Made by a program: the position numbers and the translations under genes
The notes under the pieces: generated by a model
Seen by the model: the letters and a program-made list of their open reading frames with translations, nothing else
Database searches by the model: none
Told to the model about the DNA's origin: nothing
From: a virus
Lineage: Duplodnaviria; Heunggongvirae; Uroviricota; Caudoviricetes
Direction: 5' to 3' (one strand)
IMG/VR virus record: IMGVR_UViG_2516143027_000011
Span: 1-21,652 of that record
DNA: 21,652 nt
Shown here: piece after piece, positions 1 through 21,652 of the stretch
Layout of the letters: each line of letters starts with the position of its first letter
Position numbering within the stretch: the stretch's first letter is position 1

Positions 1-255
1 CTATTTCATTTCGTTAAGTGCGTACGCACCTCTATCAGTGAGTGCAAAAAAGCCATCCCTTACGCTGGGTTGAATCAACCCAAACATACGCAATTCACCC
101 AGTATTTGTTCTGAGCGACTACCAGCACCAGAATGCTTAATTAGTGCAAATTCAGGCTGTGCTTCTTCACTGAGCAAAGTCAATATTTTGACAATGGCGT
201 CACGTTTGCTTTCATCTGCAATGTCATGGTATGGATTGATGGAACAGGTTACCAT
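1..255 (-). CDS. Small hypothetical protein (84 aa), possible winged-helix DNA-binding fold; stand-alone gene downstream of the tail operon
   Basis: Complete ORF with ATG at 255-253 and stop at 3-1. AAGGA Shine-Dalgarno about 8 nt upstream. Segment looks more AT-rich than the phage structural genes. The wHTH suggestion comes only from the pattern SEQILGELRMFGLI...DGFFALTDRG. Confidence 0.4.
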   Translation of the reverse strand: MVTCSINPYHDIADESKRDAIVKILTLLSEEAQPEFALIKHSGAGSRSEQILGELRMFGLIQPSVRDGFFALTDRGAYALNEMK

Positions 256-395
256 AGTGTTTTCCTTTTTTTATGAAAATCATATTTTACCATATCCCAA
301 CACGCCATATTGAAGTGCTCAATATTCACTCACCCTAAAAGGTATCTGTTGTGCAATCAGTTCCCCTACTCCCAGGTATCGCGGTTAAACAGGTA

Positions 396-421
396 TCAAA
401 AAGCCGCATTATGCGCGGGCT
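396..421 (-). terminator. Putative rho-independent terminator ending the minus-strand late operon
   Basis: GC-rich imperfect hairpin (gccgcattatgcgcgggc on the plus strand) followed on the minus-strand transcript by a U5 run (plus-strand A-run 398-402), directly after the stop at 432-434. Stem has a bulge, so strength is uncertain. Confidence 0.3.
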
Positions 422-431
422 GATGGGATGA

Positions 432-2135
432 TCAGGCGATGATTTTCTGGTACTTACTTCGGGTCTGTCCTGCTTTCTCTGCTGTCTGGGTAAATGCTCC
501 GGCATTGGTTGGCGTACCAACACTGGGGTGCGAATGACTCGCACATTGCTGCGCCAGCTCTGCCAGTAAATCAATGGTGTCCAACATCATGGTCAGCGTG
601 TTTACACTCTCACTGCCGATATGGATGGTTGGCCCCATAATCTGCTGACCGCCCGATGCTACCGATTTGCGTAATGCAGTAATCTTTTCAGTCAGGCTTT
701 CGCCAACCTCCACGGCTACAGCACCGCCCACTTTAATGGACTGCTGTCCTGCTATGTCCGTTTCTTCGTTTCCTTCAATGCTGGCCAGCCTGTTACCTTT
801 CACGGCCTGGCTAAAATCCCCGGCACTGACCTGCTGAATGGCTCCGGCTAGCAGGGTGGCGGTCCCCACCACAATGGTTTTATCCGTGGCTTTAACCGTG
901 GTTTCGCGACTGACCAGATCACGTTGTTCTGTATCTGCTTTTACCGTTCGCACCATCGATGTTTCACTGATGGTCTGATCGGTCTGCCTTACCCAGTCAC
1001 CCGCCAGAGTCACCCTCTGGGATACTTCTTCCCGCTGCTGCTGCAATTGCTCACCGGGTTTAACGTCCGGCAGACTGGTGCCATCCGGTAGCGTCTGCCT
1101 GATAAAAGGTTTATCCGGTCTGCCTCCTGTGAATGCGACCTCAACCAGCGTCCCTTCTGGCGGGAACTGAAACATACCTGAATCATTCCCGGCCATTGGT
1201 ACCGGCAGCGGCACCGCTGAATAAACAGGCGTCTGATTGTCCGGATTTCCGTCTGCGTCAAGCAGCTGCACGTCCACGGCGTAACGTGGCCGGAAGGGAT
1301 CGGCAAAGTTACCGCTTTTTACCGGCTCTGAATGCGCCACGACTCTGGCCATCTTTGGCAAATGAAGCCCGGATGCCAGTTCCGGGTAATGGCTTTCAAT
1401 CTGCCGTTGCGCTGGTGTTTTCTGCAAAGGTTTACCCGTTGCGCGGTTTCTCGGCGTCCATGTGATCGCCATCGTGTCATTAGTCAGGTGAACTTTAGTC
1501 ACGCGTTCACCGTTCATCTCCACCCCTGGCCGCATAGTCTGGATCACTGGTAATGTCACAGAGTTACCGCCAGCAGCCCCCTGGCTGAACTCTGACGGGA
1601 TTTCTACTGGACGACCGGCAAACAATGACTTTTCTGCGCCGCCGACGTAAAGCGAACCATCAGGTAACTGGTACCAGATGTAATCCTGGATACTGAACGC
1701 CCTGCCCAGATTGTTCAGCAACTGATAACCAGTACCGTTATGGGTAAAATGTGGGATGGGGGTATCGCTGTACTGTGCATCAGGCACACTGACCGTGATC
1801 CCGCTGTTTTCTTCCAGCCAGCCCGCAATTTCACGCAAAGTCGGGTGTTGAAACGAACATGGCCACATCCTTTCAAACACACCTACCAGCTCACGAATGA
1901 ACAGGCGCTGAAAACCGTTTTCAGCGGGCTGCGATCGCTCCACATACCCCGTAAACCAGCGCAAAAGCAGATCGGTATACCCCACATCCAGCCGCACCAG
2001 TTTTCCGGTGTAATCGGTTGTTGTCTCTGCGGTGATGAAGCCCCGGCCGCAGCTGTTCAGCTCCAGTACCAGGCTGGCATCCACCAGGTGAACTTCATCC
2101 GTTGAAAGGTAAAGGCGTTTTACTGGTTTCATCAT
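432..2135 (-). CDS. Phage baseplate central spike/hub-like protein (567 aa) with a gpV-like OB-fold motif
   Basis: Last gene of the tail operon; ATG at 2135 overlaps the upstream stop (TAATG). Internal segment PVYSAVPLPVPMAGNDSGMFQFPPEGTLVEVAFTGGRPDKPFI resembles the OB-fold signature of P2 gpV / Mu gp45 / VgrG-type spikes. Assignment is by motif recognition only. Confidence 0.5.
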   Translation of the reverse strand: MMKPVKRLYLSTDEVHLVDASLVLELNSCGRGFITAETTTDYTGKLVRLDVGYTDLLLRWFTGYVERSQPAENGFQRLFIRELVGVFERMWPCSFQHPTLREIAGWLEENSGITVSVPDAQYSDTPIPHFTHNGTGYQLLNNLGRAFSIQDYIWYQLPDGSLYVGGAEKSLFAGRPVEIPSEFSQGAAGGNSVTLPVIQTMRPGVEMNGERVTKVHLTNDTMAITWTPRNRATGKPLQKTPAQRQIESHYPELASGLHLPKMARVVAHSEPVKSGNFADPFRPRYAVDVQLLDADGNPDNQTPVYSAVPLPVPMAGNDSGMFQFPPEGTLVEVAFTGGRPDKPFIRQTLPDGTSLPDVKPGEQLQQQREEVSQRVTLAGDWVRQTDQTISETSMVRTVKADTEQRDLVSRETTVKATDKTIVVGTATLLAGAIQQVSAGDFSQAVKGNRLASIEGNEETDIAGQQSIKVGGAVAVEVGESLTEKITALRKSVASGGQQIMGPTIHIGSESVNTLTMMLDTIDLLAELAQQCASHSHPSVGTPTNAGAFTQTAEKAGQTRSKYQKIIA

Positions 2136-2680
2136 TAACCCAAAGCATCATTGACGGGTTTCAGCACTTTGCGTTCAAACCACGTCAGTTTTTCTTCATC
2201 TTCTCCGGCAGACTGGCCACCGTTCTGTCCCGCACTACCGGCAGTCTGTTTTTTTGCGGTCGTCTTACCTGTTGCCCTGGCCTCTCGCTTTTCCTGCACG
2301 CTGATATGTTCCGCCAGTGTGAATGTCACCAGCCAGGCCATTTTCCCGTCCTGCTGGGGTGCATCCAGCATTCCGCTGAACGTTGCTTCACGAAAATTAA
2401 CAGCACGGGCAACTTCATGCGCCACTCGGTACTTCTGACGATTACCACTGGCATCGGTAGCACTGGCCAGCTCAAAAATACGCTTCAGTATTTCAGGCTG
2501 TTTAAAAGGTATTTCACCGCTGATCCGCAGTTCCTTTCCCTTTGCTCCCTGCTCTGATTTTGTTGTGGCACTGGTCTGGCCGGACTGATCTTTATCCTGA
2601 AATTGCTGTGAAACAGTCACCCGCATGTTTTTCAGCTGGATGGCCTCGCCATTAAGCGCCAGTGTCGGGATCGAAGTCAT
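2135..2680 (-). CDS. Phage tail/baseplate-associated protein of unknown function (181 aa, charged, Q/K/E-rich)
   Basis: ATG at 2680 with AAGGGA Shine-Dalgarno; overlaps flanking genes in an operon arrangement; normal GC. Function not recognised. Confidence 0.45.
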   Translation of the reverse strand: MTSIPTLALNGEAIQLKNMRVTVSQQFQDKDQSGQTSATTKSEQGAKGKELRISGEIPFKQPEILKRIFELASATDASGNRQKYRVAHEVARAVNFREATFSGMLDAPQQDGKMAWLVTFTLAEHISVQEKREARATGKTTAKKQTAGSAGQNGGQSAGEDEEKLTWFERKVLKPVNDALG

Positions 2681-3377
2681 GAATCATTCCCTTTATTCCA
2701 TCAAGATTATCGCCAACCAGCATCATGGCTGCGGTGTAAACGGCAGACTGCTGCGGAATGTCCTTCACCAGTTCCAGTAACGTTGTGCCGGTGTCTCCGC
2801 TGGCAGTAAAAACCCACGCTCTGGCACTCTTCCCCTGTAAGTCATTCAGGCCGCTGGCCACATCACTGATAAGCTGGTCACGCAGCTGCGTGAACTCGCC
2901 CAGCTGTTTTTTCAGCCCTTCGATATCAAATCCGGCACCCGCCACCTTTTGTGCCTGGTTGATTGCCGCAGCAGATAAAGCTGCCCTGCTGGTTGGTACA
3001 GACAGTGGAATGGACGCAGGTAACGCTGCGGCGGTTTTCGCCGGGATCTGCATCTTTTCAATAGCCAGCGCTGCGGCGGATTGCGCCAGCCGTTTTACCT
3101 GCGTGAATGCCGGGGCGGGGAAAATCCCGACCAGGTTATTCAGGCTGGCCATAAAGTTTTCCTGCGTCTGTCCGGTGACCATCATAATCACCACGTCCAC
3201 ATTCCCCCCAGTTCCGGCCAGGCGTTCAGCAAGATAGCGAACAGCATTAACCGGGCTGAGATATGCCCCGTTCGCTGTCTGCTGTCCCAGCCCATAAATC
3301 CACGGATGCGCAGGGACGATCGAACAGTTCAGCGCAGCAACAGAATCCGTGAAGGCCAGACGTGCTTCACGCCACAT
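2652..3377 (-). CDS. Phage tail-associated protein of unknown function (about 241 aa)
   Basis: Start set to the internal ATG at 3377, which has a GGAGGT Shine-Dalgarno 8 nt upstream; the track start at 3413 would overlap the upstream gene by 47 nt. Function not recognised. Confidence 0.45.
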   Translation of the reverse strand: MWREARLAFTDSVAALNCSIVPAHPWIYGLGQQTANGAYLSPVNAVRYLAERLAGTGGNVDVVIMMVTGQTQENFMASLNNLVGIFPAPAFTQVKRLAQSAAALAIEKMQIPAKTAAALPASIPLSVPTSRAALSAAAINQAQKVAGAGFDIEGLKKQLGEFTQLRDQLISDVASGLNDLQGKSARAWVFTASGDTGTTLLELVKDIPQQSAVYTAAMMLVGDNLDGIKGMIHDFDPDTGA

Positions 3378-3954
3378 TTCCAGGCACCTCCGGCCACACA
3401 ATTTCCGGCGCATCTTCCGCTTGAATACGATTCAGTAAAACGCGGTATTTTTTCCATGCGGTAAGTAACAATGTTTCTTCCTGGCTCGCCATGCCTAAAA
3501 CAACAGCATCCTGCAATGTGGCAATGGCAGTATGGGCCTGTTTAAGCAGTCTTATCTTTTCCAATTCTGCCTCACGGGTTAATGCAACTCGCATAGACTC
3601 AGCATCATCCTCCCATTTACTGCCATTCCATTTTTGCCATGCGTTTTCAGGCTCCAGAGTGGTTGTTCCAGCTGGATAATCCCCTGGTGCTGTTATCACG
3701 AACCTTCTAGCGTCTTTCGTATCAAATACAATTTCGCCACGGTGATCTTTAATAGCAATCCATTTCTGTTTTTCTGTATTAAAAATTGCCACGAATCCGT
3801 CTTTTGTTAATGGAGGTTTAATTGTGGTGCAATTGGCTGGTAGTCCTGTGTGAGCGGGAATAAAAGCGTTATCACTACCAATAAACTCATTCGTCTCAGG
3901 ATGAAGTTTATAAACAGTAACTGTTTGATCGATATCACTCATTTTAAATATCAT
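3367..3954 (-). CDS. Tail fibre assembly protein (Tfa, lambda Tfa / P2 gpG family)
   Basis: C-terminal motif LLLTAWKKYRVLLNRIQAEDAPEIVWPEVPG is characteristic of tail fibre assembly chaperones; lies immediately downstream of the tail fibre gene. An alternative start at 3942 is possible. Confidence 0.8.
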   Translation of the reverse strand: MIFKMSDIDQTVTVYKLHPETNEFIGSDNAFIPAHTGLPANCTTIKPPLTKDGFVAIFNTEKQKWIAIKDHRGEIVFDTKDARRFVITAPGDYPAGTTTLEPENAWQKWNGSKWEDDAESMRVALTREAELEKIRLLKQAHTAIATLQDAVVLGMASQEETLLLTAWKKYRVLLNRIQAEDAPEIVWPEVPGNVA

Positions 3955-5561
3955 TAAGCGAGTCTCACGATATAGTTTAATGCAATGTTTTTAACAGTGT
4001 TTTCTGAAGTACCCGCAGCATTAACCGTAATGGTGTGTCCATGCGAACCAATCGCAACAGAGTGCGTATGAGCACCAATACCGACAGTATGTTTATGCTC
4101 CCCAGCACTTGCTGCAGTACCTGATACCGAGTGGGTGTGTGCGCCCGCAGAATTCGTTGCACCTAAGTGAGTTTGAGCAGAGTTCGACGAAGCTACTCTA
4201 CCGGAGCTAACGTTAGCATTATCTCCCTGAGATATCGGATGTGTATGTGCACCTGCTGAAGCAGCTGTTCCGCTAACACTATGGGTATGAGCACCAGTGT
4301 TATTCGTAGATTTAGTTCCATAATCAAACGATGATGTGGTTTTTGTCCCTAAATCGGTATTTGAGGCACTGGCGCTATGGGTATGTGACTTAATATTATC
4401 CTGTTCATAAGATAATACGGCGCGTCCGCTGTTAGGCTTACCTTTAATCGTCTGCCCGCGCATATCAGGAATAACACCCAATGGATACGCAGCAGCCAAT
4501 AATGGATATACTGCCTTATCAAAAGACTGCCCCTGCATAATTGCCCAGCCAGGAGGTGGAATATCTGCTGGCCATGGAAGTGGAACACCAACCGGCAGAA
4601 CATCACTACGACTTAAAACGGCCAGTTCACCCAGCTCCAGGCTTTTTCTTGCTTTCACCTTGTCGCTAACATCAGCAAGGTTTGCATCCTTACGCAAAAA
4701 ATCGCTGCTGGCCTGCTGTTCTCCCAGGCTACCCTTTGGCCGTAAATCCGTGATGTTGCCATCCGCATCAATGCTGGCCACAGCAAACACATAATGCTGA
4801 ACCCCGTTCTGAACATAATCAGCAAGATTTGCTGCCACCGTGATTTTGCTCTGCACATTCCAGACACTGGTCAGTGTCCCTGTCCAGCACACATCCAGCC
4901 AGACTTTTACCGGCTTTGTCGTTACCGTAATATTCTGATTCGCAGCCAGTGACGCACGAAGTCCAGCCACATACCCCGTGCCTTTCGTGACAAAAAACTG
5001 ATTGCCGGTTTTGGCTACCAGATACCCGTTACCAAAAAACGCCGCCGCGCCATAAATATCCATATTTTCCAGGCGCTGGCGTTCATCCATTCCGGCCAGA
5101 CGTGCAGTAAAATCAATCTGCCATGTTTCAGCGGGTGTATTAATCCCGGTTTCCGTTTGTGCGCCATTGTACTCCATCAGAAACGAGCGGGTCAGCACGT
5201 TCCCCTGTTGACCTTCTTTTGTTTTCAGTTTCTGCTGTGATGGTGCATGGACAATCATTGCCAGCGTACCGCTGGCCTTATTGAGCAGACCGATCCAGTT
5301 AAAACTGAAATCACCCACATCTGCGCCCAGCACTACGGAATAGACCACACCGTTTTCATCCACCACACCGGTGCGGGTAACAGACTGCCGGTGAACAATC
5401 TGTGCAGCCGGTGGTAATGTTTCATTGCGGTCAACAGGTGTATCCGGGTTTAAATCCGGCACACTGGCAAAAACAAATTCATCCAGTAGTACCGGTTCAC
5501 CCGTTGCGCCCTGCTGCGCTTTCCAGTTTTCAAACGCCAGTGTGATGGCTGTCTGTGACAT
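3954..5561 (-). CDS. Tail fibre protein (535 aa) with a C-terminal His-rich repeat region
   Basis: AAGGAGG Shine-Dalgarno 5 nt upstream of ATG at 5561. Position between the tail protein I gene and the tail fibre assembly gene. C-terminus carries repeated [15 protein letters not shown] units. Confidence 0.8.
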
Positions 5562-5571
5562 AAAAACCTCC

Positions 5572-6165
5572 TTACAAACTCGCGCTGAATGTTGCGCTGC
5601 GGGCTTCCGTCCCTGCTAACGTCGCCGGGTAAACCACATATTCCCCCTGACCCCACCCGGCCCTGATAACCAGGCTTTCAGGCGTGATCACCTCAAACTG
5701 ATAACGGCGGCATGTTCGCCCGTACTGGCGGATTATCTGGATCAGCAGCTGCGTGTTGTCTGCAATCTGGCTGTCTGTAACCCGAACCAGAATCACATCC
5801 CAGTCGATATCCGGTTGCCGTTCGAACAGCTCCACATAACCAATTCCCAGCCGTTCAAAGATATTGATAAACCCCTCAACTGAACCAGCATCCCGCGCAT
5901 TCACGAAGGCAAAAGCCACACGTTTGCGGAACAGGGTCAACGGTTCACCATCAAAGCGGGTGATATCCCGGTCATAAGCCAGCAGGTTCAGTAATGCCGG
6001 TGTACACGTCAGCGGATCAAACTGATTCATTGGCCAGGTAATCCAGCCGTAAACCTCAGCCCAGAACCGCCGCGCCGTTTTCAGCAATTTCCCCGGTTCG
6101 CCTTTATTCATCCAGGACGGCAGGAACATCCCGGCCAGCTTTTTCATGAACTCATTCATTCTCAA
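5572..6165 (-). CDS. Phage tail protein I (P2 gpI-like baseplate protein)
   Basis: 197-aa ORF immediately downstream of the baseplate J gene, at the position and size of P2 gpI. Start could be 6165 or 6159. Confidence 0.65.
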
Positions 6166-7336
6166 TATTCACCGTCAGTGATTTCAGACGCGGCACGCTC
6201 AGTTCACTGGTAATGTCTCCCAACGAAAATGTCAGTGATTCCGTCTGTGCAAAGGTTTTATGAATTTCCCGCCCCAGTTGCGAAAAGGAAAACCGCGAAT
6301 ATGGCCACGTCTTTCTGACGTCATAATCAGCATTTTCACGAAAGGCACAGCGGATCATGTTTTCAATGCCGGCCTTCAGCGTTTTCACCTCTTCGTCACT
6401 GAAGTTGTTCAGATTTTTGACATAAACTGTGACGGCCAGATCGTGAAGCGTTTCCGGCATGGGATAGCACTGCATATCATCACCATGCCCGTGGTGCCCC
6501 AGCGTGTTGATATAGTCATTCACCGCATCCACGAACGGCGCTGATGCCACCCCACTGTCCAGTAATAAAAAGGCGTTGGCTGTTCCTGGCCCCCTCGGTG
6601 CTTCATGCTCAAAGAAAATCCGATCGATACTCAACCCGGCAACACTGGCGATCATTGAGCGATAAACCGCATCAGTGTGGTAATTCCCCACCAGATTGAA
6701 CTGATTGCGGCAACGCTCGCGCAATTCATCATCACTTTCCTCGTCAGCCCCCGGCACTGTCAGCCAGTTTTCCTCACTGGCCACATGGCTGATACCACTG
6801 ACCGCCATCGGCAGAATGCGGTAATATCCGGGCGCAAGGTTATATGCGCCCCCGGTGCCAGTGGCTTTCACCGGCAGTAATGCGCTGGCCGCGCCGGAAG
6901 CGATCACCACATCCTCAGTGGTGGCCAGCTCATACACTCGCCCGTTAATGCGTTCTGTCTGGATAACCGTCCCGGCGTTGACCGTCACAACGGCCTTTGC
7001 ATCTTCTTTGAAGAACCGAATACCCCCCTGCGCAGCGCTCGCTGGTTTTGCCGTGACGTTCACCGCCCATGCCAGCAAACGCAACATGCTCCCGCTGGCT
7101 GTGGCCACAAACATATTGGCCAGCACGGTTAACACCAGAACGTCTTTAAGCCACATCACCGGGGCGGTCACAATGGCGGTGATTAATCGCCAGAACGGTG
7201 ACATTCGGGATGTATTGGTGATAATTCCCTCATCTGCTGCAATTGCATTGAAGCGTTCCCGCACTTCGGCCTCCGTTACCGGCATACCGCTGTCTTTCAC
7301 CACTTCTTCAAAATCAACCTGCGGTTTTTCCGTCAT
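6152..7336 (-). CDS. Baseplate J-like protein (P2 gpJ / gp47 family)
   Basis: Start set to ATG at 7336, which overlaps the upstream stop (ATGA); the track ORF start at 7390 is further upstream. Size and position between the W-like and I-like genes fit baseplate J. Confidence 0.7.
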   Translation of the reverse strand: MTEKPQVDFEEVVKDSGMPVTEAEVRERFNAIAADEGIITNTSRMSPFWRLITAIVTAPVMWLKDVLVLTVLANMFVATASGSMLRLLAWAVNVTAKPASAAQGGIRFFKEDAKAVVTVNAGTVIQTERINGRVYELATTEDVVIASGAASALLPVKATGTGGAYNLAPGYYRILPMAVSGISHVASEENWLTVPGADEESDDELRERCRNQFNLVGNYHTDAVYRSMIASVAGLSIDRIFFEHEAPRGPGTANAFLLLDSGVASAPFVDAVNDYINTLGHHGHGDDMQCYPMPETLHDLAVTVYVKNLNNFSDEEVKTLKAGIENMIRCAFRENADYDVRKTWPYSRFSFSQLGREIHKTFAQTESLTFSLGDITSELSVPRLKSLTVNIENE

Positions 7337-7662
7337 AAATCCACCTGCGCAGAGATCCCGCCAAAATCGTATGTACTCGCGGTTACCCACAACCGCTTCT
7401 GACTTTCTTCACTGATTTCCACCGTACCCGGCACAATGCGTTCATCATCTTCAATCAGTAATTCCATGCGGGTAAAAATATCCGCTCTCATTGTCGGGCT
7501 ACGTTCGGCAATTAATTCCGTCGCTAACCCACTTTCAATAATGGAATGAATAATGTCCTGCCCGATACTTTTTCGGTTATTACATAATTCAGGTTCATTA
7601 CCGGTATTCAGAACAAAGTCACCGCTCTGAATCAGCAAATCGATATAAAGAACATCACTCAT
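7333..7662 (-). CDS. Baseplate wedge protein, gpW / gp25-like (109 aa)
   Basis: Start set to ATG at 7662, which overlaps the tape measure stop (ATGA). N-terminal pattern DLLIQSGDFVLNTGNEPEL...IGQDIIHSI fits the gpW/gp25 fold; sits immediately before baseplate J as in P2. Confidence 0.55.
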   Translation of the reverse strand: MSDVLYIDLLIQSGDFVLNTGNEPELCNNRKSIGQDIIHSIIESGLATELIAERSPTMRADIFTRMELLIEDDERIVPGTVEISEESQKRLWVTASTYDFGGISAQVDL

Positions 7663-9626
7663 GCGCCAAGCTCCTGCCATTCCATAAGCTGGGATGGAGA
7701 AAGTGCTTCTTTGGTATGGAAATGCACTTCACCAATTTTCCGGCTGTTATCGGTTACGGATTTACTGTTGCTGTTGATTGTTTTGCTGATACCACCTTTA
7801 TCCACACCTTTTAAATCACCCCCCGTTGACAGTGTATTTCCGGTTAATGGCTGCGTGGTTTCACTGGCCAGTGAAATATCCACGCCGGGAATTTTATTCA
7901 GTTTCTGAACAATCCAGTTCCACGACTTAAGAAATCCCCCTTTGATTGACTTCCAGACATTATCAAACAGCGACATAATGCCGGAGGCCATCCCCTTTAA
8001 CGCCTCAGACGGTGAAAATCCTGTCAGCAAAGAAATAAAGCTGTTCCATCCTTCACTGATATATTGCCAGGCTGAAGCAAAGATCCCCGCCAGCCACTTC
8101 ACCACGGCGGCACATGTCTGGAAGGCTTCGGTATTCATCACCGCTGCTTTTATCGTGTCCCAGTGCTTAACCAGCAGATAACAACCGGCAACCAGCAGCG
8201 CAATGGCACCAATCACAAGCAGGATCGGCCAGCTCATCAGGTTGATACCAATTCCGGCCATAATTGCGGCCATGCGTACCGCCAGTAACGCACCGCGCAA
8301 AAACTTCAGCGTGGTATTCCAGGCGATTACCGCCATTTGCGCCAGCCAGACAGTGGCCGTGTAGATTTTCGTAACCGCCGTTAACGCCACCCAGATCCCG
8401 CGCAATCCCATCATGATGAATCTGGATACCCCCATCACGATATTGGCCACCGCTCCCACAGCGGCAAAGCTCAGTAATGCCATCGACGCATAACCAATCA
8501 TACGGGCAATGTTAGGAAATAACTGCATCCAGCGGGCAAAGGTCTGCCCCATATCAGCCAGGCGATTCAGAACCGGATACAGCACCGGGATCAGCGTCAG
8601 CCCGATCACGGTCTGAATGGCTTTCAGGATTTGCACAAAGCGATCCCACGGCTTGACCATTTTTTGTGCCATTTCCTGGGTACGCTTCAGGCCATCCGCG
8701 CCGCCCAGTTCGGTGATGTTCCGCTGAAGTAACGCGACATTGCCGTAAAGATGTTTAACCACTGCCGAACTGTCACCAAAGGCTGCATCCAGCTCCGTCT
8801 GGGCTTTCAGGTTCCCTTCAAGGCTTTTGCCATATTTGCCCTGCAACTTGATCAGCATTTCAGGCATGGACAGCATTTTGCCGGTGGAGTCAGTAAAGGA
8901 CAGCCCCAGCTTTTTAGCGCCATCAATCGCGCCGGTCATAAATCCTTCATAGGCGCTGCTGGCTTCCGTTCCCAGCGTCCGCTGAAGTTGCCCCAGCACG
9001 GCCAGCTGTTCATCCAGCCCCACACCGTAGTTAGTCCCGACGCCGCGCGCACCTTCCATCAAATCCTTGATAGTGGCCATTTCTGTGCCAAAGGTTTTGC
9101 GCATATAAACCATCTTGCCTGCCAGTTGCTCGGCAAACTCCACCTTGCCCAGTCTGGCGGCATCGGCGGAAAAGTTACCGAACATCTGCCCCATAAATTC
9201 CGCCGTGTCCGCCGCTGTGGACTTGAGCGCAAACGCCAGGGTATTGGCGACTTTCGTCACCTTCGGCAGTTCATTACCCGTCAGTCCGGCAATGGAAGCG
9301 TTAATATTTTCCGTGGATTTAACGAACTCCACCGCGCTGGCACCGTAGGTTGTACTGAAACGCAGGGCATCACGCTGAACGGTCTTAAGCGCGGAATCAT
9401 CAATCCCTTTTGCGGCGGCATCATTCAGCGCGTCATACATTTCAATTGCCGGTGATAATGCGCCTTTGATCGCCATCCCGACACCGGCCAGCGCCACCGC
9501 GCCGCCGCCAATCTGCATAAAGGCCGCTTTTGATTTTTCCGCAAAGCCGGTGACGTTACCCTGCACCTGTTTTAACGGGCGGGATAATTTATCAATCAGG
9601 CTCAATGTAAAATCTAATTGTTTCAT
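7659..9626 (-). CDS. Tail tape measure protein (655 aa)
   Basis: Long Ala/Gly-rich helical protein with central hydrophobic segments; directly follows the tail chaperone gene, and its ATG overlaps the stop of the chaperone frameshift extension. Confidence 0.85.
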   Translation of the reverse strand: MKQLDFTLSLIDKLSRPLKQVQGNVTGFAEKSKAAFMQIGGGAVALAGVGMAIKGALSPAIEMYDALNDAAAKGIDDSALKTVQRDALRFSTTYGASAVEFVKSTENINASIAGLTGNELPKVTKVANTLAFALKSTAADTAEFMGQMFGNFSADAARLGKVEFAEQLAGKMVYMRKTFGTEMATIKDLMEGARGVGTNYGVGLDEQLAVLGQLQRTLGTEASSAYEGFMTGAIDGAKKLGLSFTDSTGKMLSMPEMLIKLQGKYGKSLEGNLKAQTELDAAFGDSSAVVKHLYGNVALLQRNITELGGADGLKRTQEMAQKMVKPWDRFVQILKAIQTVIGLTLIPVLYPVLNRLADMGQTFARWMQLFPNIARMIGYASMALLSFAAVGAVANIVMGVSRFIMMGLRGIWVALTAVTKIYTATVWLAQMAVIAWNTTLKFLRGALLAVRMAAIMAGIGINLMSWPILLVIGAIALLVAGCYLLVKHWDTIKAAVMNTEAFQTCAAVVKWLAGIFASAWQYISEGWNSFISLLTGFSPSEALKGMASGIMSLFDNVWKSIKGGFLKSWNWIVQKLNKIPGVDISLASETTQPLTGNTLSTGGDLKGVDKGGISKTINSNSKSVTDNSRKIGEVHFHTKEALSPSQLMEWQELGA

Positions 9627-10071
9627 TCAGTGCCTTTAAATGCTTTTGCCACACCATTGGCCACGGCTATTCCGGTATATTCCCAGTGACGATTGTCCAG
9701 CCAGATAGCGGCGGCGATATCATCAACGGAATCCTGACCATACGGTAAATAATGACGGCGGAGAATTAAATATTGTTCGAGTCCATTCCTTTCAATTTCA
9801 TGGACTCGCTTTGTCAGTTTTTTACTTCAATTTCCAGTTCAGGCGCATAAATATCATTTACTTTGCCAACCAGTTGAAGCGCTGCACCCGGACGTTTTAA
9901 TACTTCTGCCAGTGCTTCTTTACTTTCCGTTGCCACAATTCGCGTCAGATAGTTATGTGCCGGGGCAACTTTATTATCCATCGCCATTTCATTAATAAAT
10001 TTGTTGTAGGCGGTCTGATTTGGCTCAAAAACAATATCAACACCACAAACACACAGTTTAATTTGTTCCAT
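9623..10071 (-). CDS. Tail assembly chaperone, -1 frameshift fusion product (P2 gpE+E' / lambda gpGT analogue, about 149 aa)
   Basis: From the heptamer at 9823-9817 the -1 frame is open for 64 codons (LTKRVHEIERNGLEQYLILRRHYLPYGQDSVDDIAAAIWLDNRHWEYTGIAVANGVAKAFKGTE). Its TGA (9625-9623) overlaps the tape measure ATG (9626-9624). The extension has no start codon of its own. Confidence 0.55.
9814..10071 (-). CDS. Tail assembly chaperone, short form (P2 gpE / lambda gpG analogue, 85 aa)
   Basis: Track start 10074 is GTG; the adjacent ATG at 10071 was used. Sits immediately upstream of the tape measure gene and ends in the slippery heptamer A_AAA_AAC. Confidence 0.6.
   Translation of the reverse strand: MEQIKLCVCGVDIVFEPNQTAYNKFINEMAMDNKVAPAHNYLTRIVATESKEALAEVLKRPGAALQLVGKVNDIYAPELEIEVKN
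9817..9823 (-). other. Programmed -1 ribosomal frameshift slippery heptamer A_AAA_AAC
   Basis: Minus-strand sequence GTA AAA AAC TGA at the 3' end of the chaperone ORF gives a canonical X_XXY_YYZ heptamer, in the position conserved in tail chaperone genes. Confidence 0.55.
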
Positions 10072-10357
10072 CACTCATACTCTCTCTTAAATTAATTTCG
10101 TCCACTAACTGATTATGACGCGCAGCACACTGCCCATAAATTTCAGGATAAATTGTCAGTAATTCCGCTGCATCTTTTCCTGTCGTACCGTTCAGGCGCG
10201 GCAGCTGCGTTGTGCATTTAGTTTTCAGGTTTTCCTGATAACGCACGTTCGGTACCAGCTGCGGCGCTGTTGTACATGCTGACAAACTCATCAGACAGAC
10301 AACGATTGGTAAAAACGGGCTTAAGTATTTCCGTGCGTATCTCTCGCGGTGCCACAT
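10058..10357 (-). CDS. Rz1-like outer-membrane spanin lipoprotein (o-spanin)
   Basis: Signal peptide with lipobox (MWHRERYARKYLSPFLPIVVCLMSLSA|C); GGAGG Shine-Dalgarno upstream of ATG at 10357; overlaps the 3' part of the Rz-like gene in a different frame. Confidence 0.55.
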   Translation of the reverse strand: MWHRERYARKYLSPFLPIVVCLMSLSACTTAPQLVPNVRYQENLKTKCTTQLPRLNGTTGKDAAELLTIYPEIYGQCAARHNQLVDEINLRESMSDGTN

Positions 10358-10556
10358 TTTTTAACGCCTCCAGTTTATCTTCCAGCGCTCTGGCCGAATC
10401 ACTGGCAATACCCTGCATTGCTTTTCGCGATTCATTACCGGCCACCTGCGCCGCTGTATTGATTGCCAGCTCTAAGCTGTCACGCCGCCAGTCAGCGGTC
10501 AGCCAGCCCCAGACAAACGCCAGCGCCACCACAACCAGCCACTGCCCGCTGCTCAT
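10218..10556 (-). CDS. Rz-like inner-membrane spanin (i-spanin)
   Basis: N-terminal transmembrane helix (WLVVVALAFVWGWL) followed by a charged helical periplasmic domain; directly downstream of the endolysin gene. Confidence 0.55.
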   Translation of the reverse strand: MSSGQWLVVVALAFVWGWLTADWRRDSLELAINTAAQVAGNESRKAMQGIASDSARALEDKLEALKNVAPREIRTEILKPVFTNRCLSDEFVSMYNSAAAGTERALSGKPEN

Positions 10557-10897
10557 CAGCGCACCCCGTTATGTTCCAGACTGAAATGATTGCCATCCGG
10601 TCTGGATTTGAAGCGTCCGCCCCAGGCACCACCCAGTGATTCCCAGTATTCCCCCAGAGGCAGATAATCTTCTGTGCGGGTTTTGTACTGACCGTTCACG
10701 AACAGATTGAAATCCACCGCCAACCGCTGGGTGTGCAGACTGTTAGAAATGCCGCTGCCTTTCTTCGCATTCAGCGCGGCCTGTTCTGGTGTACGGTAAG
10801 CCTCACCGAACGTCAGTCTGTAGCCATGTTCTTCTGCCCAGTGGATCAGACTGGCCACCATGACTGTGAATAATTGCTGTTTTTCACTCAGGGTCAT
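10556..10897 (-). CDS. Endolysin, peptidase M15-type (113 aa)
   Basis: Start set to internal ATG at 10897 (GGGAG Shine-Dalgarno; the track ORF begins at 11014 inside the holin gene). Motifs SLHTQRLAVDF and DGNHFSLEH fit the zinc-binding signature of M15 peptidases. Confidence 0.65.
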   Translation of the reverse strand: MTLSEKQQLFTVMVASLIHWAEEHGYRLTFGEAYRTPEQAALNAKKGSGISNSLHTQRLAVDFNLFVNGQYKTRTEDYLPLGEYWESLGGAWGGRFKSRPDGNHFSLEHNGVR

Positions 10898-11186
10898 TTG
10901 TCTTGCTCCCGTTCTGCTTTCCCGCTGCACGTCTGCGCAGCCACACTTCCACCGCCTGATAACCGGCAATCCCCAGCGCCGCCCCCAGCCCTTGAATGGC
11001 CAGCGGGCTGGCATCCGGGATCTGAATCAGCACCGCCCCGGCCACCACTGAAACCAGACTGCCCAGGATCACGCGACCAGCAAACAGGCGCGGCGTGATG
11101 GGGTCATTACTGGTCAGCACATTGCCGATGGCAATCAGTGCGCCAATGATCAGCAGTGAATAAAGGCTCTTTTCATGCTCCTGCAT
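10884..11186 (-). CDS. Holin (100 aa)
   Basis: Two to three predicted transmembrane helices and a highly charged C-terminus (LRRRAAGKQNGSKTNDPE); immediately upstream of and overlapping the endolysin gene; AAGGGG Shine-Dalgarno. Confidence 0.6.
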   Translation of the reverse strand: MQEHEKSLYSLLIIGALIAIGNVLTSNDPITPRLFAGRVILGSLVSVVAGAVLIQIPDASPLAIQGLGAALGIAGYQAVEVWLRRRAAGKQNGSKTNDPE

Positions 11187-11195
11187 CCCTGCCCC

Positions 11196-11651
11196 TTATC
11201 CGATCAGGTTTTCTGTGGCTTCCGCTTCCAGATACGGCACACCGTTGATGTTGACGAATTTCGGACTGGTCACGAAATATTTGATTTTGTGCGTGGTCAC
11301 ACCGCCACCTTTCGGATCAATATCCAGCAGGTTGCTGACCTGCAATTTATTGCCGAACGTCTCCACCTTCATTTCTTCGCTACTGGCTTTGGCATAGAAA
11401 AGAAAATCAAGTGGGGGAAGCCCACGCCATGAACCCGCTGCACGGGCTTTGGCTGTCAGCACCTGAAGTGTTTTTGAACTGACTTCAATTTCCCCTTCGG
11501 CGGCAACATCGCCATCCACATACCCGTCAGGGACGCCACGCGTCTGGGCGGCAGCGCTGTTATCCGTAATATCGAGCGTGATTTTCTCGATATGGATCAG
11601 ATCGCCGTCCATATAGGTGTCAAACGACATACCCGAAATACGTTTAGTCAT
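11196..11651 (-). CDS. Tail tube protein (151 aa)
   Basis: Directly downstream of the sheath-like gene with ATGA overlap; size and position fit a myovirus tube protein. Confidence 0.55.
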   Translation of the reverse strand: MTKRISGMSFDTYMDGDLIHIEKITLDITDNSAAAQTRGVPDGYVDGDVAAEGEIEVSSKTLQVLTAKARAAGSWRGLPPLDFLFYAKASSEEMKVETFGNKLQVSNLLDIDPKGGGVTTHKIKYFVTSPKFVNINGVPYLEAEATENLIG

Positions 11652-12775
11652 GCTGTGGCCTCCAGACTGGCATCCAGTAACAGACTGATGGTGATTTGCA
11701 GCGGCACTTCCCAGGTGCGTACCACAATGTAAATATCCACCGCCTTTTTGTTCTTCCAGACAATGGTCACATCACCATCCTGCGGCGGCTTCACCTCACC
11801 CGGAAATGACACACCGTTAATGCTGGCCGCAGTGGACATTTCACGCAGTGGACGGGCAAACAGTGTCTGATTTGCGGCGATACTTCCCGGCGTACTGTTC
11901 AGCGAGCGATCCGCGATTTTGCTGATAGCCAGCAGACGAACACGGCGGGCAGCTTTATCCGCAACGCGCAGGGTTTCAATCGACTGGTAATCGCCGCCCT
12001 CAACATCCAGCGTGCGGCCATCTGCCCAGTAAAAACCGTCATAATCCGGGTACCACATCGGCACACTGAAACGCTGTGCTTCAAGCGCCTTAAGTGTGGC
12101 CAGTTCCAGCACTTCCCCGGTACCATCAACCGGCATTTCATCACTGCCAAGATTCATCAGAGCACCGGTTTTAACCCGCGCCGGACTGTCAGCAATGGTT
12201 ACCGCACGGCTACACAGGCGACCAGCCAGCACACCCGGTTCATTTCCCCACAGGCGGGGAACCAGCTGCACCGCCTTTTCTGCAATGCCATCCTGAAGGG
12301 TGGCCATGCGTACCAGATAATCCGCCTGGGCTTCTTCGTCCTGCATTCCCTGTGCGGCCAGAATGAACCACACCCAGCGGCCATACTTTGAAATCAGGGT
12401 GGATCGTAACGTCACGGCCTGATTTACCTGCGCTTTAGCGGTCACATCGTCAGACAGCACCACGCCTTCCACAGAGCACACCACCTGCGCGGCCAGAACC
12501 GCTTTCACCCAGGCATCTGCCTCCGCGTCAGTTGGCAGGACATGAATGAACCCCCACCAGTTCTGGCCAGCGTTCGCCAGCGCAGCCAGAACATCATTTT
12601 TCAGCGGGCTGGCTTCCTCGCCCAGCAGTGAATCAAAATCACTCTGGGCATTCACCGCCAGCGTTTTCCCCACATTTTTGGTACCCGAACCGATAAACAG
12701 CAGCGTGCGTTCCACTTCATTGGTTTCACCCAGCAGCTGATTTACCTGGTTTACGGTCACAATTGGCCAGGTCAT
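11648..12775 (-). CDS. Tail sheath protein (375 aa)
   Basis: Position (after the completion proteins, before the tube) and size fit a contractile sheath; ATGA overlap with the upstream gene. Assigned from synteny, not from a recognised motif. Confidence 0.5.
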   Translation of the reverse strand: MTWPIVTVNQVNQLLGETNEVERTLLFIGSGTKNVGKTLAVNAQSDFDSLLGEEASPLKNDVLAALANAGQNWWGFIHVLPTDAEADAWVKAVLAAQVVCSVEGVVLSDDVTAKAQVNQAVTLRSTLISKYGRWVWFILAAQGMQDEEAQADYLVRMATLQDGIAEKAVQLVPRLWGNEPGVLAGRLCSRAVTIADSPARVKTGALMNLGSDEMPVDGTGEVLELATLKALEAQRFSVPMWYPDYDGFYWADGRTLDVEGGDYQSIETLRVADKAARRVRLLAISKIADRSLNSTPGSIAANQTLFARPLREMSTAASINGVSFPGEVKPPQDGDVTIVWKNKKAVDIYIVVRTWEVPLQITISLLLDASLEATA

Positions 12776-13479
12776 GCTTTCCCCTTAATATCCTGCGCTT
12801 TAACGTCCCAGCCAAAGCCGATGGCCTGAAGCTGACGCGCCAGCGCCTTGTCAAATTCATCATCATTCATGCCCAGAAACACACGGGCAGGAAGATCCAC
12901 TTTCCAGCTGGTTTTCACGGCTTTACCACTGAGTTTTCGAATCAGCAGCCCCGCCTGGCTGTACGGCATCGTTTTGGTGATCCCGCCCAGTGTGGGCTTT
13001 TTCCATCGCTTACCGGTTTTCACCCGGTACCCCAGCGCCCGTAATTTTTTGGCCTGGGCAGGTGTCGCCATTTTCCCTGCCTCCGCCTTCCGTGGCTGAT
13101 TACTGCGGCTGACTTTCACGCGCATTCCGTTTTGTTGCGCGTAACCCACTGTTCCGGCTGGTACCGGCGTTTCCCCGTTTCGGTATCCGCCGCCCTGCAA
13201 ATAGATCCGCACAGCCTGAATTTCTGGCATTTCACGGATATGCAGCAGCTTTGGCAGGTTGCGCAGCATCTTCCCTTTGCGTTTTGTCTTACGTCCCGAC
13301 CACTTCTGGCCATCCGGGGATTCCTGATTGCGCACATGCCGTTTTGCCGCAGCAATCACGCCATATTTGGCCAGACGCCATATCAGACGCTGCCGTTTTC
13401 TCGGCGGCAGCTCCATGCTGGCCAGTGCCTTGCGCAATTCGGCCAGCTGTTTTTTATTCAGCTCGCCACTGGCAATCAT
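12772..13479 (-). CDS. Phage virion morphogenesis / tail completion protein (P2 gpS / Mu gpG-like)
   Basis: Basic protein at the gpS position (after the R-like gene, before the sheath); ATGA overlaps on both sides. Confidence 0.5.
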   Translation of the reverse strand: MIASGELNKKQLAELRKALASMELPPRKRQRLIWRLAKYGVIAAAKRHVRNQESPDGQKWSGRKTKRKGKMLRNLPKLLHIREMPEIQAVRIYLQGGGYRNGETPVPAGTVGYAQQNGMRVKVSRSNQPRKAEAGKMATPAQAKKLRALGYRVKTGKRWKKPTLGGITKTMPYSQAGLLIRKLSGKAVKTSWKVDLPARVFLGMNDDEFDKALARQLQAIGFGWDVKAQDIKGKA

Positions 13480-13982
13480 TCGCCATCCCCCACCGGCGCA
13501 CCGGCCTCATCCACGCTGTAAATACTGGCGGTCAGTGCCGTCCAGATTTCAGGCTCAACCAGTGACCAGCGCTCACCCCGCCACGGGATAGCCCCGTTTT
13601 CGTCCTGCCTGATCACCAGTTCTTCCACCATCGGAACAGTCAGCACCACTGTGGCCACTTCCTCATCCTCCACCGACACATCCCAGTCCGGTTCGGCTTC
13701 ATTCAGCCCCACTTCATCCAGTAGTTCCCTGTCAGCATCATCCAGCCACGCCGCCAGTAAGGACATAAGCAACTGCGGCGGGCACAGGCGATACGGGAAA
13801 CGCTCCCAGCTCAGAACCGCGTCATACCTGATCACCGCCTGGCGATATTGTCCCAGCCCGTAATCTTTCGCCGCAGGAATGAACTTCATCTCATCCAGTA
13901 CACTGTCAAATGACTTCATCGCGCGGGGCGGGACGTTCTCTTTAAAAAATGCGGTCAGGCTCTGGATCTGCGTCTGGCTCAT
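13476..13982 (-). CDS. Putative tail completion / head-tail joining protein (P2 gpR-like by position)
   Basis: 168-aa ORF between the head-completion and S-like genes, ATGA-coupled to both neighbours. Assignment is by synteny only. Confidence 0.4.
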   Translation of the reverse strand: MSQTQIQSLTAFFKENVPPRAMKSFDSVLDEMKFIPAAKDYGLGQYRQAVIRYDAVLSWERFPYRLCPPQLLMSLLAAWLDDADRELLDEVGLNEAEPDWDVSVEDEEVATVVLTVPMVEELVIRQDENGAIPWRGERWSLVEPEIWTALTASIYSVDEAGAPVGDGE

Positions 13983-14431
13983 ACTTTTTTCACCGTTGCC
14001 CGTTTCAGCCCTTTCATACGGCGGATAACCACTGACGCTTCAGCCAGTAACCCGGCACGGGTTTCCATGCTTTCCTGTCCCGGATGGGTATCACGCCGCC
14101 CGATCGTGGCAAACTCCCCCAGCAGATCCGCTTTTGCCCTGGCAAAAACGGCCTTCATATACTGGGCGCACAGGCTGTTCAGTCCGCCCATTTTTACGCC
14201 CGGTACCTCTGCCGCCAGCGTGTGGCCTTTCGCTATCCAGCTGGCCTCCACGTTTTCCAGTTCCGCATTCACCTCCGCCACCGCTGCAAGCAACGCCTGG
14301 CTGATGGTGTCAGCGTCAATATCTGGCGGTAGTGACCGCTGCGCCTGAAAATCCTTCAGATTCAGATCTGGCCAGAATCCGTTATTGGTCAGCGGTTCAT
14401 CCTGATAATCCAGCGGCTTTCCGCTAAACAT
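13979..14431 (-). CDS. Head completion/stabilisation protein (P2 gpL-like, about 150 aa)
   Basis: Track start 14482 is GTG; reset to ATG at 14431 with GGGGGA Shine-Dalgarno. Position after the small terminase, as in P2. Confidence 0.55.
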   Translation of the reverse strand: MFSGKPLDYQDEPLTNNGFWPDLNLKDFQAQRSLPPDIDADTISQALLAAVAEVNAELENVEASWIAKGHTLAAEVPGVKMGGLNSLCAQYMKAVFARAKADLLGEFATIGRRDTHPGQESMETRAGLLAEASVVIRRMKGLKRATVKKV

Positions 14432-14529
14432 AAATCCCCCGAAAAAGGCGGACTGGCCGGTTTCCACGGCGCAGTTACACACAAGGCGTTCTGCCCTCCA
14501 CCGCGTCCGCCTGGCTTGCGGTAGTCTTT

Positions 14530-14691
14530 TTAGTGCTCAGTATTAAAAGTGTGCGTATGTGCGCCTGCGTTATGGTTATATGCACTCACACTATGGGTAT
14601 GTGCCCCCACAGAATGGGTATGTGAGCCTGCGCTATGGTTATATGCACTCACACTATGGGTATGTGCACCTTGTAAATGGCTTTCTTTCAT
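14530..14691 (-). CDS. Small His-rich repeat peptide (53 aa: [53 protein letters not shown]), not in the ORF track
   Basis: ATG at 14691-14689 with AAGGA Shine-Dalgarno about 9 nt upstream, same strand as the surrounding operon, stop TAA at 14532-14530. Fills the otherwise unexplained 266-bp gap between the small-terminase and head-completion genes. Shares the AHTHSVS motif and short nucleotide stretches with the tail fibre C-terminus. Confidence 0.45.
   Translation of the reverse strand: MKESHLQGAHTHSVSAYNHSAGSHTHSVGAHTHSVSAYNHNAGAHTHTFNTEH
14555..14667. repeat. 63-bp tandem direct repeat, two copies with about 50 bp near-identical per unit
   Basis: gtatgtgcgcctgcgttatggttatatgcactcacactatgggtatgtgc (14555-14604) and gtatgtgagcctgcgctatggttatatgcactcacactatgggtatgtgc (14618-14667); period 63 bp = 21 codons. 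Confidence 0.85.
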
Positions 14692-14697
14692 TTGTTG

Positions 14698-15402
14698 TTA
14701 TCCTTGAGTTGTCAGTTTTCGGATACGGGCGGCAATTGTCTGCCGCGCCGTTCTGACGCCAATTTTTGAGTAGTGTTTTTCTGCAATAGCCAGCAGCTGA
14801 TCGGCTTTTTCCAGCGTTTTAATATCATCCACGCCCGCCGCCGTTTTCTGCCCATCGTCATTGCGTAGCAACTCCAGACCGGCAAACTTGAACCATTTGG
14901 CCGTCACCTGCTCATGCAGTCGCCAGGTGTTTGCCACCCGCTCAAACGTGCGGGTGAAATAAGGCTCAACACTTTCCCCGCGCCCTGCGGTTTCCTGCGC
15001 CCATTCCAGCATCGTATCCGCCACAAACGTGGGGAAATTGCTGCGCAACCGATCCGGGGTTGCCTGCTGCTGACTGATTGCAATGTCAGCCCAGTCCAGC
15101 GCCTTATCCAGATCGCCCACGTCAAACAGCCAGATAACACACCAGGCGAAAACCGGATTTGCATACACCTGGCCACTATCCAGATAGGCTTCCACAGTGG
15201 GAACCCAGCGCGGCAACAGCACATCACGTTTATACTCGACGCGATCGGCAATGGTAGGCAGACTTCGAACATGTTCCACATCCGTTTCCAGCGCCCTGAT
15301 CAGCAGGTGCATACTTTCCGTGGTTTCCAGTGCCTGGCTGCGCTTCAGCTTTTGTTCCATTGCAATACGCTGACTGTGACGCTGTGCGGGGGAAAGTGCC
15401 AT
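14698..15402 (-). CDS. Terminase small (endonuclease) subunit, P2 gpM-like
   Basis: ATG at 15402 with GGAGG Shine-Dalgarno, 3 nt after the capsid stop; position between capsid and head completion genes as in P2; size close to gpM. Confidence 0.6.
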   Translation of the reverse strand: MALSPAQRHSQRIAMEQKLKRSQALETTESMHLLIRALETDVEHVRSLPTIADRVEYKRDVLLPRWVPTVEAYLDSGQVYANPVFAWCVIWLFDVGDLDKALDWADIAISQQQATPDRLRSNFPTFVADTMLEWAQETAGRGESVEPYFTRTFERVANTWRLHEQVTAKWFKFAGLELLRNDDGQKTAAGVDDIKTLEKADQLLAIAEKHYSKIGVRTARQTIAARIRKLTTQG

Positions 15403-15405
15403 TTA

Positions 15406-16428
15406 TCAGCCCTCCACCGGTTCGGAGACTTTGCCGATTGTCACAGCGGATTCATCAATGGCTGCATACAGCTCCGGCACTTCCACCGCGTAACCTTCAT
15501 TGCGCAGGTATTTGTTTTCGAACTGCTTACGATCTTCAACAAACTCCGCCTTACGCATACGGGTATTGCGCTGGGTGTAGATGTGCAGGTTAGAAAGTGG
15601 CGTAACCACCATGCGTTTACCCGGCATAAACGGCGGGATAATGGCCTGACGGCCAGCAATGGTGCTCCCCAGCATCTGCGCAGCAATTTTTTCAGTCGGA
15701 CGGTCTGCTGCCTGATACAGTCGGTACTGTTCAGCAGCGACCAGATCGGCACCGACCAGGACAACCAGACGCGGGTCATTGCGGAACTGTGCCGGGATTT
15801 TGGCGTTAATCAGATCGGACGCCATTGCATCCAGTGACTTGTAATCCCCGGCCTCATCGAGCACCACTGGATCGGTCATAATCTGATTGCCGTCCAGCAG
15901 CGTTTTCATACGCTCATGCCAGCCAATGTTCACATCTTCACCGTTCGGGTTTGCCTCCGGATCAGTGGTTTTAGCCCGACTTTTACCATTGAAACCAATG
16001 CGCAACATGTCCAGCGCAAAAGCCTGCGTGGTGAATGCCTGTACCAGGTTGTAAAACTCGTTTTCGTCCTTACCGGCGTTTGCCCAGACAGAAAGCAGAT
16101 CCCAGCGCAGTGCGGCGCAGCTGTCTGTTTCAACCAGCGAATAGTCATTACCGTCAACGCCTACCTGACGAATAAAACGGCCATTTTCGCTGCGGCCGGT
16201 ATGCAGCACGGAAGAACCGACAGAGATCACCTGACCACTCAACTGGTCAACATCCAGACAGGTGATCATGTTCAGGAACTCGACGGACTCCAGCAACGCA
16301 AGACGCAGCGCATTTTCCTGCGGGTCATTCAGGGAAAAATATCGACTGGTATCACGCGCACCAAACTGCTGCGCCATCCCCGCCGAATATTTATCCAGTA
16401 AATCCCGCGCACGATTATTAAGGTGCAT
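15406..16428 (-). CDS. Major capsid protein, P2 gpN-like (340 aa)
   Basis: Track start 16443 is TTG; reset to ATG at 16428 with GAGGGAG Shine-Dalgarno. Recognisable similarity to P2 gpN (GFNG, GDY.SLDA and LSIY segments). Confidence 0.8.
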   Translation of the reverse strand: MHLNNRARDLLDKYSAGMAQQFGARDTSRYFSLNDPQENALRLALLESVEFLNMITCLDVDQLSGQVISVGSSVLHTGRSENGRFIRQVGVDGNDYSLVETDSCAALRWDLLSVWANAGKDENEFYNLVQAFTTQAFALDMLRIGFNGKSRAKTTDPEANPNGEDVNIGWHERMKTLLDGNQIMTDPVVLDEAGDYKSLDAMASDLINAKIPAQFRNDPRLVVLVGADLVAAEQYRLYQAADRPTEKIAAQMLGSTIAGRQAIIPPFMPGKRMVVTPLSNLHIYTQRNTRMRKAEFVEDRKQFENKYLRNEGYAVEVPELYAAIDESAVTIGKVSEPVEG

Positions 16429-16490
16429 AAAACTCCCTCGCAATTAAGCGATTTAACAATATGTTCTGGACTAATCAGCAATAAAGCGAA

Positions 16491-17294
16491 TTACAGGAAA
16501 TTAAATTTCCCGGCTTTATCTTTAATAGTACGCCCCGGTGTACGGGTGTTTTTATTACCCAGATCGTTAAAACGGGTTACGATTTCTTTTGCATTATCGC
16601 GAATTGCCGCAAATTCCTGCGTATCGACCACTTCAGCGATAGTATCAACATCACCCTGAACGTCATTCAGTTGAGTTTCAATTTTCGCCACACGCGCTTC
16701 CAGATCGTTCACCACATTGGCAAGCGCCTGTAATTTATCTTCATCCGGGGCAGGATTATCCTGCGGCGTTTCATCTTCAAACTTTGGCTTAATACCAAAC
16801 AGTTTCTGCCAGTTCTTCATTCTTGCTTCCTGTTTAATTTTTCCGTCACGGGAAATTACACAGCTGTAATATCCCTGCTTTGTTAATTTATTGCGCCGAC
16901 TACTAAAGCGCAGCCGTGTGGTGCCAACGCTAGCAGGCGTATCTGTTACCGCCAGCCCTTTCAGGTAAGTACGTCCGCTACCGCGCCAGTTTTCATCCGG
17001 CTCAATGGAGAAAAACAAAAGCTGATCTTCATGGTTGGCGAAAATCAGCCGCATATTCGGGCAAAGGCTGACATATAAACGCGCTAGTCCATCGTCACCA
17101 TCTTTCCAGGTGGCTTCCAGAACTTCGCCAAAATTACCGGAATCGTCCTCATGCTCTGGCCAGATTAATGCAACGTAATGGTTATAATCATAGGTTTCCC
17201 CCATATCTATAATCCACTGCCGTTCAATTACTCTGCCGTCAACGGTATCCCCTTCAGTAGCAACACACAGCCAGTCAGTTTTTAAATGTGACAT
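16491..17294 (-). CDS. Capsid scaffolding protein, P2 gpO-like (267 aa)
   Basis: Track start 17330 is TTG; reset to ATG at 17294 with GGGGG Shine-Dalgarno. N-terminus GDTVDGRVIERQWIIDMGETYD aligns with P2 gpO (GDTCDGRVISAQDIQEMAETFD); LKGLAVTDTPAS matches gpO LVGLAVTDDPAS. Confidence 0.8.
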   Translation of the reverse strand: MSHLKTDWLCVATEGDTVDGRVIERQWIIDMGETYDYNHYVALIWPEHEDDSGNFGEVLEATWKDGDDGLARLYVSLCPNMRLIFANHEDQLLFFSIEPDENWRGSGRTYLKGLAVTDTPASVGTTRLRFSSRRNKLTKQGYYSCVISRDGKIKQEARMKNWQKLFGIKPKFEDETPQDNPAPDEDKLQALANVVNDLEARVAKIETQLNDVQGDVDTIAEVVDTQEFAAIRDNAKEIVTRFNDLGNKNTRTPGRTIKDKAGKFNFL

Positions 17295-17376
17295 ATCCCC
17301 CCTGTTCCACTCCCTGACGCTGCAATTCAATTATTGCCAAATAAAACAGCCACTGCATTACGCTTTATTCTGAACA

Positions 17377-17401
17377 GTTCGGTTATAACGCTTTACCGAA
17401 C
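17377..17401. promoter_or_regulatory. Inverted repeat GTTCGGT-N11-ACCGAAC in the divergent scaffold/terminase intergenic region; candidate late-activator site
   Basis: Perfect 7-bp arms separated by 11 bp, centred about 67 bp upstream of the terminase ATG, with a CATAAT -10-like hexamer at 17443-17448. Not an exact match to the P2 TGT-N12-ACA element as I recall it. Confidence 0.3.
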
Positions 17402-17455
17402 AGACACGAATTAACACCACCGTTTTTTCATCACAGCCACGGCATAATTATCCGC

Positions 17456-18979
17456 ATGGCTAAATACTCTGAAGAATTAAAAGGCGTTGTTCGCGCACTT
17501 TATCTGCGCCGCTATACGCCAAAGGAAATCGCATCTGAATTAAATCTGCCGAATGCGCGGATCGTTTACTACTGGGCGGAGAAATACAGCTGGGCGGATT
17601 TGCTCAGTTTTGAAAGCACAGAGGAAGCGATTGAACGCCGTTACCAGCTGCTGGCCAGCCGCGATAACAAAACCGATCTCGACCTGAAAGAAATGGACAT
17701 GCTCATTGCTCATGCCACGAAACTGCGTGCGCAGAGTAATAAACACAAAGAGAAAATGGTCAGCGGTCAGAGTTCCGGGCAAGCAGCTGCGCGGGACAAC
17801 AATGACGACGAACCGCGCAGCAAACGGAAATACAAGAAAAACGATATTACCTCGCTGACGCAGGAGGACTTTGACGCATGGGCGGAGGAACATCTTTTTG
17901 AATATCAGAAACACCTGCGTAATAACATTGGCCAGCTTGTCAGGAACATCCTGAAAAGCCGCCAGATCGGTGCGACCTGGTATTTTGCGTTTGAAGCGTT
18001 TGAAAACGCGGTGATGACCGGCGATCCGCAAATCTTTCTGTCCGCGTCAAAGGCGCAGGCTGAAGTGTTCCGGTCTTACATCGTGAATATTGCAGAGCAG
18101 TATTTCGGTATTACGCTGACCGGCAACCCGATCCGCTTAAGCAACGGCGCAGAACTGCGTTTTCTCTCCACCAACAAAAACACCGCTCAGTCCTACAGTG
18201 GCCACCTGTACTGTGACGAATATTTCTGGGTGCCAAACTTTGCAAAACTTAACGAAGTGGCCAGCGCAATGGCCACACATGACAAGTGGCGCACCACCTA
18301 TTTTTCAACACCATCGGCAAAAACGCACCAGGCTTACCCGTTCTGGACTGGCGATGAGTGGAAACAGGGCAGTAAAAAACGTGCGGCCATTAAGTTTCCG
18401 TCCTTTAACGAAATGCGTGACGGCGGGCGACTCTGCCCGGATGGGCAATGGCGCTACGTCATTACGATGGAAGATGCCATTGCGGGCGGTTTCAACCTGG
18501 CGAACATCGAGAAACTGCGCAACCGCTACAACGACGCCACTTTTAACATGCTCTATATGTGCGTGTTCGTTGACAGCAAAGATTCCGTTTTCAGCTTTTC
18601 CGACCTGGAAGCCTGCGGCGTTGAAATCGACACCTGGCAGGATCACAACCCTGATGCAGCGCGGCCATTCGGTGACAGGCCAGTGTGGGGCGGCTTTGAC
18701 CCGGCTCGCAGCGGTGATTTGTCCTGTTTTGTCATCATCGCCCCGCCGATGTTCGTCGTGGAGAAGTTCCGCGTTCTGAAGGTGATTTACTGGAAAGGCA
18801 TGAACTTCCGATACCAGGCAAAACAGATCGAGCAGTTGTTCAAAAAATACAACTTCACTTATCTGGGGGTGGACGTTACCGGCATTGGCCAGGGTGTTTT
18901 TGACAACATTCAGCATTTTGCCATGCGCGTGGCCGTCCCTATTCGTTACGACCTAAACACCAAAATAAGCTGGTATTGA
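17456..18979 (+). CDS. Terminase large (ATPase) subunit, P2 gpP-like; reading frame ends prematurely at 507 aa
   Basis: Divergent from the scaffold gene across a 162-bp intergenic region, as in P2 (P/O). The C-terminal part continues in the -1 frame (next feature); the two pieces together are about the length of P2 gpP (about 590 aa, from memory). Confidence 0.7.
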   Translation: MAKYSEELKGVVRALYLRRYTPKEIASELNLPNARIVYYWAEKYSWADLLSFESTEEAIERRYQLLASRDNKTDLDLKEMDMLIAHATKLRAQSNKHKEKMVSGQSSGQAAARDNNDDEPRSKRKYKKNDITSLTQEDFDAWAEEHLFEYQKHLRNNIGQLVRNILKSRQIGATWYFAFEAFENAVMTGDPQIFLSASKAQAEVFRSYIVNIAEQYFGITLTGNPIRLSNGAELRFLSTNKNTAQSYSGHLYCDEYFWVPNFAKLNEVASAMATHDKWRTTYFSTPSAKTHQAYPFWTGDEWKQGSKKRAAIKFPSFNEMRDGGRLCPDGQWRYVITMEDAIAGGFNLANIEKLRNRYNDATFNMLYMCVFVDSKDSVFSFSDLEACGVEIDTWQDHNPDAARPFGDRPVWGGFDPARSGDLSCFVIIAPPMFVVEKFRVLKVIYWKGMNFRYQAKQIEQLFKKYNFTYLGVDVTGIGQGVFDNIQHFAMRVAVPIRYDLNTKISWY

Positions 18980-19230
18980 AAGCGGTGGACGTGGTGGAAA
19001 GCCAGCGTATTGAGTGGGATAAAAACCTGAAAGAGATCGCGGCCAGCTTTATGTCTGTGCGCCGAACCACCACACAAAGCGGCAATGCTATGACGTTTGT
19101 CGCTGACCGTAGCCAGGATACCGGCCACGCGGAGGCGTTCTGGGCGATTACCCACGGTCTGCATAACGAACCCCTTAACTATGAAAACAAACCTAAATCC
19201 CGCTGGGGTGTAAGGAAAGAGGCAGCATGA
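18904..19230 (+). CDS. Terminase large subunit C-terminal segment in -1 frame (frameshifted continuation; pseudogene or sequencing error)
   Basis: This frame is open from 18904 and overlaps the end of the upstream terminase ORF. It encodes ...LVLKAVDVVESQRIEWDKNLKEIAASF...ADRSQDTGHAEAFWAITHGL.... Its TGA overlaps the portal ATG (ATGA at 19227-19230). An A4 run at 18962-18965 is the likely indel site. Confidence 0.5.
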   Translation, partial: QHSAFCHARGRPYSLRPKHQNKLVLKAVDVVESQRIEWDKNLKEIAASFMSVRRTTTQSGNAMTFVADRSQDTGHAEAFWAITHGLHNEPLNYENKPKSRWGVRKEAA

Positions 19231-20288
19231 GTAAAAAGAAACGCTTTGTTAAGCGCGACCAGCGCGGCGACAAATCAAAAAAGATGAGCATTATCACATT
19301 CGGCAAACCTGAACCGGTTCTGACTACCGGCACAGATTACCGTGATATCTGGTACGACAATGCCGCCGATCACTTCACCCAGCCGATTGACCGGCTGGCA
19401 CTCGCACAACTGATTAATCTTAACGGTCAGCACGGCGGCATCATTCACGCCCGTAAAAACATGATTGTTTCAGACTATCAGGGGGGCGGGCTTATTCACG
19501 ACCAGCTGGAAGCGGCAGCGTTTGACTATATAACCTTTGGGGATATTGCGATTGCCAAAATTCGTAACGGCTGGGGCGACGTGATCGCACTTGAACCCTT
19601 GCCCGGTCTGTATATTCGCCGCCGCAAAGTCAGAGATAACGCCCAGGATAAACCCGGTGACTACGTGGTGTTACAGGAAGGGGAACCGCAGGTATGGCCA
19701 GAAGAAGATATTATCTTTATCAAAATGTATGACCCGCAACAGCATATCTACGGACTGCCGGACTACATCGGCGGTGTGCATTCCGCGTTACTTAACAGTG
19801 AAGCGGTCATTTTCCGACGCCGCTATTACCACAACGGTGCGCACACAGGCGGTATTCTTTATACCCGCGATCCCAGTATGACGGATGAAATGGAAGAAGA
19901 AATTGAACAGCAGCTGCGTGACAGCAAAGGTATCGGTAACTTCTCCACTATTCTGGTGAACATACCTGGCGGGGATGGGGATGCAATCAAGTTCATCGAA
20001 ATGGGGGATATTTCTGCAAAAGATGAATTTGCCAATATCAAAAACATCAGCGCCCAGGACATTCTGAACGCGCACCGTTTCCCTGCTGGCCTCGCCGGTA
20101 TTGTCCCGCAGAACACTGCCGGACTGGGGGATGTTGAAAAGGCTGAACGCATTTACAAGAAAAGCGAAATAGCCCCCATCCAGCGCCGTTTCATGCTGGC
20201 CGTTAACGGCGATCCCGAAATACCGAAAAGGCTACACCTTAACTTTGATTTAAGTTACACAGAATCAACGGATAAGGGTGCGGCATGA
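19227..20288 (+). CDS. Portal protein, P2 gpQ-like (353 aa)
   Basis: Strong AAGGAAAGAGG Shine-Dalgarno; follows the terminase as in P2 (P then Q); size matches gpQ. Confidence 0.7.
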   Translation: MSKKKRFVKRDQRGDKSKKMSIITFGKPEPVLTTGTDYRDIWYDNAADHFTQPIDRLALAQLINLNGQHGGIIHARKNMIVSDYQGGGLIHDQLEAAAFDYITFGDIAIAKIRNGWGDVIALEPLPGLYIRRRKVRDNAQDKPGDYVVLQEGEPQVWPEEDIIFIKMYDPQQHIYGLPDYIGGVHSALLNSEAVIFRRRYYHNGAHTGGILYTRDPSMTDEMEEEIEQQLRDSKGIGNFSTILVNIPGGDGDAIKFIEMGDISAKDEFANIKNISAQDILNAHRFPAGLAGIVPQNTAGLGDVEKAERIYKKSEIAPIQRRFMLAVNGDPEIPKRLHLNFDLSYTESTDKGAA

Positions 20289-20338
20289 GGCGAAACAGGC
20301 TAAAATCCAGGCATCATTTAACAGCTGGAGCATGGAAT

Positions 20339-20602
20339 ATGCGAGTTCTGAAAATCGAATGCCCGGAATGCGGCTCAAAGGCTGTTATTCGTAAAACGAA
20401 CAGGAAGCACCGGCAGATTGCGGATATTTACTGCGCCTGTTCAGATGTTGAGTGTGGCCATACGTTTGTTATGAATCTGACGTTCTCCCACACTCTCAGC
20501 CCCAGCGCGAAAACGGGTGATGCGATGGTGCAGATTCTACTTAACAGCCTGTCACCTTCTCAAAAACAGATGGCACTTGATTTACTGAGTAATGCTTCTT
20601 AA
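20339..20602 (+). CDS. Ogr/Delta-family zinc-finger late transcription activator (about 87 aa)
   Basis: CPECG...YCACSDVECGHTF matches the Ogr/Delta C-x2-C...C-x4-C motif (P2 Ogr: CPLCQ...YHQCQNVNCSATF). GGAG Shine-Dalgarno 8 nt upstream of ATG at 20339. An alternative start at 20285 would overlap the portal stop (ATGA). Confidence 0.65.
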   Translation: MRVLKIECPECGSKAVIRKTNRKHRQIADIYCACSDVECGHTFVMNLTFSHTLSPSAKTGDAMVQILLNSLSPSQKQMALDLLSNAS

Positions 20603-21330
20603 TCAGAATCTAATTTGGCTTTTGCTCTAATTGTTTCGATAAATTTCAATGAATCATGATTACCAAAAGCCTCTTTTTTATATGCTAGAATGATATCAGT
20701 GATTAGTTCTAAATTTCTGGCATCATCACTAAATAATGTATTAAAAGCGATATCATGTGTATAGGCATCAGGCAGGCCGTCAAGCAAGCGCCAATCCTCA
20801 ACAGGTAAATGTTCCAAAAAGGCATAACGCTCAAGCATTTTTTTATAATATGCATATGAAGATACTTTGTCTGCATGAGCAACATTTATCACTAACAGAA
20901 TCAATACTTCAAAGCTCAGAAAAGATCGAATAATACTTGTATAATATTTTCTCTTCTTATATTTAAAATCCAAAAAAGAACTTTTATCAATAAGCTTTAA
21001 TAAATGATACAACACTCTAAAGTAACTACTAAAAAACATATCCTTTTCATGCATTCGATTATTGGCTTCGCATAGAGAAAGCTCACCATGTCCGCCTCCA
21101 CCGGCTAAAACGTATGAAAATTGTGTTGAAAAATCAGAATTATTTTTTAACACATTTAGTTGTTCATTGTGTTGGGCAAGCAACAAAGAGAAATTTGAAT
21201 CAAAACGCTCCGCACGGCGATTAAAAAAAGATAACATCAAAGCAACAATGACAGAAAGAACTGTCCCTAAAGCAACAAAAAACTGTACTGCAAATTGATT
21301 ATCTTTCGCAAAATCATTCAAAGCAGACAT
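20599..21330 (-). CDS. AT-rich membrane-anchored protein of unknown function (about 243 aa); candidate accessory or defence cargo
   Basis: Base composition is markedly AT-rich compared with the phage genes. N-terminal transmembrane helix (FAVQFFVALGTVLSVIVALMLSFF) and a possible second hydrophobic segment. Convergent with the ogr-like gene, with overlapping stops. Start uncertain (21330, 21357 or 21390). Confidence 0.5.
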   Translation of the reverse strand: MSALNDFAKDNQFAVQFFVALGTVLSVIVALMLSFFNRRAERFDSNFSLLLAQHNEQLNVLKNNSDFSTQFSYVLAGGGGHGELSLCEANNRMHEKDMFFSSYFRVLYHLLKLIDKSSFLDFKYKKRKYYTSIIRSFLSFEVLILLVINVAHADKVSSYAYYKKMLERYAFLEHLPVEDWRLLDGLPDAYTHDIAFNTLFSDDARNLELITDIILAYKKEAFGNHDSLKFIETIRAKAKLDSD

Positions 21331-21445
21331 ATTAGACCTTCGCCGTTTAACTGTCATTCCATATTGCGAGCTAGCAATAATGTTGAGCATTTGTTTGGGG
21401 ACAGGGATTTTAATCCCCTAGCAGCATTTGTACAATTGGTATAAA

Positions 21446-21652
21446 TCAAACACGCTTTTGAAGTACGTCTCTACTAAGACTATCATGATTATCTAAAGTC
21501 TCCTTACGTATCAGGATTCGTAGGTCCTCTGTAATTTCGCCAATCCATTGTAAGGCCACCCTTTTTTCTTTCGATGAAGCCTCATCAATATTGGAAATTT
21601 TTGCCAGTAACTCAATACGTTCCAGCCCTGCTGACACCTCCAACAAATCCAT
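21446..21652 (-). CDS. Hypothetical protein, 3' end only (gene probably continues beyond the window edge); AT-rich
   Basis: Minus-strand ORF with stop at 21446 and open to the window edge; same strand and composition as the adjacent AT-rich gene, so possibly one operon. Confidence 0.35.
   Translation of the reverse strand: MDLLEVSAGLERIELLAKISNIDEASSKEKRVALQWIGEITEDLRILIRKETLDNHDSLSRDVLQKRV

Follow-up and report, generated by a model that had tools for sequence, protein, structure and literature searches.

A small predicted winged-helix gene in an optional slot between the tail-operon terminator and the probable cos site of an ESSI-2-type P2-family prophage

The 84-aa ORF at the left edge of the window (the whole stretch of viral DNA that was analyzed, 21,652 nucleotides) is very probably a moron that encodes a winged-helix protein: an optional, self-contained transcription unit lying between the terminator of the tail/baseplate operon and cos. 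The ORF and its low GC, the signals on either side of it, its patchy presence at a fixed site in related prophages and the predicted fold of its product carry this reading. The function of the protein is treated separately below, where a DNA-binding role is weighed against three others and against no function at all. The features concerned are collected in Table 1; window coordinate x corresponds to L001 coordinate x + 12000.

Table 1. Positions and carriers of the features discussed (window coordinates unless a locus is named).
Feature	Position	Strand	Remarks
84-aa gene, complete ORF	1–255	−	ATG 255–253, TAG 3–1
Shine-Dalgarno AAGGAA	262–267	−	AGGA at 266–263, 7 nt 5' of ATG
Extended −10 promoter element TGGTAAAAT	284–292	−	putative, sequence-inferred; without a good −35
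Inverted repeat ATATTGA-N5-TCAATAT, candidate operator	307–325		overlaps the −35 position
Intrinsic terminator, tail/baseplate operon	394–418	−	hairpin 404–418 (L001 12418–12404), T-run 398–402
567-aa baseplate/spike-like protein gene, last of tail operon	432–2135	−	phrog_2258 baseplate protein, E 2e-276
Own terminator of the 84-aa gene	L001 11989–11973		directly after the stop; hairpin ACCCGCctagtGCGGGT then T6
cos region, conserved noncoding	L001 11640–11975		165–500 bp left of window coordinate 1; core L001 11804–11818
att core TATAATATAGCC	L001 9937–9948; L002 17334–17345
411-aa gene, far-side cargo	L001 10236–11471	+	EC42405; 32.6% GC; opposite strand to the 84-aa gene
345-aa PDC-S64-like gene, far-side cargo			Br_190_kylling
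DUF6338 set, far-side cargo			another carrier
491-aa gene, far-side cargo			another carrier
Retron-type reverse transcriptase, far-side cargo			relative
AbiU/AIPR; DzbA (Dazbog component) homologue; OLD/HEC-04-like ATPase, far-side cargo			relatives
Abi protein; PIN protein, far-side cargo			relatives
Near-side slot: empty			L015, L016, ESSI-2
Near-side slot: serine acetyltransferase gene			ev040
Near-side slot: 84-aa gene			window prophage

The gene touches the edge of the window yet is whole, from ATG through TAG, and its product is RefSeq WP_000255618.1, which carries the annotation 'hypothetical protein'. The first-pass annotation had described a separately initiated 84-aa gene with a good Shine-Dalgarno, AT-richer than the phage core and reached across an AT-rich intergenic region from a putative terminator at 396–421; every element of that description is in place, because the ORF, the Shine-Dalgarno, the terminator and the low GC were all found there. 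The gene has a GC content of 42.7% and the spacer (256–431) one of 41.5%, compared with 54.0% for the baseplate gene and 50.8% for the whole window. The hairpin and T-run on the minus strand agree with the terminator interval first given and, with this hairpin preceding the gene and a second terminator after its stop, the description as a stand-alone unit past the tail operon holds as well. Every full-length copy has exactly 84 codons, across seven lineages in which amino acid identity falls to 42%. Values of dN/dS range from 0.24 to 0.64, the highest belonging to the closest pair; in deep comparisons synonymous sites are saturated (dS 1.5–2.0), and dN/dS is there 0.24–0.32. By these measures of sequence divergence, the 84-aa ORF is a genuine, selected gene.

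The tail operon ends with a gene for a 567-aa baseplate protein that, besides its phrog_2258 assignment, gives weak Phage_base_V and gp5_C matches, and the gene preceding it in the operon matches HP1_ORF34. The terminator that follows forms a hairpin of −6.9 kcal/mol in the window versus −14.7 kcal/mol in the relative L003, where the stem has one G more (CGGGC versus CGGC in the window); this weakening therefore makes read-through from the late operon into the 84-aa gene possible in this prophage. Elsewhere in the window, GC falls to 35–43% at ~3600–4100, at the junction between the tail-fiber gene (3954–5561) and the tail-fiber assembly gene (3367–3954), a drop that points to horizontal exchange of a host-range module.

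The prophage to which the window belongs is a member of the P2 family (Peduoviridae) and has ogr, GPO scaffold, P2-type capsid and gpM genes along with a CI-type repressor, a CII-like gene and an integrase. It is of the ESSI-2/Quadragintavirus type of the P2 family, integrated between mntR and mntS and extending from L001 ~9937 to L002 ~17345. Comparison with the empty site of K-12 (L009) placed the att core within palindromic sequence of the divergent mntR/mntS intergenic region, and the order leftwards from the 84-aa gene is terminator, cos, variable defense hotspot and attL in that intergenic region. An attP within 500 bp beyond the 84-aa gene was considered and rejected, the att cores being elsewhere and a third copy not being found near the gene. 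The palindrome between mntR and mntS is presumably the MntR operator. At attL the phage-derived arm restores a 17+17-nt palindrome that is 94% complementary (L001 9923–9957; L002 ~17320–17350), and near each att end there is one copy of a possible arm-type repeat, AATGTCGCAAAA(A/T)TGTC. Because the insertion falls inside the palindrome, which the phage arm restores, integration may change, or leave intact, the regulation of mntS and mntR by manganese.

Upstream of the 84-aa gene, a consensus promoter scan, which requires a −35, found no −35/−10 pair. The extended −10 sequence ATGGTAAAAT is unchanged in all seven lineages despite the diverged spacer around it, and the Shine-Dalgarno sequence GGAAA is unchanged in the seven loci compared. 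The 7-N5-7 inverted repeat occurs a single time in the window and in the 58 kb of prophage plus flanks, with 0.05 occurrences expected by chance; it is retained, with one mismatch, in three lineages at protein identities of at least 76%, and is unrecognizable in lineages with 42–45% protein identity. Two ideas about it were rejected: that it co-evolves with the 84-aa protein, as it cannot be recognized in the distant lineages, and that it recurs elsewhere in the prophage, as it is single copy in the 58 kb. The repeat is thus a weak candidate for an operator, and from the elements in this spacer we infer that the gene may have promoter activity and be autoregulated. Transcription from its own extended −10 promoter would permit expression in the lysogen independent of the late operon, and read-through of the weakened upstream terminator could add further transcription in this phage.

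Over 40 nt, the gene's own terminator with its flank matches the tail-operon terminator at 75% identity (family D1), and both terminators end with a T-run plus (G/T)ATACCTGT; the 429-bp cassette with the 84-aa gene is bracketed by a direct repeat formed by these two similar terminators. Between them, one other ORF of at least 30 aa lies on the gene's strand (79 aa, with a TTG start, overlapping the end of the baseplate gene), and the plus strand has only ORFs of 32–41 aa that were judged to be due to chance. On this arrangement of ORFs and terminators, the unit is monocistronic. The lone terminator flank of the ORF-less relative L015 resembles the second terminator flank of L010, and the cassette has probably been gained and lost via recombination between the terminator-like repeats or conserved flanks.

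The distribution of the gene is patchy. Fifty of 5426 complete E. coli genomes contain the baseplate gene and eight of these 50 contain the 84-aa gene, its DNA being identical in five genomes and 93% identical in three more, with the label 'hypothetical protein' in all of them. The near-side slot, which runs from the baseplate terminator to cos, holds one gene at most (Table 1). Baseplate proteins from relatives that lack the ORF are 91–96% identical (L015, L016, ev040) or 79% identical (ESSI-2), and those of carriers are 77–91% identical, to that of the window. We read the gene as an old but dispensable cassette, because it is present in only 8 of 50 and because ORF-less phages reach 95–96% identity versus carriers down to 77%. 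The presence of the gene in a minority of related E. coli prophages, its own terminator and its low GC all bear out the earlier suggestion that it is moron-like. That suggestion had come with the proviso that absence from close relatives would speak against the gene; it is indeed absent from many, but this makes no case against it, because all carriers have an intact ORF under purifying selection, and its absence is accordingly read as the signature of an accessory gene.

Beyond these genomes, four relatives, of which two are truncated, came from a word-indexed search of 5.8 billion proteins. A further true relative was added when 1.84 billion representatives were searched exhaustively with HMMER, a search in which only P0002, P0004 and P0005 are true relatives; IMG/VR contributed two further lineages at 42–45% identity. 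Two other candidates, P0006 (SUMO-like repeats) and P0007 (a PIN7 domain with repeats), were rejected as their E values of ~1e-5 to 1e-4 arose by repeat summing alone and hhalign gave a probability of 5.6%. Neither megablast with window positions 1–431 nor tblastn with the 84-aa protein found a match among 50,697 phage records, and no locus was confirmed in a peptide-pattern scan of genome contigs.

AlphaFold2, with a divergent homologue in the alignment, returned a model of the protein with a pLDDT of 81.7 and a pTM of 0.70; an earlier model, whose alignment included truncated sequences, was mediocre (pLDDT 67). The model comprises a disordered tail (residues 1–14), helices H1 (15–30), H2 (35–42) and H3 (45–57), a short β-strand (33–34), a β-hairpin wing (61–72) and a final helix H4 (74–83). 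This gives a good-confidence prediction of a winged helix-turn-helix domain, followed by a short C-terminal helix and preceded by a 14-residue tail that is disordered and conserved, in keeping with the winged-helix-like pattern that had been noticed in the translation. Family searches gave nothing above chance: no Pfam family at E ≤ 1 (including MarR, PadR, HTH_24 and similar), a best E of 0.38 in PHROGs, a best match in NCBIfam (AllC, E 0.044) that is far below the cut-off, no PADLOC family at E ≤ 1, and an empty PDB sequence profile search at E ≤ 10.

As to function, we consider the chances about even that the protein is a small DNA-binding regulator, possibly self-repressing, with targets outside the prophage. 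It would be a small, probably dimeric regulator of the PadR/MarR/Sso10a structural type, and may repress its own promoter via the 7-N5-7 inverted repeat at the −35 position. Its real targets, placed outside the prophage because a second copy of the repeat is absent from it, would be genes of the host or DNA sequences in a competing phage or satellite. The close structural neighbors of the model are all DNA binders and R47, R56 and R66 are present in the window protein, in which basic residues are few in the presumed DNA-reading helix. Several observations stand against a regulator: the protein has no match to a DNA-binding family and is acidic (pI 5.2, net charge −3), its tail is the most conserved part, the repeat is lost in distant homologues, and there is no −35. 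The disordered tail (SxNPF/Y, with S5, N7 and P8 invariant) has a mean pairwise identity of 69%, and the putative recognition helix is less conserved than this.

The same observations lend themselves to a different use of the winged-helix fold, in protein binding, which we regard as possible though somewhat unlikely. The product would then be a small acidic inhibitor, acting in anti-defense or against a competing phage or P4-like satellite, that docks via its conserved N-terminal SxNPF/Y tail and is kept beside cos as counter-defense cargo. Such a role keeps some probability because some homologues are very acidic: net charge across the family spans +0.7 to −9, the lower extreme being reached in L025 and L026, which have acidic wing tips (GSDDG, DSEDG). 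The protein also evolves faster than a structural gene (42–45% identity versus 77% for its structural neighbor in the same phage pairs), a pattern typical of arms-race genes; the gene adjoins a hotspot with AbiU/AIPR, a DzbA homologue, a retron-type reverse transcriptase, PDC-S64 and an OLD-like ATPase; and the cos core is common to P4-like satellites. Against these points, the L011/L024 lineage is slightly basic (pI 8.1), the structural neighbors bind DNA, PADLOC and PHROGs give no similarity to known anti-defense proteins, and a dN/dS below 1 does not indicate positive selection. In its most pointed form, that the protein is no transcription factor and acts through the SxNPF/Y tail on a host defense protein or on P4-like satellites with the same cos, the proposal is distinctly unlikely; if true, an acidic winged-helix inhibitor would found a new counter-defense or anti-satellite family.

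The 84-aa gene itself, whichever role its product has, ends close to a conserved noncoding stretch. Past the own terminator, ~330 bp of noncoding DNA are better conserved than the 84-aa gene across all relatives, and 183 bp past the stop lies a 15-mer, CTACACCGCACCCGC. The record of Cronobacter phage ESSI-2 begins and ends with this 15-mer, its 15-nt terminal redundancy; the ESSI2_ev015 record and the metagenomic contig L010 each end inside it, and exact copies occur in all related loci and in one P4-like satellite, from E. coli ST131. An Rfam search of L001 9800–12500 at E ≤ 1 found nothing. We read the stretch as very probably the cos site because of these four independent assembly ends and because the core is common to the satellite.

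Proximity to cos raises the alternative of a late accessory packaging or DNA-end factor, expressed by read-through from the tail operon and binding near cos, much as the winged-helix domain of lambda Nu1 binds cosB. All carriers have the gene 183–186 bp upstream of the cos core, CTGAAAA repeats are abundant in the cos flank, and the upstream terminator is weak in this phage. We nevertheless hold such a factor to be very unlikely because most relatives with the same cos are without the gene: 42 of the 50 E. coli prophages, together with ESSI-2 and ev040, have the same cos flank and repeats and lack it. A small terminase subunit, gpM, is already encoded by the phage, in relatives the upstream terminator is strong, and the constant spacing follows from the conservation of the DNA between gene and cos.

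Some observations on the cos region stand apart from the question of the 84-aa gene. About 60–105 bp past the cos core on the cargo side (L001 11700–11745), a ~45-bp segment that differs in every lineage interrupts the cos flank, with a highly conserved block on either side; it has short hairpin-like complementarity (e.g. GCCAnnnnTGGC) and may represent the scar of a recombination event or an element that confers specificity. In the ORF-less relative L016 (NZ_CP169309.1), an 88-aa RefSeq 'hypothetical protein' is called over the cos region at 4450–4716, and this call is probably spurious. The P4-like satellite of E. coli ST131 (L014 4501–4671, NZ_CP103710.1) has an integrase, sce7725/7726, a delta-like gene and a DUF927 primase; the cos core separates its hotspot genes (sce7725/7726) from the delta-like gene. 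Finally, the cos-like stretch was matched in 456 of the 5426 E. coli genomes and the baseplate gene in 50 only; given this excess, and given that the one case inspected is a satellite, there may be a large satellite lineage that depends on helpers of the ESSI-2/Quadragintavirus type rather than on P2 itself. P4-type satellites and their helpers have cos in common, and variable defense hotspots adjoin cos in both (PMC9122126; PMC13586616).

On the far side of cos, towards attL, gene content differs between prophages (Table 1), and by this content the region is a defense hotspot such as has been described in P2 and P4. The unannotated 411-aa gene of EC42405, which has no match in Pfam, NCBIfam or PADLOC and whose product gives a weak N-terminal match of Cys-rich, zinc-ribbon-like type (E 0.03), is a candidate uncharacterized defense gene. 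Small HTH regulators frequently accompany defense systems, and hotspot genes lie 0.6–2 kb from the 84-aa gene, so a dedicated regulator or partner of the adjacent cargo has to be weighed; we find it highly improbable. An identical WP_000255618.1 stands beside different cargo, the 411-aa gene in EC42405 and the 345-aa PDC-S64-like gene in Br_190_kylling, other carriers hold the DUF6338 set, the 491-aa gene, the retron-type reverse transcriptase, or the AbiU or DzbA homologue, and some prophages with a hotspot are without the 84-aa gene. Because the cargo differs beside an identical protein, the gene is neither the first gene of a cargo unit nor a dedicated regulator of one, and its belonging to the neighboring cargo was rejected for want of co-variation. 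The earlier suggestion of a further cargo unit beginning beyond coordinate 1 also fails on position, as the gene's own terminator, ~180 bp of conserved DNA and then cos intervene, and on orientation in EC42405, whose prophage matches the window and carries the cargo on the other strand. That the ORF is a chance or decaying one without function is scarcely credible: the tiny family, the missing annotation and the dN/dS of the closest pair would suit it, but exact length is kept over saturated synonymous divergence, the promoter element and Shine-Dalgarno are conserved, and the predicted fold is confident and compact.

We therefore return to the optional transcription unit with a winged-helix product, for which the payoff taken alone is modest: an orphan family of few members, whose fold and slot are both of familiar kinds. 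The more useful outcome is a map, in which cos lies between the last tail gene and attP with an accessory slot on either flank, and which can guide the mining of cargo from a near-side one-gene slot and a larger far-side defense hotspot. The 84-aa gene and its 411-aa neighbor are cheap candidates for phage-challenge and satellite-interference assays.

Compared with known systems, the predicted fold is like those of PadR subfamily 2 (~100 aa; PDB 7wjp, 5zqh), Sso10a (1r7j, 4hw0) and the MarR core. The 84-aa protein has no detectable sequence homology to these groups (Pfam at E ≤ 1 and PDB profile searches being empty), its C-terminal helix, at ~10 residues, is shorter than the dimerization helices of PadR and Sso10a, and, unlike all three, it is acidic with a conserved disordered N-terminal tail. 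It is not filed under any of them, because the sequence searches did not place it there and because conservation of a DNA-binding surface is doubtful. Aca-type regulators have an operon partner ORF, and none such was found between the terminators of the 84-aa unit; Cox/Xis-type directionality factors are small basic winged-helix proteins encoded beside int or the repressor switch, a description that the 84-aa gene does not fit.

The closest organizational parallel is with phage morons (lambda bor and lom; HK97-type), which are promoter–gene–terminator units, as is the 84-aa gene if its putative promoter is included. Like them, it has a lower GC content, presence/absence polymorphism and a site between the end of an operon and the next backbone element; unlike morons of recent arrival, it is old within its lineage, with 42% identity at the same site. 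The position of cos between baseplate gene and attP is a layout that we take to be HP1-like. In P2, by comparison, cos is found between gpA and gpQ, the portal gene (PMC9122126). As at the cos-adjacent hotspots of P2 and P4, the 84-aa gene borders cos, and swapped anti-phage systems lie beyond cos in relatives; it differs from the cargo of those hotspots in lying on the backbone side of cos and in matching no known defense model in PADLOC. The 84-aa protein is, on these comparisons, a new and very small family with a known fold in a known kind of slot.

Follow-up and report, generated by a model that had tools for sequence, protein, structure and literature searches.

The question raised by this locus is what a histidine-rich array at the end of a phage tail fibre represents, and whether it has anything to do with a second, much smaller histidine-rich reading frame encoded elsewhere in the same DNA. 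The window, meaning the whole stretch of 21,652 nucleotides that was analysed, is an E. coli prophage, with the ESSI2_ev phages (Peduoviridae, genus Quadragintavirus) as its nearest sequenced phage relatives. The tail fibre gene is located on the minus strand at 3954-5561, with its stop codon at 3954-3956, and encodes a protein of 535 residues that was recognised through the ORF listing, Pfam and the PHROG tail fibre families. The array falls within 3954-4400 on the same strand, corresponding to residues 388-535 of the fibre. Pfam matches three parts of the protein, namely an N-terminal PF12571 domain (residues 3-158), a Collar domain, PF07484 (residues 325-372), and PF03335, ‘Phage tail fibre repeat’, which older work on tail fibres knew as the GxHxH ‘His box’ and which scores 31.2 bits against a cutoff of 20. 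The PF12571 (Phage_tail_fib) domain, encoded at 5088-5555 on the minus strand (E 2.1e-31), is presumed to attach the fibre to the baseplate. Upstream of the fibre lie genes with a match to Baseplate_J (E 1.8e-29) and a marginal one to Tail_P2_I (E 3e-4; 21.1 bits, just above the cutoff of 20.6). In its N-terminal PF12571 domain and its position behind these J and I genes of the baseplate, the fibre follows the P2 gpH type. The fibre region is at least 99% identical in 10 complete E. coli genomes (99.7-99.8% in the 9 listed), and a fibre copy of 99.8% identity is labelled in RefSeq as a ‘phage tail-collar fiber domain-containing protein’.

The fibre gene is followed by a gene at 3367-3954 on the minus strand, the start of which overlaps the fibre stop codon. 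The 195-residue product is, on the strength of its matches, a predicted tail fibre assembly chaperone of the Tfa or T4 gp38 type, as it is recognised by Caudo_TAP PF02413 (E 4.7e-32), belongs to PHROG 105 (E 3.9e-76), which also holds T4 gp38, and is 25% identical to T4 gp38 itself (E 7e-18). Beyond tfa, three genes in the same orientation occupy 432-3413 on the minus strand and encode proteins of about 241-253, 181 and 567 residues, all of which are hypothetical proteins in RefSeq. The 567-residue product is called a ‘baseplate protein’ in the ESSI2_ev129 record NC_049394.1, an unusual placement behind a fibre module.

That the fibre ends in a histidine-rich array had been proposed in a sequence-only reading, and every peptide string quoted there is found in the protein, although its count of at least four His-x-His units was too low. 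Seven HxH motifs are present, starting at residues 393, 425, 439, 475, 489, 498 and 507, and these are encoded respectively at 4377-4385, 4281-4289, 4239-4247, 4131-4139, 4089-4097, 4062-4070 and 4035-4043. The last 150 residues contain 15 of the 18 histidines of the whole protein. When these residues were shuffled, the mean number of HxH motifs was 1.4, and seven or more were reached in a fraction of 5e-5 of 20,000 shuffles. The array is a repeat of motifs at the level of the protein and not of the DNA, with Tandem Repeats Finder detecting no tandem repeat in 3900-4500 and no long direct repeat being found in the fibre DNA either. Two identical 15-residue units, at residues 423-437 and 473-487, share only 25 of their 45 nucleotides. 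One is encoded at 4251-4295 in the ascending stem and the other at 4101-4145 in the descending stem, both on the minus strand; the same units occupy both stems in the family consensus, and the 20 nucleotide differences include switches between AGY and TCN serine codons. Since the peptides are identical despite these differences, the repetition is old and maintained at the protein level, which implies purifying, long-term selection for the same 15-residue peptide on both strands of a putative needle.

The identity of the array is revealed by comparison with the distal tip of T4 gp37. A phmmer search of the PDB aligned fibre residues 322-535 with residues 29-242 of the chain in 2XGF, the structure of the T4 gp37 tip, at E 5.3e-81, and BLASTP against full-length T4 gp37 aligned residues 318-535 with 806-1026 at 62% identity (E 2e-80). 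All 14 histidines that act as iron ligands in T4 pair one to one with histidines of the fibre. On the ascending side H883/885 of T4 corresponds to H393/395 of the fibre, 915/917 to 425/427 and 929/931 to 439/441, whilst on the descending side 966/968 corresponds to 475/477, 980/982 to 489/491, 989/991 to 498/500 and 998/1000 to 507/509. A resemblance to the gp37 tip had been raised on the basis of the HxH repeats, and the array proves to be homologous to the T4 iron needle and not merely similar to it. The fibre thus has the features of a 2XGF-type tip, namely similarity in the tip domain, seven HxH sites, a tip insert between the two stems and a chaperone gene downstream.

Transfer of the T4 subdomain borders (PMC6957217) through the gp37 alignment divides the end of the fibre into five parts, all encoded on the minus strand. 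The collar or knob (residues 322-391, 4389-4598) contains the PF07484 match (E 2.8e-10) and has 48 of 68 residues identical to T4 gp37 at about 813-881. It is followed by the ascending stem (residues 392-441, 4239-4388) with the first three HxH motifs, where 36 of 50 residues are identical to T4 882-931. The tip subdomain insert (residues 442-468, 4158-4238) is devoid of HxH and retains just four of 27 residues of T4 932-959, with one gap. The descending stem (residues 469-518, 4008-4157) then carries the remaining four motifs and matches T4 960-1009 at 34 of 50 positions, and a C-terminal strand that returns to the collar (residues 519-535, 3957-4007) is identical to T4 1010-1026 at 15 of 17 positions, its columns being invariant in an alignment of 36 homologues. 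Identity to T4 gp37 hence amounts to 68-88% in the collar, the stems and the C-terminal end, in contrast to 15% in the tip insert.

In T4, seven iron atoms are arranged along the needle, and replacement of H929 or H931 with alanine is lethal (PMC6957217). The three copies of each HxH motif come together on the axis, giving six histidines per metal ion and seven ions per fibre, as described in PMC6957217 and in the passages of PMC11705849 that cite Bartual et al. 2010. The metal sites of T4 have the structural role of stapling the stem, and the receptor contacts reside in the histidine-free tip insert (PMC6957217). By analogy with T4, the last 215 or so residues of the fibre described here would form a receptor-binding tip of the T4 gp37 and lambda Stf type, in which three chains intertwine to generate first the collar and then a thin needle. 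Each chain would run outward along the needle (residues 392-441), form part of a globular tip (residues 442-468) and then run back (residues 469-518). Along the axis of the fibre, the three symmetry-related copies of each HxH motif would bind one metal ion octahedrally through six histidines, the ion being Fe2+ in T4, and seven such ions per fibre would rigidify the stem. Host recognition is predicted to come from the hypervariable tip insert and not from the histidine array, and folding is expected to depend upon the Tfa/gp38-type chaperone encoded directly downstream. Taken as a whole, a metal-stapled trimeric tip of the gp37/Stf type with its receptor contact in the insert is very probably correct; formation of the trimer, the identity and number of the metal ions and the site of receptor contact are read across from T4. 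The proposal that the array is a metal-coordinating receptor-binding tip consequently holds for the domain as a whole, whereas for the array itself it needs to be amended, as in T4 the histidines belong to the scaffold rather than to the binding surface (PMC6957217). Among eight T4 tip residues at which alanine is lethal for plaque formation, one alone is retained in the fibre (I933, as I443), which suggests a receptor other than the OmpC and/or LPS glucose bound by T4. The specificity conferred by the insert at residues 442-468 may accordingly be one not yet characterised.

The second histidine-rich frame is not part of the fibre. This micro-ORF, located at 14530-14691 on the minus strand, encodes 53 residues consisting of almost nothing but GxHxH units, matches PF03335 with 32.7 bits against the cutoff of 20, and is preceded by AAGGA 9 nucleotides before its ATG. 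At the DNA level it is a tandem repeat with a period of 21. The family to which it belongs has conserved ends, MKESHLQG at the start and HTHTFNTE[H/Q] at the finish, with a variable number of repeat units in between, such that versions of 32, 32, 33, 47, 53, 61, 68, 78, 78 and 82 residues were found. Further members are encoded at L001:14296-14532, L002:28231-28329, L005:451-636, L006:451-687, L007:450-551, L010:3001-3249, L011:3001-3207 and L012:1196-1294, where the prefix denotes the related locus, and the gene is always flanked by gpM, which encodes the small terminase subunit, and the gene for head completion. Annotations given to it elsewhere are ‘hypothetical’, ‘phage tail protein’ and ‘tail fiber protein’. 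A protein search returned only two clusters of homologues, a scan of one genome per species returned none, and a scan of viral contigs added three more members along with two ordinary fibres. The micro-ORF is cleanly absent from at least 13 related E. coli prophages. It is, therefore, a separate accessory gene of variable length (32-82 residues).

The slot between gpM and the head completion gene (about 14483-14700 in the window; L003:353-448 and L004:449-646 elsewhere) is itself a site of variable cargo, which when empty is reduced to a 96-nucleotide spacer. In ESSI2_ev015 and ev040 it is occupied by an unrelated 65-residue ORF labelled ‘L33’ that has no convincing Pfam match. A scan for promoters and terminators around the micro-ORF detected nothing, so there is no indication that the gene is a moron with transcription of its own.

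The sequence-only reading had seen the fibre as the apparent donor of the micro-ORF repeat. More broadly, the fibre array might have been donated recently to the micro-ORF, or be exchanging with it, with the two products acting together, for instance through a micro-ORF product that mimics the stem or delivers metal when the fibre is assembled. Both genes match PF03335, both are members of late-gene clusters and have the same orientation, and they share one DNA match of 19 of 20 nucleotides, yet this best match is confined to a single GAHTHSV unit, and paired back-translations of GAHTHSV with phage codon usage do as well in about 1.2% of draws, whilst the pairs of units open to comparison number about a dozen. 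The micro-ORF of ESSI2_ev129 shares no more than 11 nucleotides with the fibre of its own phage, and no fibre gene among 50,697 phage records matches the micro-ORF DNA. Moreover, in six of the prophages that lack the micro-ORF the fibre and tfa region is at least 99.7% identical and located at the same 11.08-kb distance. Searches with blastn-short, both inside the window and between fibres, the codon-sampling simulation and the search of the phage records were thus all negative with respect to a donor, and the idea in its full form is improbable. Neither recent donation by this fibre nor a functional dependence between the fibre and the micro-ORF is supported, although a distant origin of the micro-ORF from some fibre array of histidine motifs is plausible. 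It is a rather doubtful, if somewhat better, suggestion that the micro-ORF product is a stand-alone HxH ‘mini-needle’ of variable length or a metal-binding peptide, encoded in the late head operon and with a function undescribed in phages. It may, for example, be a metal-stapled trimeric appendage of the virion or a metal-sequestering factor, and may interact with the HxH stems of the fibre. The micro-ORF is the only item of the locus with residual novelty and is more curious than the fibre tip.

A further alternative grants the gp37 needle fold to the fibre and assigns to the sites either another metal, such as Zn2+ or Ni2+, or a role in metal-aided receptor engagement along the lines of ‘Ferrojan horse’ siderophore-receptor mimicry. 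The identity of the metal has been established for T4 only, and octahedral sites made up of six histidines can accept several divalent ions, both of which count for another metal; the stem residues near the histidine motifs are, however, about 70% identical to those of T4, and the same site geometry is therefore expected. Ecological or uptake roles have been proposed for HxH-bound iron (PMC11705849), which would favour metal engagement, but in T4 the ions lie buried along the axis of the fibre, and the residues that bind the receptor are found in the histidine-free tip (PMC6957217). This alternative is accordingly quite unlikely.

An AlphaFold2 monomer model of the C-terminal 214 residues, built with the 36-sequence alignment, gave a mean pLDDT of 48 and a pTM of 0.24, too low for a fold search, a poor outcome that is to be expected because the domain would be an obligate intertwined trimer. 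The last alternative, that the stretch is a low-complexity flexible linker without a defined fold or metal sites, draws on this low confidence and on the biased composition (Gly, Ala, Ser, Thr and His) and is hardly credible, given the 62% identity to a needle that has been crystallised and is rigid, the 14 histidines aligned one to one with T4 and for the most part invariant in 36 homologues, the excess of HxH over composition-matched shuffles (p about 5e-5), and the two identical 15-residue units kept despite 20 differences in 45 nucleotides. Such a linker had been named at the outset as the finding that would overturn a metal-binding tip, and it is effectively refuted by the gp37 homology.

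With the gp37/Stf-type tip as the favoured reading, the next consideration is how such a module came to be carried by this fibre. Modular exchange of the receptor-binding domain had been suggested, and the architecture bears it out, in that a P2-type N-terminus (PF12571, in a Peduoviridae prophage) is joined to a tip of the T4/lambda type. Exchange on a finer scale is indicated by local blastn against ESSI2_ev129, a P2-like Quadragintavirus and the closest sequenced phage relative, where identity is 92.8% over 4311-5700 and 79.4% over 3300-4097, with nothing aligned over 4098-4310. The latter interval (residues about 418-488, minus strand) covers the upper stem, the tip and the start of the descending stem, and the gap in the alignment shows that a cassette with conserved His-motif sequence at either border has been swapped. 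The chaperone gene has diverged along with the cassette. The swap supports modular exchange, and constitutes one further documented exchange of a tip cassette between close relatives. In the fibre of ESSI2_ev129 (L001:3754-5328) there are six HxH motifs in place of seven, and an FDYGTK segment is duplicated; the predicted number of metal sites thus varies between close relatives.

The tip family is widespread. A tblastn search with the 214-residue domain found matches in 669 of 50,697 phage records, including Fels-1 and SEN4, with identities of 63.7% for T4 and 61.2% for lambda Stf, and a protein search recovered 1356 homologues at E <= 1e-10, mostly tail fibres of E. coli prophages. In the alignment of 36 homologues little or no variation is seen in most of the His motif columns, whilst the segment between the third and fourth HxH motifs is hypervariable, in its length as well as in its sequence. 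The fibre tip is a real and well-conserved copy of an already known module that is very common in E. coli prophages. It opens no new question, and its value is one of annotation, in that the T4 structure provides the borders of the domains, the positions of seven predicted metal sites and the extent of a 27-residue specificity insert. For the engineering or prediction of host range in this prophage of the Quadragintavirus type, the unit to be swapped is the cassette that the conserved His motifs enclose, together with its Tfa.

Three known systems are related to this locus. The first is the distal tip of T4 gp37 (2XGF; D10 and D11), with which the fibre shares the order of the subdomains, nearly equal subdomain lengths, seven aligned HxH motifs, a gp38-type chaperone gene directly downstream and an almost identical run of 17 C-terminal residues. 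Unlike in T4, where the tip is mounted on the shaft of the 1026-residue gp37, the tip is here borne by a 535-residue fibre of the P2 type, and the tip insert is just 15% identical, such that the OmpC/LPS specificity of T4 cannot be assumed to apply. The Stf/Tfa system of lambda has the same C-terminal domain (61% identity by tblastn), and the fibre-tfa junction at 3935-4151 in the window has 82-86% DNA identity to several lambdoid phages. According to PMC3157838, T4 acquired the C-terminus of g37, along with g38, from a lambda-like temperate phage, and the Stf/Tfa module of lambda and the E. coli prophages represents the presumed source pool. Stf differs in having its own N-terminal attachment domain, whereas the fibre studied here has PF12571 and attaches to the baseplate of a contractile tail. 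Finally, P2 gpH/gpG has the same gene order of baseplate J, tail protein I, fibre and fibre assembly protein, and the same PF12571 N-terminus. A presumed difference from P2 is the C-terminus, which a domain of the gp37/Stf type fully accounts for here, as judged from the PDB search, and tfa is followed by three further genes, among them that of the 567-residue ‘baseplate protein’.

Follow-up and report, generated by a model that had tools for sequence, protein, structure and literature searches.

The tail assembly chaperone gene in the window (the whole stretch of DNA analysed, 21,652 nucleotides) very probably gives rise to two proteins, an 85 amino acid chaperone and a 149 amino acid fusion produced by a programmed -1 frameshift, and this is the explanation that best accounts for the locus as a whole. 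The frameshift is an unannotated case of the classic, well-known frameshift of phage tail genes. All the features predicted for such an event at the level of the sequence were found, which supports this reading.

The window carries the tail module of an HP1/ESSI-2-like prophage of the P2 family (Peduoviridae) from E. coli. The genes lie in the order sheath, tube (HP1 Orf24 family; 11196-11651), holin, endolysin, Rz/Rz1, chaperone, extension, tape measure, DUF2590 and baseplate J, with the lysis cassette inserted between the tube and chaperone genes, as is also the case in HP1. The features from the chaperone ORF to the tape measure gene are on the minus strand. The tape measure gene (positions 7659-9626) encodes 655 amino acids and matches Pfam PhageMin_Tail with an E-value of 3e-22; the annotations of ESSI2_ev040 and of E. 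coli RefSeq entries call it a tail tape measure protein. Its product is presumed to be the client of the chaperone, the ORF of which is directly upstream.

The chaperone ORF (9814-10071) starts with the ATG at 10071, stops with the TGA at 9816-9814 and encodes a protein of 85 residues that ends in EIEVKN. The 86 residues given in the program-made ORF list arise because the list starts at a GTG one codon upstream. The protein matches Pfam Phage_TAC_10 (PF10963) with an E-value of 6e-36 and 123 bits (curated cut-off 25.7) and belongs to PHROG 1214, and PGAP calls a 'putative phage tail assembly chaperone' at the same coordinates. An AlphaFold2 model of the chaperone domain alone, i.e. without the extension, has a pLDDT of 89.9 and consists of a beta-hairpin and four helices. 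The best viral fold matches of this model in BFVD are named tail assembly chaperone (TM 0.6-0.7) and its best match in the PDB is 3fgx (TM 0.73), with Foldseek E-values of only 0.003-0.07; a sequence search against solved structures gave no match below an E-value of 0.5. Family membership and modelled fold identify the product of this ORF as a tail assembly chaperone.

The 3' end of the chaperone ORF reads GTA (9825-9823) AAA (9822-9820) AAC (9819-9817) TGA and contains the slippery heptamer A_AAA_AAC (9817-9823), which is in the X_XXY_YYZ register of the 0 frame and is directly adjoined by the 0-frame stop (TGA, 9814-9816). From the heptamer the -1 frame is open for 64 sense codons (LTKRVHEIERNGLEQYLILRRHYLPYGQDSVDDIAAAIWLDNRHWEYTGIAVANGVAKAFKGTE; 9626-9817), from CTG at 9817-9815 through to GAA at 9628-9626, which would be read only after a shift. 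The frame ends at a TGA (9623-9625) that overlaps the tape measure ATG (9626-9624) as ATGA, the two codons having TG in common. The other two frames of the gap between the genes are full of stops and there is no minus-strand ORF of at least 50 amino acids over 9627-9813. The initial annotation had described the heptamer and the GTA AAA AAC TGA terminus, the open -1 frame of 64 codons, the overlap of its stop with the tape measure start and a gap that is otherwise ORF-less with an extension that has no start codon. Reading and translation of the minus strand bear out each of these; the first in-frame ATG, GTG or TTG is at codon 54 of 66, past most of the domain encoded there. Upstream of the heptamer, the sequence CCTGAACTGGAAATTGAAGT has no GGAG, GAGG or AGGA core and so offers no Shine-Dalgarno-like element at a distance of about 10-14 nt.

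The C-terminal end of the extension (9632-9763; residues 104-147 of the fusion) matches DUF6890 (PF21830) with an E-value of 5e-22 and 77.9-80.2 bits (curated cut-off 23.6) and phrog_7050 with an E-value of 4e-20. Both families are labelled 'unknown function' in Pfam and PHROGs. The signals within the window are weak: a 66-codon frame is open in 1.6% of mononucleotide shuffles (P about 0.016), and AAAAAAC occurs 10 times against an expected 6.1, which is not above chance. The finding is nonetheless far above chance because the whole arrangement is kept in 54 distinct related loci.

These loci, which include the phages HP1, HP2, K139 and phiO18P, span the Enterobacterales, Aeromonadales, Vibrionales, Alteromonadales and Pasteurellales together with Pseudomonas phages, and retain the arrangement down to 34-40% protein identity. 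The heptamer is A_AAA_AAC in 49 of the 54, the other five being A-rich variants (A_AAA_AAA in three, A_AAA_AAG in one and A_AAG_AAA in one, L023). The extension is 61-66 codons long and its stop is at, or no more than about 20 nt from, the tape measure start in those related loci with an annotated or evident start. Counted from the slip site, the first 48 residues of the extension align without gaps in all 54 loci, and the only length changes are one internal four-residue deletion (L043) and differences at the C-terminus. Pairwise differences at codon positions 1, 2 and 3 are 0.32, 0.25 and 0.60, respectively, i.e. show coding periodicity, with a median dN/dS of 0.20 (430 pairs), and the same signature is already seen in codons 3-20 past the slip site (0.33, 0.30 and 0.63). 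These substitution patterns show that purifying selection acts on the -1 frame of the extension from the slip site onwards. A lack of conservation in related phages, which the initial annotation had named as grounds for rejecting its proposal, was thus not observed. All 115 protein homologues are at most 99 amino acids long, indicating that in-frame fusion of the two parts does not occur among them, and neither in-frame fusions nor independent starts were found in the relatives. One locus, L046, is the only one with a disrupted chaperone gene; it also has a truncated extension and a broken covarying pair in the hairpin described below.

The 0-frame stop lies directly 3' of the heptamer in 52 of the 54 loci, across several orders of the Gammaproteobacteria, though the -1 codons that overlap it change and encode L-T, L-S, L-A, L-E or a sequence beginning with I.

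Beginning 8 nt past the heptamer is a predicted RNA hairpin (9778-9808) with a 9-bp stem, CGAGUCCAU / AUGGACUCG, and a 13-nt loop (RNAfold, -14.0 kcal/mol). The stem is 8-9 bp in the close enterobacterial clade, where, among 15 distinct sequences, 99.2% of hairpin cells are paired compared with 4-40% in slid controls. One pair covaries (A-U in nine, G-C in six, none broken) and three others vary only via G-U. Because both arms code for conserved residues (R-V and N-G-L-E), their conservation in part reflects the protein sequence. Distant clades have a weaker hairpin or none, and the Yersinia, Aeromonas, Haemophilus and Vibrio relatives lack it at this position; over the whole family 64% of cells are paired compared with 58.5% in shuffles, which is weak support, and folding of the region gives a z-score of only -1.55. 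An Rfam scan revealed no frameshift element, the only hit being a sub-threshold sRNA match on the opposite strand. The possibility that the hairpin is an intrinsic terminator was rejected, as it is not followed by a T-run and a terminator scan gave no minus-strand match there.

In the proposed mechanism, the majority of ribosomes would terminate at the TGA right after A_AAA_AAC and release the 85 amino acid chaperone, while a minority would slip back by one base on the heptamer, where the tRNA-Lys bound to AAA, together with the tRNA-Asn if AAC is already occupied, would re-pair with AAA AAA. The junction of the fusion is predicted to read ...IEVKNLTKRVHE or ...IEVKKLTKRVHE, with N or K at residue 85 expected from two-tRNA or P-site-only slippage, respectively. 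The slipped ribosomes would translate 64 more codons in the -1 frame and end on the tape measure start codon. In the resulting 149 amino acid protein a linker of about 18 residues would join the chaperone domain to the 44-residue DUF6890 domain. In the enterobacterial clade, the 9-bp hairpin 8 nt downstream is probably a pausing or stimulatory element, and the abutting stop may be one too. If lambda gpG/gpGT is a guide, the N-terminal domain common to both products would coat the tape measure and the extension would recruit the tail tube protein, with a fixed ratio of short to long product driving tail assembly and neither product present in the virion. Since the extension has no detectable homology to the E' of P2, the proposed tube-binding role is one assigned by analogy only.

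More tentatively, the site may represent a separate kind of -1 signal that is coupled to termination, with the abutting 0-frame stop as an obligatory pause element, a proposal we regard as possible but less likely than not. The ribosome would then shift while the stop codon awaits its release factor and tRNA-Asn occupies the P site, and the clade-specific hairpin would tune the ratio of the products, as opposed to the textbook model in which the downstream structure does all the work. If this were the case, DUF6890 and PHROG 7050 would exist in nature only as a frameshift product.

The current annotation implies that the gap holds an independent small gene for a stand-alone DUF6890 protein. 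PGAP calls a 27 amino acid 'DUF6890 family protein' with an ATC start at 9623-9706, the records of ev239, phiO18P, phi3 and SI7 place small ORFs of their own in the gap (46-59 amino acids in some phage records), and the domain has a family to itself in both Pfam and PHROGs. Such a gene is, however, very unlikely given that no in-frame start codon is conserved across the 54 loci, four of which have no ATG, GTG or TTG in the extension at all. The annotated starts differ among records, PGAP having resorted to ATC, and the codons that lie 5' of every proposed start (3-20) are already coding-periodic and aligned without gaps from the heptamer. Moreover, PGAP handles the proven E' of P2 identically, giving it separate entries of 31-61 amino acids named 'GpE family phage tail protein', and the stand-alone calls for the extension therefore appear to be a pipeline artefact. 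The 27 amino acid ATC-start CDS is best read in this way.

A real fusion could also be made by transcriptional slippage, with an additional A inserted when RNA polymerase copies the A6 run. The site is homopolymeric and the transcript with one extra A encodes exactly ...V K K L T...; both routes yield the same protein and are indistinguishable by sequence alone. Efficient transcriptional slippage in bacteria needs runs of about nine or more A/T, compared with six here, and in L023 the sequence A_AAG_AAA interrupts the A run while retaining a tRNA-Lys slip site. The register of the heptamer, which is always X_XXY_YYZ, the covarying structure 8 nt downstream and the near-invariant abutting stop are all features of a ribosomal signal, which makes the transcriptional route unlikely. 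Hardly credible at all is an open -1 frame that is due to chance, or is a decayed remnant without a product, or is reached by termination and reinitiation at the CTG. The frequency of open frames in the shuffles and the lack of heptamer enrichment in the window are compatible with chance, and the CTG does overlap the TGA stop. Chance or decay is contradicted by the retention of the arrangement in 54 loci with a dN/dS of about 0.2 and by the co-occurrence of the three defects in L046, and reinitiation by the presence of CTA, which is not a start codon, at the CTG position in 28 of the 49 A_AAA_AAC loci. The programmed ribosomal shift is therefore preferred.

Inspection of 13 records from the phage family showed the two frames joined in none; in HP1, HP2, K139, phiO18P and the ESSI-2 relatives the gap is either empty or contains a small 'hypothetical protein'. 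The predicted long form of the chaperone, which would be essential, is missing from the public records of a whole P2-family lineage, comprising HP1, HP2, K139, phiO18P, ESSI-2 and their relatives in the Enterobacterales, Aeromonas, Vibrio, Pasteurellaceae and Pseudomonas. The value of the finding is chiefly in annotation, the biology being that of the textbook. DUF6890 and PHROG 7050 can be assigned a role, namely that of the C-terminal domain which the frameshift adds to the Phage_TAC_10 chaperone, and the near-universal abutting stop together with the clade-limited covarying hairpin offers a small natural series for the tuning of frameshift efficiency. A search of the open-access literature found no paper naming DUF6890 or a frameshift in HP1-like phages.

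The initial annotation had likened the arrangement to lambda G/GT and P2 E/E+E'. The likeness holds for organisation and mechanism and does not extend to sequence, as homology to P2 E+E' is not detectable. In lambda, a siphovirus, the gene position is the same as here, and slippage occurs on G_GGA_AAG several codons before the G stop. The lambda -1 shift, which lies close to the 3' end of the chaperone gene, sets the long form at a constant, low proportion relative to the short one; the domain present in both forms binds the tape measure, the tail tube protein is bound by the extension, and neither form is present in the virion (PMC5009743).

P2, like the phage described here, is a Peduoviridae myovirus with a chaperone ORF of about 85-91 amino acids upstream of the tape measure gene. 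The frameshift that yields gpE and gpE+E' was reportedly described by Christie et al. in 2002 and by Xu, Hendrix and Duda in 2004. The P2 record annotates E/E+E' with a join and the topology is the same as here. In both, the -1 extension is about 55-65 residues long, has no start of its own and carries a small conserved domain at its very end, the fusions being 142 (P2) and 149 amino acids. The chaperone ORF here is immediately upstream of the tape measure gene, and the E stop of P2 is about 145 nt before T, a stretch bridged by E'; the extension stop overlaps the tape measure start by 8 nt in P2 and by 4 nt here. The Pfam families differ, namely Phage_TAC_7 and Phage_P2_GpE in P2 as opposed to Phage_TAC_10 and DUF6890. 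In P2 the shift takes place on T_TTT_TTG, six codons ahead of the E stop, and no hairpin is present (PMC3091744), unlike the A_AAA_AAC with its abutting stop and close-clade hairpin. Homology of the chaperone and extension to P2 E+E' was rejected, as BLASTP gave no alignment and there was no match to PF10109 or PF06528 even at an E-value of 10. With hhalign the probability was at most 0.3% in both profile-sequence and profile-profile comparisons, the latter with 49 P2 E' relatives. A motif noticed by eye in both P2 E' and the extension, H-aromatic-x-P followed after 13 residues by W, was dropped as it had no statistical support.

The heptamer itself is identical to that of IS1 insA/insAB', which encodes a transposase and not a phage chaperone. 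In IS1, A_AAA_AAC is a low-efficiency motif, and the IS1 site has no established stimulator, in contrast to the abutting stop and conserved hairpin found here. It is a proven -1 frameshift site in E. coli (PMC4066793). Signals of the dnaX/IS3 type would have a stem-loop, supported by covariation, 5-9 nt past the heptamer; here a stem-loop with an 8-nt spacer and one covarying pair is seen in the close enterobacterial clade, with weak support over the whole family, and the internal Shine-Dalgarno-like element of such signals is absent. The true homologues are HP1 and HP2 orf26, K139 orf30, phiO18P gp36 and the ESSI-2 relatives, which have the same Phage_TAC_10 chaperone and a homologous extension at 48-58% identity; HP1, HP2, K139 and phiO18P also share the heptamer.

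The tail assembly chaperone ORF runs on the minus strand from an ATG at 10071 to a TGA at 9816-9814 and encodes 85 amino acids (MEQIKL...LEIEVKN; the ORF listing makes it one codon longer, as the start was taken at a GTG). It ends in GTA AAA AAC TGA and carries, at 9823-9817, the heptamer A_AAA_AAC in the X_XXY_YYZ register. From the heptamer the -1 frame translates as KK LTKRVHEIERNGLEQYLILRRHYLPYGQDSVDDIAAAIWLDNRHWEYTGIAVANGVAKAFKGTE* and stays open for 64 codons past it, ending at a TGA (9625-9623, minus strand) that overlaps the ATG (9626-9624) of ORF 7659-9626, which encodes the tape measure protein (Pfam PhageMin_Tail). The ORF listing has no minus-strand ORF of at least 50 amino acids in the gap 9627-9813, the remaining two frames of the gap each contain multiple stops, and the earliest in-frame ATG, GTG or TTG of the extension is codon 54. 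The initial annotation had proposed a programmed -1 frameshift from the heptamer, the open frame, the TGA/ATG overlap and the ORF-less gap; re-reading and translating the minus strand gave the same features and confirmed all coordinates.

The chaperone matches Pfam Phage_TAC_10 (E 6e-36). Its AlphaFold model (pLDDT 89.9) is a beta-hairpin with four helices and superposes on PDB 3fgx (TM 0.73) and, with TM 0.6-0.7, on proteins of unrelated phages that BFVD names tail assembly chaperone; Foldseek E-values were weak (0.003-0.07). Upstream are genes for an M15 endolysin, Rz/Rz1-type spanins, an HP1 Orf24-family tube protein and a DUF2586 sheath; DUF2590 and baseplate J genes lie downstream. The two-component spanin pair directly precedes the chaperone (10058-10556, minus strand): the Rz-like ORF (10218-10556) is overlapped in a different frame by a PGAP-called ORF (10058-10246) with a weak LysC/Rz1 Pfam match (25.2 bits, under the cut-off of 27); the last 14 nt of this ORF run into the start of the chaperone gene. 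At the DNA level the window shares 98% identity with Escherichia phage ESSI2_ev040 (Peduoviridae, Quadragintavirus), and 39 of the 5426 complete E. coli genomes searched carry prophages 99.8% identical to it. The prophage region also turns up, at 99% protein identity to the window, on the contig JAEWTL010000126.1; its label, 'MAG: Bacillota bacterium', very probably reflects misbinning or contamination.

The sequence evidence makes programmed -1 ribosomal frameshifting at A_AAA_AAC highly probable; IS1 provides the proof that this heptamer supports -1 shifts in E. coli (PMC4066793). The gene would thereby yield both the 85-aa chaperone and, as a fusion of chaperone and DUF6890, a protein of 149 aa. 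In lambda, the domain shared by the two products attaches to the tape measure protein, and the extension brings in the tube protein (PMC5009743); by analogy, the common domain and the extension may divide these tasks here in the same way. In the window alone the signal is only marginally above chance: the -1 frame was left open in 1.6% of shuffles of 198 nt, AAAAAAC occurs 10 times (6.1 +/- 2.3 expected) and the region folds slightly better than shuffled sequence (z-score -1.55). The case depends on related sequences.

A profile search with the chaperone gathered 42 genome loci, and DNA similarity or tblastn with the extension added 12 phage records (including HP1, HP2, K139, phiO18P, Pseudomonas phi3, Salmonella SI7, Yersinia YenM324, Cronobacter ESSI-2, one Vibrio and one Pseudoalteromonas phage), giving, window included, 54 distinct extension sequences. 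The heptamer is A_AAA_AAC in 49 loci, A_AAA_AAA in three, and A_AAA_AAG and A_AAG_AAA in one each. The last two variants, in phi3 (701-707) and Citrobacter sp. FP75 (1740-1746), both keep the -1 extension. The extension is 61-66 codons long in all 54 loci and stops at the tape-measure start or within about 20 nt of it; its proteins align without gaps over the first 48 residues from the slip site, indels being limited to C-terminal length differences and, in one locus, the loss of 4 residues. Lack of conservation in relatives, named by the initial annotation as evidence against a frameshift, was not found: the median dN/dS of the extension is 0.20 (430 pairs), and mean pairwise differences per codon position are 0.32/0.25/0.60, with 0.33/0.30/0.63 already at codons 3-20. 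This pattern, together with the dN/dS, indicates that the -1 frame is translated, starting at the heptamer. No in-frame fusion of both parts was found in a 5.8-billion-protein collection, where the 115 protein homologues are all at most 99 aa and the fusion protein of close relatives is undeposited.

The 0-frame stop immediately abuts the heptamer in 52/54 loci (in phi3 it lies 21 nt downstream) and is kept while the overlapping -1 codons vary (L-T, L-S, L-A, L-E, I-x), which suggests that its position is itself under selection; the reason may be that the chaperone needs a fixed C-terminus (VKN) or that the stop acts as a pause element. In all 49 A_AAA_AAC loci, including the window (9817-9819, AAC CTR), the seventh base is C and AAT TTR, with the same Asn, stop and Leu coding, is unused, a hint of selection on the identity of this base. 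Reading the sequence upstream of the heptamer revealed no Shine-Dalgarno-like core.

Eight nucleotides downstream of the heptamer is a hairpin (9808-9778, minus strand; -14 kcal/mol) with a 9-bp stem, CGAGUCCAU and AUGGACUCG, and a 13-nt loop. A comparison with Rfam gave no matching family, and a role of the hairpin as terminator was ruled out. In the close clade, set in advance at chaperone identity of at least 78% (15 distinct sequences), 119/120 cells are paired, against 4-40% when the 3' arm was slid by 1-3 columns. One pair covaries (A-U in 9, G-C in 6, no broken intermediates) and three change solely through G-U; on the 3' side the covarying base falls at an Asn codon's wobble position, and the change is therefore not protein-driven. 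Conservation of the hairpin is partly coding-derived, as its arms encode R-V and N-G-L-E. Judged from these alignments the hairpin is a clade-specific element, because pairing is strong in the close clade, is 64% at the same columns across 50 distinct sequences (58.5% in shuffles), and the hairpin is absent in the Yersinia, Aeromonas, Haemophilus and Vibrio relatives. The sole close relative with the covarying pair broken (CAT with AAC) is Enterobacter sp. EA-1 (CP025776.1, 1501-1950), probably a decaying prophage since its chaperone gene is frameshifted and its extension truncated.

Were RNA polymerase to slip on the A6 run, the protein would be identical, but such transcriptional slippage is improbable given the short A run, the A_AAG_AAA variant, the fixed heptamer register, the abutting stop and the downstream hairpin. 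A separate small gene in the gap has in its favour the PGAP call, in E. coli RefSeq, of a 27-aa 'DUF6890 family protein' with an ATC start inside the extension (window 9623-9706, minus strand; 995-1078 in a related locus, L005). This reading is very improbable, however, as no start codon is conserved across the 54 loci, four of which lack any start, and coding conservation is already present upstream of every proposed start. The PGAP call looks like an HMM-driven stand-in for the missing join; PGAP treats the proven P2 E' likewise, as a stand-alone 'GpE family phage tail protein'.

In all 13 homologous records inspected the gap is blank or given a small 'hypothetical protein', and Pfam DUF6890 and PHROG 7050 are both labelled as of unknown function. 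The chaperone frameshift was correctly identified initially, and the phenomenon is textbook. The novelty is limited. It consists of a member of the conserved chaperone frameshift, or rather an entire lineage of them, that annotation has missed; the assignment of a function to DUF6890 and PHROG 7050; and a description of the signal as A_AAA_AAC with an abutting stop and, in one clade, a covarying hairpin. Xu et al. 2004 and Christie et al. 2002 reportedly describe conservation of the arrangement in phages related to P2, and HP1 may therefore have been listed by them.

P2 encodes E (91 aa) and E+E' (142 aa), slips on T_TTT_TTG without a hairpin, and its extension stop overlaps T by 8 nt (PMC3091744); the P2 record annotates E+E' with a join and slip site. 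The chaperone/extension/tape-measure layout is that of the window, whereas the slip site differs, the window having A_AAA_AAC with a hairpin, as do the families (Phage_TAC_7 and Phage_P2_GpE in P2, Phage_TAC_10 and DUF6890 here). Both extensions contain H-aromatic-x-P followed 13 residues on by W (RHYLP...IW, fusion residues 106-124, in the window; FHWPP...TW, residues 111-129, in P2); as a sign of homology to E' the motif is unsupported (profile comparison probability <1%). The initial match to lambda G/GT and P2 E/E+E' thus holds for layout and mode of action but not for the P2 sequence family: the Pfam families differ, and neither BLASTP nor hhalign detected homology of the window pair to E+E' or aligned the extension with E'. 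In mechanism the window element is akin to P2 E/E+E' and lambda G/GT, but it lies outside the P2 sequence family. Its true homologues are HP1 orf26, K139 orf30, phiO18P gp36 and their relatives, and HP1 shares with the window a lysis cassette between the tube and chaperone genes.

Follow-up and report, generated by a model that had tools for sequence, protein, structure and literature searches.

In tail fibres of the T4 gp37 type, three chains coordinate one Fe2+ ion at each level of HxH motifs (PMC11705849, PMC12407873), and in the spikes formed by P2 gpV and phi92 gp138 a trimer buries a metal ion with three such motifs (PMC12407873). ESSI-2-like phages have been described from infant gut viromes (PMC6969025). 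The stretch of DNA analysed here (IMG/VR record IMGVR_UViG_2516143027_000011, 21,652 nt, hereafter "the window") is an ESSI-2-like (Quadragintavirus, Peduoviridae) prophage of E. coli, and it carries, between the head genes gpM and gpL, a very small open reading frame (micro-ORF) made up of HxH repeats. The reading that we favour, with a probability of roughly 0.5, is that the micro-ORF is a genuine, dispensable small gene, i.e., a free-standing tail-fibre HxH repeat (PF03335) that sits in a variable slot and encodes an accessory peptide. The observations reported below establish the family membership of the micro-ORF, the polymorphism of the slot, the intactness of the alleles, a frame-specific constraint and repeat-mediated change in length.

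The micro-ORF and its surroundings

The features of the gpM-gpL region that are needed for what follows lie on the minus strand:

14698-15402 (-): gpM, terminase small subunit (PF05944, E 7e-40)
14701-14705 (-): AAGGA Shine-Dalgarno (SD) of the micro-ORF, made by the last sense codons of gpM (CAA GGA)
14530-14691 (-), including the TAA stop: His-repeat micro-ORF, 53 aa with 12 His, four HxH motifs and two degenerate YNH units
14555-14667 (-): two 63-bp (21-codon) higher-order repeat copies, at 14618-14667 and 14555-14604, made of 21-nt units
14432-14529 (-): spacer from the slot to gpL, 98 nt, conserved in all slot states of the lineage
13979-14431 (-): gpL, head completion / head-tail adaptor (PF05926, E 7e-39)

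The first-pass annotation of the window had described a 53-aa minus-strand ORF behind an AAGGA Shine-Dalgarno and built from a 63-bp tandem repeat, and it was right on each of these points. The 3' end of gpM reads ...ACT CAA GGA TAA, with its stop at 14698-14700; the AAGGA lies 9 nt from the micro-ORF ATG (14691), which is placed 6 nt past the gpM stop (CAA CAA between) and shares its frame with gpM, and the junction GGATAACAACAAATG is identical across all filled alleles. Read-through of the gpM stop would fuse the His repeats onto the small terminase (TAA CAA CAA between; 14689-14700). The common frame may be a coincidence, because the alternative cargo of the same slot, the L33 ORF described below, is out of frame with gpM. 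Self-comparison of the micro-ORF finds 96% identity over 50 nt between the 63-bp-offset copies (E 2e-19), Tandem Repeats Finder reports a period of 21 with 4.8 copies (score 102, 14571-14670), and a conserved core, GCACATAnCCAT, is found in each repeat unit. The peptide has a mass of 5.7 kDa, as compared to 8 kDa for the ev129 allele; it is 23% His, has one Lys residue and is devoid of a hydrophobic core.

The 266-bp distance between M and L given in the first-pass annotation is correct if gpL begins at ATG 14431, the start chosen by PGAP (150 aa, GGGGGA SD). This start is ambiguous, since phage records use GTG 14482 (167 aa), which overlaps the conserved spacer, and gene callers in a large collection also report a 162-aa gpL. 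The M and L genes of P2, which had been taken to be adjacent, are in fact separated by a spacer of 99 nt (NC_001895 5901-5999; L041:1902-2000), so that 98 of the 266 nt in the window are the counterpart of a P2-type spacer; spacer length is 95-99 nt in P2, ESSI-2 and YenM_324, matching the 98 nt of the window. The spacer is probably ancestral, given that it is present whichever of its three states the slot is in.

A cargo slot between gpM and gpL

Those three states of the slot after the gpM stop in ESSI-2-like Peduoviridae are distributed as follows:

Empty (gpM stop, then the spacer at once): complete E. coli genomes, in about 20 of 25 related prophages, a count of which two were checked by sequence
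Empty: Cronobacter phage ESSI-2 (96-nt gap), Yersinia phage YenM_324 (95 nt), P2 (99 nt)
Filled by L33 (63-65 aa, phrog_8618): ESSI2_ev015 and ev040, and ev239 with a diverged homologue
Filled by the His-repeat ORF: five complete E. coli genomes, phage ESSI2_ev129, three IMG/VR contigs and six metagenome contigs

To the question raised at the outset, whether the M-L gap is normally empty, the answer for related E. coli prophages is therefore that it is, apart from the spacer. The micro-ORF is present in 5 of 5,426 complete E. coli genomes and its context is constant, in the order gpM, ORF, spacer, gpL. Its presence or absence varies at a fixed junction between flanks that are 92-100% identical, which is the pattern of a moron-type gene, and on the genomes compared the position immediately after the gpM stop is a site for small cargo.

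The genome of E. coli MFDS1016424, with 99.8% identity to the 421-nt query, has the ORF as hypothetical protein WP_071989108.1; several WP_ entries for the family exist in RefSeq, and gp20 of ESSI2_ev129 (YP_009877543.1), annotated "tail fiber protein", is a 78-aa allele. The belief that described P2-like phages have no equivalent gene was thus mistaken. Beyond this family, no stand-alone relative turned up when 1.84 billion representative proteins were searched exhaustively with HMMER, the further matches being long fibre-like or low-complexity proteins only. A word-indexed protein search returned two relatives only, and exact look-up missed most alleles. Searches of NCBIfam and PADLOC with the micro-ORF returned nothing, PHROGs gave weak tail-fibre families only, and tblastn against plasmids gave no match; in species-representative genomes the exact start pattern was found nowhere and a degenerate HTHTFNTE pattern matched once, in an unrelated sequence. 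Searches of the literature on Quadragintavirus and ESSI2 phages turned up no reference to the micro-ORF.

The other occupant of the slot, L33 (L002:1305-1502, L003:1305-1502 and L043:1011-1202), is kept in two genera and is found in E. coli and Citrobacter assemblies; its ORF has no match in Pfam, PDB or PADLOC.

Kinship with the tail-fibre repeat

The resident tail fibre of the window has two features that bear on the origin of the micro-ORF:

3954-5561 (-): tail fibre gene, carrying PF12571, PF07484 and PF03335
4020-4400 (-): HxH (PF03335) region of the fibre, T4 gp37 needle-like, with GAHTHSVS in common with the micro-ORF

The C-terminus of this fibre, with its seven HxH motifs, is close in sequence to the T4 gp37 needle, such that a P2-type head and a T-even-type fibre tip are found in one phage; next after the fibre gene, at 3367-3954, comes a tail-fibre assembly gene.

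Against PF03335 (phage tail fibre repeat, Phage_fiber), for which the curated gathering threshold is a whole-protein score of 20 bits, the micro-ORF peptide scores 32.7 bits, and other alleles also pass, at 23.5 bits (32 aa) and 29.8 bits (78 aa). The peptide aligns collinearly to residues 473-514 of the resident fibre with 58% identity (E 1e-8), and the alignment keeps the pattern G-[AS]-H-x-H-[ST]-[VL]. The suggestion that the fibre C-terminus has the same GAHTHSVSG motif is therefore well founded, both proteins being matched by PF03335, and the profile score together with the fibre alignment argues that the micro-ORF is not a chance ORF: as far as sequence can tell, it descends from fibre-type sequence. 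The 82-aa allele (L012) has, in addition, a weak direct match to the receptor-binding tip of T4 gp37 (PDB 2XGF). Among 29 distinct repeat units the second His is invariant (29/29); the first is replaced by Y or R in some, and some of the HxH motifs have degenerated to YNH or RSH.

Kinship at the level of DNA is more distant. Exact matches between the micro-ORF and the resident fibre gene are 12-14 nt long and on the same strand, the number of 14-mers expected by chance for a window of this size being estimated at about 0.02; these matches, and a single 20-nt match at 95% (E 6.6e-4), all fall in 4243-4388. The nucleotide stretches that were said to recur over about 3960-4350 are thus real, and they are confined to the narrower interval. 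Across all pairings of a micro-ORF allele with a fibre examined, exact matches reach 16 nt at most, and the ev129 allele is no closer to its own fibre than to foreign fibres. With exact identity limited to 14 nt (16 nt for any fibre), the micro-ORF was not recently copied from the resident fibre gene; from the idea of a captured fibre fragment there survives an independent HxH cistron of the PF03335 family, and recent derivation from the resident gene has to be given up. The G+C content of the micro-ORF (45%) is close to that of the fibre HxH region (46.7%), as compared to 55-56% for gpM and gpL.

A tail fibre would be expected to have an N-terminal attachment domain and a C-terminal receptor-binding or collar domain, and the micro-ORF consists of repeats only. 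The labels "tail fiber protein" and "phage tail protein" that it bears in databases are over-annotations of the repeat match. Nor does an HxH fibre depend on it: the fibres of ev015, which has L33 in the slot, and ev129 each have six HxH motifs as compared to seven in the window, and ev015 and ev040 are viable close relatives with a similar HxH fibre and no His-repeat ORF. The micro-ORF is therefore dispensable for HxH fibres, which makes the proposed fibre-tip assembly factor unlikely as an obligatory role. An essential fibre chaperone is ruled out by ev015, whose HxH fibre is comparable.

Alleles, length change and coding constraint

From 16 loci (complete genomes, ev129, IMG/VR and metagenomes) we obtained 11 distinct DNA alleles of the micro-ORF, with lengths of 32, 33, 48, 53, 61, 68, 73, 78 and 82 aa, and two further alleles, of 33 and 47 aa, are known as proteins only. 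Every allele is intact, with MKESHLQG at the N-terminus and HTHTFNTE[HQ] at the C-terminus, and the SD, the start region and the C-terminal unit are nearly invariant among them. Frame-disrupting differences between copies, which the first-pass annotation would have regarded as the mark of a relic, occur in none of the 11 DNA alleles. As the repeat units are of 7 or 8 codons, unit-sized indels hold the frame automatically, and intact frames are for this reason weak evidence for coding.

When the window is compared with ev129, variability over 3.6 kb is highest in the repeat region, which is the least conserved part of the head operon, with 48-85% identity per 100 nt as against 92-100% in the flanks. 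E. coli EC42405 corresponds to the window with exactly 63 bp removed (99.3% identity). A single unit, AYNHSAG or AYNHNAG, distinguishes the two common 32-aa alleles, and both alleles are the expected products of unequal crossover at different points between the 63-bp copies of the window; the AYNHNAG allele occurs in 79 blocks of a large collection, always in the context gpM, ORF, gpL. Comparison of the alleles indicates that the micro-ORF changes length through unequal recombination between its 21- and 63-bp repeats, with a tendency to collapse.

One metagenome contig (ERZ791605 NODE-68, L019, 84 kb) has at 11491-11658 an allele identical to that of the window, and the 53-aa allele is therefore not confined to one isolate. 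The 73-aa allele, on metagenome contig OBZV01012238.1 (L024:268-495), has a 15-nt in-frame AHSVS insertion that is not a whole unit; it may be either a genuine partial duplication or an artefact of assembly on a short (1.3-kb) contig.

A better guide to coding than the intact frames is the nature of the differences between units. Among the 29 distinct unit sequences there are 18 pairs that differ by exactly one base, and these divide into 9 synonymous and 9 non-synonymous differences, whereas 22.7% would be expected to be synonymous (p = 0.010; the 18 pairs are not independent and part of the excess may have been inherited from the ancestral fibre gene). Eleven of the 18 differences are at codon position 3. 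The same count made in the other five frames gives no synonymous excess, which also disposes of the antisense ORFs at 14549-14707 (+) and 14559-14756 (+) as the coding frame. With the excess limited to the annotated frame, the unit comparison indicates that this frame is, or recently was, under protein-level constraint.

A dispensable gene or a relic

If the micro-ORF is a gene, it would be transcribed together with the late O-N-M-L head operon, and its own AAGGA would serve for its translation, probably by ribosomes arriving from the end of gpM. The product, of 5.7 kDa, would have no fold when alone; three chains might come together around Fe2+ or a different divalent ion to form a short rod, by analogy with T4 gp37 and P2 gpV, and the product is on these grounds probably an accessory, fibre-derived, putative metal-binding peptide. 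We would favour for it the role of a helper or partner that the HxH fibre can do without, or of a minor virion-associated peptide. The AlphaFold2 (AF2) model of the monomer (pLDDT 52.7) has no secondary structure, and this is equally compatible with folding as a metal-bound oligomer and with a peptide that has no function. Against the gene stand the narrowness of the family in complete E. coli genomes, the viability of ev015 and ev040 without it in spite of their similar HxH fibre, and the fact that its shortest alleles are the commonest and can be derived by repeat collapse, which looks like decay.

Some of these observations nourish the principal alternative, which we hold to be possible but doubtful, namely that the micro-ORF is a neutral relic: a gp37-like fragment of a fibre gene that came to rest in the slot and acquired a start codon by luck behind the SD-like end of gpM, that is perhaps translated but has no function, and whose repeats expand and collapse by drift up to its eventual loss. 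Such a relic would be rare and easily lost, and it is the empty slot that prevails among the related E. coli prophages; it would evolve faster than its surroundings, as the repeat segment does, and collapse of 63 bp from the window allele would account for both of the dominant 32-aa alleles. The partial degeneration of HxH to YNH or RSH, the want of any association with fibre type and the absence of a confident fold for the AF2 monomer would be unsurprising as well. Drift does not, however, predict that start, stop and frame should be kept in 11 of 11 DNA alleles, including the one with a 15-nt indel that is not unit-sized, or that the synonymous excess should be specific to one frame (p = 0.01); nor does it predict the near invariance of the SD, start region and C-terminal unit, or the retention in each unit of the second His together with the flanking Gly and Val/Leu positions.

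A bolder form of the gene reading, which we regard as unlikely, would make the product a self-sufficient, minimal "metal-threaded" trimer, with chains of 32-82 residues around a row of Fe2+ or Zn2+ ions, that acts in trans in morphogenesis. Repeat copy number would then set the length of the rod, which might, for example, cap or co-assemble with the HxH shaft of the fibre, or decorate the neck or head.

The spacer and other alternatives

It is improbable, in our judgement, that the micro-ORF is a regulatory device in which translation of a His-codon-rich ORF sets the amount of gpL, whether by translational coupling or by a His-tRNA-sensitive attenuation at GGCGGAC...GUCCGCC-UUUUU in the spacer. 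The arrangement of the region is suggestive, in that 12 of the 53 codons are His codons, the ORF ends 3 nt (two A residues beyond TAA) before the conserved spacer, and its stop lies about as far from the spacer as does the gpM stop in relatives with an empty slot. The P2 spacer, moreover, forms a long, strong hairpin followed by CUUUU (z -3.65 relative to shuffled sequences). In the window, however, the GGCGGAC/GUCCGCC stem with its U-run closes a branched fold that is not significant, the spacer folding no better than shuffled sequence (z -0.57 and -0.45), and the spacer is independent of the micro-ORF, because it is unchanged when the slot is empty or filled by L33. The His codons are spaced as HxH motifs call for and are not clustered beside a segment capable of alternative pairing, and the variation among units has a protein-level pattern. 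Rfam gives nothing at E <= 1 for 14300-14800, and a consensus scan of 14200-15000 finds neither a sigma-70-like promoter nor a simple intrinsic terminator. The spacer itself, which is unannotated, might function in the late head operon as an attenuator or in RNA stability.

Very improbable is the possibility that the micro-ORF diversifies the fibre tip by donating sequence to the fibre gene, as a cassette for recombination or gene conversion; the first-pass annotation had likewise thought of a recombination substrate. Motif, strand and frame are indeed common to the micro-ORF and the fibre HxH region, with exact matches of 12-16 nt. Efficient homologous recombination usually needs tracts longer than 16 nt, though, and none of the identity tracts exceeds this length; the ev129 allele matches its own fibre no better than others, and no chimeric alleles were found among the fibres seen. 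The case for a recombination substrate is weakened accordingly, and gene conversion with the resident fibre is ruled out by matches that are so short and not genome-specific. The HxH shaft of gp37-type fibres, furthermore, is not receptor-contacting (T4 gp37; PMC12407873, PMC11705849).

Least probable of all is a function of the 21-bp repeats (two helical turns per unit) as an array at the level of DNA, bound by a phage or host protein and with the ORF incidental, for in spite of the 21-nt periodicity and the conserved core of each unit, variation falls mainly at the third codon positions of a single frame, the 24-nt units disrupt helical phasing, the conserved start, SD and stop are left unexplained, and the relatives with an empty slot are viable phages.

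Significance

The repeat family and the idea of a cargo slot are known already, and the ORF itself is present in RefSeq and GenBank under names that are uninformative or over-reaching. What is new is a free-standing HxH micro-protein made of repeats only, with copy-number alleles and a place in the head operon, which is undescribed in the literature searched. Should it be made and bind metal, the iron-binding HxH fibre fold would have in it its smallest natural unit, convenient as a model for metal-templated trimeric beta-structures and perhaps usable in the design of engineered fibres; the metal-threaded trimer, if true, would be the first free-standing HxH module, and one that is naturally variable in length. 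If it is a decaying relic, the locus records the dispersal and erosion of fibre-gene fragments in the genomes of phages. In P2-family phages the gpM-gpL junction is, in addition, a defined slot for the swapping of small cargo, which is of use in annotation and in phage engineering.

Comparison with known systems

The micro-ORF belongs to the same repeat family as the HxH needle of T4 gp37-type fibres (PF03335, PDB 2XGF) and has its G-[AS]-H-x-H-[ST]-[VL] pattern. It differs from these fibres in being all repeat over its 32-82 aa, with no shaft or attachment domain, collar or receptor-binding head, in the spacing of its HxH motifs (7-8 residues, as compared to 9 or more in the fibre) and in its location within a head operon. 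Trimer formation and metal binding are putative in its case. In the gpV and gp138 spikes a single motif ends a large protein of OB-fold and beta-helix, whereas the micro-ORF has several motifs alone, and the two have no detectable sequence relationship past the motif. Helicobacter Hpn and the hisL leader peptide are also short and very His-rich. The micro-ORF has no sequence relationship to either, and its His residues follow the fibre-type HxH pattern and do not form runs; compared with a hisL-type attenuator, its His codons are dispersed, its spacer is independent of the ORF and the fold of the spacer is not significant.

Temperate phages carry non-essential genes in variable slots, such as old, tin, Z/fun and orf30 of P2. 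The micro-ORF is like these morons in that its presence differs among collinear genomes that are 95-98% identical, in having alternative occupants of its slot and in its atypical G+C content. It is unlike them in that a promoter and terminator of its own were not found (consensus scan, 14200-15000), and from its place inside a late operon it is probably expressed in lytic growth only. The nearest counterpart in position is L33 (phrog_8618), which is unrelated, non-repetitive, out of frame with gpM and kept across Evevirus and Quadragintavirus, and which nevertheless occupies the same slot and, at 63-65 aa, is of similar size.

Follow-up and report, generated by a model that had tools for sequence, protein, structure and literature searches.

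The 161 bp region between the divergent scaffold and terminase genes of an ESSI-2-like prophage is quite likely a single bidirectional control region for late transcription, at which the phage-encoded Ogr-family protein would bind four half-sites and fire the promoters on both sides. The window, i.e., the whole stretch of 21,652 nt that was analysed, turned out to belong to a P2-family prophage with 97% identity to Escherichia phage ESSI2_ev129 (Peduoviridae, Quadragintavirus; hereafter ev129) and an identical gene order. Identity to the window drops to 67–88% in relatives that belong to other genera and come from Cronobacter, Escherichia, Salmonella and Yersinia hosts, and the region is carried by 29 of 5,426 complete E. 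coli genomes (~0.5%). A first-pass annotation made from the letters alone had proposed a divergent late-promoter region with an activator site here, and as a whole this interpretation is supported by the sequence comparisons presented below. The divergent arrangement is borne out by the flanking gpO and gpP genes, by the P2 activator site at the same position and by -10 hexamers 42 nt away on both sides. Two elements of the proposal had to be reshaped. The perfect 7-bp repeat regarded as the unit is real as a dyad, but the unit is better described as a TTCGG/CCGAA core plus two outer half-sites; and the site, assigned to the terminase promoter, probably does serve this rightward promoter, but would serve the scaffold promoter too.

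Layout of the scaffold/terminase intergenic region

The following features of the window are referred to throughout.

14698–15402, minus strand: small terminase gene (Pfam)
15406–16443, minus strand: P2-family capsid gene (Pfam)
16491–17294, minus strand: capsid scaffolding protein gpO (PF05929, E = 1.7e-35), heading the leftward late cluster
17330–17335, minus strand: AATAAT (plus strand ATTATT), putative -10 of the leftward (scaffold/morphogenesis) promoter, 42 nt from TTCGG
17355–17357, minus strand: GCA block (minus-strand TGC) in the -35 region of the leftward promoter, 0.8–1.7 bits among 31 non-redundant relatives
17368–17372, no strand assigned: outer-left half-site, TTCTG here and TTCKK in the family consensus, 10 bp upstream of the inner-left one
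17377–17383: left arm of the dyad, GTTCGGT, read directly from the sequence
17378–17385, no strand assigned: inner-left half-site TTCGG (17378–17382) with the conserved W-T-A, in the left dyad arm
17386–17392, no strand assigned: central spacer, variable in sequence, with 13 or 14 nt from TTCGG to CCGAA
17393–17400, no strand assigned: inner-right half-site T-W-A-CCGAA (CCGAA at 17396–17400), in the right dyad arm
17395–17401: right arm of the dyad, ACCGAAC, separated from the left arm by an 11-nt spacer
17406–17410, no strand assigned: outer-right half-site, ACGAA here and MCGAA in the family consensus, 10 bp downstream of the inner-right one
17443–17448, plus strand: CATAAT, putative -10 of the rightward promoter (terminase, portal, ogr), 42 nt after CCGAA
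17456–17458, plus strand: terminase ATG and probable transcription start
17456–19230, plus strand: terminase large subunit gpP (Pfam Terminase_6N, Terminase_6C and Terminase_5)
19227–20288, plus strand: portal protein gpQ (PF04860), 99% identical to the ev129 portal
20285–20602, plus strand: Ogr/Delta zinc-finger protein, candidate activator (PF04606, 70.8 bits)
20301–20306, plus strand: TAAAAT, probable -10 of a separate ogr promoter, at the end of the portal/ogr overlap region

The leftward late cluster runs contiguously for ~17 kb from the scaffold gene to position ~432, comprises all the morphogenesis and lysis genes and ends with the baseplate. Since the non-coding gaps inside this cluster measure only 47–65 bp, the region between the scaffold (O) and terminase (P) genes is the only sizeable late intergenic region of the lineage, which leaves no other late upstream region in which to look for the dyad. 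It spans positions 17295–17455 and hence 161 bp, one less than the 162 bp given before. To its right follow the terminase, portal and ogr genes in the order found in ev129, and at the O/P region itself the gene order agrees with both ev129 and P2. The terminase gene of the window is frameshifted, with an A-run at 18962–18965 that is one base shorter than in L008 and ev129.

The repeat GTTCGGT-N11-ACCGAAC lies exactly where the first-pass annotation had placed it, at 17377–17401, and its centre at 17389 precedes the terminase ATG at 17456 by 67 bp, as had been estimated. The CATAAT reported to lack an obvious -35 is likewise present, and a consensus scan predicted no sigma-70 -35/-10 pair anywhere within 17295–17455; the GCA block at 17355–17357 would be a partial -35 at best. 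CATAAT and the leftward -10 are mirror-symmetric about 17389, and the complete layout, symmetric about the same point, reads AATAAT (minus strand)-32 nt-TTCTG-5 nt-TTCGG-13 nt-CCGAA-5 nt-ACGAA-32 nt-CATAAT. A TATAAC in the spacer was considered as a further -10 and dropped because the spacer sequence is not conserved. The P2-type element TGT-N12-ACA is absent from the intergenic region, in agreement with the earlier remark that the dyad does not resemble it, and its four matches elsewhere in the window are at chance level. Judged within the window, the 7-bp dyad alone is not statistically remarkable: allowing up to three mismatches, the pattern occurs once, compared with a mean of 0.72 in shuffled sequences. 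Nor would it be unusual for a stretch of 161 bp to contain a 7-bp inverted repeat.

The two late start sites, which we infer solely from the -10-like hexamers, would differ in their distance to the respective start codon. On the right, CATAAT stands 6–7 nt from the terminase ATG in 107 of 115 relatives, without a ribosome-binding sequence, and the terminase mRNA of the window is therefore probably leaderless, starting at or beside the ATG at 17456. The other eight relatives have leaders of 30–39 nt with AAGGAA. The distance between CATAAT and CCGAA stays at 42 nt whether the ATG follows after 6–7 or after 30–39 nt, and the half-sites are thus placed relative to the promoter and not to the reading frame. 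On the left, a start near 17323 would yield a leader of ~29 nt, with the ribosome-binding sequence GGGGGGA before the scaffold ATG at 17294.

Conservation and geometry of the half-sites

It is the conservation among relatives that gives the dyad convincing significance. In a protein-anchored search, an alignment of the Ogr clade was compared with one genome per species (185,579 species), yielding 80 loci, 47 of them with both O and P, which correspond to 46 distinct intergenic sequences. The exact core TTCGG-N13/14-CCGAA was found in 36 of these 46 regions and a core with one mismatch (GCGAA, TCGAA or CCGCA) in six more, and thus the dyad recurs in the equivalent region of relatives in 42 of 46 cases. 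The remaining four are the most distant loci (Ogr 40–57% identical), with partial or different dyads. Loci from Pseudomonas, Azotobacter and a Desulfovibrionales genome keep the gene order and have other dyads. Conservation is confined to the central 5 bp of each arm; the G/C and T/A positions at the ends of the 7-bp arms differ from one relative to another, with GTTCGGA...ACCGAAT in S.Kent as an example.

We complemented this search with a blind, DNA-anchored scan of viral contigs using the pattern TTCGGNTA-N10/11-CCGAA-N41-43-CATAAT, which gave at least 120 matches. Among the 120 matches listed, 117 fall in an O/P intergenic region, and an Ogr-clade gene follows terminase and portal in 57 of the 59 O/P matches listed that have at least 3.7 kb of downstream sequence. 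The suggestion that the dyad is a lineage-specific activator site, putatively one for Ogr, is in line with this association with one Ogr clade and with P2, which has no TTCGG-type site and nothing close to it. The core occurs across several phage genera and many enterobacterial hosts, and in every close and moderately distant relative examined it is single and in the same place. In the four complete genomes of ev129, ESSI-2, ev239 and YenM324, the exact core is present once each, whereas an exact 5+5 core is expected 0.07 times per 31 kb. One-mismatch matches to the dyad elsewhere occur at the chance rate and inside genes, and when up to two mismatches were allowed in the window and the four complete relatives, no other copy was flanked by -10 hexamers. 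A looser pattern, that of half a promoter, is likewise restricted to this locus; ev129, ESSI-2 and the window have it once on each strand, ev239 and YenM324 on a single one. The dyad, the leftward hexamer and ogr have all been retained in L050, a head-less remnant with tail genes only.

For the geometry of the element, a combined set of 111 distinct regions was used. The leftward hexamer, AATAAT or AATACT (plus strand ATTATT/AGTATT), stands 42 nt from TTCGG in 110 of them. Seen from CCGAA, the rightward hexamer is 42 nt away in 103 regions, 41 nt in seven and 43 nt in one. Together with the 5-nt spacing between outer and inner half-sites, these 42-nt arms are nearly invariant, whereas the centre measures either 13 nt (66 regions) or 14 nt (45 regions). 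Best conserved are the inner half-sites, which extend into the otherwise variable spacer as W-T-A and T-W-A edges. The outer half-sites lie at positions outside every search pattern used, and among the 111 regions the T, T and C of the outer-left one are conserved to 97%, 90% and 96% and the C, G, A and A of the outer-right one to 89%, 100%, 98% and 76%. More distant relatives have a full TTCGG at the outer-left position.

The candidate activator and competing readings

The Ogr/Delta zinc-finger protein noted previously at 20339–20602 is confirmed by a PF04606 match of 70.8 bits (cut-off 26.3, E = 8.9e-20) and by an intact CX2CX22CX4C motif, and the protein also matches PHROG 603, ‘transcriptional regulator’ (E = 7e-39). 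The motif cysteines, C8, C11, C34 and C39 of the 87-aa form that starts at 20339, are invariant in the alignment, P2 Ogr included. A longer form of 105 aa is possible from a start at 20285 that overlaps the portal stop codon; the frame upstream of the internal ATG is open in nearly all phage relatives. Within its clade the protein has identities of 68–90%, compared with 25% to P2 Ogr, and no solved structure of the Ogr/Delta family was detectable by sequence search. Upstream of the internal ATG, TAAAAT is found at -38 in 63 of 70 distinct relatives. At synonymous codon positions the hexamer does not vary, even as the residue it encodes does, and a conserved GGAG follows. TAAAAT at 20301–20306 thus probably marks a separate ogr promoter that supplies the first Ogr; if ogr depended on the rightward late promoter alone, the circuit could not start, a difficulty that such a promoter would resolve. 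In P2, too, ogr has a promoter of its own and is in addition reached by read-through of late transcription.

Our preferred reading of the O/P region is as follows. Two activator-dependent promoters, each with a good -10 and without a usable -35, would face away from each other, and between them four helically phased half-sites, TTCTG-N5-TTCGG-N13-CCGAA-N5-ACGAA (17368–17410), of which the inner pair forms the palindrome, would most likely be bound by the prophage's own Ogr-family protein (20339–20602). Bound Ogr would recruit RNA polymerase to both promoters via the alpha subunit, as P2 Ogr does at pO/pP. The leftward transcript of ~17 kb would cover the scaffold, capsid, small terminase, tail, lysis and baseplate genes, while the rightward transcript would run from the terminase ATG through portal into ogr and thereby create positive feedback once the TAAAAT promoter has provided the first Ogr. 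We favour an element built from two promoter modules in mirror image, each with two half-sites in tandem whose centre would lie near -53 and hence close to the -55 of P2. That Ogr is the binding protein we infer from its position and co-occurrence; the stoichiometry and the contact with the polymerase alpha subunit are suggested in the same conditional sense. In its most specific form, this reading holds that a divergent Ogr clade recognises a sequence that bears no relation to TGT-N12-ACA as two mirrored tandem units on four half-sites and that a 43-bp element fires the whole late programme in both directions, which we put forward tentatively, as a possibility that is somewhat less probable than its negation.

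How many of the half-sites matter is the point on which the strongest rival differs. A single symmetric Ogr dimer on the inner dyad TTCGG-N13-CCGAA might activate both promoters from about -66, the outer half-sites being incidental or auxiliary. P2, with one dyad common to pO and pP, provides the precedent, and the inner half-sites are indeed the best conserved and reach into the spacer. However, a spacer of 13 or 14 nt next to almost invariant 42-nt arms and 5-nt outer-inner spacings favours two modules over a single dimer, the outer TTC and CGA positions are 89–100% conserved although no search selected for them, and the predicted starts are 133 bp apart versus 111 bp in P2, i.e., two extra helical turns matching the two extra half-sites. 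We therefore regard the single dimer as unlikely, though still the most serious of the alternatives.

The identity of the binding protein leaves room for a second alternative, in which the half-sites are a conserved operator of a different protein, be it a global regulator of the host or some other product of the phage, which would serve as an activator or as a repressor that silences the late genes, with Ogr acting elsewhere or indirectly. The co-occurrence with the Ogr clade stems partly from synteny in one phage lineage, and another lineage-conserved protein or a host factor would therefore give the identical pattern. The sequence is unlike the known Ogr element, and the centre of the inner dyad lies ~11 bp farther upstream than in P2. 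Furthermore, satellite-like islands with an Ogr of the same clade (55–62% identity) lack the site within the 12 kb examined, beyond which lies the promoter of their capsid genes; the presence of the Ogr protein thus does not always bring a nearby site. Against a different protein stand the confinement of the site to the O/P region of the lineage, once per genome, its position, which is that of the P2 Ogr site, and the fact that Ogr is the only recognisable late activator encoded. Both promoters are without a -35 and would therefore need an activator, not a repressor. An operator of the immunity repressor or of Cox is opposed by ev129, whose early Pe/Pc control region contains repeats of another kind and not a single TTCGG half-site, and a LexA-type box was looked for in the window and not found. 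Overall, we consider binding by a different protein improbable, and more so than the single dimer.

Two further readings have very little in their favour. A DNA-packaging (cos-related) or replication site would be compatible with the adjoining terminase gene, and no cos was located for this lineage, but such a function is highly improbable given that -10 hexamers stand exactly 42 nt away on either side, that P2 cos is located beyond the portal gene and not between O and P, and that the tail-only remnant, which has neither terminase nor capsid genes, keeps the site beside its tail genes. Least probable of all, with hardly any chance of being correct, is an RNA hairpin (terminator, attenuator or small RNA): a 7-bp stem with a minimum free energy of -9.8 kcal/mol is possible, but the folding z-scores are only -1.9 and -1.1, the loop has 11 nt, the stem is not followed by a U-tract, Rfam gives no match, both predicted starts lie downstream of the element and, in the six one-mismatch variants, the other arm never compensates, so that pairing is broken while the arm sequences stay conserved, which is therefore conservation of sequence and not of base pairing.

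Comparison with P2 and biological meaning

A shared activator site for the divergent O/P promoters is an arrangement known from P2. In the P2 record, one ‘activator binding site; pO, pP promoters’ is marked at 3057–3087, in the same O/P position between the start of P at 3016 and the start of O at 3127, from which its centre is 55 and 56 bp away. The P2 late-promoter consensus is TGT-N12-ACA, and the PP' and PO' elements of Smp131 have identical coordinates on opposite strands (PMC3931495). The window and P2 resemble each other in the region used, between the divergent scaffold and terminase genes, in one central symmetric element for two divergent promoters that have a -10 and no -35, and in the presence of an Ogr/Delta zinc-finger activator gene. 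The probable leaderless terminase mRNA also has a precedent, the late mRNA of P2 gene V, whose annotated transcription start in that record coincides with the gene's first base.

The differences concern sequence and organization. The window has TTCGG-N13/14-CCGAA where P2 has TGT-N12-ACA, and four half-sites at 10-bp phasing versus one dyad. With starts placed by the hexamers, the centre of the inner dyad would be at about -66/-67 and that of the promoter-proximal tandem pair at about -53, compared with 55 and 56 in P2, and the predicted starts of the window are set 133 bp and not 111 bp apart. The -10 hexamers of the window come near the consensus, in contrast to the weak ones of P2. The lineage has one late control region versus four late promoters in P2, and ogr is located behind the portal gene, in contrast to its location behind gene D in P2. 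What appears to be new relative to P2 is thus the sequence recognised, the presence of four half-sites and the limitation to one control region in each genome. We found no description of a TTCGG-type element in the searchable literature, in which coverage of the classic P2 papers is poor.

The protein shares PF04606 and the CX2CX22CX4C motif with the other members of the Ogr/Delta family (P2 Ogr, P4 Delta, 186 B, PSP3 Pag and Serratia NucC), and, like them, is a small protein encoded in a P2-family element. It differs from P2 Ogr by a C-terminal extension of ~25 residues and a possible N-terminal extension of 18 residues. The other named members of the family are described as recognising TGT-N12-ACA-type sites. 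In layout only, the region is also comparable to class I divergent promoters such as those controlled by CRP, with a symmetric upstream element, back-to-back promoters and helically compatible distances. The protein family and the recognition sequence differ from those of CRP at divergent operons, and no CRP-like TGTGA-N6-TCACA was visible when the intergenic region was read directly.

The finding extends the late activation described for P2 Ogr and, as such, is expected biology and no surprise. DNA recognition by Ogr-family activators is poorly defined, the P2 element being a loose dyad, and this lineage offers a sharper target, with half-sites of 5 bp that are invariant, arms fixed at 42 nt, a single site in each genome and natural variants in the hundreds. 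The mode of binding, its stoichiometry and the geometry of the promoters thereby become directly testable. The consensus can also serve as an annotation signature for the late control region of ESSI-2-like prophages in Escherichia, Salmonella, Cronobacter, Enterobacter, Yersinia, Serratia, Xenorhabdus and related hosts, and it fits the tail-only remnants, which may be tailocins. If the proposed mechanism is true, the late switch of the lineage would reinforce itself, work in an all-or-none manner and be governed from a single control point, and the late programme would include a leaderless terminase mRNA and the gene of the activator itself.

Relatives of the probable late control site and its candidate activator

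The annotated pO/pP activator site of phage P2 (3057-3087) and the central spacers of several ESSI-2-like O/P regions, the intergenic stretches between the divergent scaffold (O) and terminase (P) genes, have the 9-mer ATAAGCCAT in common. It lies in the central spacer of L010, L016, L018 and L037 (for example, TTCGGTTATAAGCCATTACCGAA) and is absent from that of the window; its orientation relative to the genes in P2 is opposite to that in the ESSI-2-like relatives.

Pseudomonas flexibilis (L070) and Azotobacter vinelandii (L071) loci, which are distant relatives, have the same gene order as the window lineage, with O on one side and P, the portal gene Q and ogr, encoding the Ogr/Delta zinc-finger protein, on the other. 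Their O/P intergenic regions lack the TTCGG element (TTCGG-N13/14-CCGAA) and bear different dyads, such as GCGCGAAATTCCTA-N11-TAGGAAATTCGCGC, together with a TAGAYT hexamer 3 nt upstream of the terminase ATG; these sequences hint that site and activator diverge together.

L050, from an uncultured Enterobacteriaceae MAG, is a head-less relative. Its ogr gene is adjoined by lysis genes and by those for the tail terminator, sheath, tube and tape measure, whereas the 12 kb examined of a far longer contig yielded no gene for scaffold, capsid, terminase or portal. TTCGG-N13-CCGAA is retained at 5743-5765 along with the leftward -10 hexamer, the rightward one not being retained, and this locus may be a tailocin-like derivative.

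Proteins of the Ogr clade, 55-62% identical to that of the window, are also encoded by satellite-like islands (L047, L048, L049, L051, L053, L056 and L062-L064). The Pfam scan covered L047 alone, where it identified genes for an integrase, a primase-helicase, Ash, the Ogr-clade protein, a P2-family capsid protein and a truncated GPO scaffold, adjoined by a GmrSD-type nuclease gene. The other islands, grouped by tblastn, carry a P2-type capsid gene, an Ogr-clade gene and, in some cases, a partial scaffold gene. Neither terminase or portal genes nor a TTCGG-type site were found in the 12 kb examined per island locus.

The ogr gene and its downstream neighbour

Two features of the window lie in this part of the late region:
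20301-20306: TAAAAT hexamer, 38 nt upstream of the internal start codon of ogr (ATG, 20339)
20599-21390, minus strand: gene for a protein of 263 aa that carries a putative abortive-infection domain (PF16872 putAbiC; PHROG 38218)

The nucleotide sequence of the hexamer is preserved in 63 of 70 distinct relatives, and a conserved GGAG follows at 20327-30; the hexamer likely marks a dedicated ogr promoter. Another ATG lies in the same frame at 20285, where it overlaps the stop codon of the portal gene (ATGA); the 18 codons that it would add are open in nearly all phage relatives. The two starts are annotated inconsistently across database records.

The putAbiC-domain gene, probably a cargo or defence gene that closes the late region, occupies the position of a small hypothetical gene in Escherichia phage ESSI2_ev129. 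In ev129, ogr is followed by a hairpin with a T-run, and a LexA-box-like sequence, CTGTATATAAACACAG, lies at 20662-20677 between gp27, a small gene downstream of ogr, and the replication gene; no such box is present in the window.

The interrupted terminase gene

The terminase large subunit of the window is split into two ORFs (17456-18979 and 18976-19230) by a 1-base deletion in an A-run, which comprises four A residues (18962-18965, within 18958-18970) in the window versus five in ev129 and L008 (JAEWTL010000126.1). The latter, which encodes an intact terminase and has an O/P region identical to that of the window, is a contig of a MAG labelled 'Bacillota bacterium' and most likely represents a mis-binned enterobacterial prophage contig. 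The deletion may be a sequencing error; otherwise it is an inactivating mutation, which would leave the prophage unable to package DNA.

Follow-up and report, generated by a model that had tools for sequence, protein, structure and literature searches.

The large terminase subunit (TerL) of phage P2, gpP, is an intact protein of 590 aa, the gene of which stands in the order O<- ->P-Q; that is, it is divergent from O and followed by Q, and the stop codon of P overlaps the start of Q. A closer comparison is offered by the phage records ESSI2_ev129, ev040 and ev015 (Peduoviridae, Quadragintavirus) and by E. coli prophages of matching type, which are inserted between mntR and mntS. These relatives share 97.6-99.9% nucleotide identity with the locus described here over the TerL gene. 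The three phage records carry intact TerL genes of 1776 nt, and in these relatives the gene is an uninterrupted ORF of this length, with a divergent gpO scaffold gene upstream, then a portal gene reached through an ATGA overlap, and then an Ogr/Delta zinc-finger gene. ESSI-2-related temperate coliphages have been isolated from infant gut viromes by Mathieu et al. (PMC6969025), and the names of the ESSI2_ev records match phages of that study. With regard to catalysis, it has been reported for the TerL of Thermus phage G20c, a RuvC-like two-metal nuclease, that the catalytic metals are bound by D294, D347 and D429, none of which can be dispensed with, that Asp429 in particular takes part in the coordination of metal A and is indispensable for cleavage, and that H427 and D428 mutants are impaired as well (PMC5389553). 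In addition, a conserved C-terminal arm of TerL has been suggested to contact the portal in phage D6E (PMC5727402).

We analyzed the corresponding locus in a stretch of viral DNA of 21,652 nucleotides (IMG/VR record IMGVR_UViG_2516143027_000011; hereafter, the window). The gene order O<- ->P Q is the same in the window as in P2, and the three genes that surround TerL in the ESSI-2-like relatives are found here in the same arrangement. A gpO-like capsid scaffold gene of 267 aa (16491..17294, minus strand), assigned from the Pfam family Phage_GPO, the annotation of relatives and the P2 map, is divergent from TerL, and a gpQ-like portal gene of 353 aa (19227..20288, plus strand), assigned from the ORF list and the Pfam family Phage_portal, follows it. 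Between these genes, however, the window has two ORFs and an A4 run, whereas the relatives have a single ORF and A5. The first ORF (17456..18979, plus strand; ORF list, Pfam and tblastn) encodes 507 aa with the C-terminal end ...PIRYDLNTKISWY*. It consists of the authentic residues 1-503, four out-of-frame residues (ISWY) and a TGA, and it includes the gpP-like N-terminal domain, the ATPase domain and approximately the first 60% of the nuclease domain; in a tblastn comparison, the TerL of strain TK3887 covered residues 1-503 at 99% identity. The frame that lies at -1 relative to this ORF has a TGA at 18901-18903, is open from 18904, and ends with a TGA at 19228-19230 that overlaps the portal ATG at 19227 as ATGA, so both frames are simultaneously open over 18904-18979. 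The homopolymer run at 18962..18965 (plus strand), where alignments with relatives place the lesion, is A4, one A short. The second piece of TerL, in the -1 frame, runs from 18964 to 19230 (plus strand; ORF list, Pfam, an alignment of 12 TerL proteins and mapping onto G20c) and consists of the authentic Asn504-Ala591 and the TGA; the ORF list calls an 84-aa ORF within it (18976..19230, plus strand) with TTG as its start codon. The overlap between TerL and the portal gene and the gene order are the same in the relatives. The preliminary description of this DNA had recognized a gpP-like large terminase ORF with a stop after 507 aa and a -1 frame, open from 18904, whose TGA overlaps the portal ATG, and the ORF list confirms all of these coordinates.

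The domain composition further indicates that the two ORFs belong together. In the 507-aa product, Pfam recognized Terminase_5 at residues 13-63, Terminase_6N (the ATPase) at 164-385 with E=1e-53, and Terminase_6C (the RNase H-like nuclease), of which only profile positions 1-87 of 155 were matched. The 84-aa product alone matched Terminase_6C at positions 101-154 (E=4.3e-7), and an intact 591-aa relative matched positions 1-154 in a single stretch. Given that the two pieces share a domain that is continuous in the relative, the resemblance of the 84-aa piece to a terminase is not due to chance. The C-terminus in the -1 frame had already been described as terminase-like, and it proved to be so both by this domain match and by the relatives, which run continuously into the same portal overlap. 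After repair, the protein shows 42% identity to P2 gpP over residues 15-575 (E=2e-150) and shares its three Pfam domains, although P2 belongs to a different genus and has Asp at the position of Glu560 (HAD vs HAE). Of the features of a gpP-type TerL, the three-domain architecture, the colinearity with P2 gpP and the synteny are all present, and the single frame of ~590 aa is absent. The 507-aa ORF and the -1 frame together make up one P2-family large terminase (gpP-like TerL), of which each encodes a piece.

To place the junction, the preliminary description had proposed an alignment with gpP homologues, and it had named the A4 run at 18962-18965 as the site where one A was to be restored. We examined this run in 29 complete E. 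coli genomes, 10 phage records, 21 gene-neighbourhood loci and seven IMG/VR contigs, and it was A5 or A6 in every relative. Megablast with positions 17400-19300 as the query matched 10 phage records and 46 E. coli chromosomes, and the full-length matches, among those listed, were all one base longer than the query. When a 96-nt query centred on the run was used, 29 complete E. coli genomes matched, all annotated as terminase, and the matched span in each of them was again one base longer than in the query (97 vs 96, or 95 vs 94). Near-identical prophage copies were fetched through an exact-sequence look-up of the proteins that neighbour TerL in the window. Among 20 fetched loci, the run was A5 (ACC AAA AAT) or, in the four with an ACA Thr codon, A6 (ACA AAA AAT); A4 occurred in none, and the gap at the A run was the sole indel in the gene. 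A metagenome scaffold from ENA (L021) and the seven IMG/VR contigs have A5 as well. In a pairwise alignment, the nearest RefSeq copy (isolate AHB29) differed from the gene by two substitutions and one gap; the gap corresponds to an extra A in the run, and the translation of the AHB29 copy is an uninterrupted protein of 591 aa that contains ...YDLNTKNKLVLKAVDVVES.... Restoration of the A in the window likewise gives ...YDLNTKNKLVLKAVDVVES... and a length of 591 aa, and the resulting protein has the same sequence as in several public copies. All close relatives examined encode an uninterrupted 591-aa TerL, except for one locus (L012), from an error-ridden assembly, in which the gene is broken by extra single bases. 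The junction is therefore where it had been predicted, with homologues continuous across it, and the predicted continuous protein of about 590 aa is matched by that of AHB29; the size of P2 gpP, which had been given as about 590 aa, is indeed 590 aa.

Taken with the synteny, these comparisons make it very probable that the locus is a single gpP-type TerL gene from whose A5 run one A has been lost, in an element of the P2 family (Peduoviridae) that is ESSI-2/Quadragintavirus-like. The loss would change ACC AAA AAT to ACC AAA AT, and because of the missing A, ribosomes would read four wrong codons and then meet the stop at 18977-18979. The portal ATG would then lie 248 nt past the point of termination, and its ATGA coupling to the TerL stop codon would be removed as well. 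The 507-aa product would probably be misfolded or misdocked and would be unable to cut concatemers at cos, and the element would be unable to package its own DNA.

Next, we asked what the truncation removes from the nuclease. A phmmer search with TerL against the PDB gave no match, and a shallow profile gave only non-significant matches. We also aligned 12 diverse TerL proteins of the Peduoviridae type, including P2 gpP, with identities down to 37%. All 12 are continuous across the junction, and Lys503, the codon of which lies inside the A run, is invariant among them. The profile built from these proteins matched the nuclease of G20c TerL (5M1F, 5M1Q and 5TGE) at a modest E=8e-4, and this alignment covers profile positions 447-571 and thus spans the junction, although G20c TerL is distant and its sequence similarity is weak. 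In the alignment, residues D95, H175 and D177 of the G20c chain (that is, D347, H427 and D429) correspond to Asp473, His558 and Glu560, respectively; D95 and D177 are 82 residues apart, as are D347 and D429, which confirms a numbering offset of 252. Asp473 lies in the context GVDVTG, and His558 and Glu560 lie in GHAE, which is GHAD in P2. Among the 12 TerL proteins, His558 is invariant and position 560 is always Asp or Glu. The residue equivalent to D294, which is outside the aligned stretch of G20c, is putatively Asp415 in the motif GGFDPA.

On this mapping, the 507-aa product keeps two of the three predicted metal-binding carboxylates of the nuclease, Asp415 and Asp473, both encoded in the first piece, and loses the last 88 residues, which include His558, Glu560, Thr540, Gly543, Thr547, Arg552 and the C-terminal tail. 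The second piece carries the invariant Thr540, Gly543, Thr547, Arg552 and His558 together with the conserved acid Glu560. The intact protein was also modelled with AlphaFold2, for which the input alignment was shallow (sequences of at least 78% identity), but the mean pLDDT was 40.8 and the model was not used; the position of the break in the fold therefore rests on the sequence-profile alignment (E=8e-4). This alignment indicates that the split cuts the RNase H-like nuclease domain and separates its catalytic residues. It follows that a protein of 507 aa would be expected to be incapable of cleaving cos, and the phage would consequently be unable to mature or package its own DNA; this expectation is strengthened by the fact that one of the catalytic carboxylates of the nuclease lies in the segment that is lost.

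We also considered whether the two frames could represent a functional arrangement. The preliminary description had noted that its reading would be overturned by homologues that end naturally at residue 507 and are followed by an independent, conserved small gene. Apart from the ORF map, nothing favours such a small gene, and the homologues point the other way. When the repaired protein was compared by tblastn with 50,697 phage records, 490 matched, of which 480 cover at least 80% of the protein at one place, and the best 120 protein clusters in a collection of 5.8 billion proteins have lengths of 583-639 aa with the three domains in all. No homologue that ends naturally near residue 507 was found among the 490 phage records, the best 120 clusters or the 12 aligned TerL proteins. 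An extra terminase-related gene between gpP and gpQ does exist in some Peduoviridae, and we examined the extra 'terminase' ORFs of Yersinia phage vB_YenM_56.17 and Aeromonas phage phiO18P as a possible parallel. However, they encode copies of the ATPase domain (254-257 aa) downstream of a full-length TerL, and such paralogues are not comparable to the arrangement in the window. Because the 84-aa ORF is a plain continuation of the Terminase_6C domain and no homologue ends near residue 507, we rejected an independent small gene, the probability of which we regard as negligible. Production of full-length TerL from the A4 template by programmed -1 frameshifting or transcriptional slippage would agree with the direction of the required shift, which is -1, and with the two frames being open over the same interval. 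However, there is no in-frame X XXY YYZ heptamer in the overlap, nor a canonical one anywhere in 18880-18975; the site itself reads C AAA ATA, at which tRNAs that slip by -1 would have to pair with CAA and AAT. With only four A residues, the run is also well below the lengths known to support slippage by RNA polymerase. Furthermore, the two-frame arrangement occurs in no close relative examined (the single-base insertions of L012 lie elsewhere in the gene), so nothing appears to have been selected for recoding, and the sequence downstream of the site does not differ from that of relatives in which the gene is intact. Given the lack of both a heptamer and conservation, we rejected recoding as well and consider it very improbable.

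Similarly, translation could stop at 18977-18979 and restart at the TTG at 18976 (TATTGA, 18974-18979), so that an 84-aa peptide (residues 508-591) complements the 507-aa protein. The TTGA stop-start overlap is indeed present, and the codon at 18976 is CTG rather than TTG in most relatives, which would be consistent with a C-to-T change that compensates for the lesion by creating a restart. This change lies 11 nt past the A run and is apparently private when compared with the 20 fetched loci. However, the same T occurs in L021, in which the run is A5 and the gene is intact, and the T is therefore an older synonymous Leu polymorphism and not a compensatory change. In addition, the break lies inside the RNase H-like domain and separates catalytic residues, there is no well-spaced Shine-Dalgarno sequence, and no relative is arranged in this way. 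A two-piece enzyme of this kind is thus very unlikely, and we give an equally small probability to the broader proposal that A4 is real and TerL is active as a 507-aa piece and a reinitiated 84-aa piece, or, in a variant of it, that the element is a helper-dependent P2-like prophage devoid of TerL. If the two-piece reading were true, it would represent a naturally split TerL. What is seen at this locus is an ordinary lesion or sequencing miscall and not a new kind of gene arrangement, and a frameshifted or miscalled prophage terminase is a well-known, everyday situation.

The preferred reading, a single gene that is one A short, introduces the question of when and how the base was lost. When window positions 1-19625 were aligned with L021, we found 0 mismatches and 1 gap, which is the A in question. 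The copies L008 and L015 (GCA_019148895.1) differ from window positions 12491-21652 at only four positions, and over 15228-21652 they differ only in the missing A and in the synonymous C/T at 18976. Besides TerL, the window has 28 phage genes, all of full length, with no frame-breaking gaps in comparison with strain TK3887, and a comparison with two relatives revealed no further frame-breaking indel in the 21.6-kb window. By these alignments, the missing A is the single private difference in 21.6 kb. Exact-pattern scans with two patterns did not find the A4 version in 185,579 species-representative (GTDB) genomes, nor did scans of IMG/VR and JGI metagenome contigs, in which the A5 version is present in seven IMG/VR contigs; a short-query BLAST against complete E. 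coli genomes did not find the A4 allele either, and an exact look-up in an index of 153 billion genes had neither truncated protein on record. No decay is seen downstream of the lesion, and given that there are zero further differences from L021, the lesion, if real, would be very young. By these comparisons, it has no evolutionary depth.

The origin is thus either a very recent, real deletion or a miscall of the homopolymer length, and every other origin is improbable; the sequence alone cannot separate the two, and the preliminary description, which had left open a pseudogene or a sequencing error, was right to do so, because the allele is private. We give about even chances to the possibility that the A is missing through an assembly or sequencing miscall, in which case the run in the organism is A5, TerL is an intact protein of 591 aa and the prophage is potentially fully functional. 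A one-base deletion in a homopolymer is a typical residual error of long-read consensus sequences, and the window has no other private difference, the remainder being free of mismatches to L021 over 19.6 kb and otherwise identical to L015. There is no downstream decay, and the allele is absent from every collection searched. Moreover, near-identical prophages in other assemblies show error-like single-base indels in the same operon: in L009 (CP164195.1), a G6 run is G5 in the portal gene and no portal gene was called, and L012 (JBFOAN010000001.1) has three extra bases in TerL. However, A5 is a short run, at which errors are rare in short-read assemblies, and there is no other homopolymer indel or frameshift in 21.6 kb and therefore no sign of a generally error-prone assembly. 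Only a little below even, in our estimation, is the chance that the deletion is real and very recent, in which case the prophage would be newly defective in DNA maturation and packaging, and either cryptic or transmissible only when a co-resident phage of the P2 family provides a compatible TerL. Replication slippage ordinarily gives rise to frameshifts in short A runs, and the lytic genes of a prophage are not under purifying selection in a lysogen. That every other gene in the window is intact is also what would be expected of a first inactivating event. However, one public copy matches the sequence in everything but an indel, with zero substitutions, and the allele is found in no independent assembly.

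For annotation, both origins lead to the same treatment: the two ORFs ought to be joined and marked as a single terminase gene with a frameshift, rather than listed as a short terminase and a hypothetical protein. If the deletion is real, then a prophage that is otherwise intact across the window has only recently become unable to cut and package its DNA, which would provide a snapshot of the first step in prophage domestication and would bear on predictions of phage release by the strain. If it is an artefact, then it illustrates how false pseudogenes arise from indels of a single base in homopolymers. Our knowledge of terminases is unchanged by either outcome.

The window also contains, for comparison, a site that carries a canonical signal for -1 recoding. 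The tail chaperone gene (10071..9814, minus strand) ends in ...GTA AAA AAC TGA, with the canonical heptamer A AAA AAC at 9823-9817, and a shift into the -1 frame gives a fusion of 149 aa, the TGA of which overlaps the ATG of the tape-measure gene. This arrangement is the E/E+E' pattern of P2. The P2 E/E+E' and lambda G/GT chaperones resemble the TerL site in that there are two overlapping frames, the downstream one of which ends in an ATGA overlap. In contrast to the TerL site, which has no heptamer and a two-frame arrangement unique to the window, the chaperone frameshift of the window has a canonical one, and A AAA AAC is a genuine programmed -1 site in the same stretch of DNA.

Single-base indels in the packaging operon, which encodes the large terminase (TerL) and the portal protein, were also seen in other public assemblies of the same prophage type. 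In the near-identical prophage of CP164195.1, a run of six G residues in the portal gene, corresponding to window position 19486, has been shortened to five, and no portal gene is called. In that of JBFOAN010000001.1, the TerL gene carries three single-base insertions, at positions equivalent to window 18275, 18665 and 18931, and no TerL gene is called; this pattern looks like consensus error.

In some Peduoviridae, the gene for a full-length TerL is translationally coupled to a downstream paralogue of its ATPase domain alone (254-257 aa), which lies between the gpP and gpQ genes, as in Yersinia phage vB_YenM_56.17 (positions 2016-2780 of locus L037) and Aeromonas phage phiO18P (2106-2879 of L038). 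The paralogue shows 35% identity to TerL residues 144-369 and retains the Walker A motif KSRQIGA, but its Walker B region reads GEY rather than DEY.

Immediately 3' of the portal gene, the window carries a gene for a 105-aa Ogr/Delta-like zinc-finger protein (20285-20602, plus strand; Pfam E=9e-20), the start codon of which overlaps the portal stop codon. In P2, by contrast, the sequence directly after Q is a rho-independent terminator, beyond which lies the cos end. In the phage group to which the window belongs, the P-Q packaging operon and the late activator appear to share a transcript. Between this gene and a 68-aa gene lies a putative abortive-infection gene (20599-21390, minus strand; Pfam putAbiC, E=3e-12), whose product is 243-263 aa long depending on the start codon chosen. 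TK3887, GCA_019148895.1 and some further copies carry it; AHB29, LH13-b and phage ESSI2_ev129 lack it, and in these the Ogr gene adjoins the 68-aa gene. The position beside the packaging operon seems to be a variable slot for cargo or defence genes. An AIPR-domain gene was also observed in the metagenome scaffold L021, just past the left end of the window.

The surroundings of the head genes are mosaic, at 16491-17330 (minus strand) and at 14530-14697. The gpO scaffold protein of the window is only 79.5% identical to that of TK3887, whereas the flanking genes are 97-100% identical; other copies have a scaffold gene 100% identical to the window's. Between the genes for the small terminase and for head completion, the segment 14530-14697 has been swapped out in some relatives, and in some copies it contains a 53- or 61-aa ORF.

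The tail assembly chaperone gene (9814-10071, minus strand; 85 aa) has the 3' end GTA AAA AAC TGA, which includes A AAA AAC (9817-9823, minus strand), a canonical slippery heptamer for -1 frameshifting. An extension in the -1 frame (9623-9817, minus strand) gives a 149-aa fusion, the TGA of which overlaps the tape-measure ATG (9626). This two-frame pair looks like the conserved chaperone frameshift of the P2 E/E+E' type. The extension appears in the RefSeq annotation of relatives as a separate 'DUF6890' gene, and the division into two genes looks like a mis-annotation.

Follow-up and report, generated by a model that had tools for sequence, protein, structure and literature searches.

A putative abortive-infection gene of the AbiC/AbiP group carried as cargo beside a tum-like gene in an ESSI-2-type P2-family prophage of Escherichia coli

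Introduction

AbiC and AbiP were among the first abortive-infection genes to become known, and their fold and biochemistry are still unassigned. They encode two experimentally proven Abi proteins with unlike phenotypes, carried in lactococci by a plasmid. According to a review of these systems, each protein combines a membrane anchor with an all-alpha domain, the anchor consisting of one transmembrane (TM) segment in AbiP and of two in AbiC. AbiP requires its membrane anchor, binds RNA and single-stranded DNA, is triggered by the major tail protein, and stops both phage DNA replication and the switch from early to late transcription. As the two phenotypes differ and the biochemistry is unassigned, a mechanism is not transferable with confidence from these proteins to a relative.

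Prophages of the P2 family offer two other points of comparison. Of the products of the P2 cargo genes old and tin, Old is an OLD-family nuclease, and the target of Tin is the T-even single-stranded DNA-binding protein. Rousset et al. 2022 (PMC9122126) delimited the interval between gpA, the replication endonuclease gene, and gpQ, the portal gene, as the defence hotspot of P2; their Table S5A contains the arrangement 'Ogr_Delta + putAbiC + hypothetical', and their main text holds no report of testing it. In coliphage 186, the record gives the order p95/LexA-tum-t95a-orf97-t95b for the SOS operon and states of Orf97 that 'expression from plasmid blocks 186 infection'.

The present analysis concerns a stretch of viral DNA of 21,652 nucleotides (IMGVR_UViG_2516143027_000011), called here the window, in which a sequence-only reading had pointed to an AT-rich segment as a candidate defence module. 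Publications or annotation already cover the family, the hotspot and even the arrangement of the genes, and the Table S5A entry has Ogr (WP_032299410) and 68-aa (WP_000364839) proteins identical to those of this locus (PMC9122126). No paper on putAbiC or PF16872 was found in a literature search. What is added here, by sequence comparison, is the assignment of the upstream gene as a Tum-like SOS antirepressor gene, and the consistent occurrence of the AbiC/AbiP-group gene (AbiC/P gene) at the orf97 position behind a LexA box.

The prophage and its variable segment

By sequence similarity, the window is assigned to a P2-family prophage of E. coli of the ESSI-2/Quadragintavirus type. The terminase, the portal and most of ogr show 97% identity with Escherichia phages ESSI2_ev040, ev015 and ev129. 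Homology with ESSI2_ev040 and with the relatives devoid of cargo ends at about 20532-20533, within the ogr-like gene, of which the last ~70 bp, at the 3' end, are part of the variable segment. The sequence-only reading had located a switch to AT-rich DNA right past the ogr stop. The AT-richness is real (GC 0.322 over the AbiC/P gene and 0.30 in 20600-21199, versus 0.517 in window 1-20598; that is, 32% versus 52%), and only the boundary has to be moved, to ~20533 inside ogr. The putAbiC genes keep a GC content of 30-37% whatever the host.

The locus of E. coli TK3887 (L001) is a 99.6% identical counterpart of the window locus and carries the sequence on past position 21652. Its gene order is portal, ogr, AbiC/P-like gene (-), 68-aa gene (-) and replication endonuclease gpA (-), the upstream gene being complete and followed, in this order along the locus, by a LexA box and then gpA. 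As read from this counterpart, the AbiC/P gene is located between gpA and the portal gene gpQ. The proposal of a variable anti-phage hotspot of P2 prophages is therefore borne out by this interval and by the arrangement in Table S5A (PMC9122126). The ogr-like gene and the AbiC/P gene are convergent, with a TTAA common to both stop codons (Table 1).

Table 1. Positions and strands of the features at the cargo locus, in window coordinates unless stated otherwise
Feature	Position	Strand	Basis
Ogr/Delta-like zinc-finger late activator gene	20285..20602	+	PF04606, 8.9e-20
Accessory AbiC/AbiP-group gene (putAbiC, PF16872), 243 aa	20599..21330	-	ORF, Pfam, PADLOC, PGAP
Pfam putAbiC core, aa 100-179 of 243	20794..21033	-	Pfam domain limits
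Predicted single N-terminal transmembrane helix, aa 13-37, FAVQFFVALGTVLSVIVALMLSFF	21220..21294	-	Kyte-Doolittle
Promoter-like element TTGTAC-N17-TAAAAT	21407..21435	-	Consensus scan 9/12, L001 9836..9809 (window = +11598)
Complete 68-aa gene, Tum N-terminal homologue without DinI domain	21446..21652	-	PGAP CDS WP_000364839.1
LexA box, outside the window	L001 10080-10095, 26-41 nt past the window end		TK3887

The occupancy of this site was recorded in 5,426 complete E. coli genomes, 30 of which have this prophage type at the locus. The AbiC/P-like gene was found in two of the 30, a 345-aa DUF2806 protein on the other strand in two, and a partial match in one; the remaining 25 are without cargo, ogr abutting or overlapping the small gene, followed by gpA. 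The cargo site is also empty in ESSI2 phages ev040, ev015 and ev129, and tblastn with the 243-aa protein against 50,697 phage records gave no match. With two AbiC/P genes, 25 empty sites and two DUF2806 genes among these prophages, the segment can be regarded, as had been proposed, as accessory cargo: on these comparisons the AT-rich segment is an accessory gene ('moron'), optional to the prophage. The alternative DUF2806 gene (L004 1162-2199, opposite strand, two E. coli genomes), for which PADLOC returned no match, is another candidate of the hotspot.

The likeness with the old and tin cargo of P2 lies in the common gpA-gpQ hotspot, in variable occupancy, in atypical composition and in carriage by a prophage. 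Unlike in P2, the carrier belongs to another lineage of the P2 family, in which ogr is joined to the portal operon, and the proteins are unrelated. Outside this setting, remoter putAbiC proteins are found on plasmids of Pantoea, Vibrio, Erwinia and Pseudomonas, and two homologues occupy other surroundings, one adjoining an ars operon and the other lying in an integrase/AlpA/DUF927 island.

A membrane-anchored protein of the putAbiC family

The maximal ORF on the - strand (20599..21390) encodes 263 aa. The start was set at M21, position 21330, which has a Shine-Dalgarno sequence GAAGG 8 nt upstream and yields a protein of 243 aa; PGAP places the same start in the TK3887 gene (WP_071290231.1, 99.6% identical), which it names 'putative phage abortive infection protein'. 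The Kyte-Doolittle profile (19-residue window) peaks at 2.5 across aa 13-37, so that the protein of about 243 aa with an N-terminal transmembrane anchor, as first described from the sequence, is retained. This transmembrane motif is kept across the subfamily, and the basic residues RRAER that follow the helix predict a cytoplasmic location for the C-terminal domain. The AlphaFold2 (AF2) model is all-helical (pLDDT 85), with a single long helix spanning aa 12-62.

The protein scores 47.3 bits with PF16872 (putAbiC), over profile positions 6-79 of 80 (E 3e-12), versus a cutoff of 22; membership in Pfam is defined by a score above this curated gathering cutoff. PF16872 is present in 65/65 aligned relatives. 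With the PADLOC models, each of the 13 close subfamily members is a match for AbiP (best 1.2e-6), and five of the 13 are a match for AbiC (2e-5). These matches are weak: that of AbiP spans only positions 110-173 of the 223 in the profile, and similarity to the characterised lactococcal proteins, as measured with the PADLOC models, covers only ~65-80 residues at E 1e-5 to 1e-6. NCBIfam gave no match for the 243-aa or the 68-aa protein. Judged from these profiles, the 243-aa protein is a member of putAbiC (PF16872), the family of lactococcal AbiC and AbiP. The vague resemblance to 'putative abortive infection protein' entries that the sequence-only reading had mentioned is thereby substantiated by the PGAP name and by a PF16872 score above the cutoff, and a protein that it had assigned to no characterised family falls, judging by the profiles, most likely in the described AbiC/P group.

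In an exhaustive profile search, 1,195 cluster representatives were collected at E <= 1e-3 and only 8 at E <= 1e-30, which indicates a small subfamily within a large superfamily. The prophage subfamily comprises one-TM (AbiP-like) and two-TM (AbiC-like) variants, two helices being present in relatives of 265-292 aa. Like AbiP and AbiC, the 243-aa protein has an N-terminal membrane anchor followed by a predicted all-alpha domain, and comes, as they do, from a system of one gene on a mobile element; its size is comparable too, with 223 positions in the PADLOC profile for AbiP. Unlike the lactococcal plasmid genes, its gene belongs to a P2-like prophage of a Gram-negative host and sits behind a LexA-controlled tum-like gene.

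Eight polar residues are invariant or nearly so among the homologues (H54, N55, R105, K128, R135, N149, E173 and H174) and constitute a candidate binding or catalytic surface. The HEPN-like Rx4-6H motif suggested by 'ERYAFLEH' (Rx5H) was ruled out, since close homologues have C, K or E in place of its arginine. The comparison of the window gene with its Enterobacter homologue (pN 0.12 versus pS 0.71) places the AbiC/P gene, at the sequence level, under purifying selection. The window and TK3887 genes (L001 9001-9732) differ by four nucleotides, all non-synonymous and none synonymous; the resulting changes S117N, K123R, Y129H and L172F, too few to be tested, lie in the region around the putAbiC core.

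The tum-like gene and its LexA box

The gene upstream of the AbiC/P gene had been taken for a part of the cargo cut by the window edge. It is in fact complete: its ATG forms the last three bases of the window, a Shine-Dalgarno sequence GAGGGGG precedes it in TK3887, and the same 68-aa protein is annotated there as WP_000364839.1. Nor is it cargo. The protein matches phrog_698 (6e-22) and is homologous to ev040 gp27 (E 4e-8), the small protein of the 'empty' relatives; in hhalign its family aligns with aa 5-44 of coliphage 186 Tum (probability 94.4%, E 8.8e-8). The C-terminal DinI-like domain is absent, since the 68-aa protein has no Pfam hit whereas Tum matches PF06183, and PADLOC gave no match for it either. 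This gene is consequently described, by homology, as a conserved prophage gene of Tum-like SOS antirepressor type.

In TK3887, a LexA box TACTGTTGTTTTATACAGTA (read on the coding, -, strand; 16/20 consensus matches) is flanked by promoter-like hexamers and lies directly ahead of the 68-aa gene. The small gene has a corresponding box in front of it in ev040 (L002 14422-14437) and in two other E. coli prophages, L004 (2578-2593) and L005 (1223-1238), and a LexA box is found also at p95 of coliphage 186, used for comparison. The presence of the box before the Tum-N-like gene in all these prophages indicates that this P2-family lineage is probably SOS-inducible through an antirepressor without a DinI domain. 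The annotated 86-aa start of the ev040 gene overlaps the LexA box, and the true start is therefore probably an internal Met, as in L005.

The succession of a LexA box (TACTGT-N8-ACAGTA), a Tum-N-like gene and putAbiC was observed in TK3887, L011, L012, L013 and L015 and in the remnants L007 and L009, putting putAbiC in the orf97 position in seven independent loci. The relatives with the conserved order gpA - LexA box - Tum-N-like gene - putAbiC - ogr <- portal <- terminase are one Pectobacterium prophage and three metagenomic or SRA contigs, their homologues being 35-44% identical. In L012 and L015 the stop of the small gene overlaps the start of putAbiC, an overlap that speaks for co-transcription. 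The prophages of Serratia and Enterobacter have shrunk to remnants with a decayed tum-like gene (start codon lost, premature stop) but an intact LexA box and an intact putAbiC gene. This survival of putAbiC in decayed remnants suggests domestication by the host. The heavily decayed P2-like remnants (L007-L010) lie beside a UDG-family gene and rpoD.

In the window, a spacer of 55 nt separates the 68-aa gene from the AbiC/P gene and has no terminator-like site. It contains the promoter-like element of Table 1, which overlaps a short palindrome; in the 1-TM subgroup, the positions of its hexamers show partial conservation at the loci of Enterobacter and Serratia. As a consensus match only, this element is a possible promoter of the AbiC/P gene itself.

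The resemblance to the 186 SOS operon extends to its place (between gpA and the portal side of the hotspot), to the LexA box in the promoter, to a first gene homologous to the N-terminus of Tum, and to a second gene whose product also has 243 aa and an N-terminal membrane anchor. The locus differs from 186 in that the Tum-like protein is without the C-terminal DinI domain and that an ogr-like gene separates the cargo from the portal gene. Homology between the 243-aa protein and Orf97, suggested by equal length and position, was rejected (BLASTP E 2.9), and Orf97 has no Pfam or PADLOC match. The AbiC/P gene thus compares with orf97 as a positional and architectural analogue, not as a homologue.

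Proposed function and alternative explanations

The explanation to which a fair degree of confidence can be given is that a putative defence gene, carried as cargo in the gpA-gpQ hotspot, forms a single-gene system, and that its 243-aa product is a membrane-anchored protein of the AbiC/P kind serving abortive infection or exclusion. The most likely predicted function of this protein is phage exclusion by abortive infection. The protein would be held in the inner membrane by its single-pass anchor and expose an all-alpha domain to the cytoplasm. By analogy with AbiP, the tethered domain would stay inert until activated by a protein of the infecting phage, and would then bind nucleic acid and/or perturb the membrane, so that the replication of the invader or its early-to-late switch would fail. 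The co-orientation of the gene, directly downstream of the LexA-box Tum-N-like gene, points to probably two routes of expression: a weak promoter belonging to the gene itself would give a low level, and transcripts running on from the SOS promoter would add to it, as for orf97 of 186. We infer the anti-phage activity, the trigger, the nucleic-acid binding and the co-transcription from these comparisons. Against this defence reading, a LexA-repressed position would be unusual for a gene guarding an uninduced lysogen.

The main rival explanation is of the same kind and differs in timing. The protein would be made mainly on LexA cleavage together with the Tum-like antirepressor, and not as a constitutive Abi sentinel; like Orf97 of 186, it would act during induction against superinfecting related phages or co-induced co-resident prophages. 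A LexA box and a tum-like gene do lie directly upstream in every intact prophage locus examined, the overlapping stop and start codons of L012 and L015 and the spacer without a terminator-like site point in the same direction, and the same slot of 186 is occupied by a membrane protein of equal length that blocks 186 infection when expressed. Such a strict timing is nevertheless rather doubtful. Orf97 and the 243-aa protein have no detectable sequence similarity, the promoter-like element upstream of the gene is partly kept in the 1-TM subgroup, related putAbiC genes occur also outside prophages, in an island and on plasmids, and the gene is intact in remnants incapable of induction, which suggests a benefit to the host. 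A role foreign to defence, in which the gene would be a membrane moron that times lysis, modifies the envelope or affects the physiology of the host, or would be kept silent on account of its AT-richness, is unlikely: the family includes two experimentally proven Abi proteins, the gene is within a validated defence hotspot (PMC9122126), its sporadic mobile distribution over prophages, an island and plasmids is typical of defence genes, and the phage has its own lysis cassette elsewhere than at the AbiC/P locus.

The two remaining alternatives concern the status of the genes. The small gene adjoins the putative Abi effector in the same orientation and their reading frames overlap in some relatives, as would be expected of a two-gene module of toxin-antitoxin style, with the 68-aa protein as the antitoxin of the membrane protein. 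This pairing is very improbable and was rejected, as it supposes an obligate co-occurrence that the loci contradict: the cargo-less L005 and ev040 have the small gene and no AbiC/P gene, an intact AbiC/P gene stands beside a degraded small gene in the remnants of Serratia and Enterobacter, and a partner of this kind is lacking for the L014 homologue. The small protein is, moreover, homologous to the Tum N-terminus. The synteny kept across Pectobacterium, metagenomic and E. coli prophages could finally be taken as the sign of a conserved core gene of the phage lineage, an outcome against which the sequence-only reading had itself set its proposal. This is hardly tenable and was refuted by the cargo-less relatives, the gene being absent from 28/30 E. 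coli prophages of the same type and from ESSI2 ev040, ev015 and ev129.

Among these explanations, the abortive-infection or exclusion protein of the AbiC/P kind is the one preferred here. A broader proposal can be put forward tentatively, namely that the site after the LexA-controlled tum in 186-type, SOS-inducible P2-family prophages may be a dedicated, exchangeable slot for SOS-gated exclusion genes. Unrelated membrane-anchored proteins would then fill the slot, Orf97 in 186 and AbiC/P in the ESSI-2-like lineage; DNA damage or induction would arm the AbiC/P protein, and rival phages, superinfecting or co-induced, would be shut out while the prophage replicates. Defence would in this case be coupled to the SOS response, as opposed to constitutive lysogen immunity. 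The placement behind a LexA-controlled antirepressor gene raises in any event the question of SOS-switched prophage defence genes. In addition, a compact enterobacterial homologue from a tractable E. coli prophage, with a confident AlphaFold model (pLDDT 85) and few invariant polar residues, would offer a convenient entry to the mechanism of the AbiC/P group.

Additional features of the prophage

In P2, ogr adjoins the att/int end, unlike the ogr-like gene of this locus, which is joined to the terminase-portal operon as its last gene, the ATG and the portal stop overlapping (ATGA). The ogr-like protein has a 24-residue extension ahead of the zinc finger, and the final ~23 codons of its gene differ between cargo-bearing and empty prophages. 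The 19-nt cohesive end (cos) of P2 had no match at <=3 mismatches in the window or in the TK3887 locus. The portal/ogr and ogr/AbiC overlaps leave no spacer, which indicates that the cos of this lineage is not at the P2 location. No Rfam RNA family was found across the whole window.

The gene of the terminase large subunit (window 17456-19230) is split into ORFs of 507 and 84 aa by a 1-nt deletion in an A-run at ~18961-18965, which reads CACC-AAAATAAG versus CACCAAAAATAAG in TK3887, where the subunit is unsplit and has 591 aa. Either this reflects an error in sequencing the homopolymer, or the frameshift is real and inactivates the gene, in which case the prophage would be defective. Lastly, ESSI2_ev040 (L002 22490-24545) has a second cargo site after the integrase, which encodes an AbiJ-like protein (PADLOC AbiJ 3e-16) and a serine acetyltransferase.
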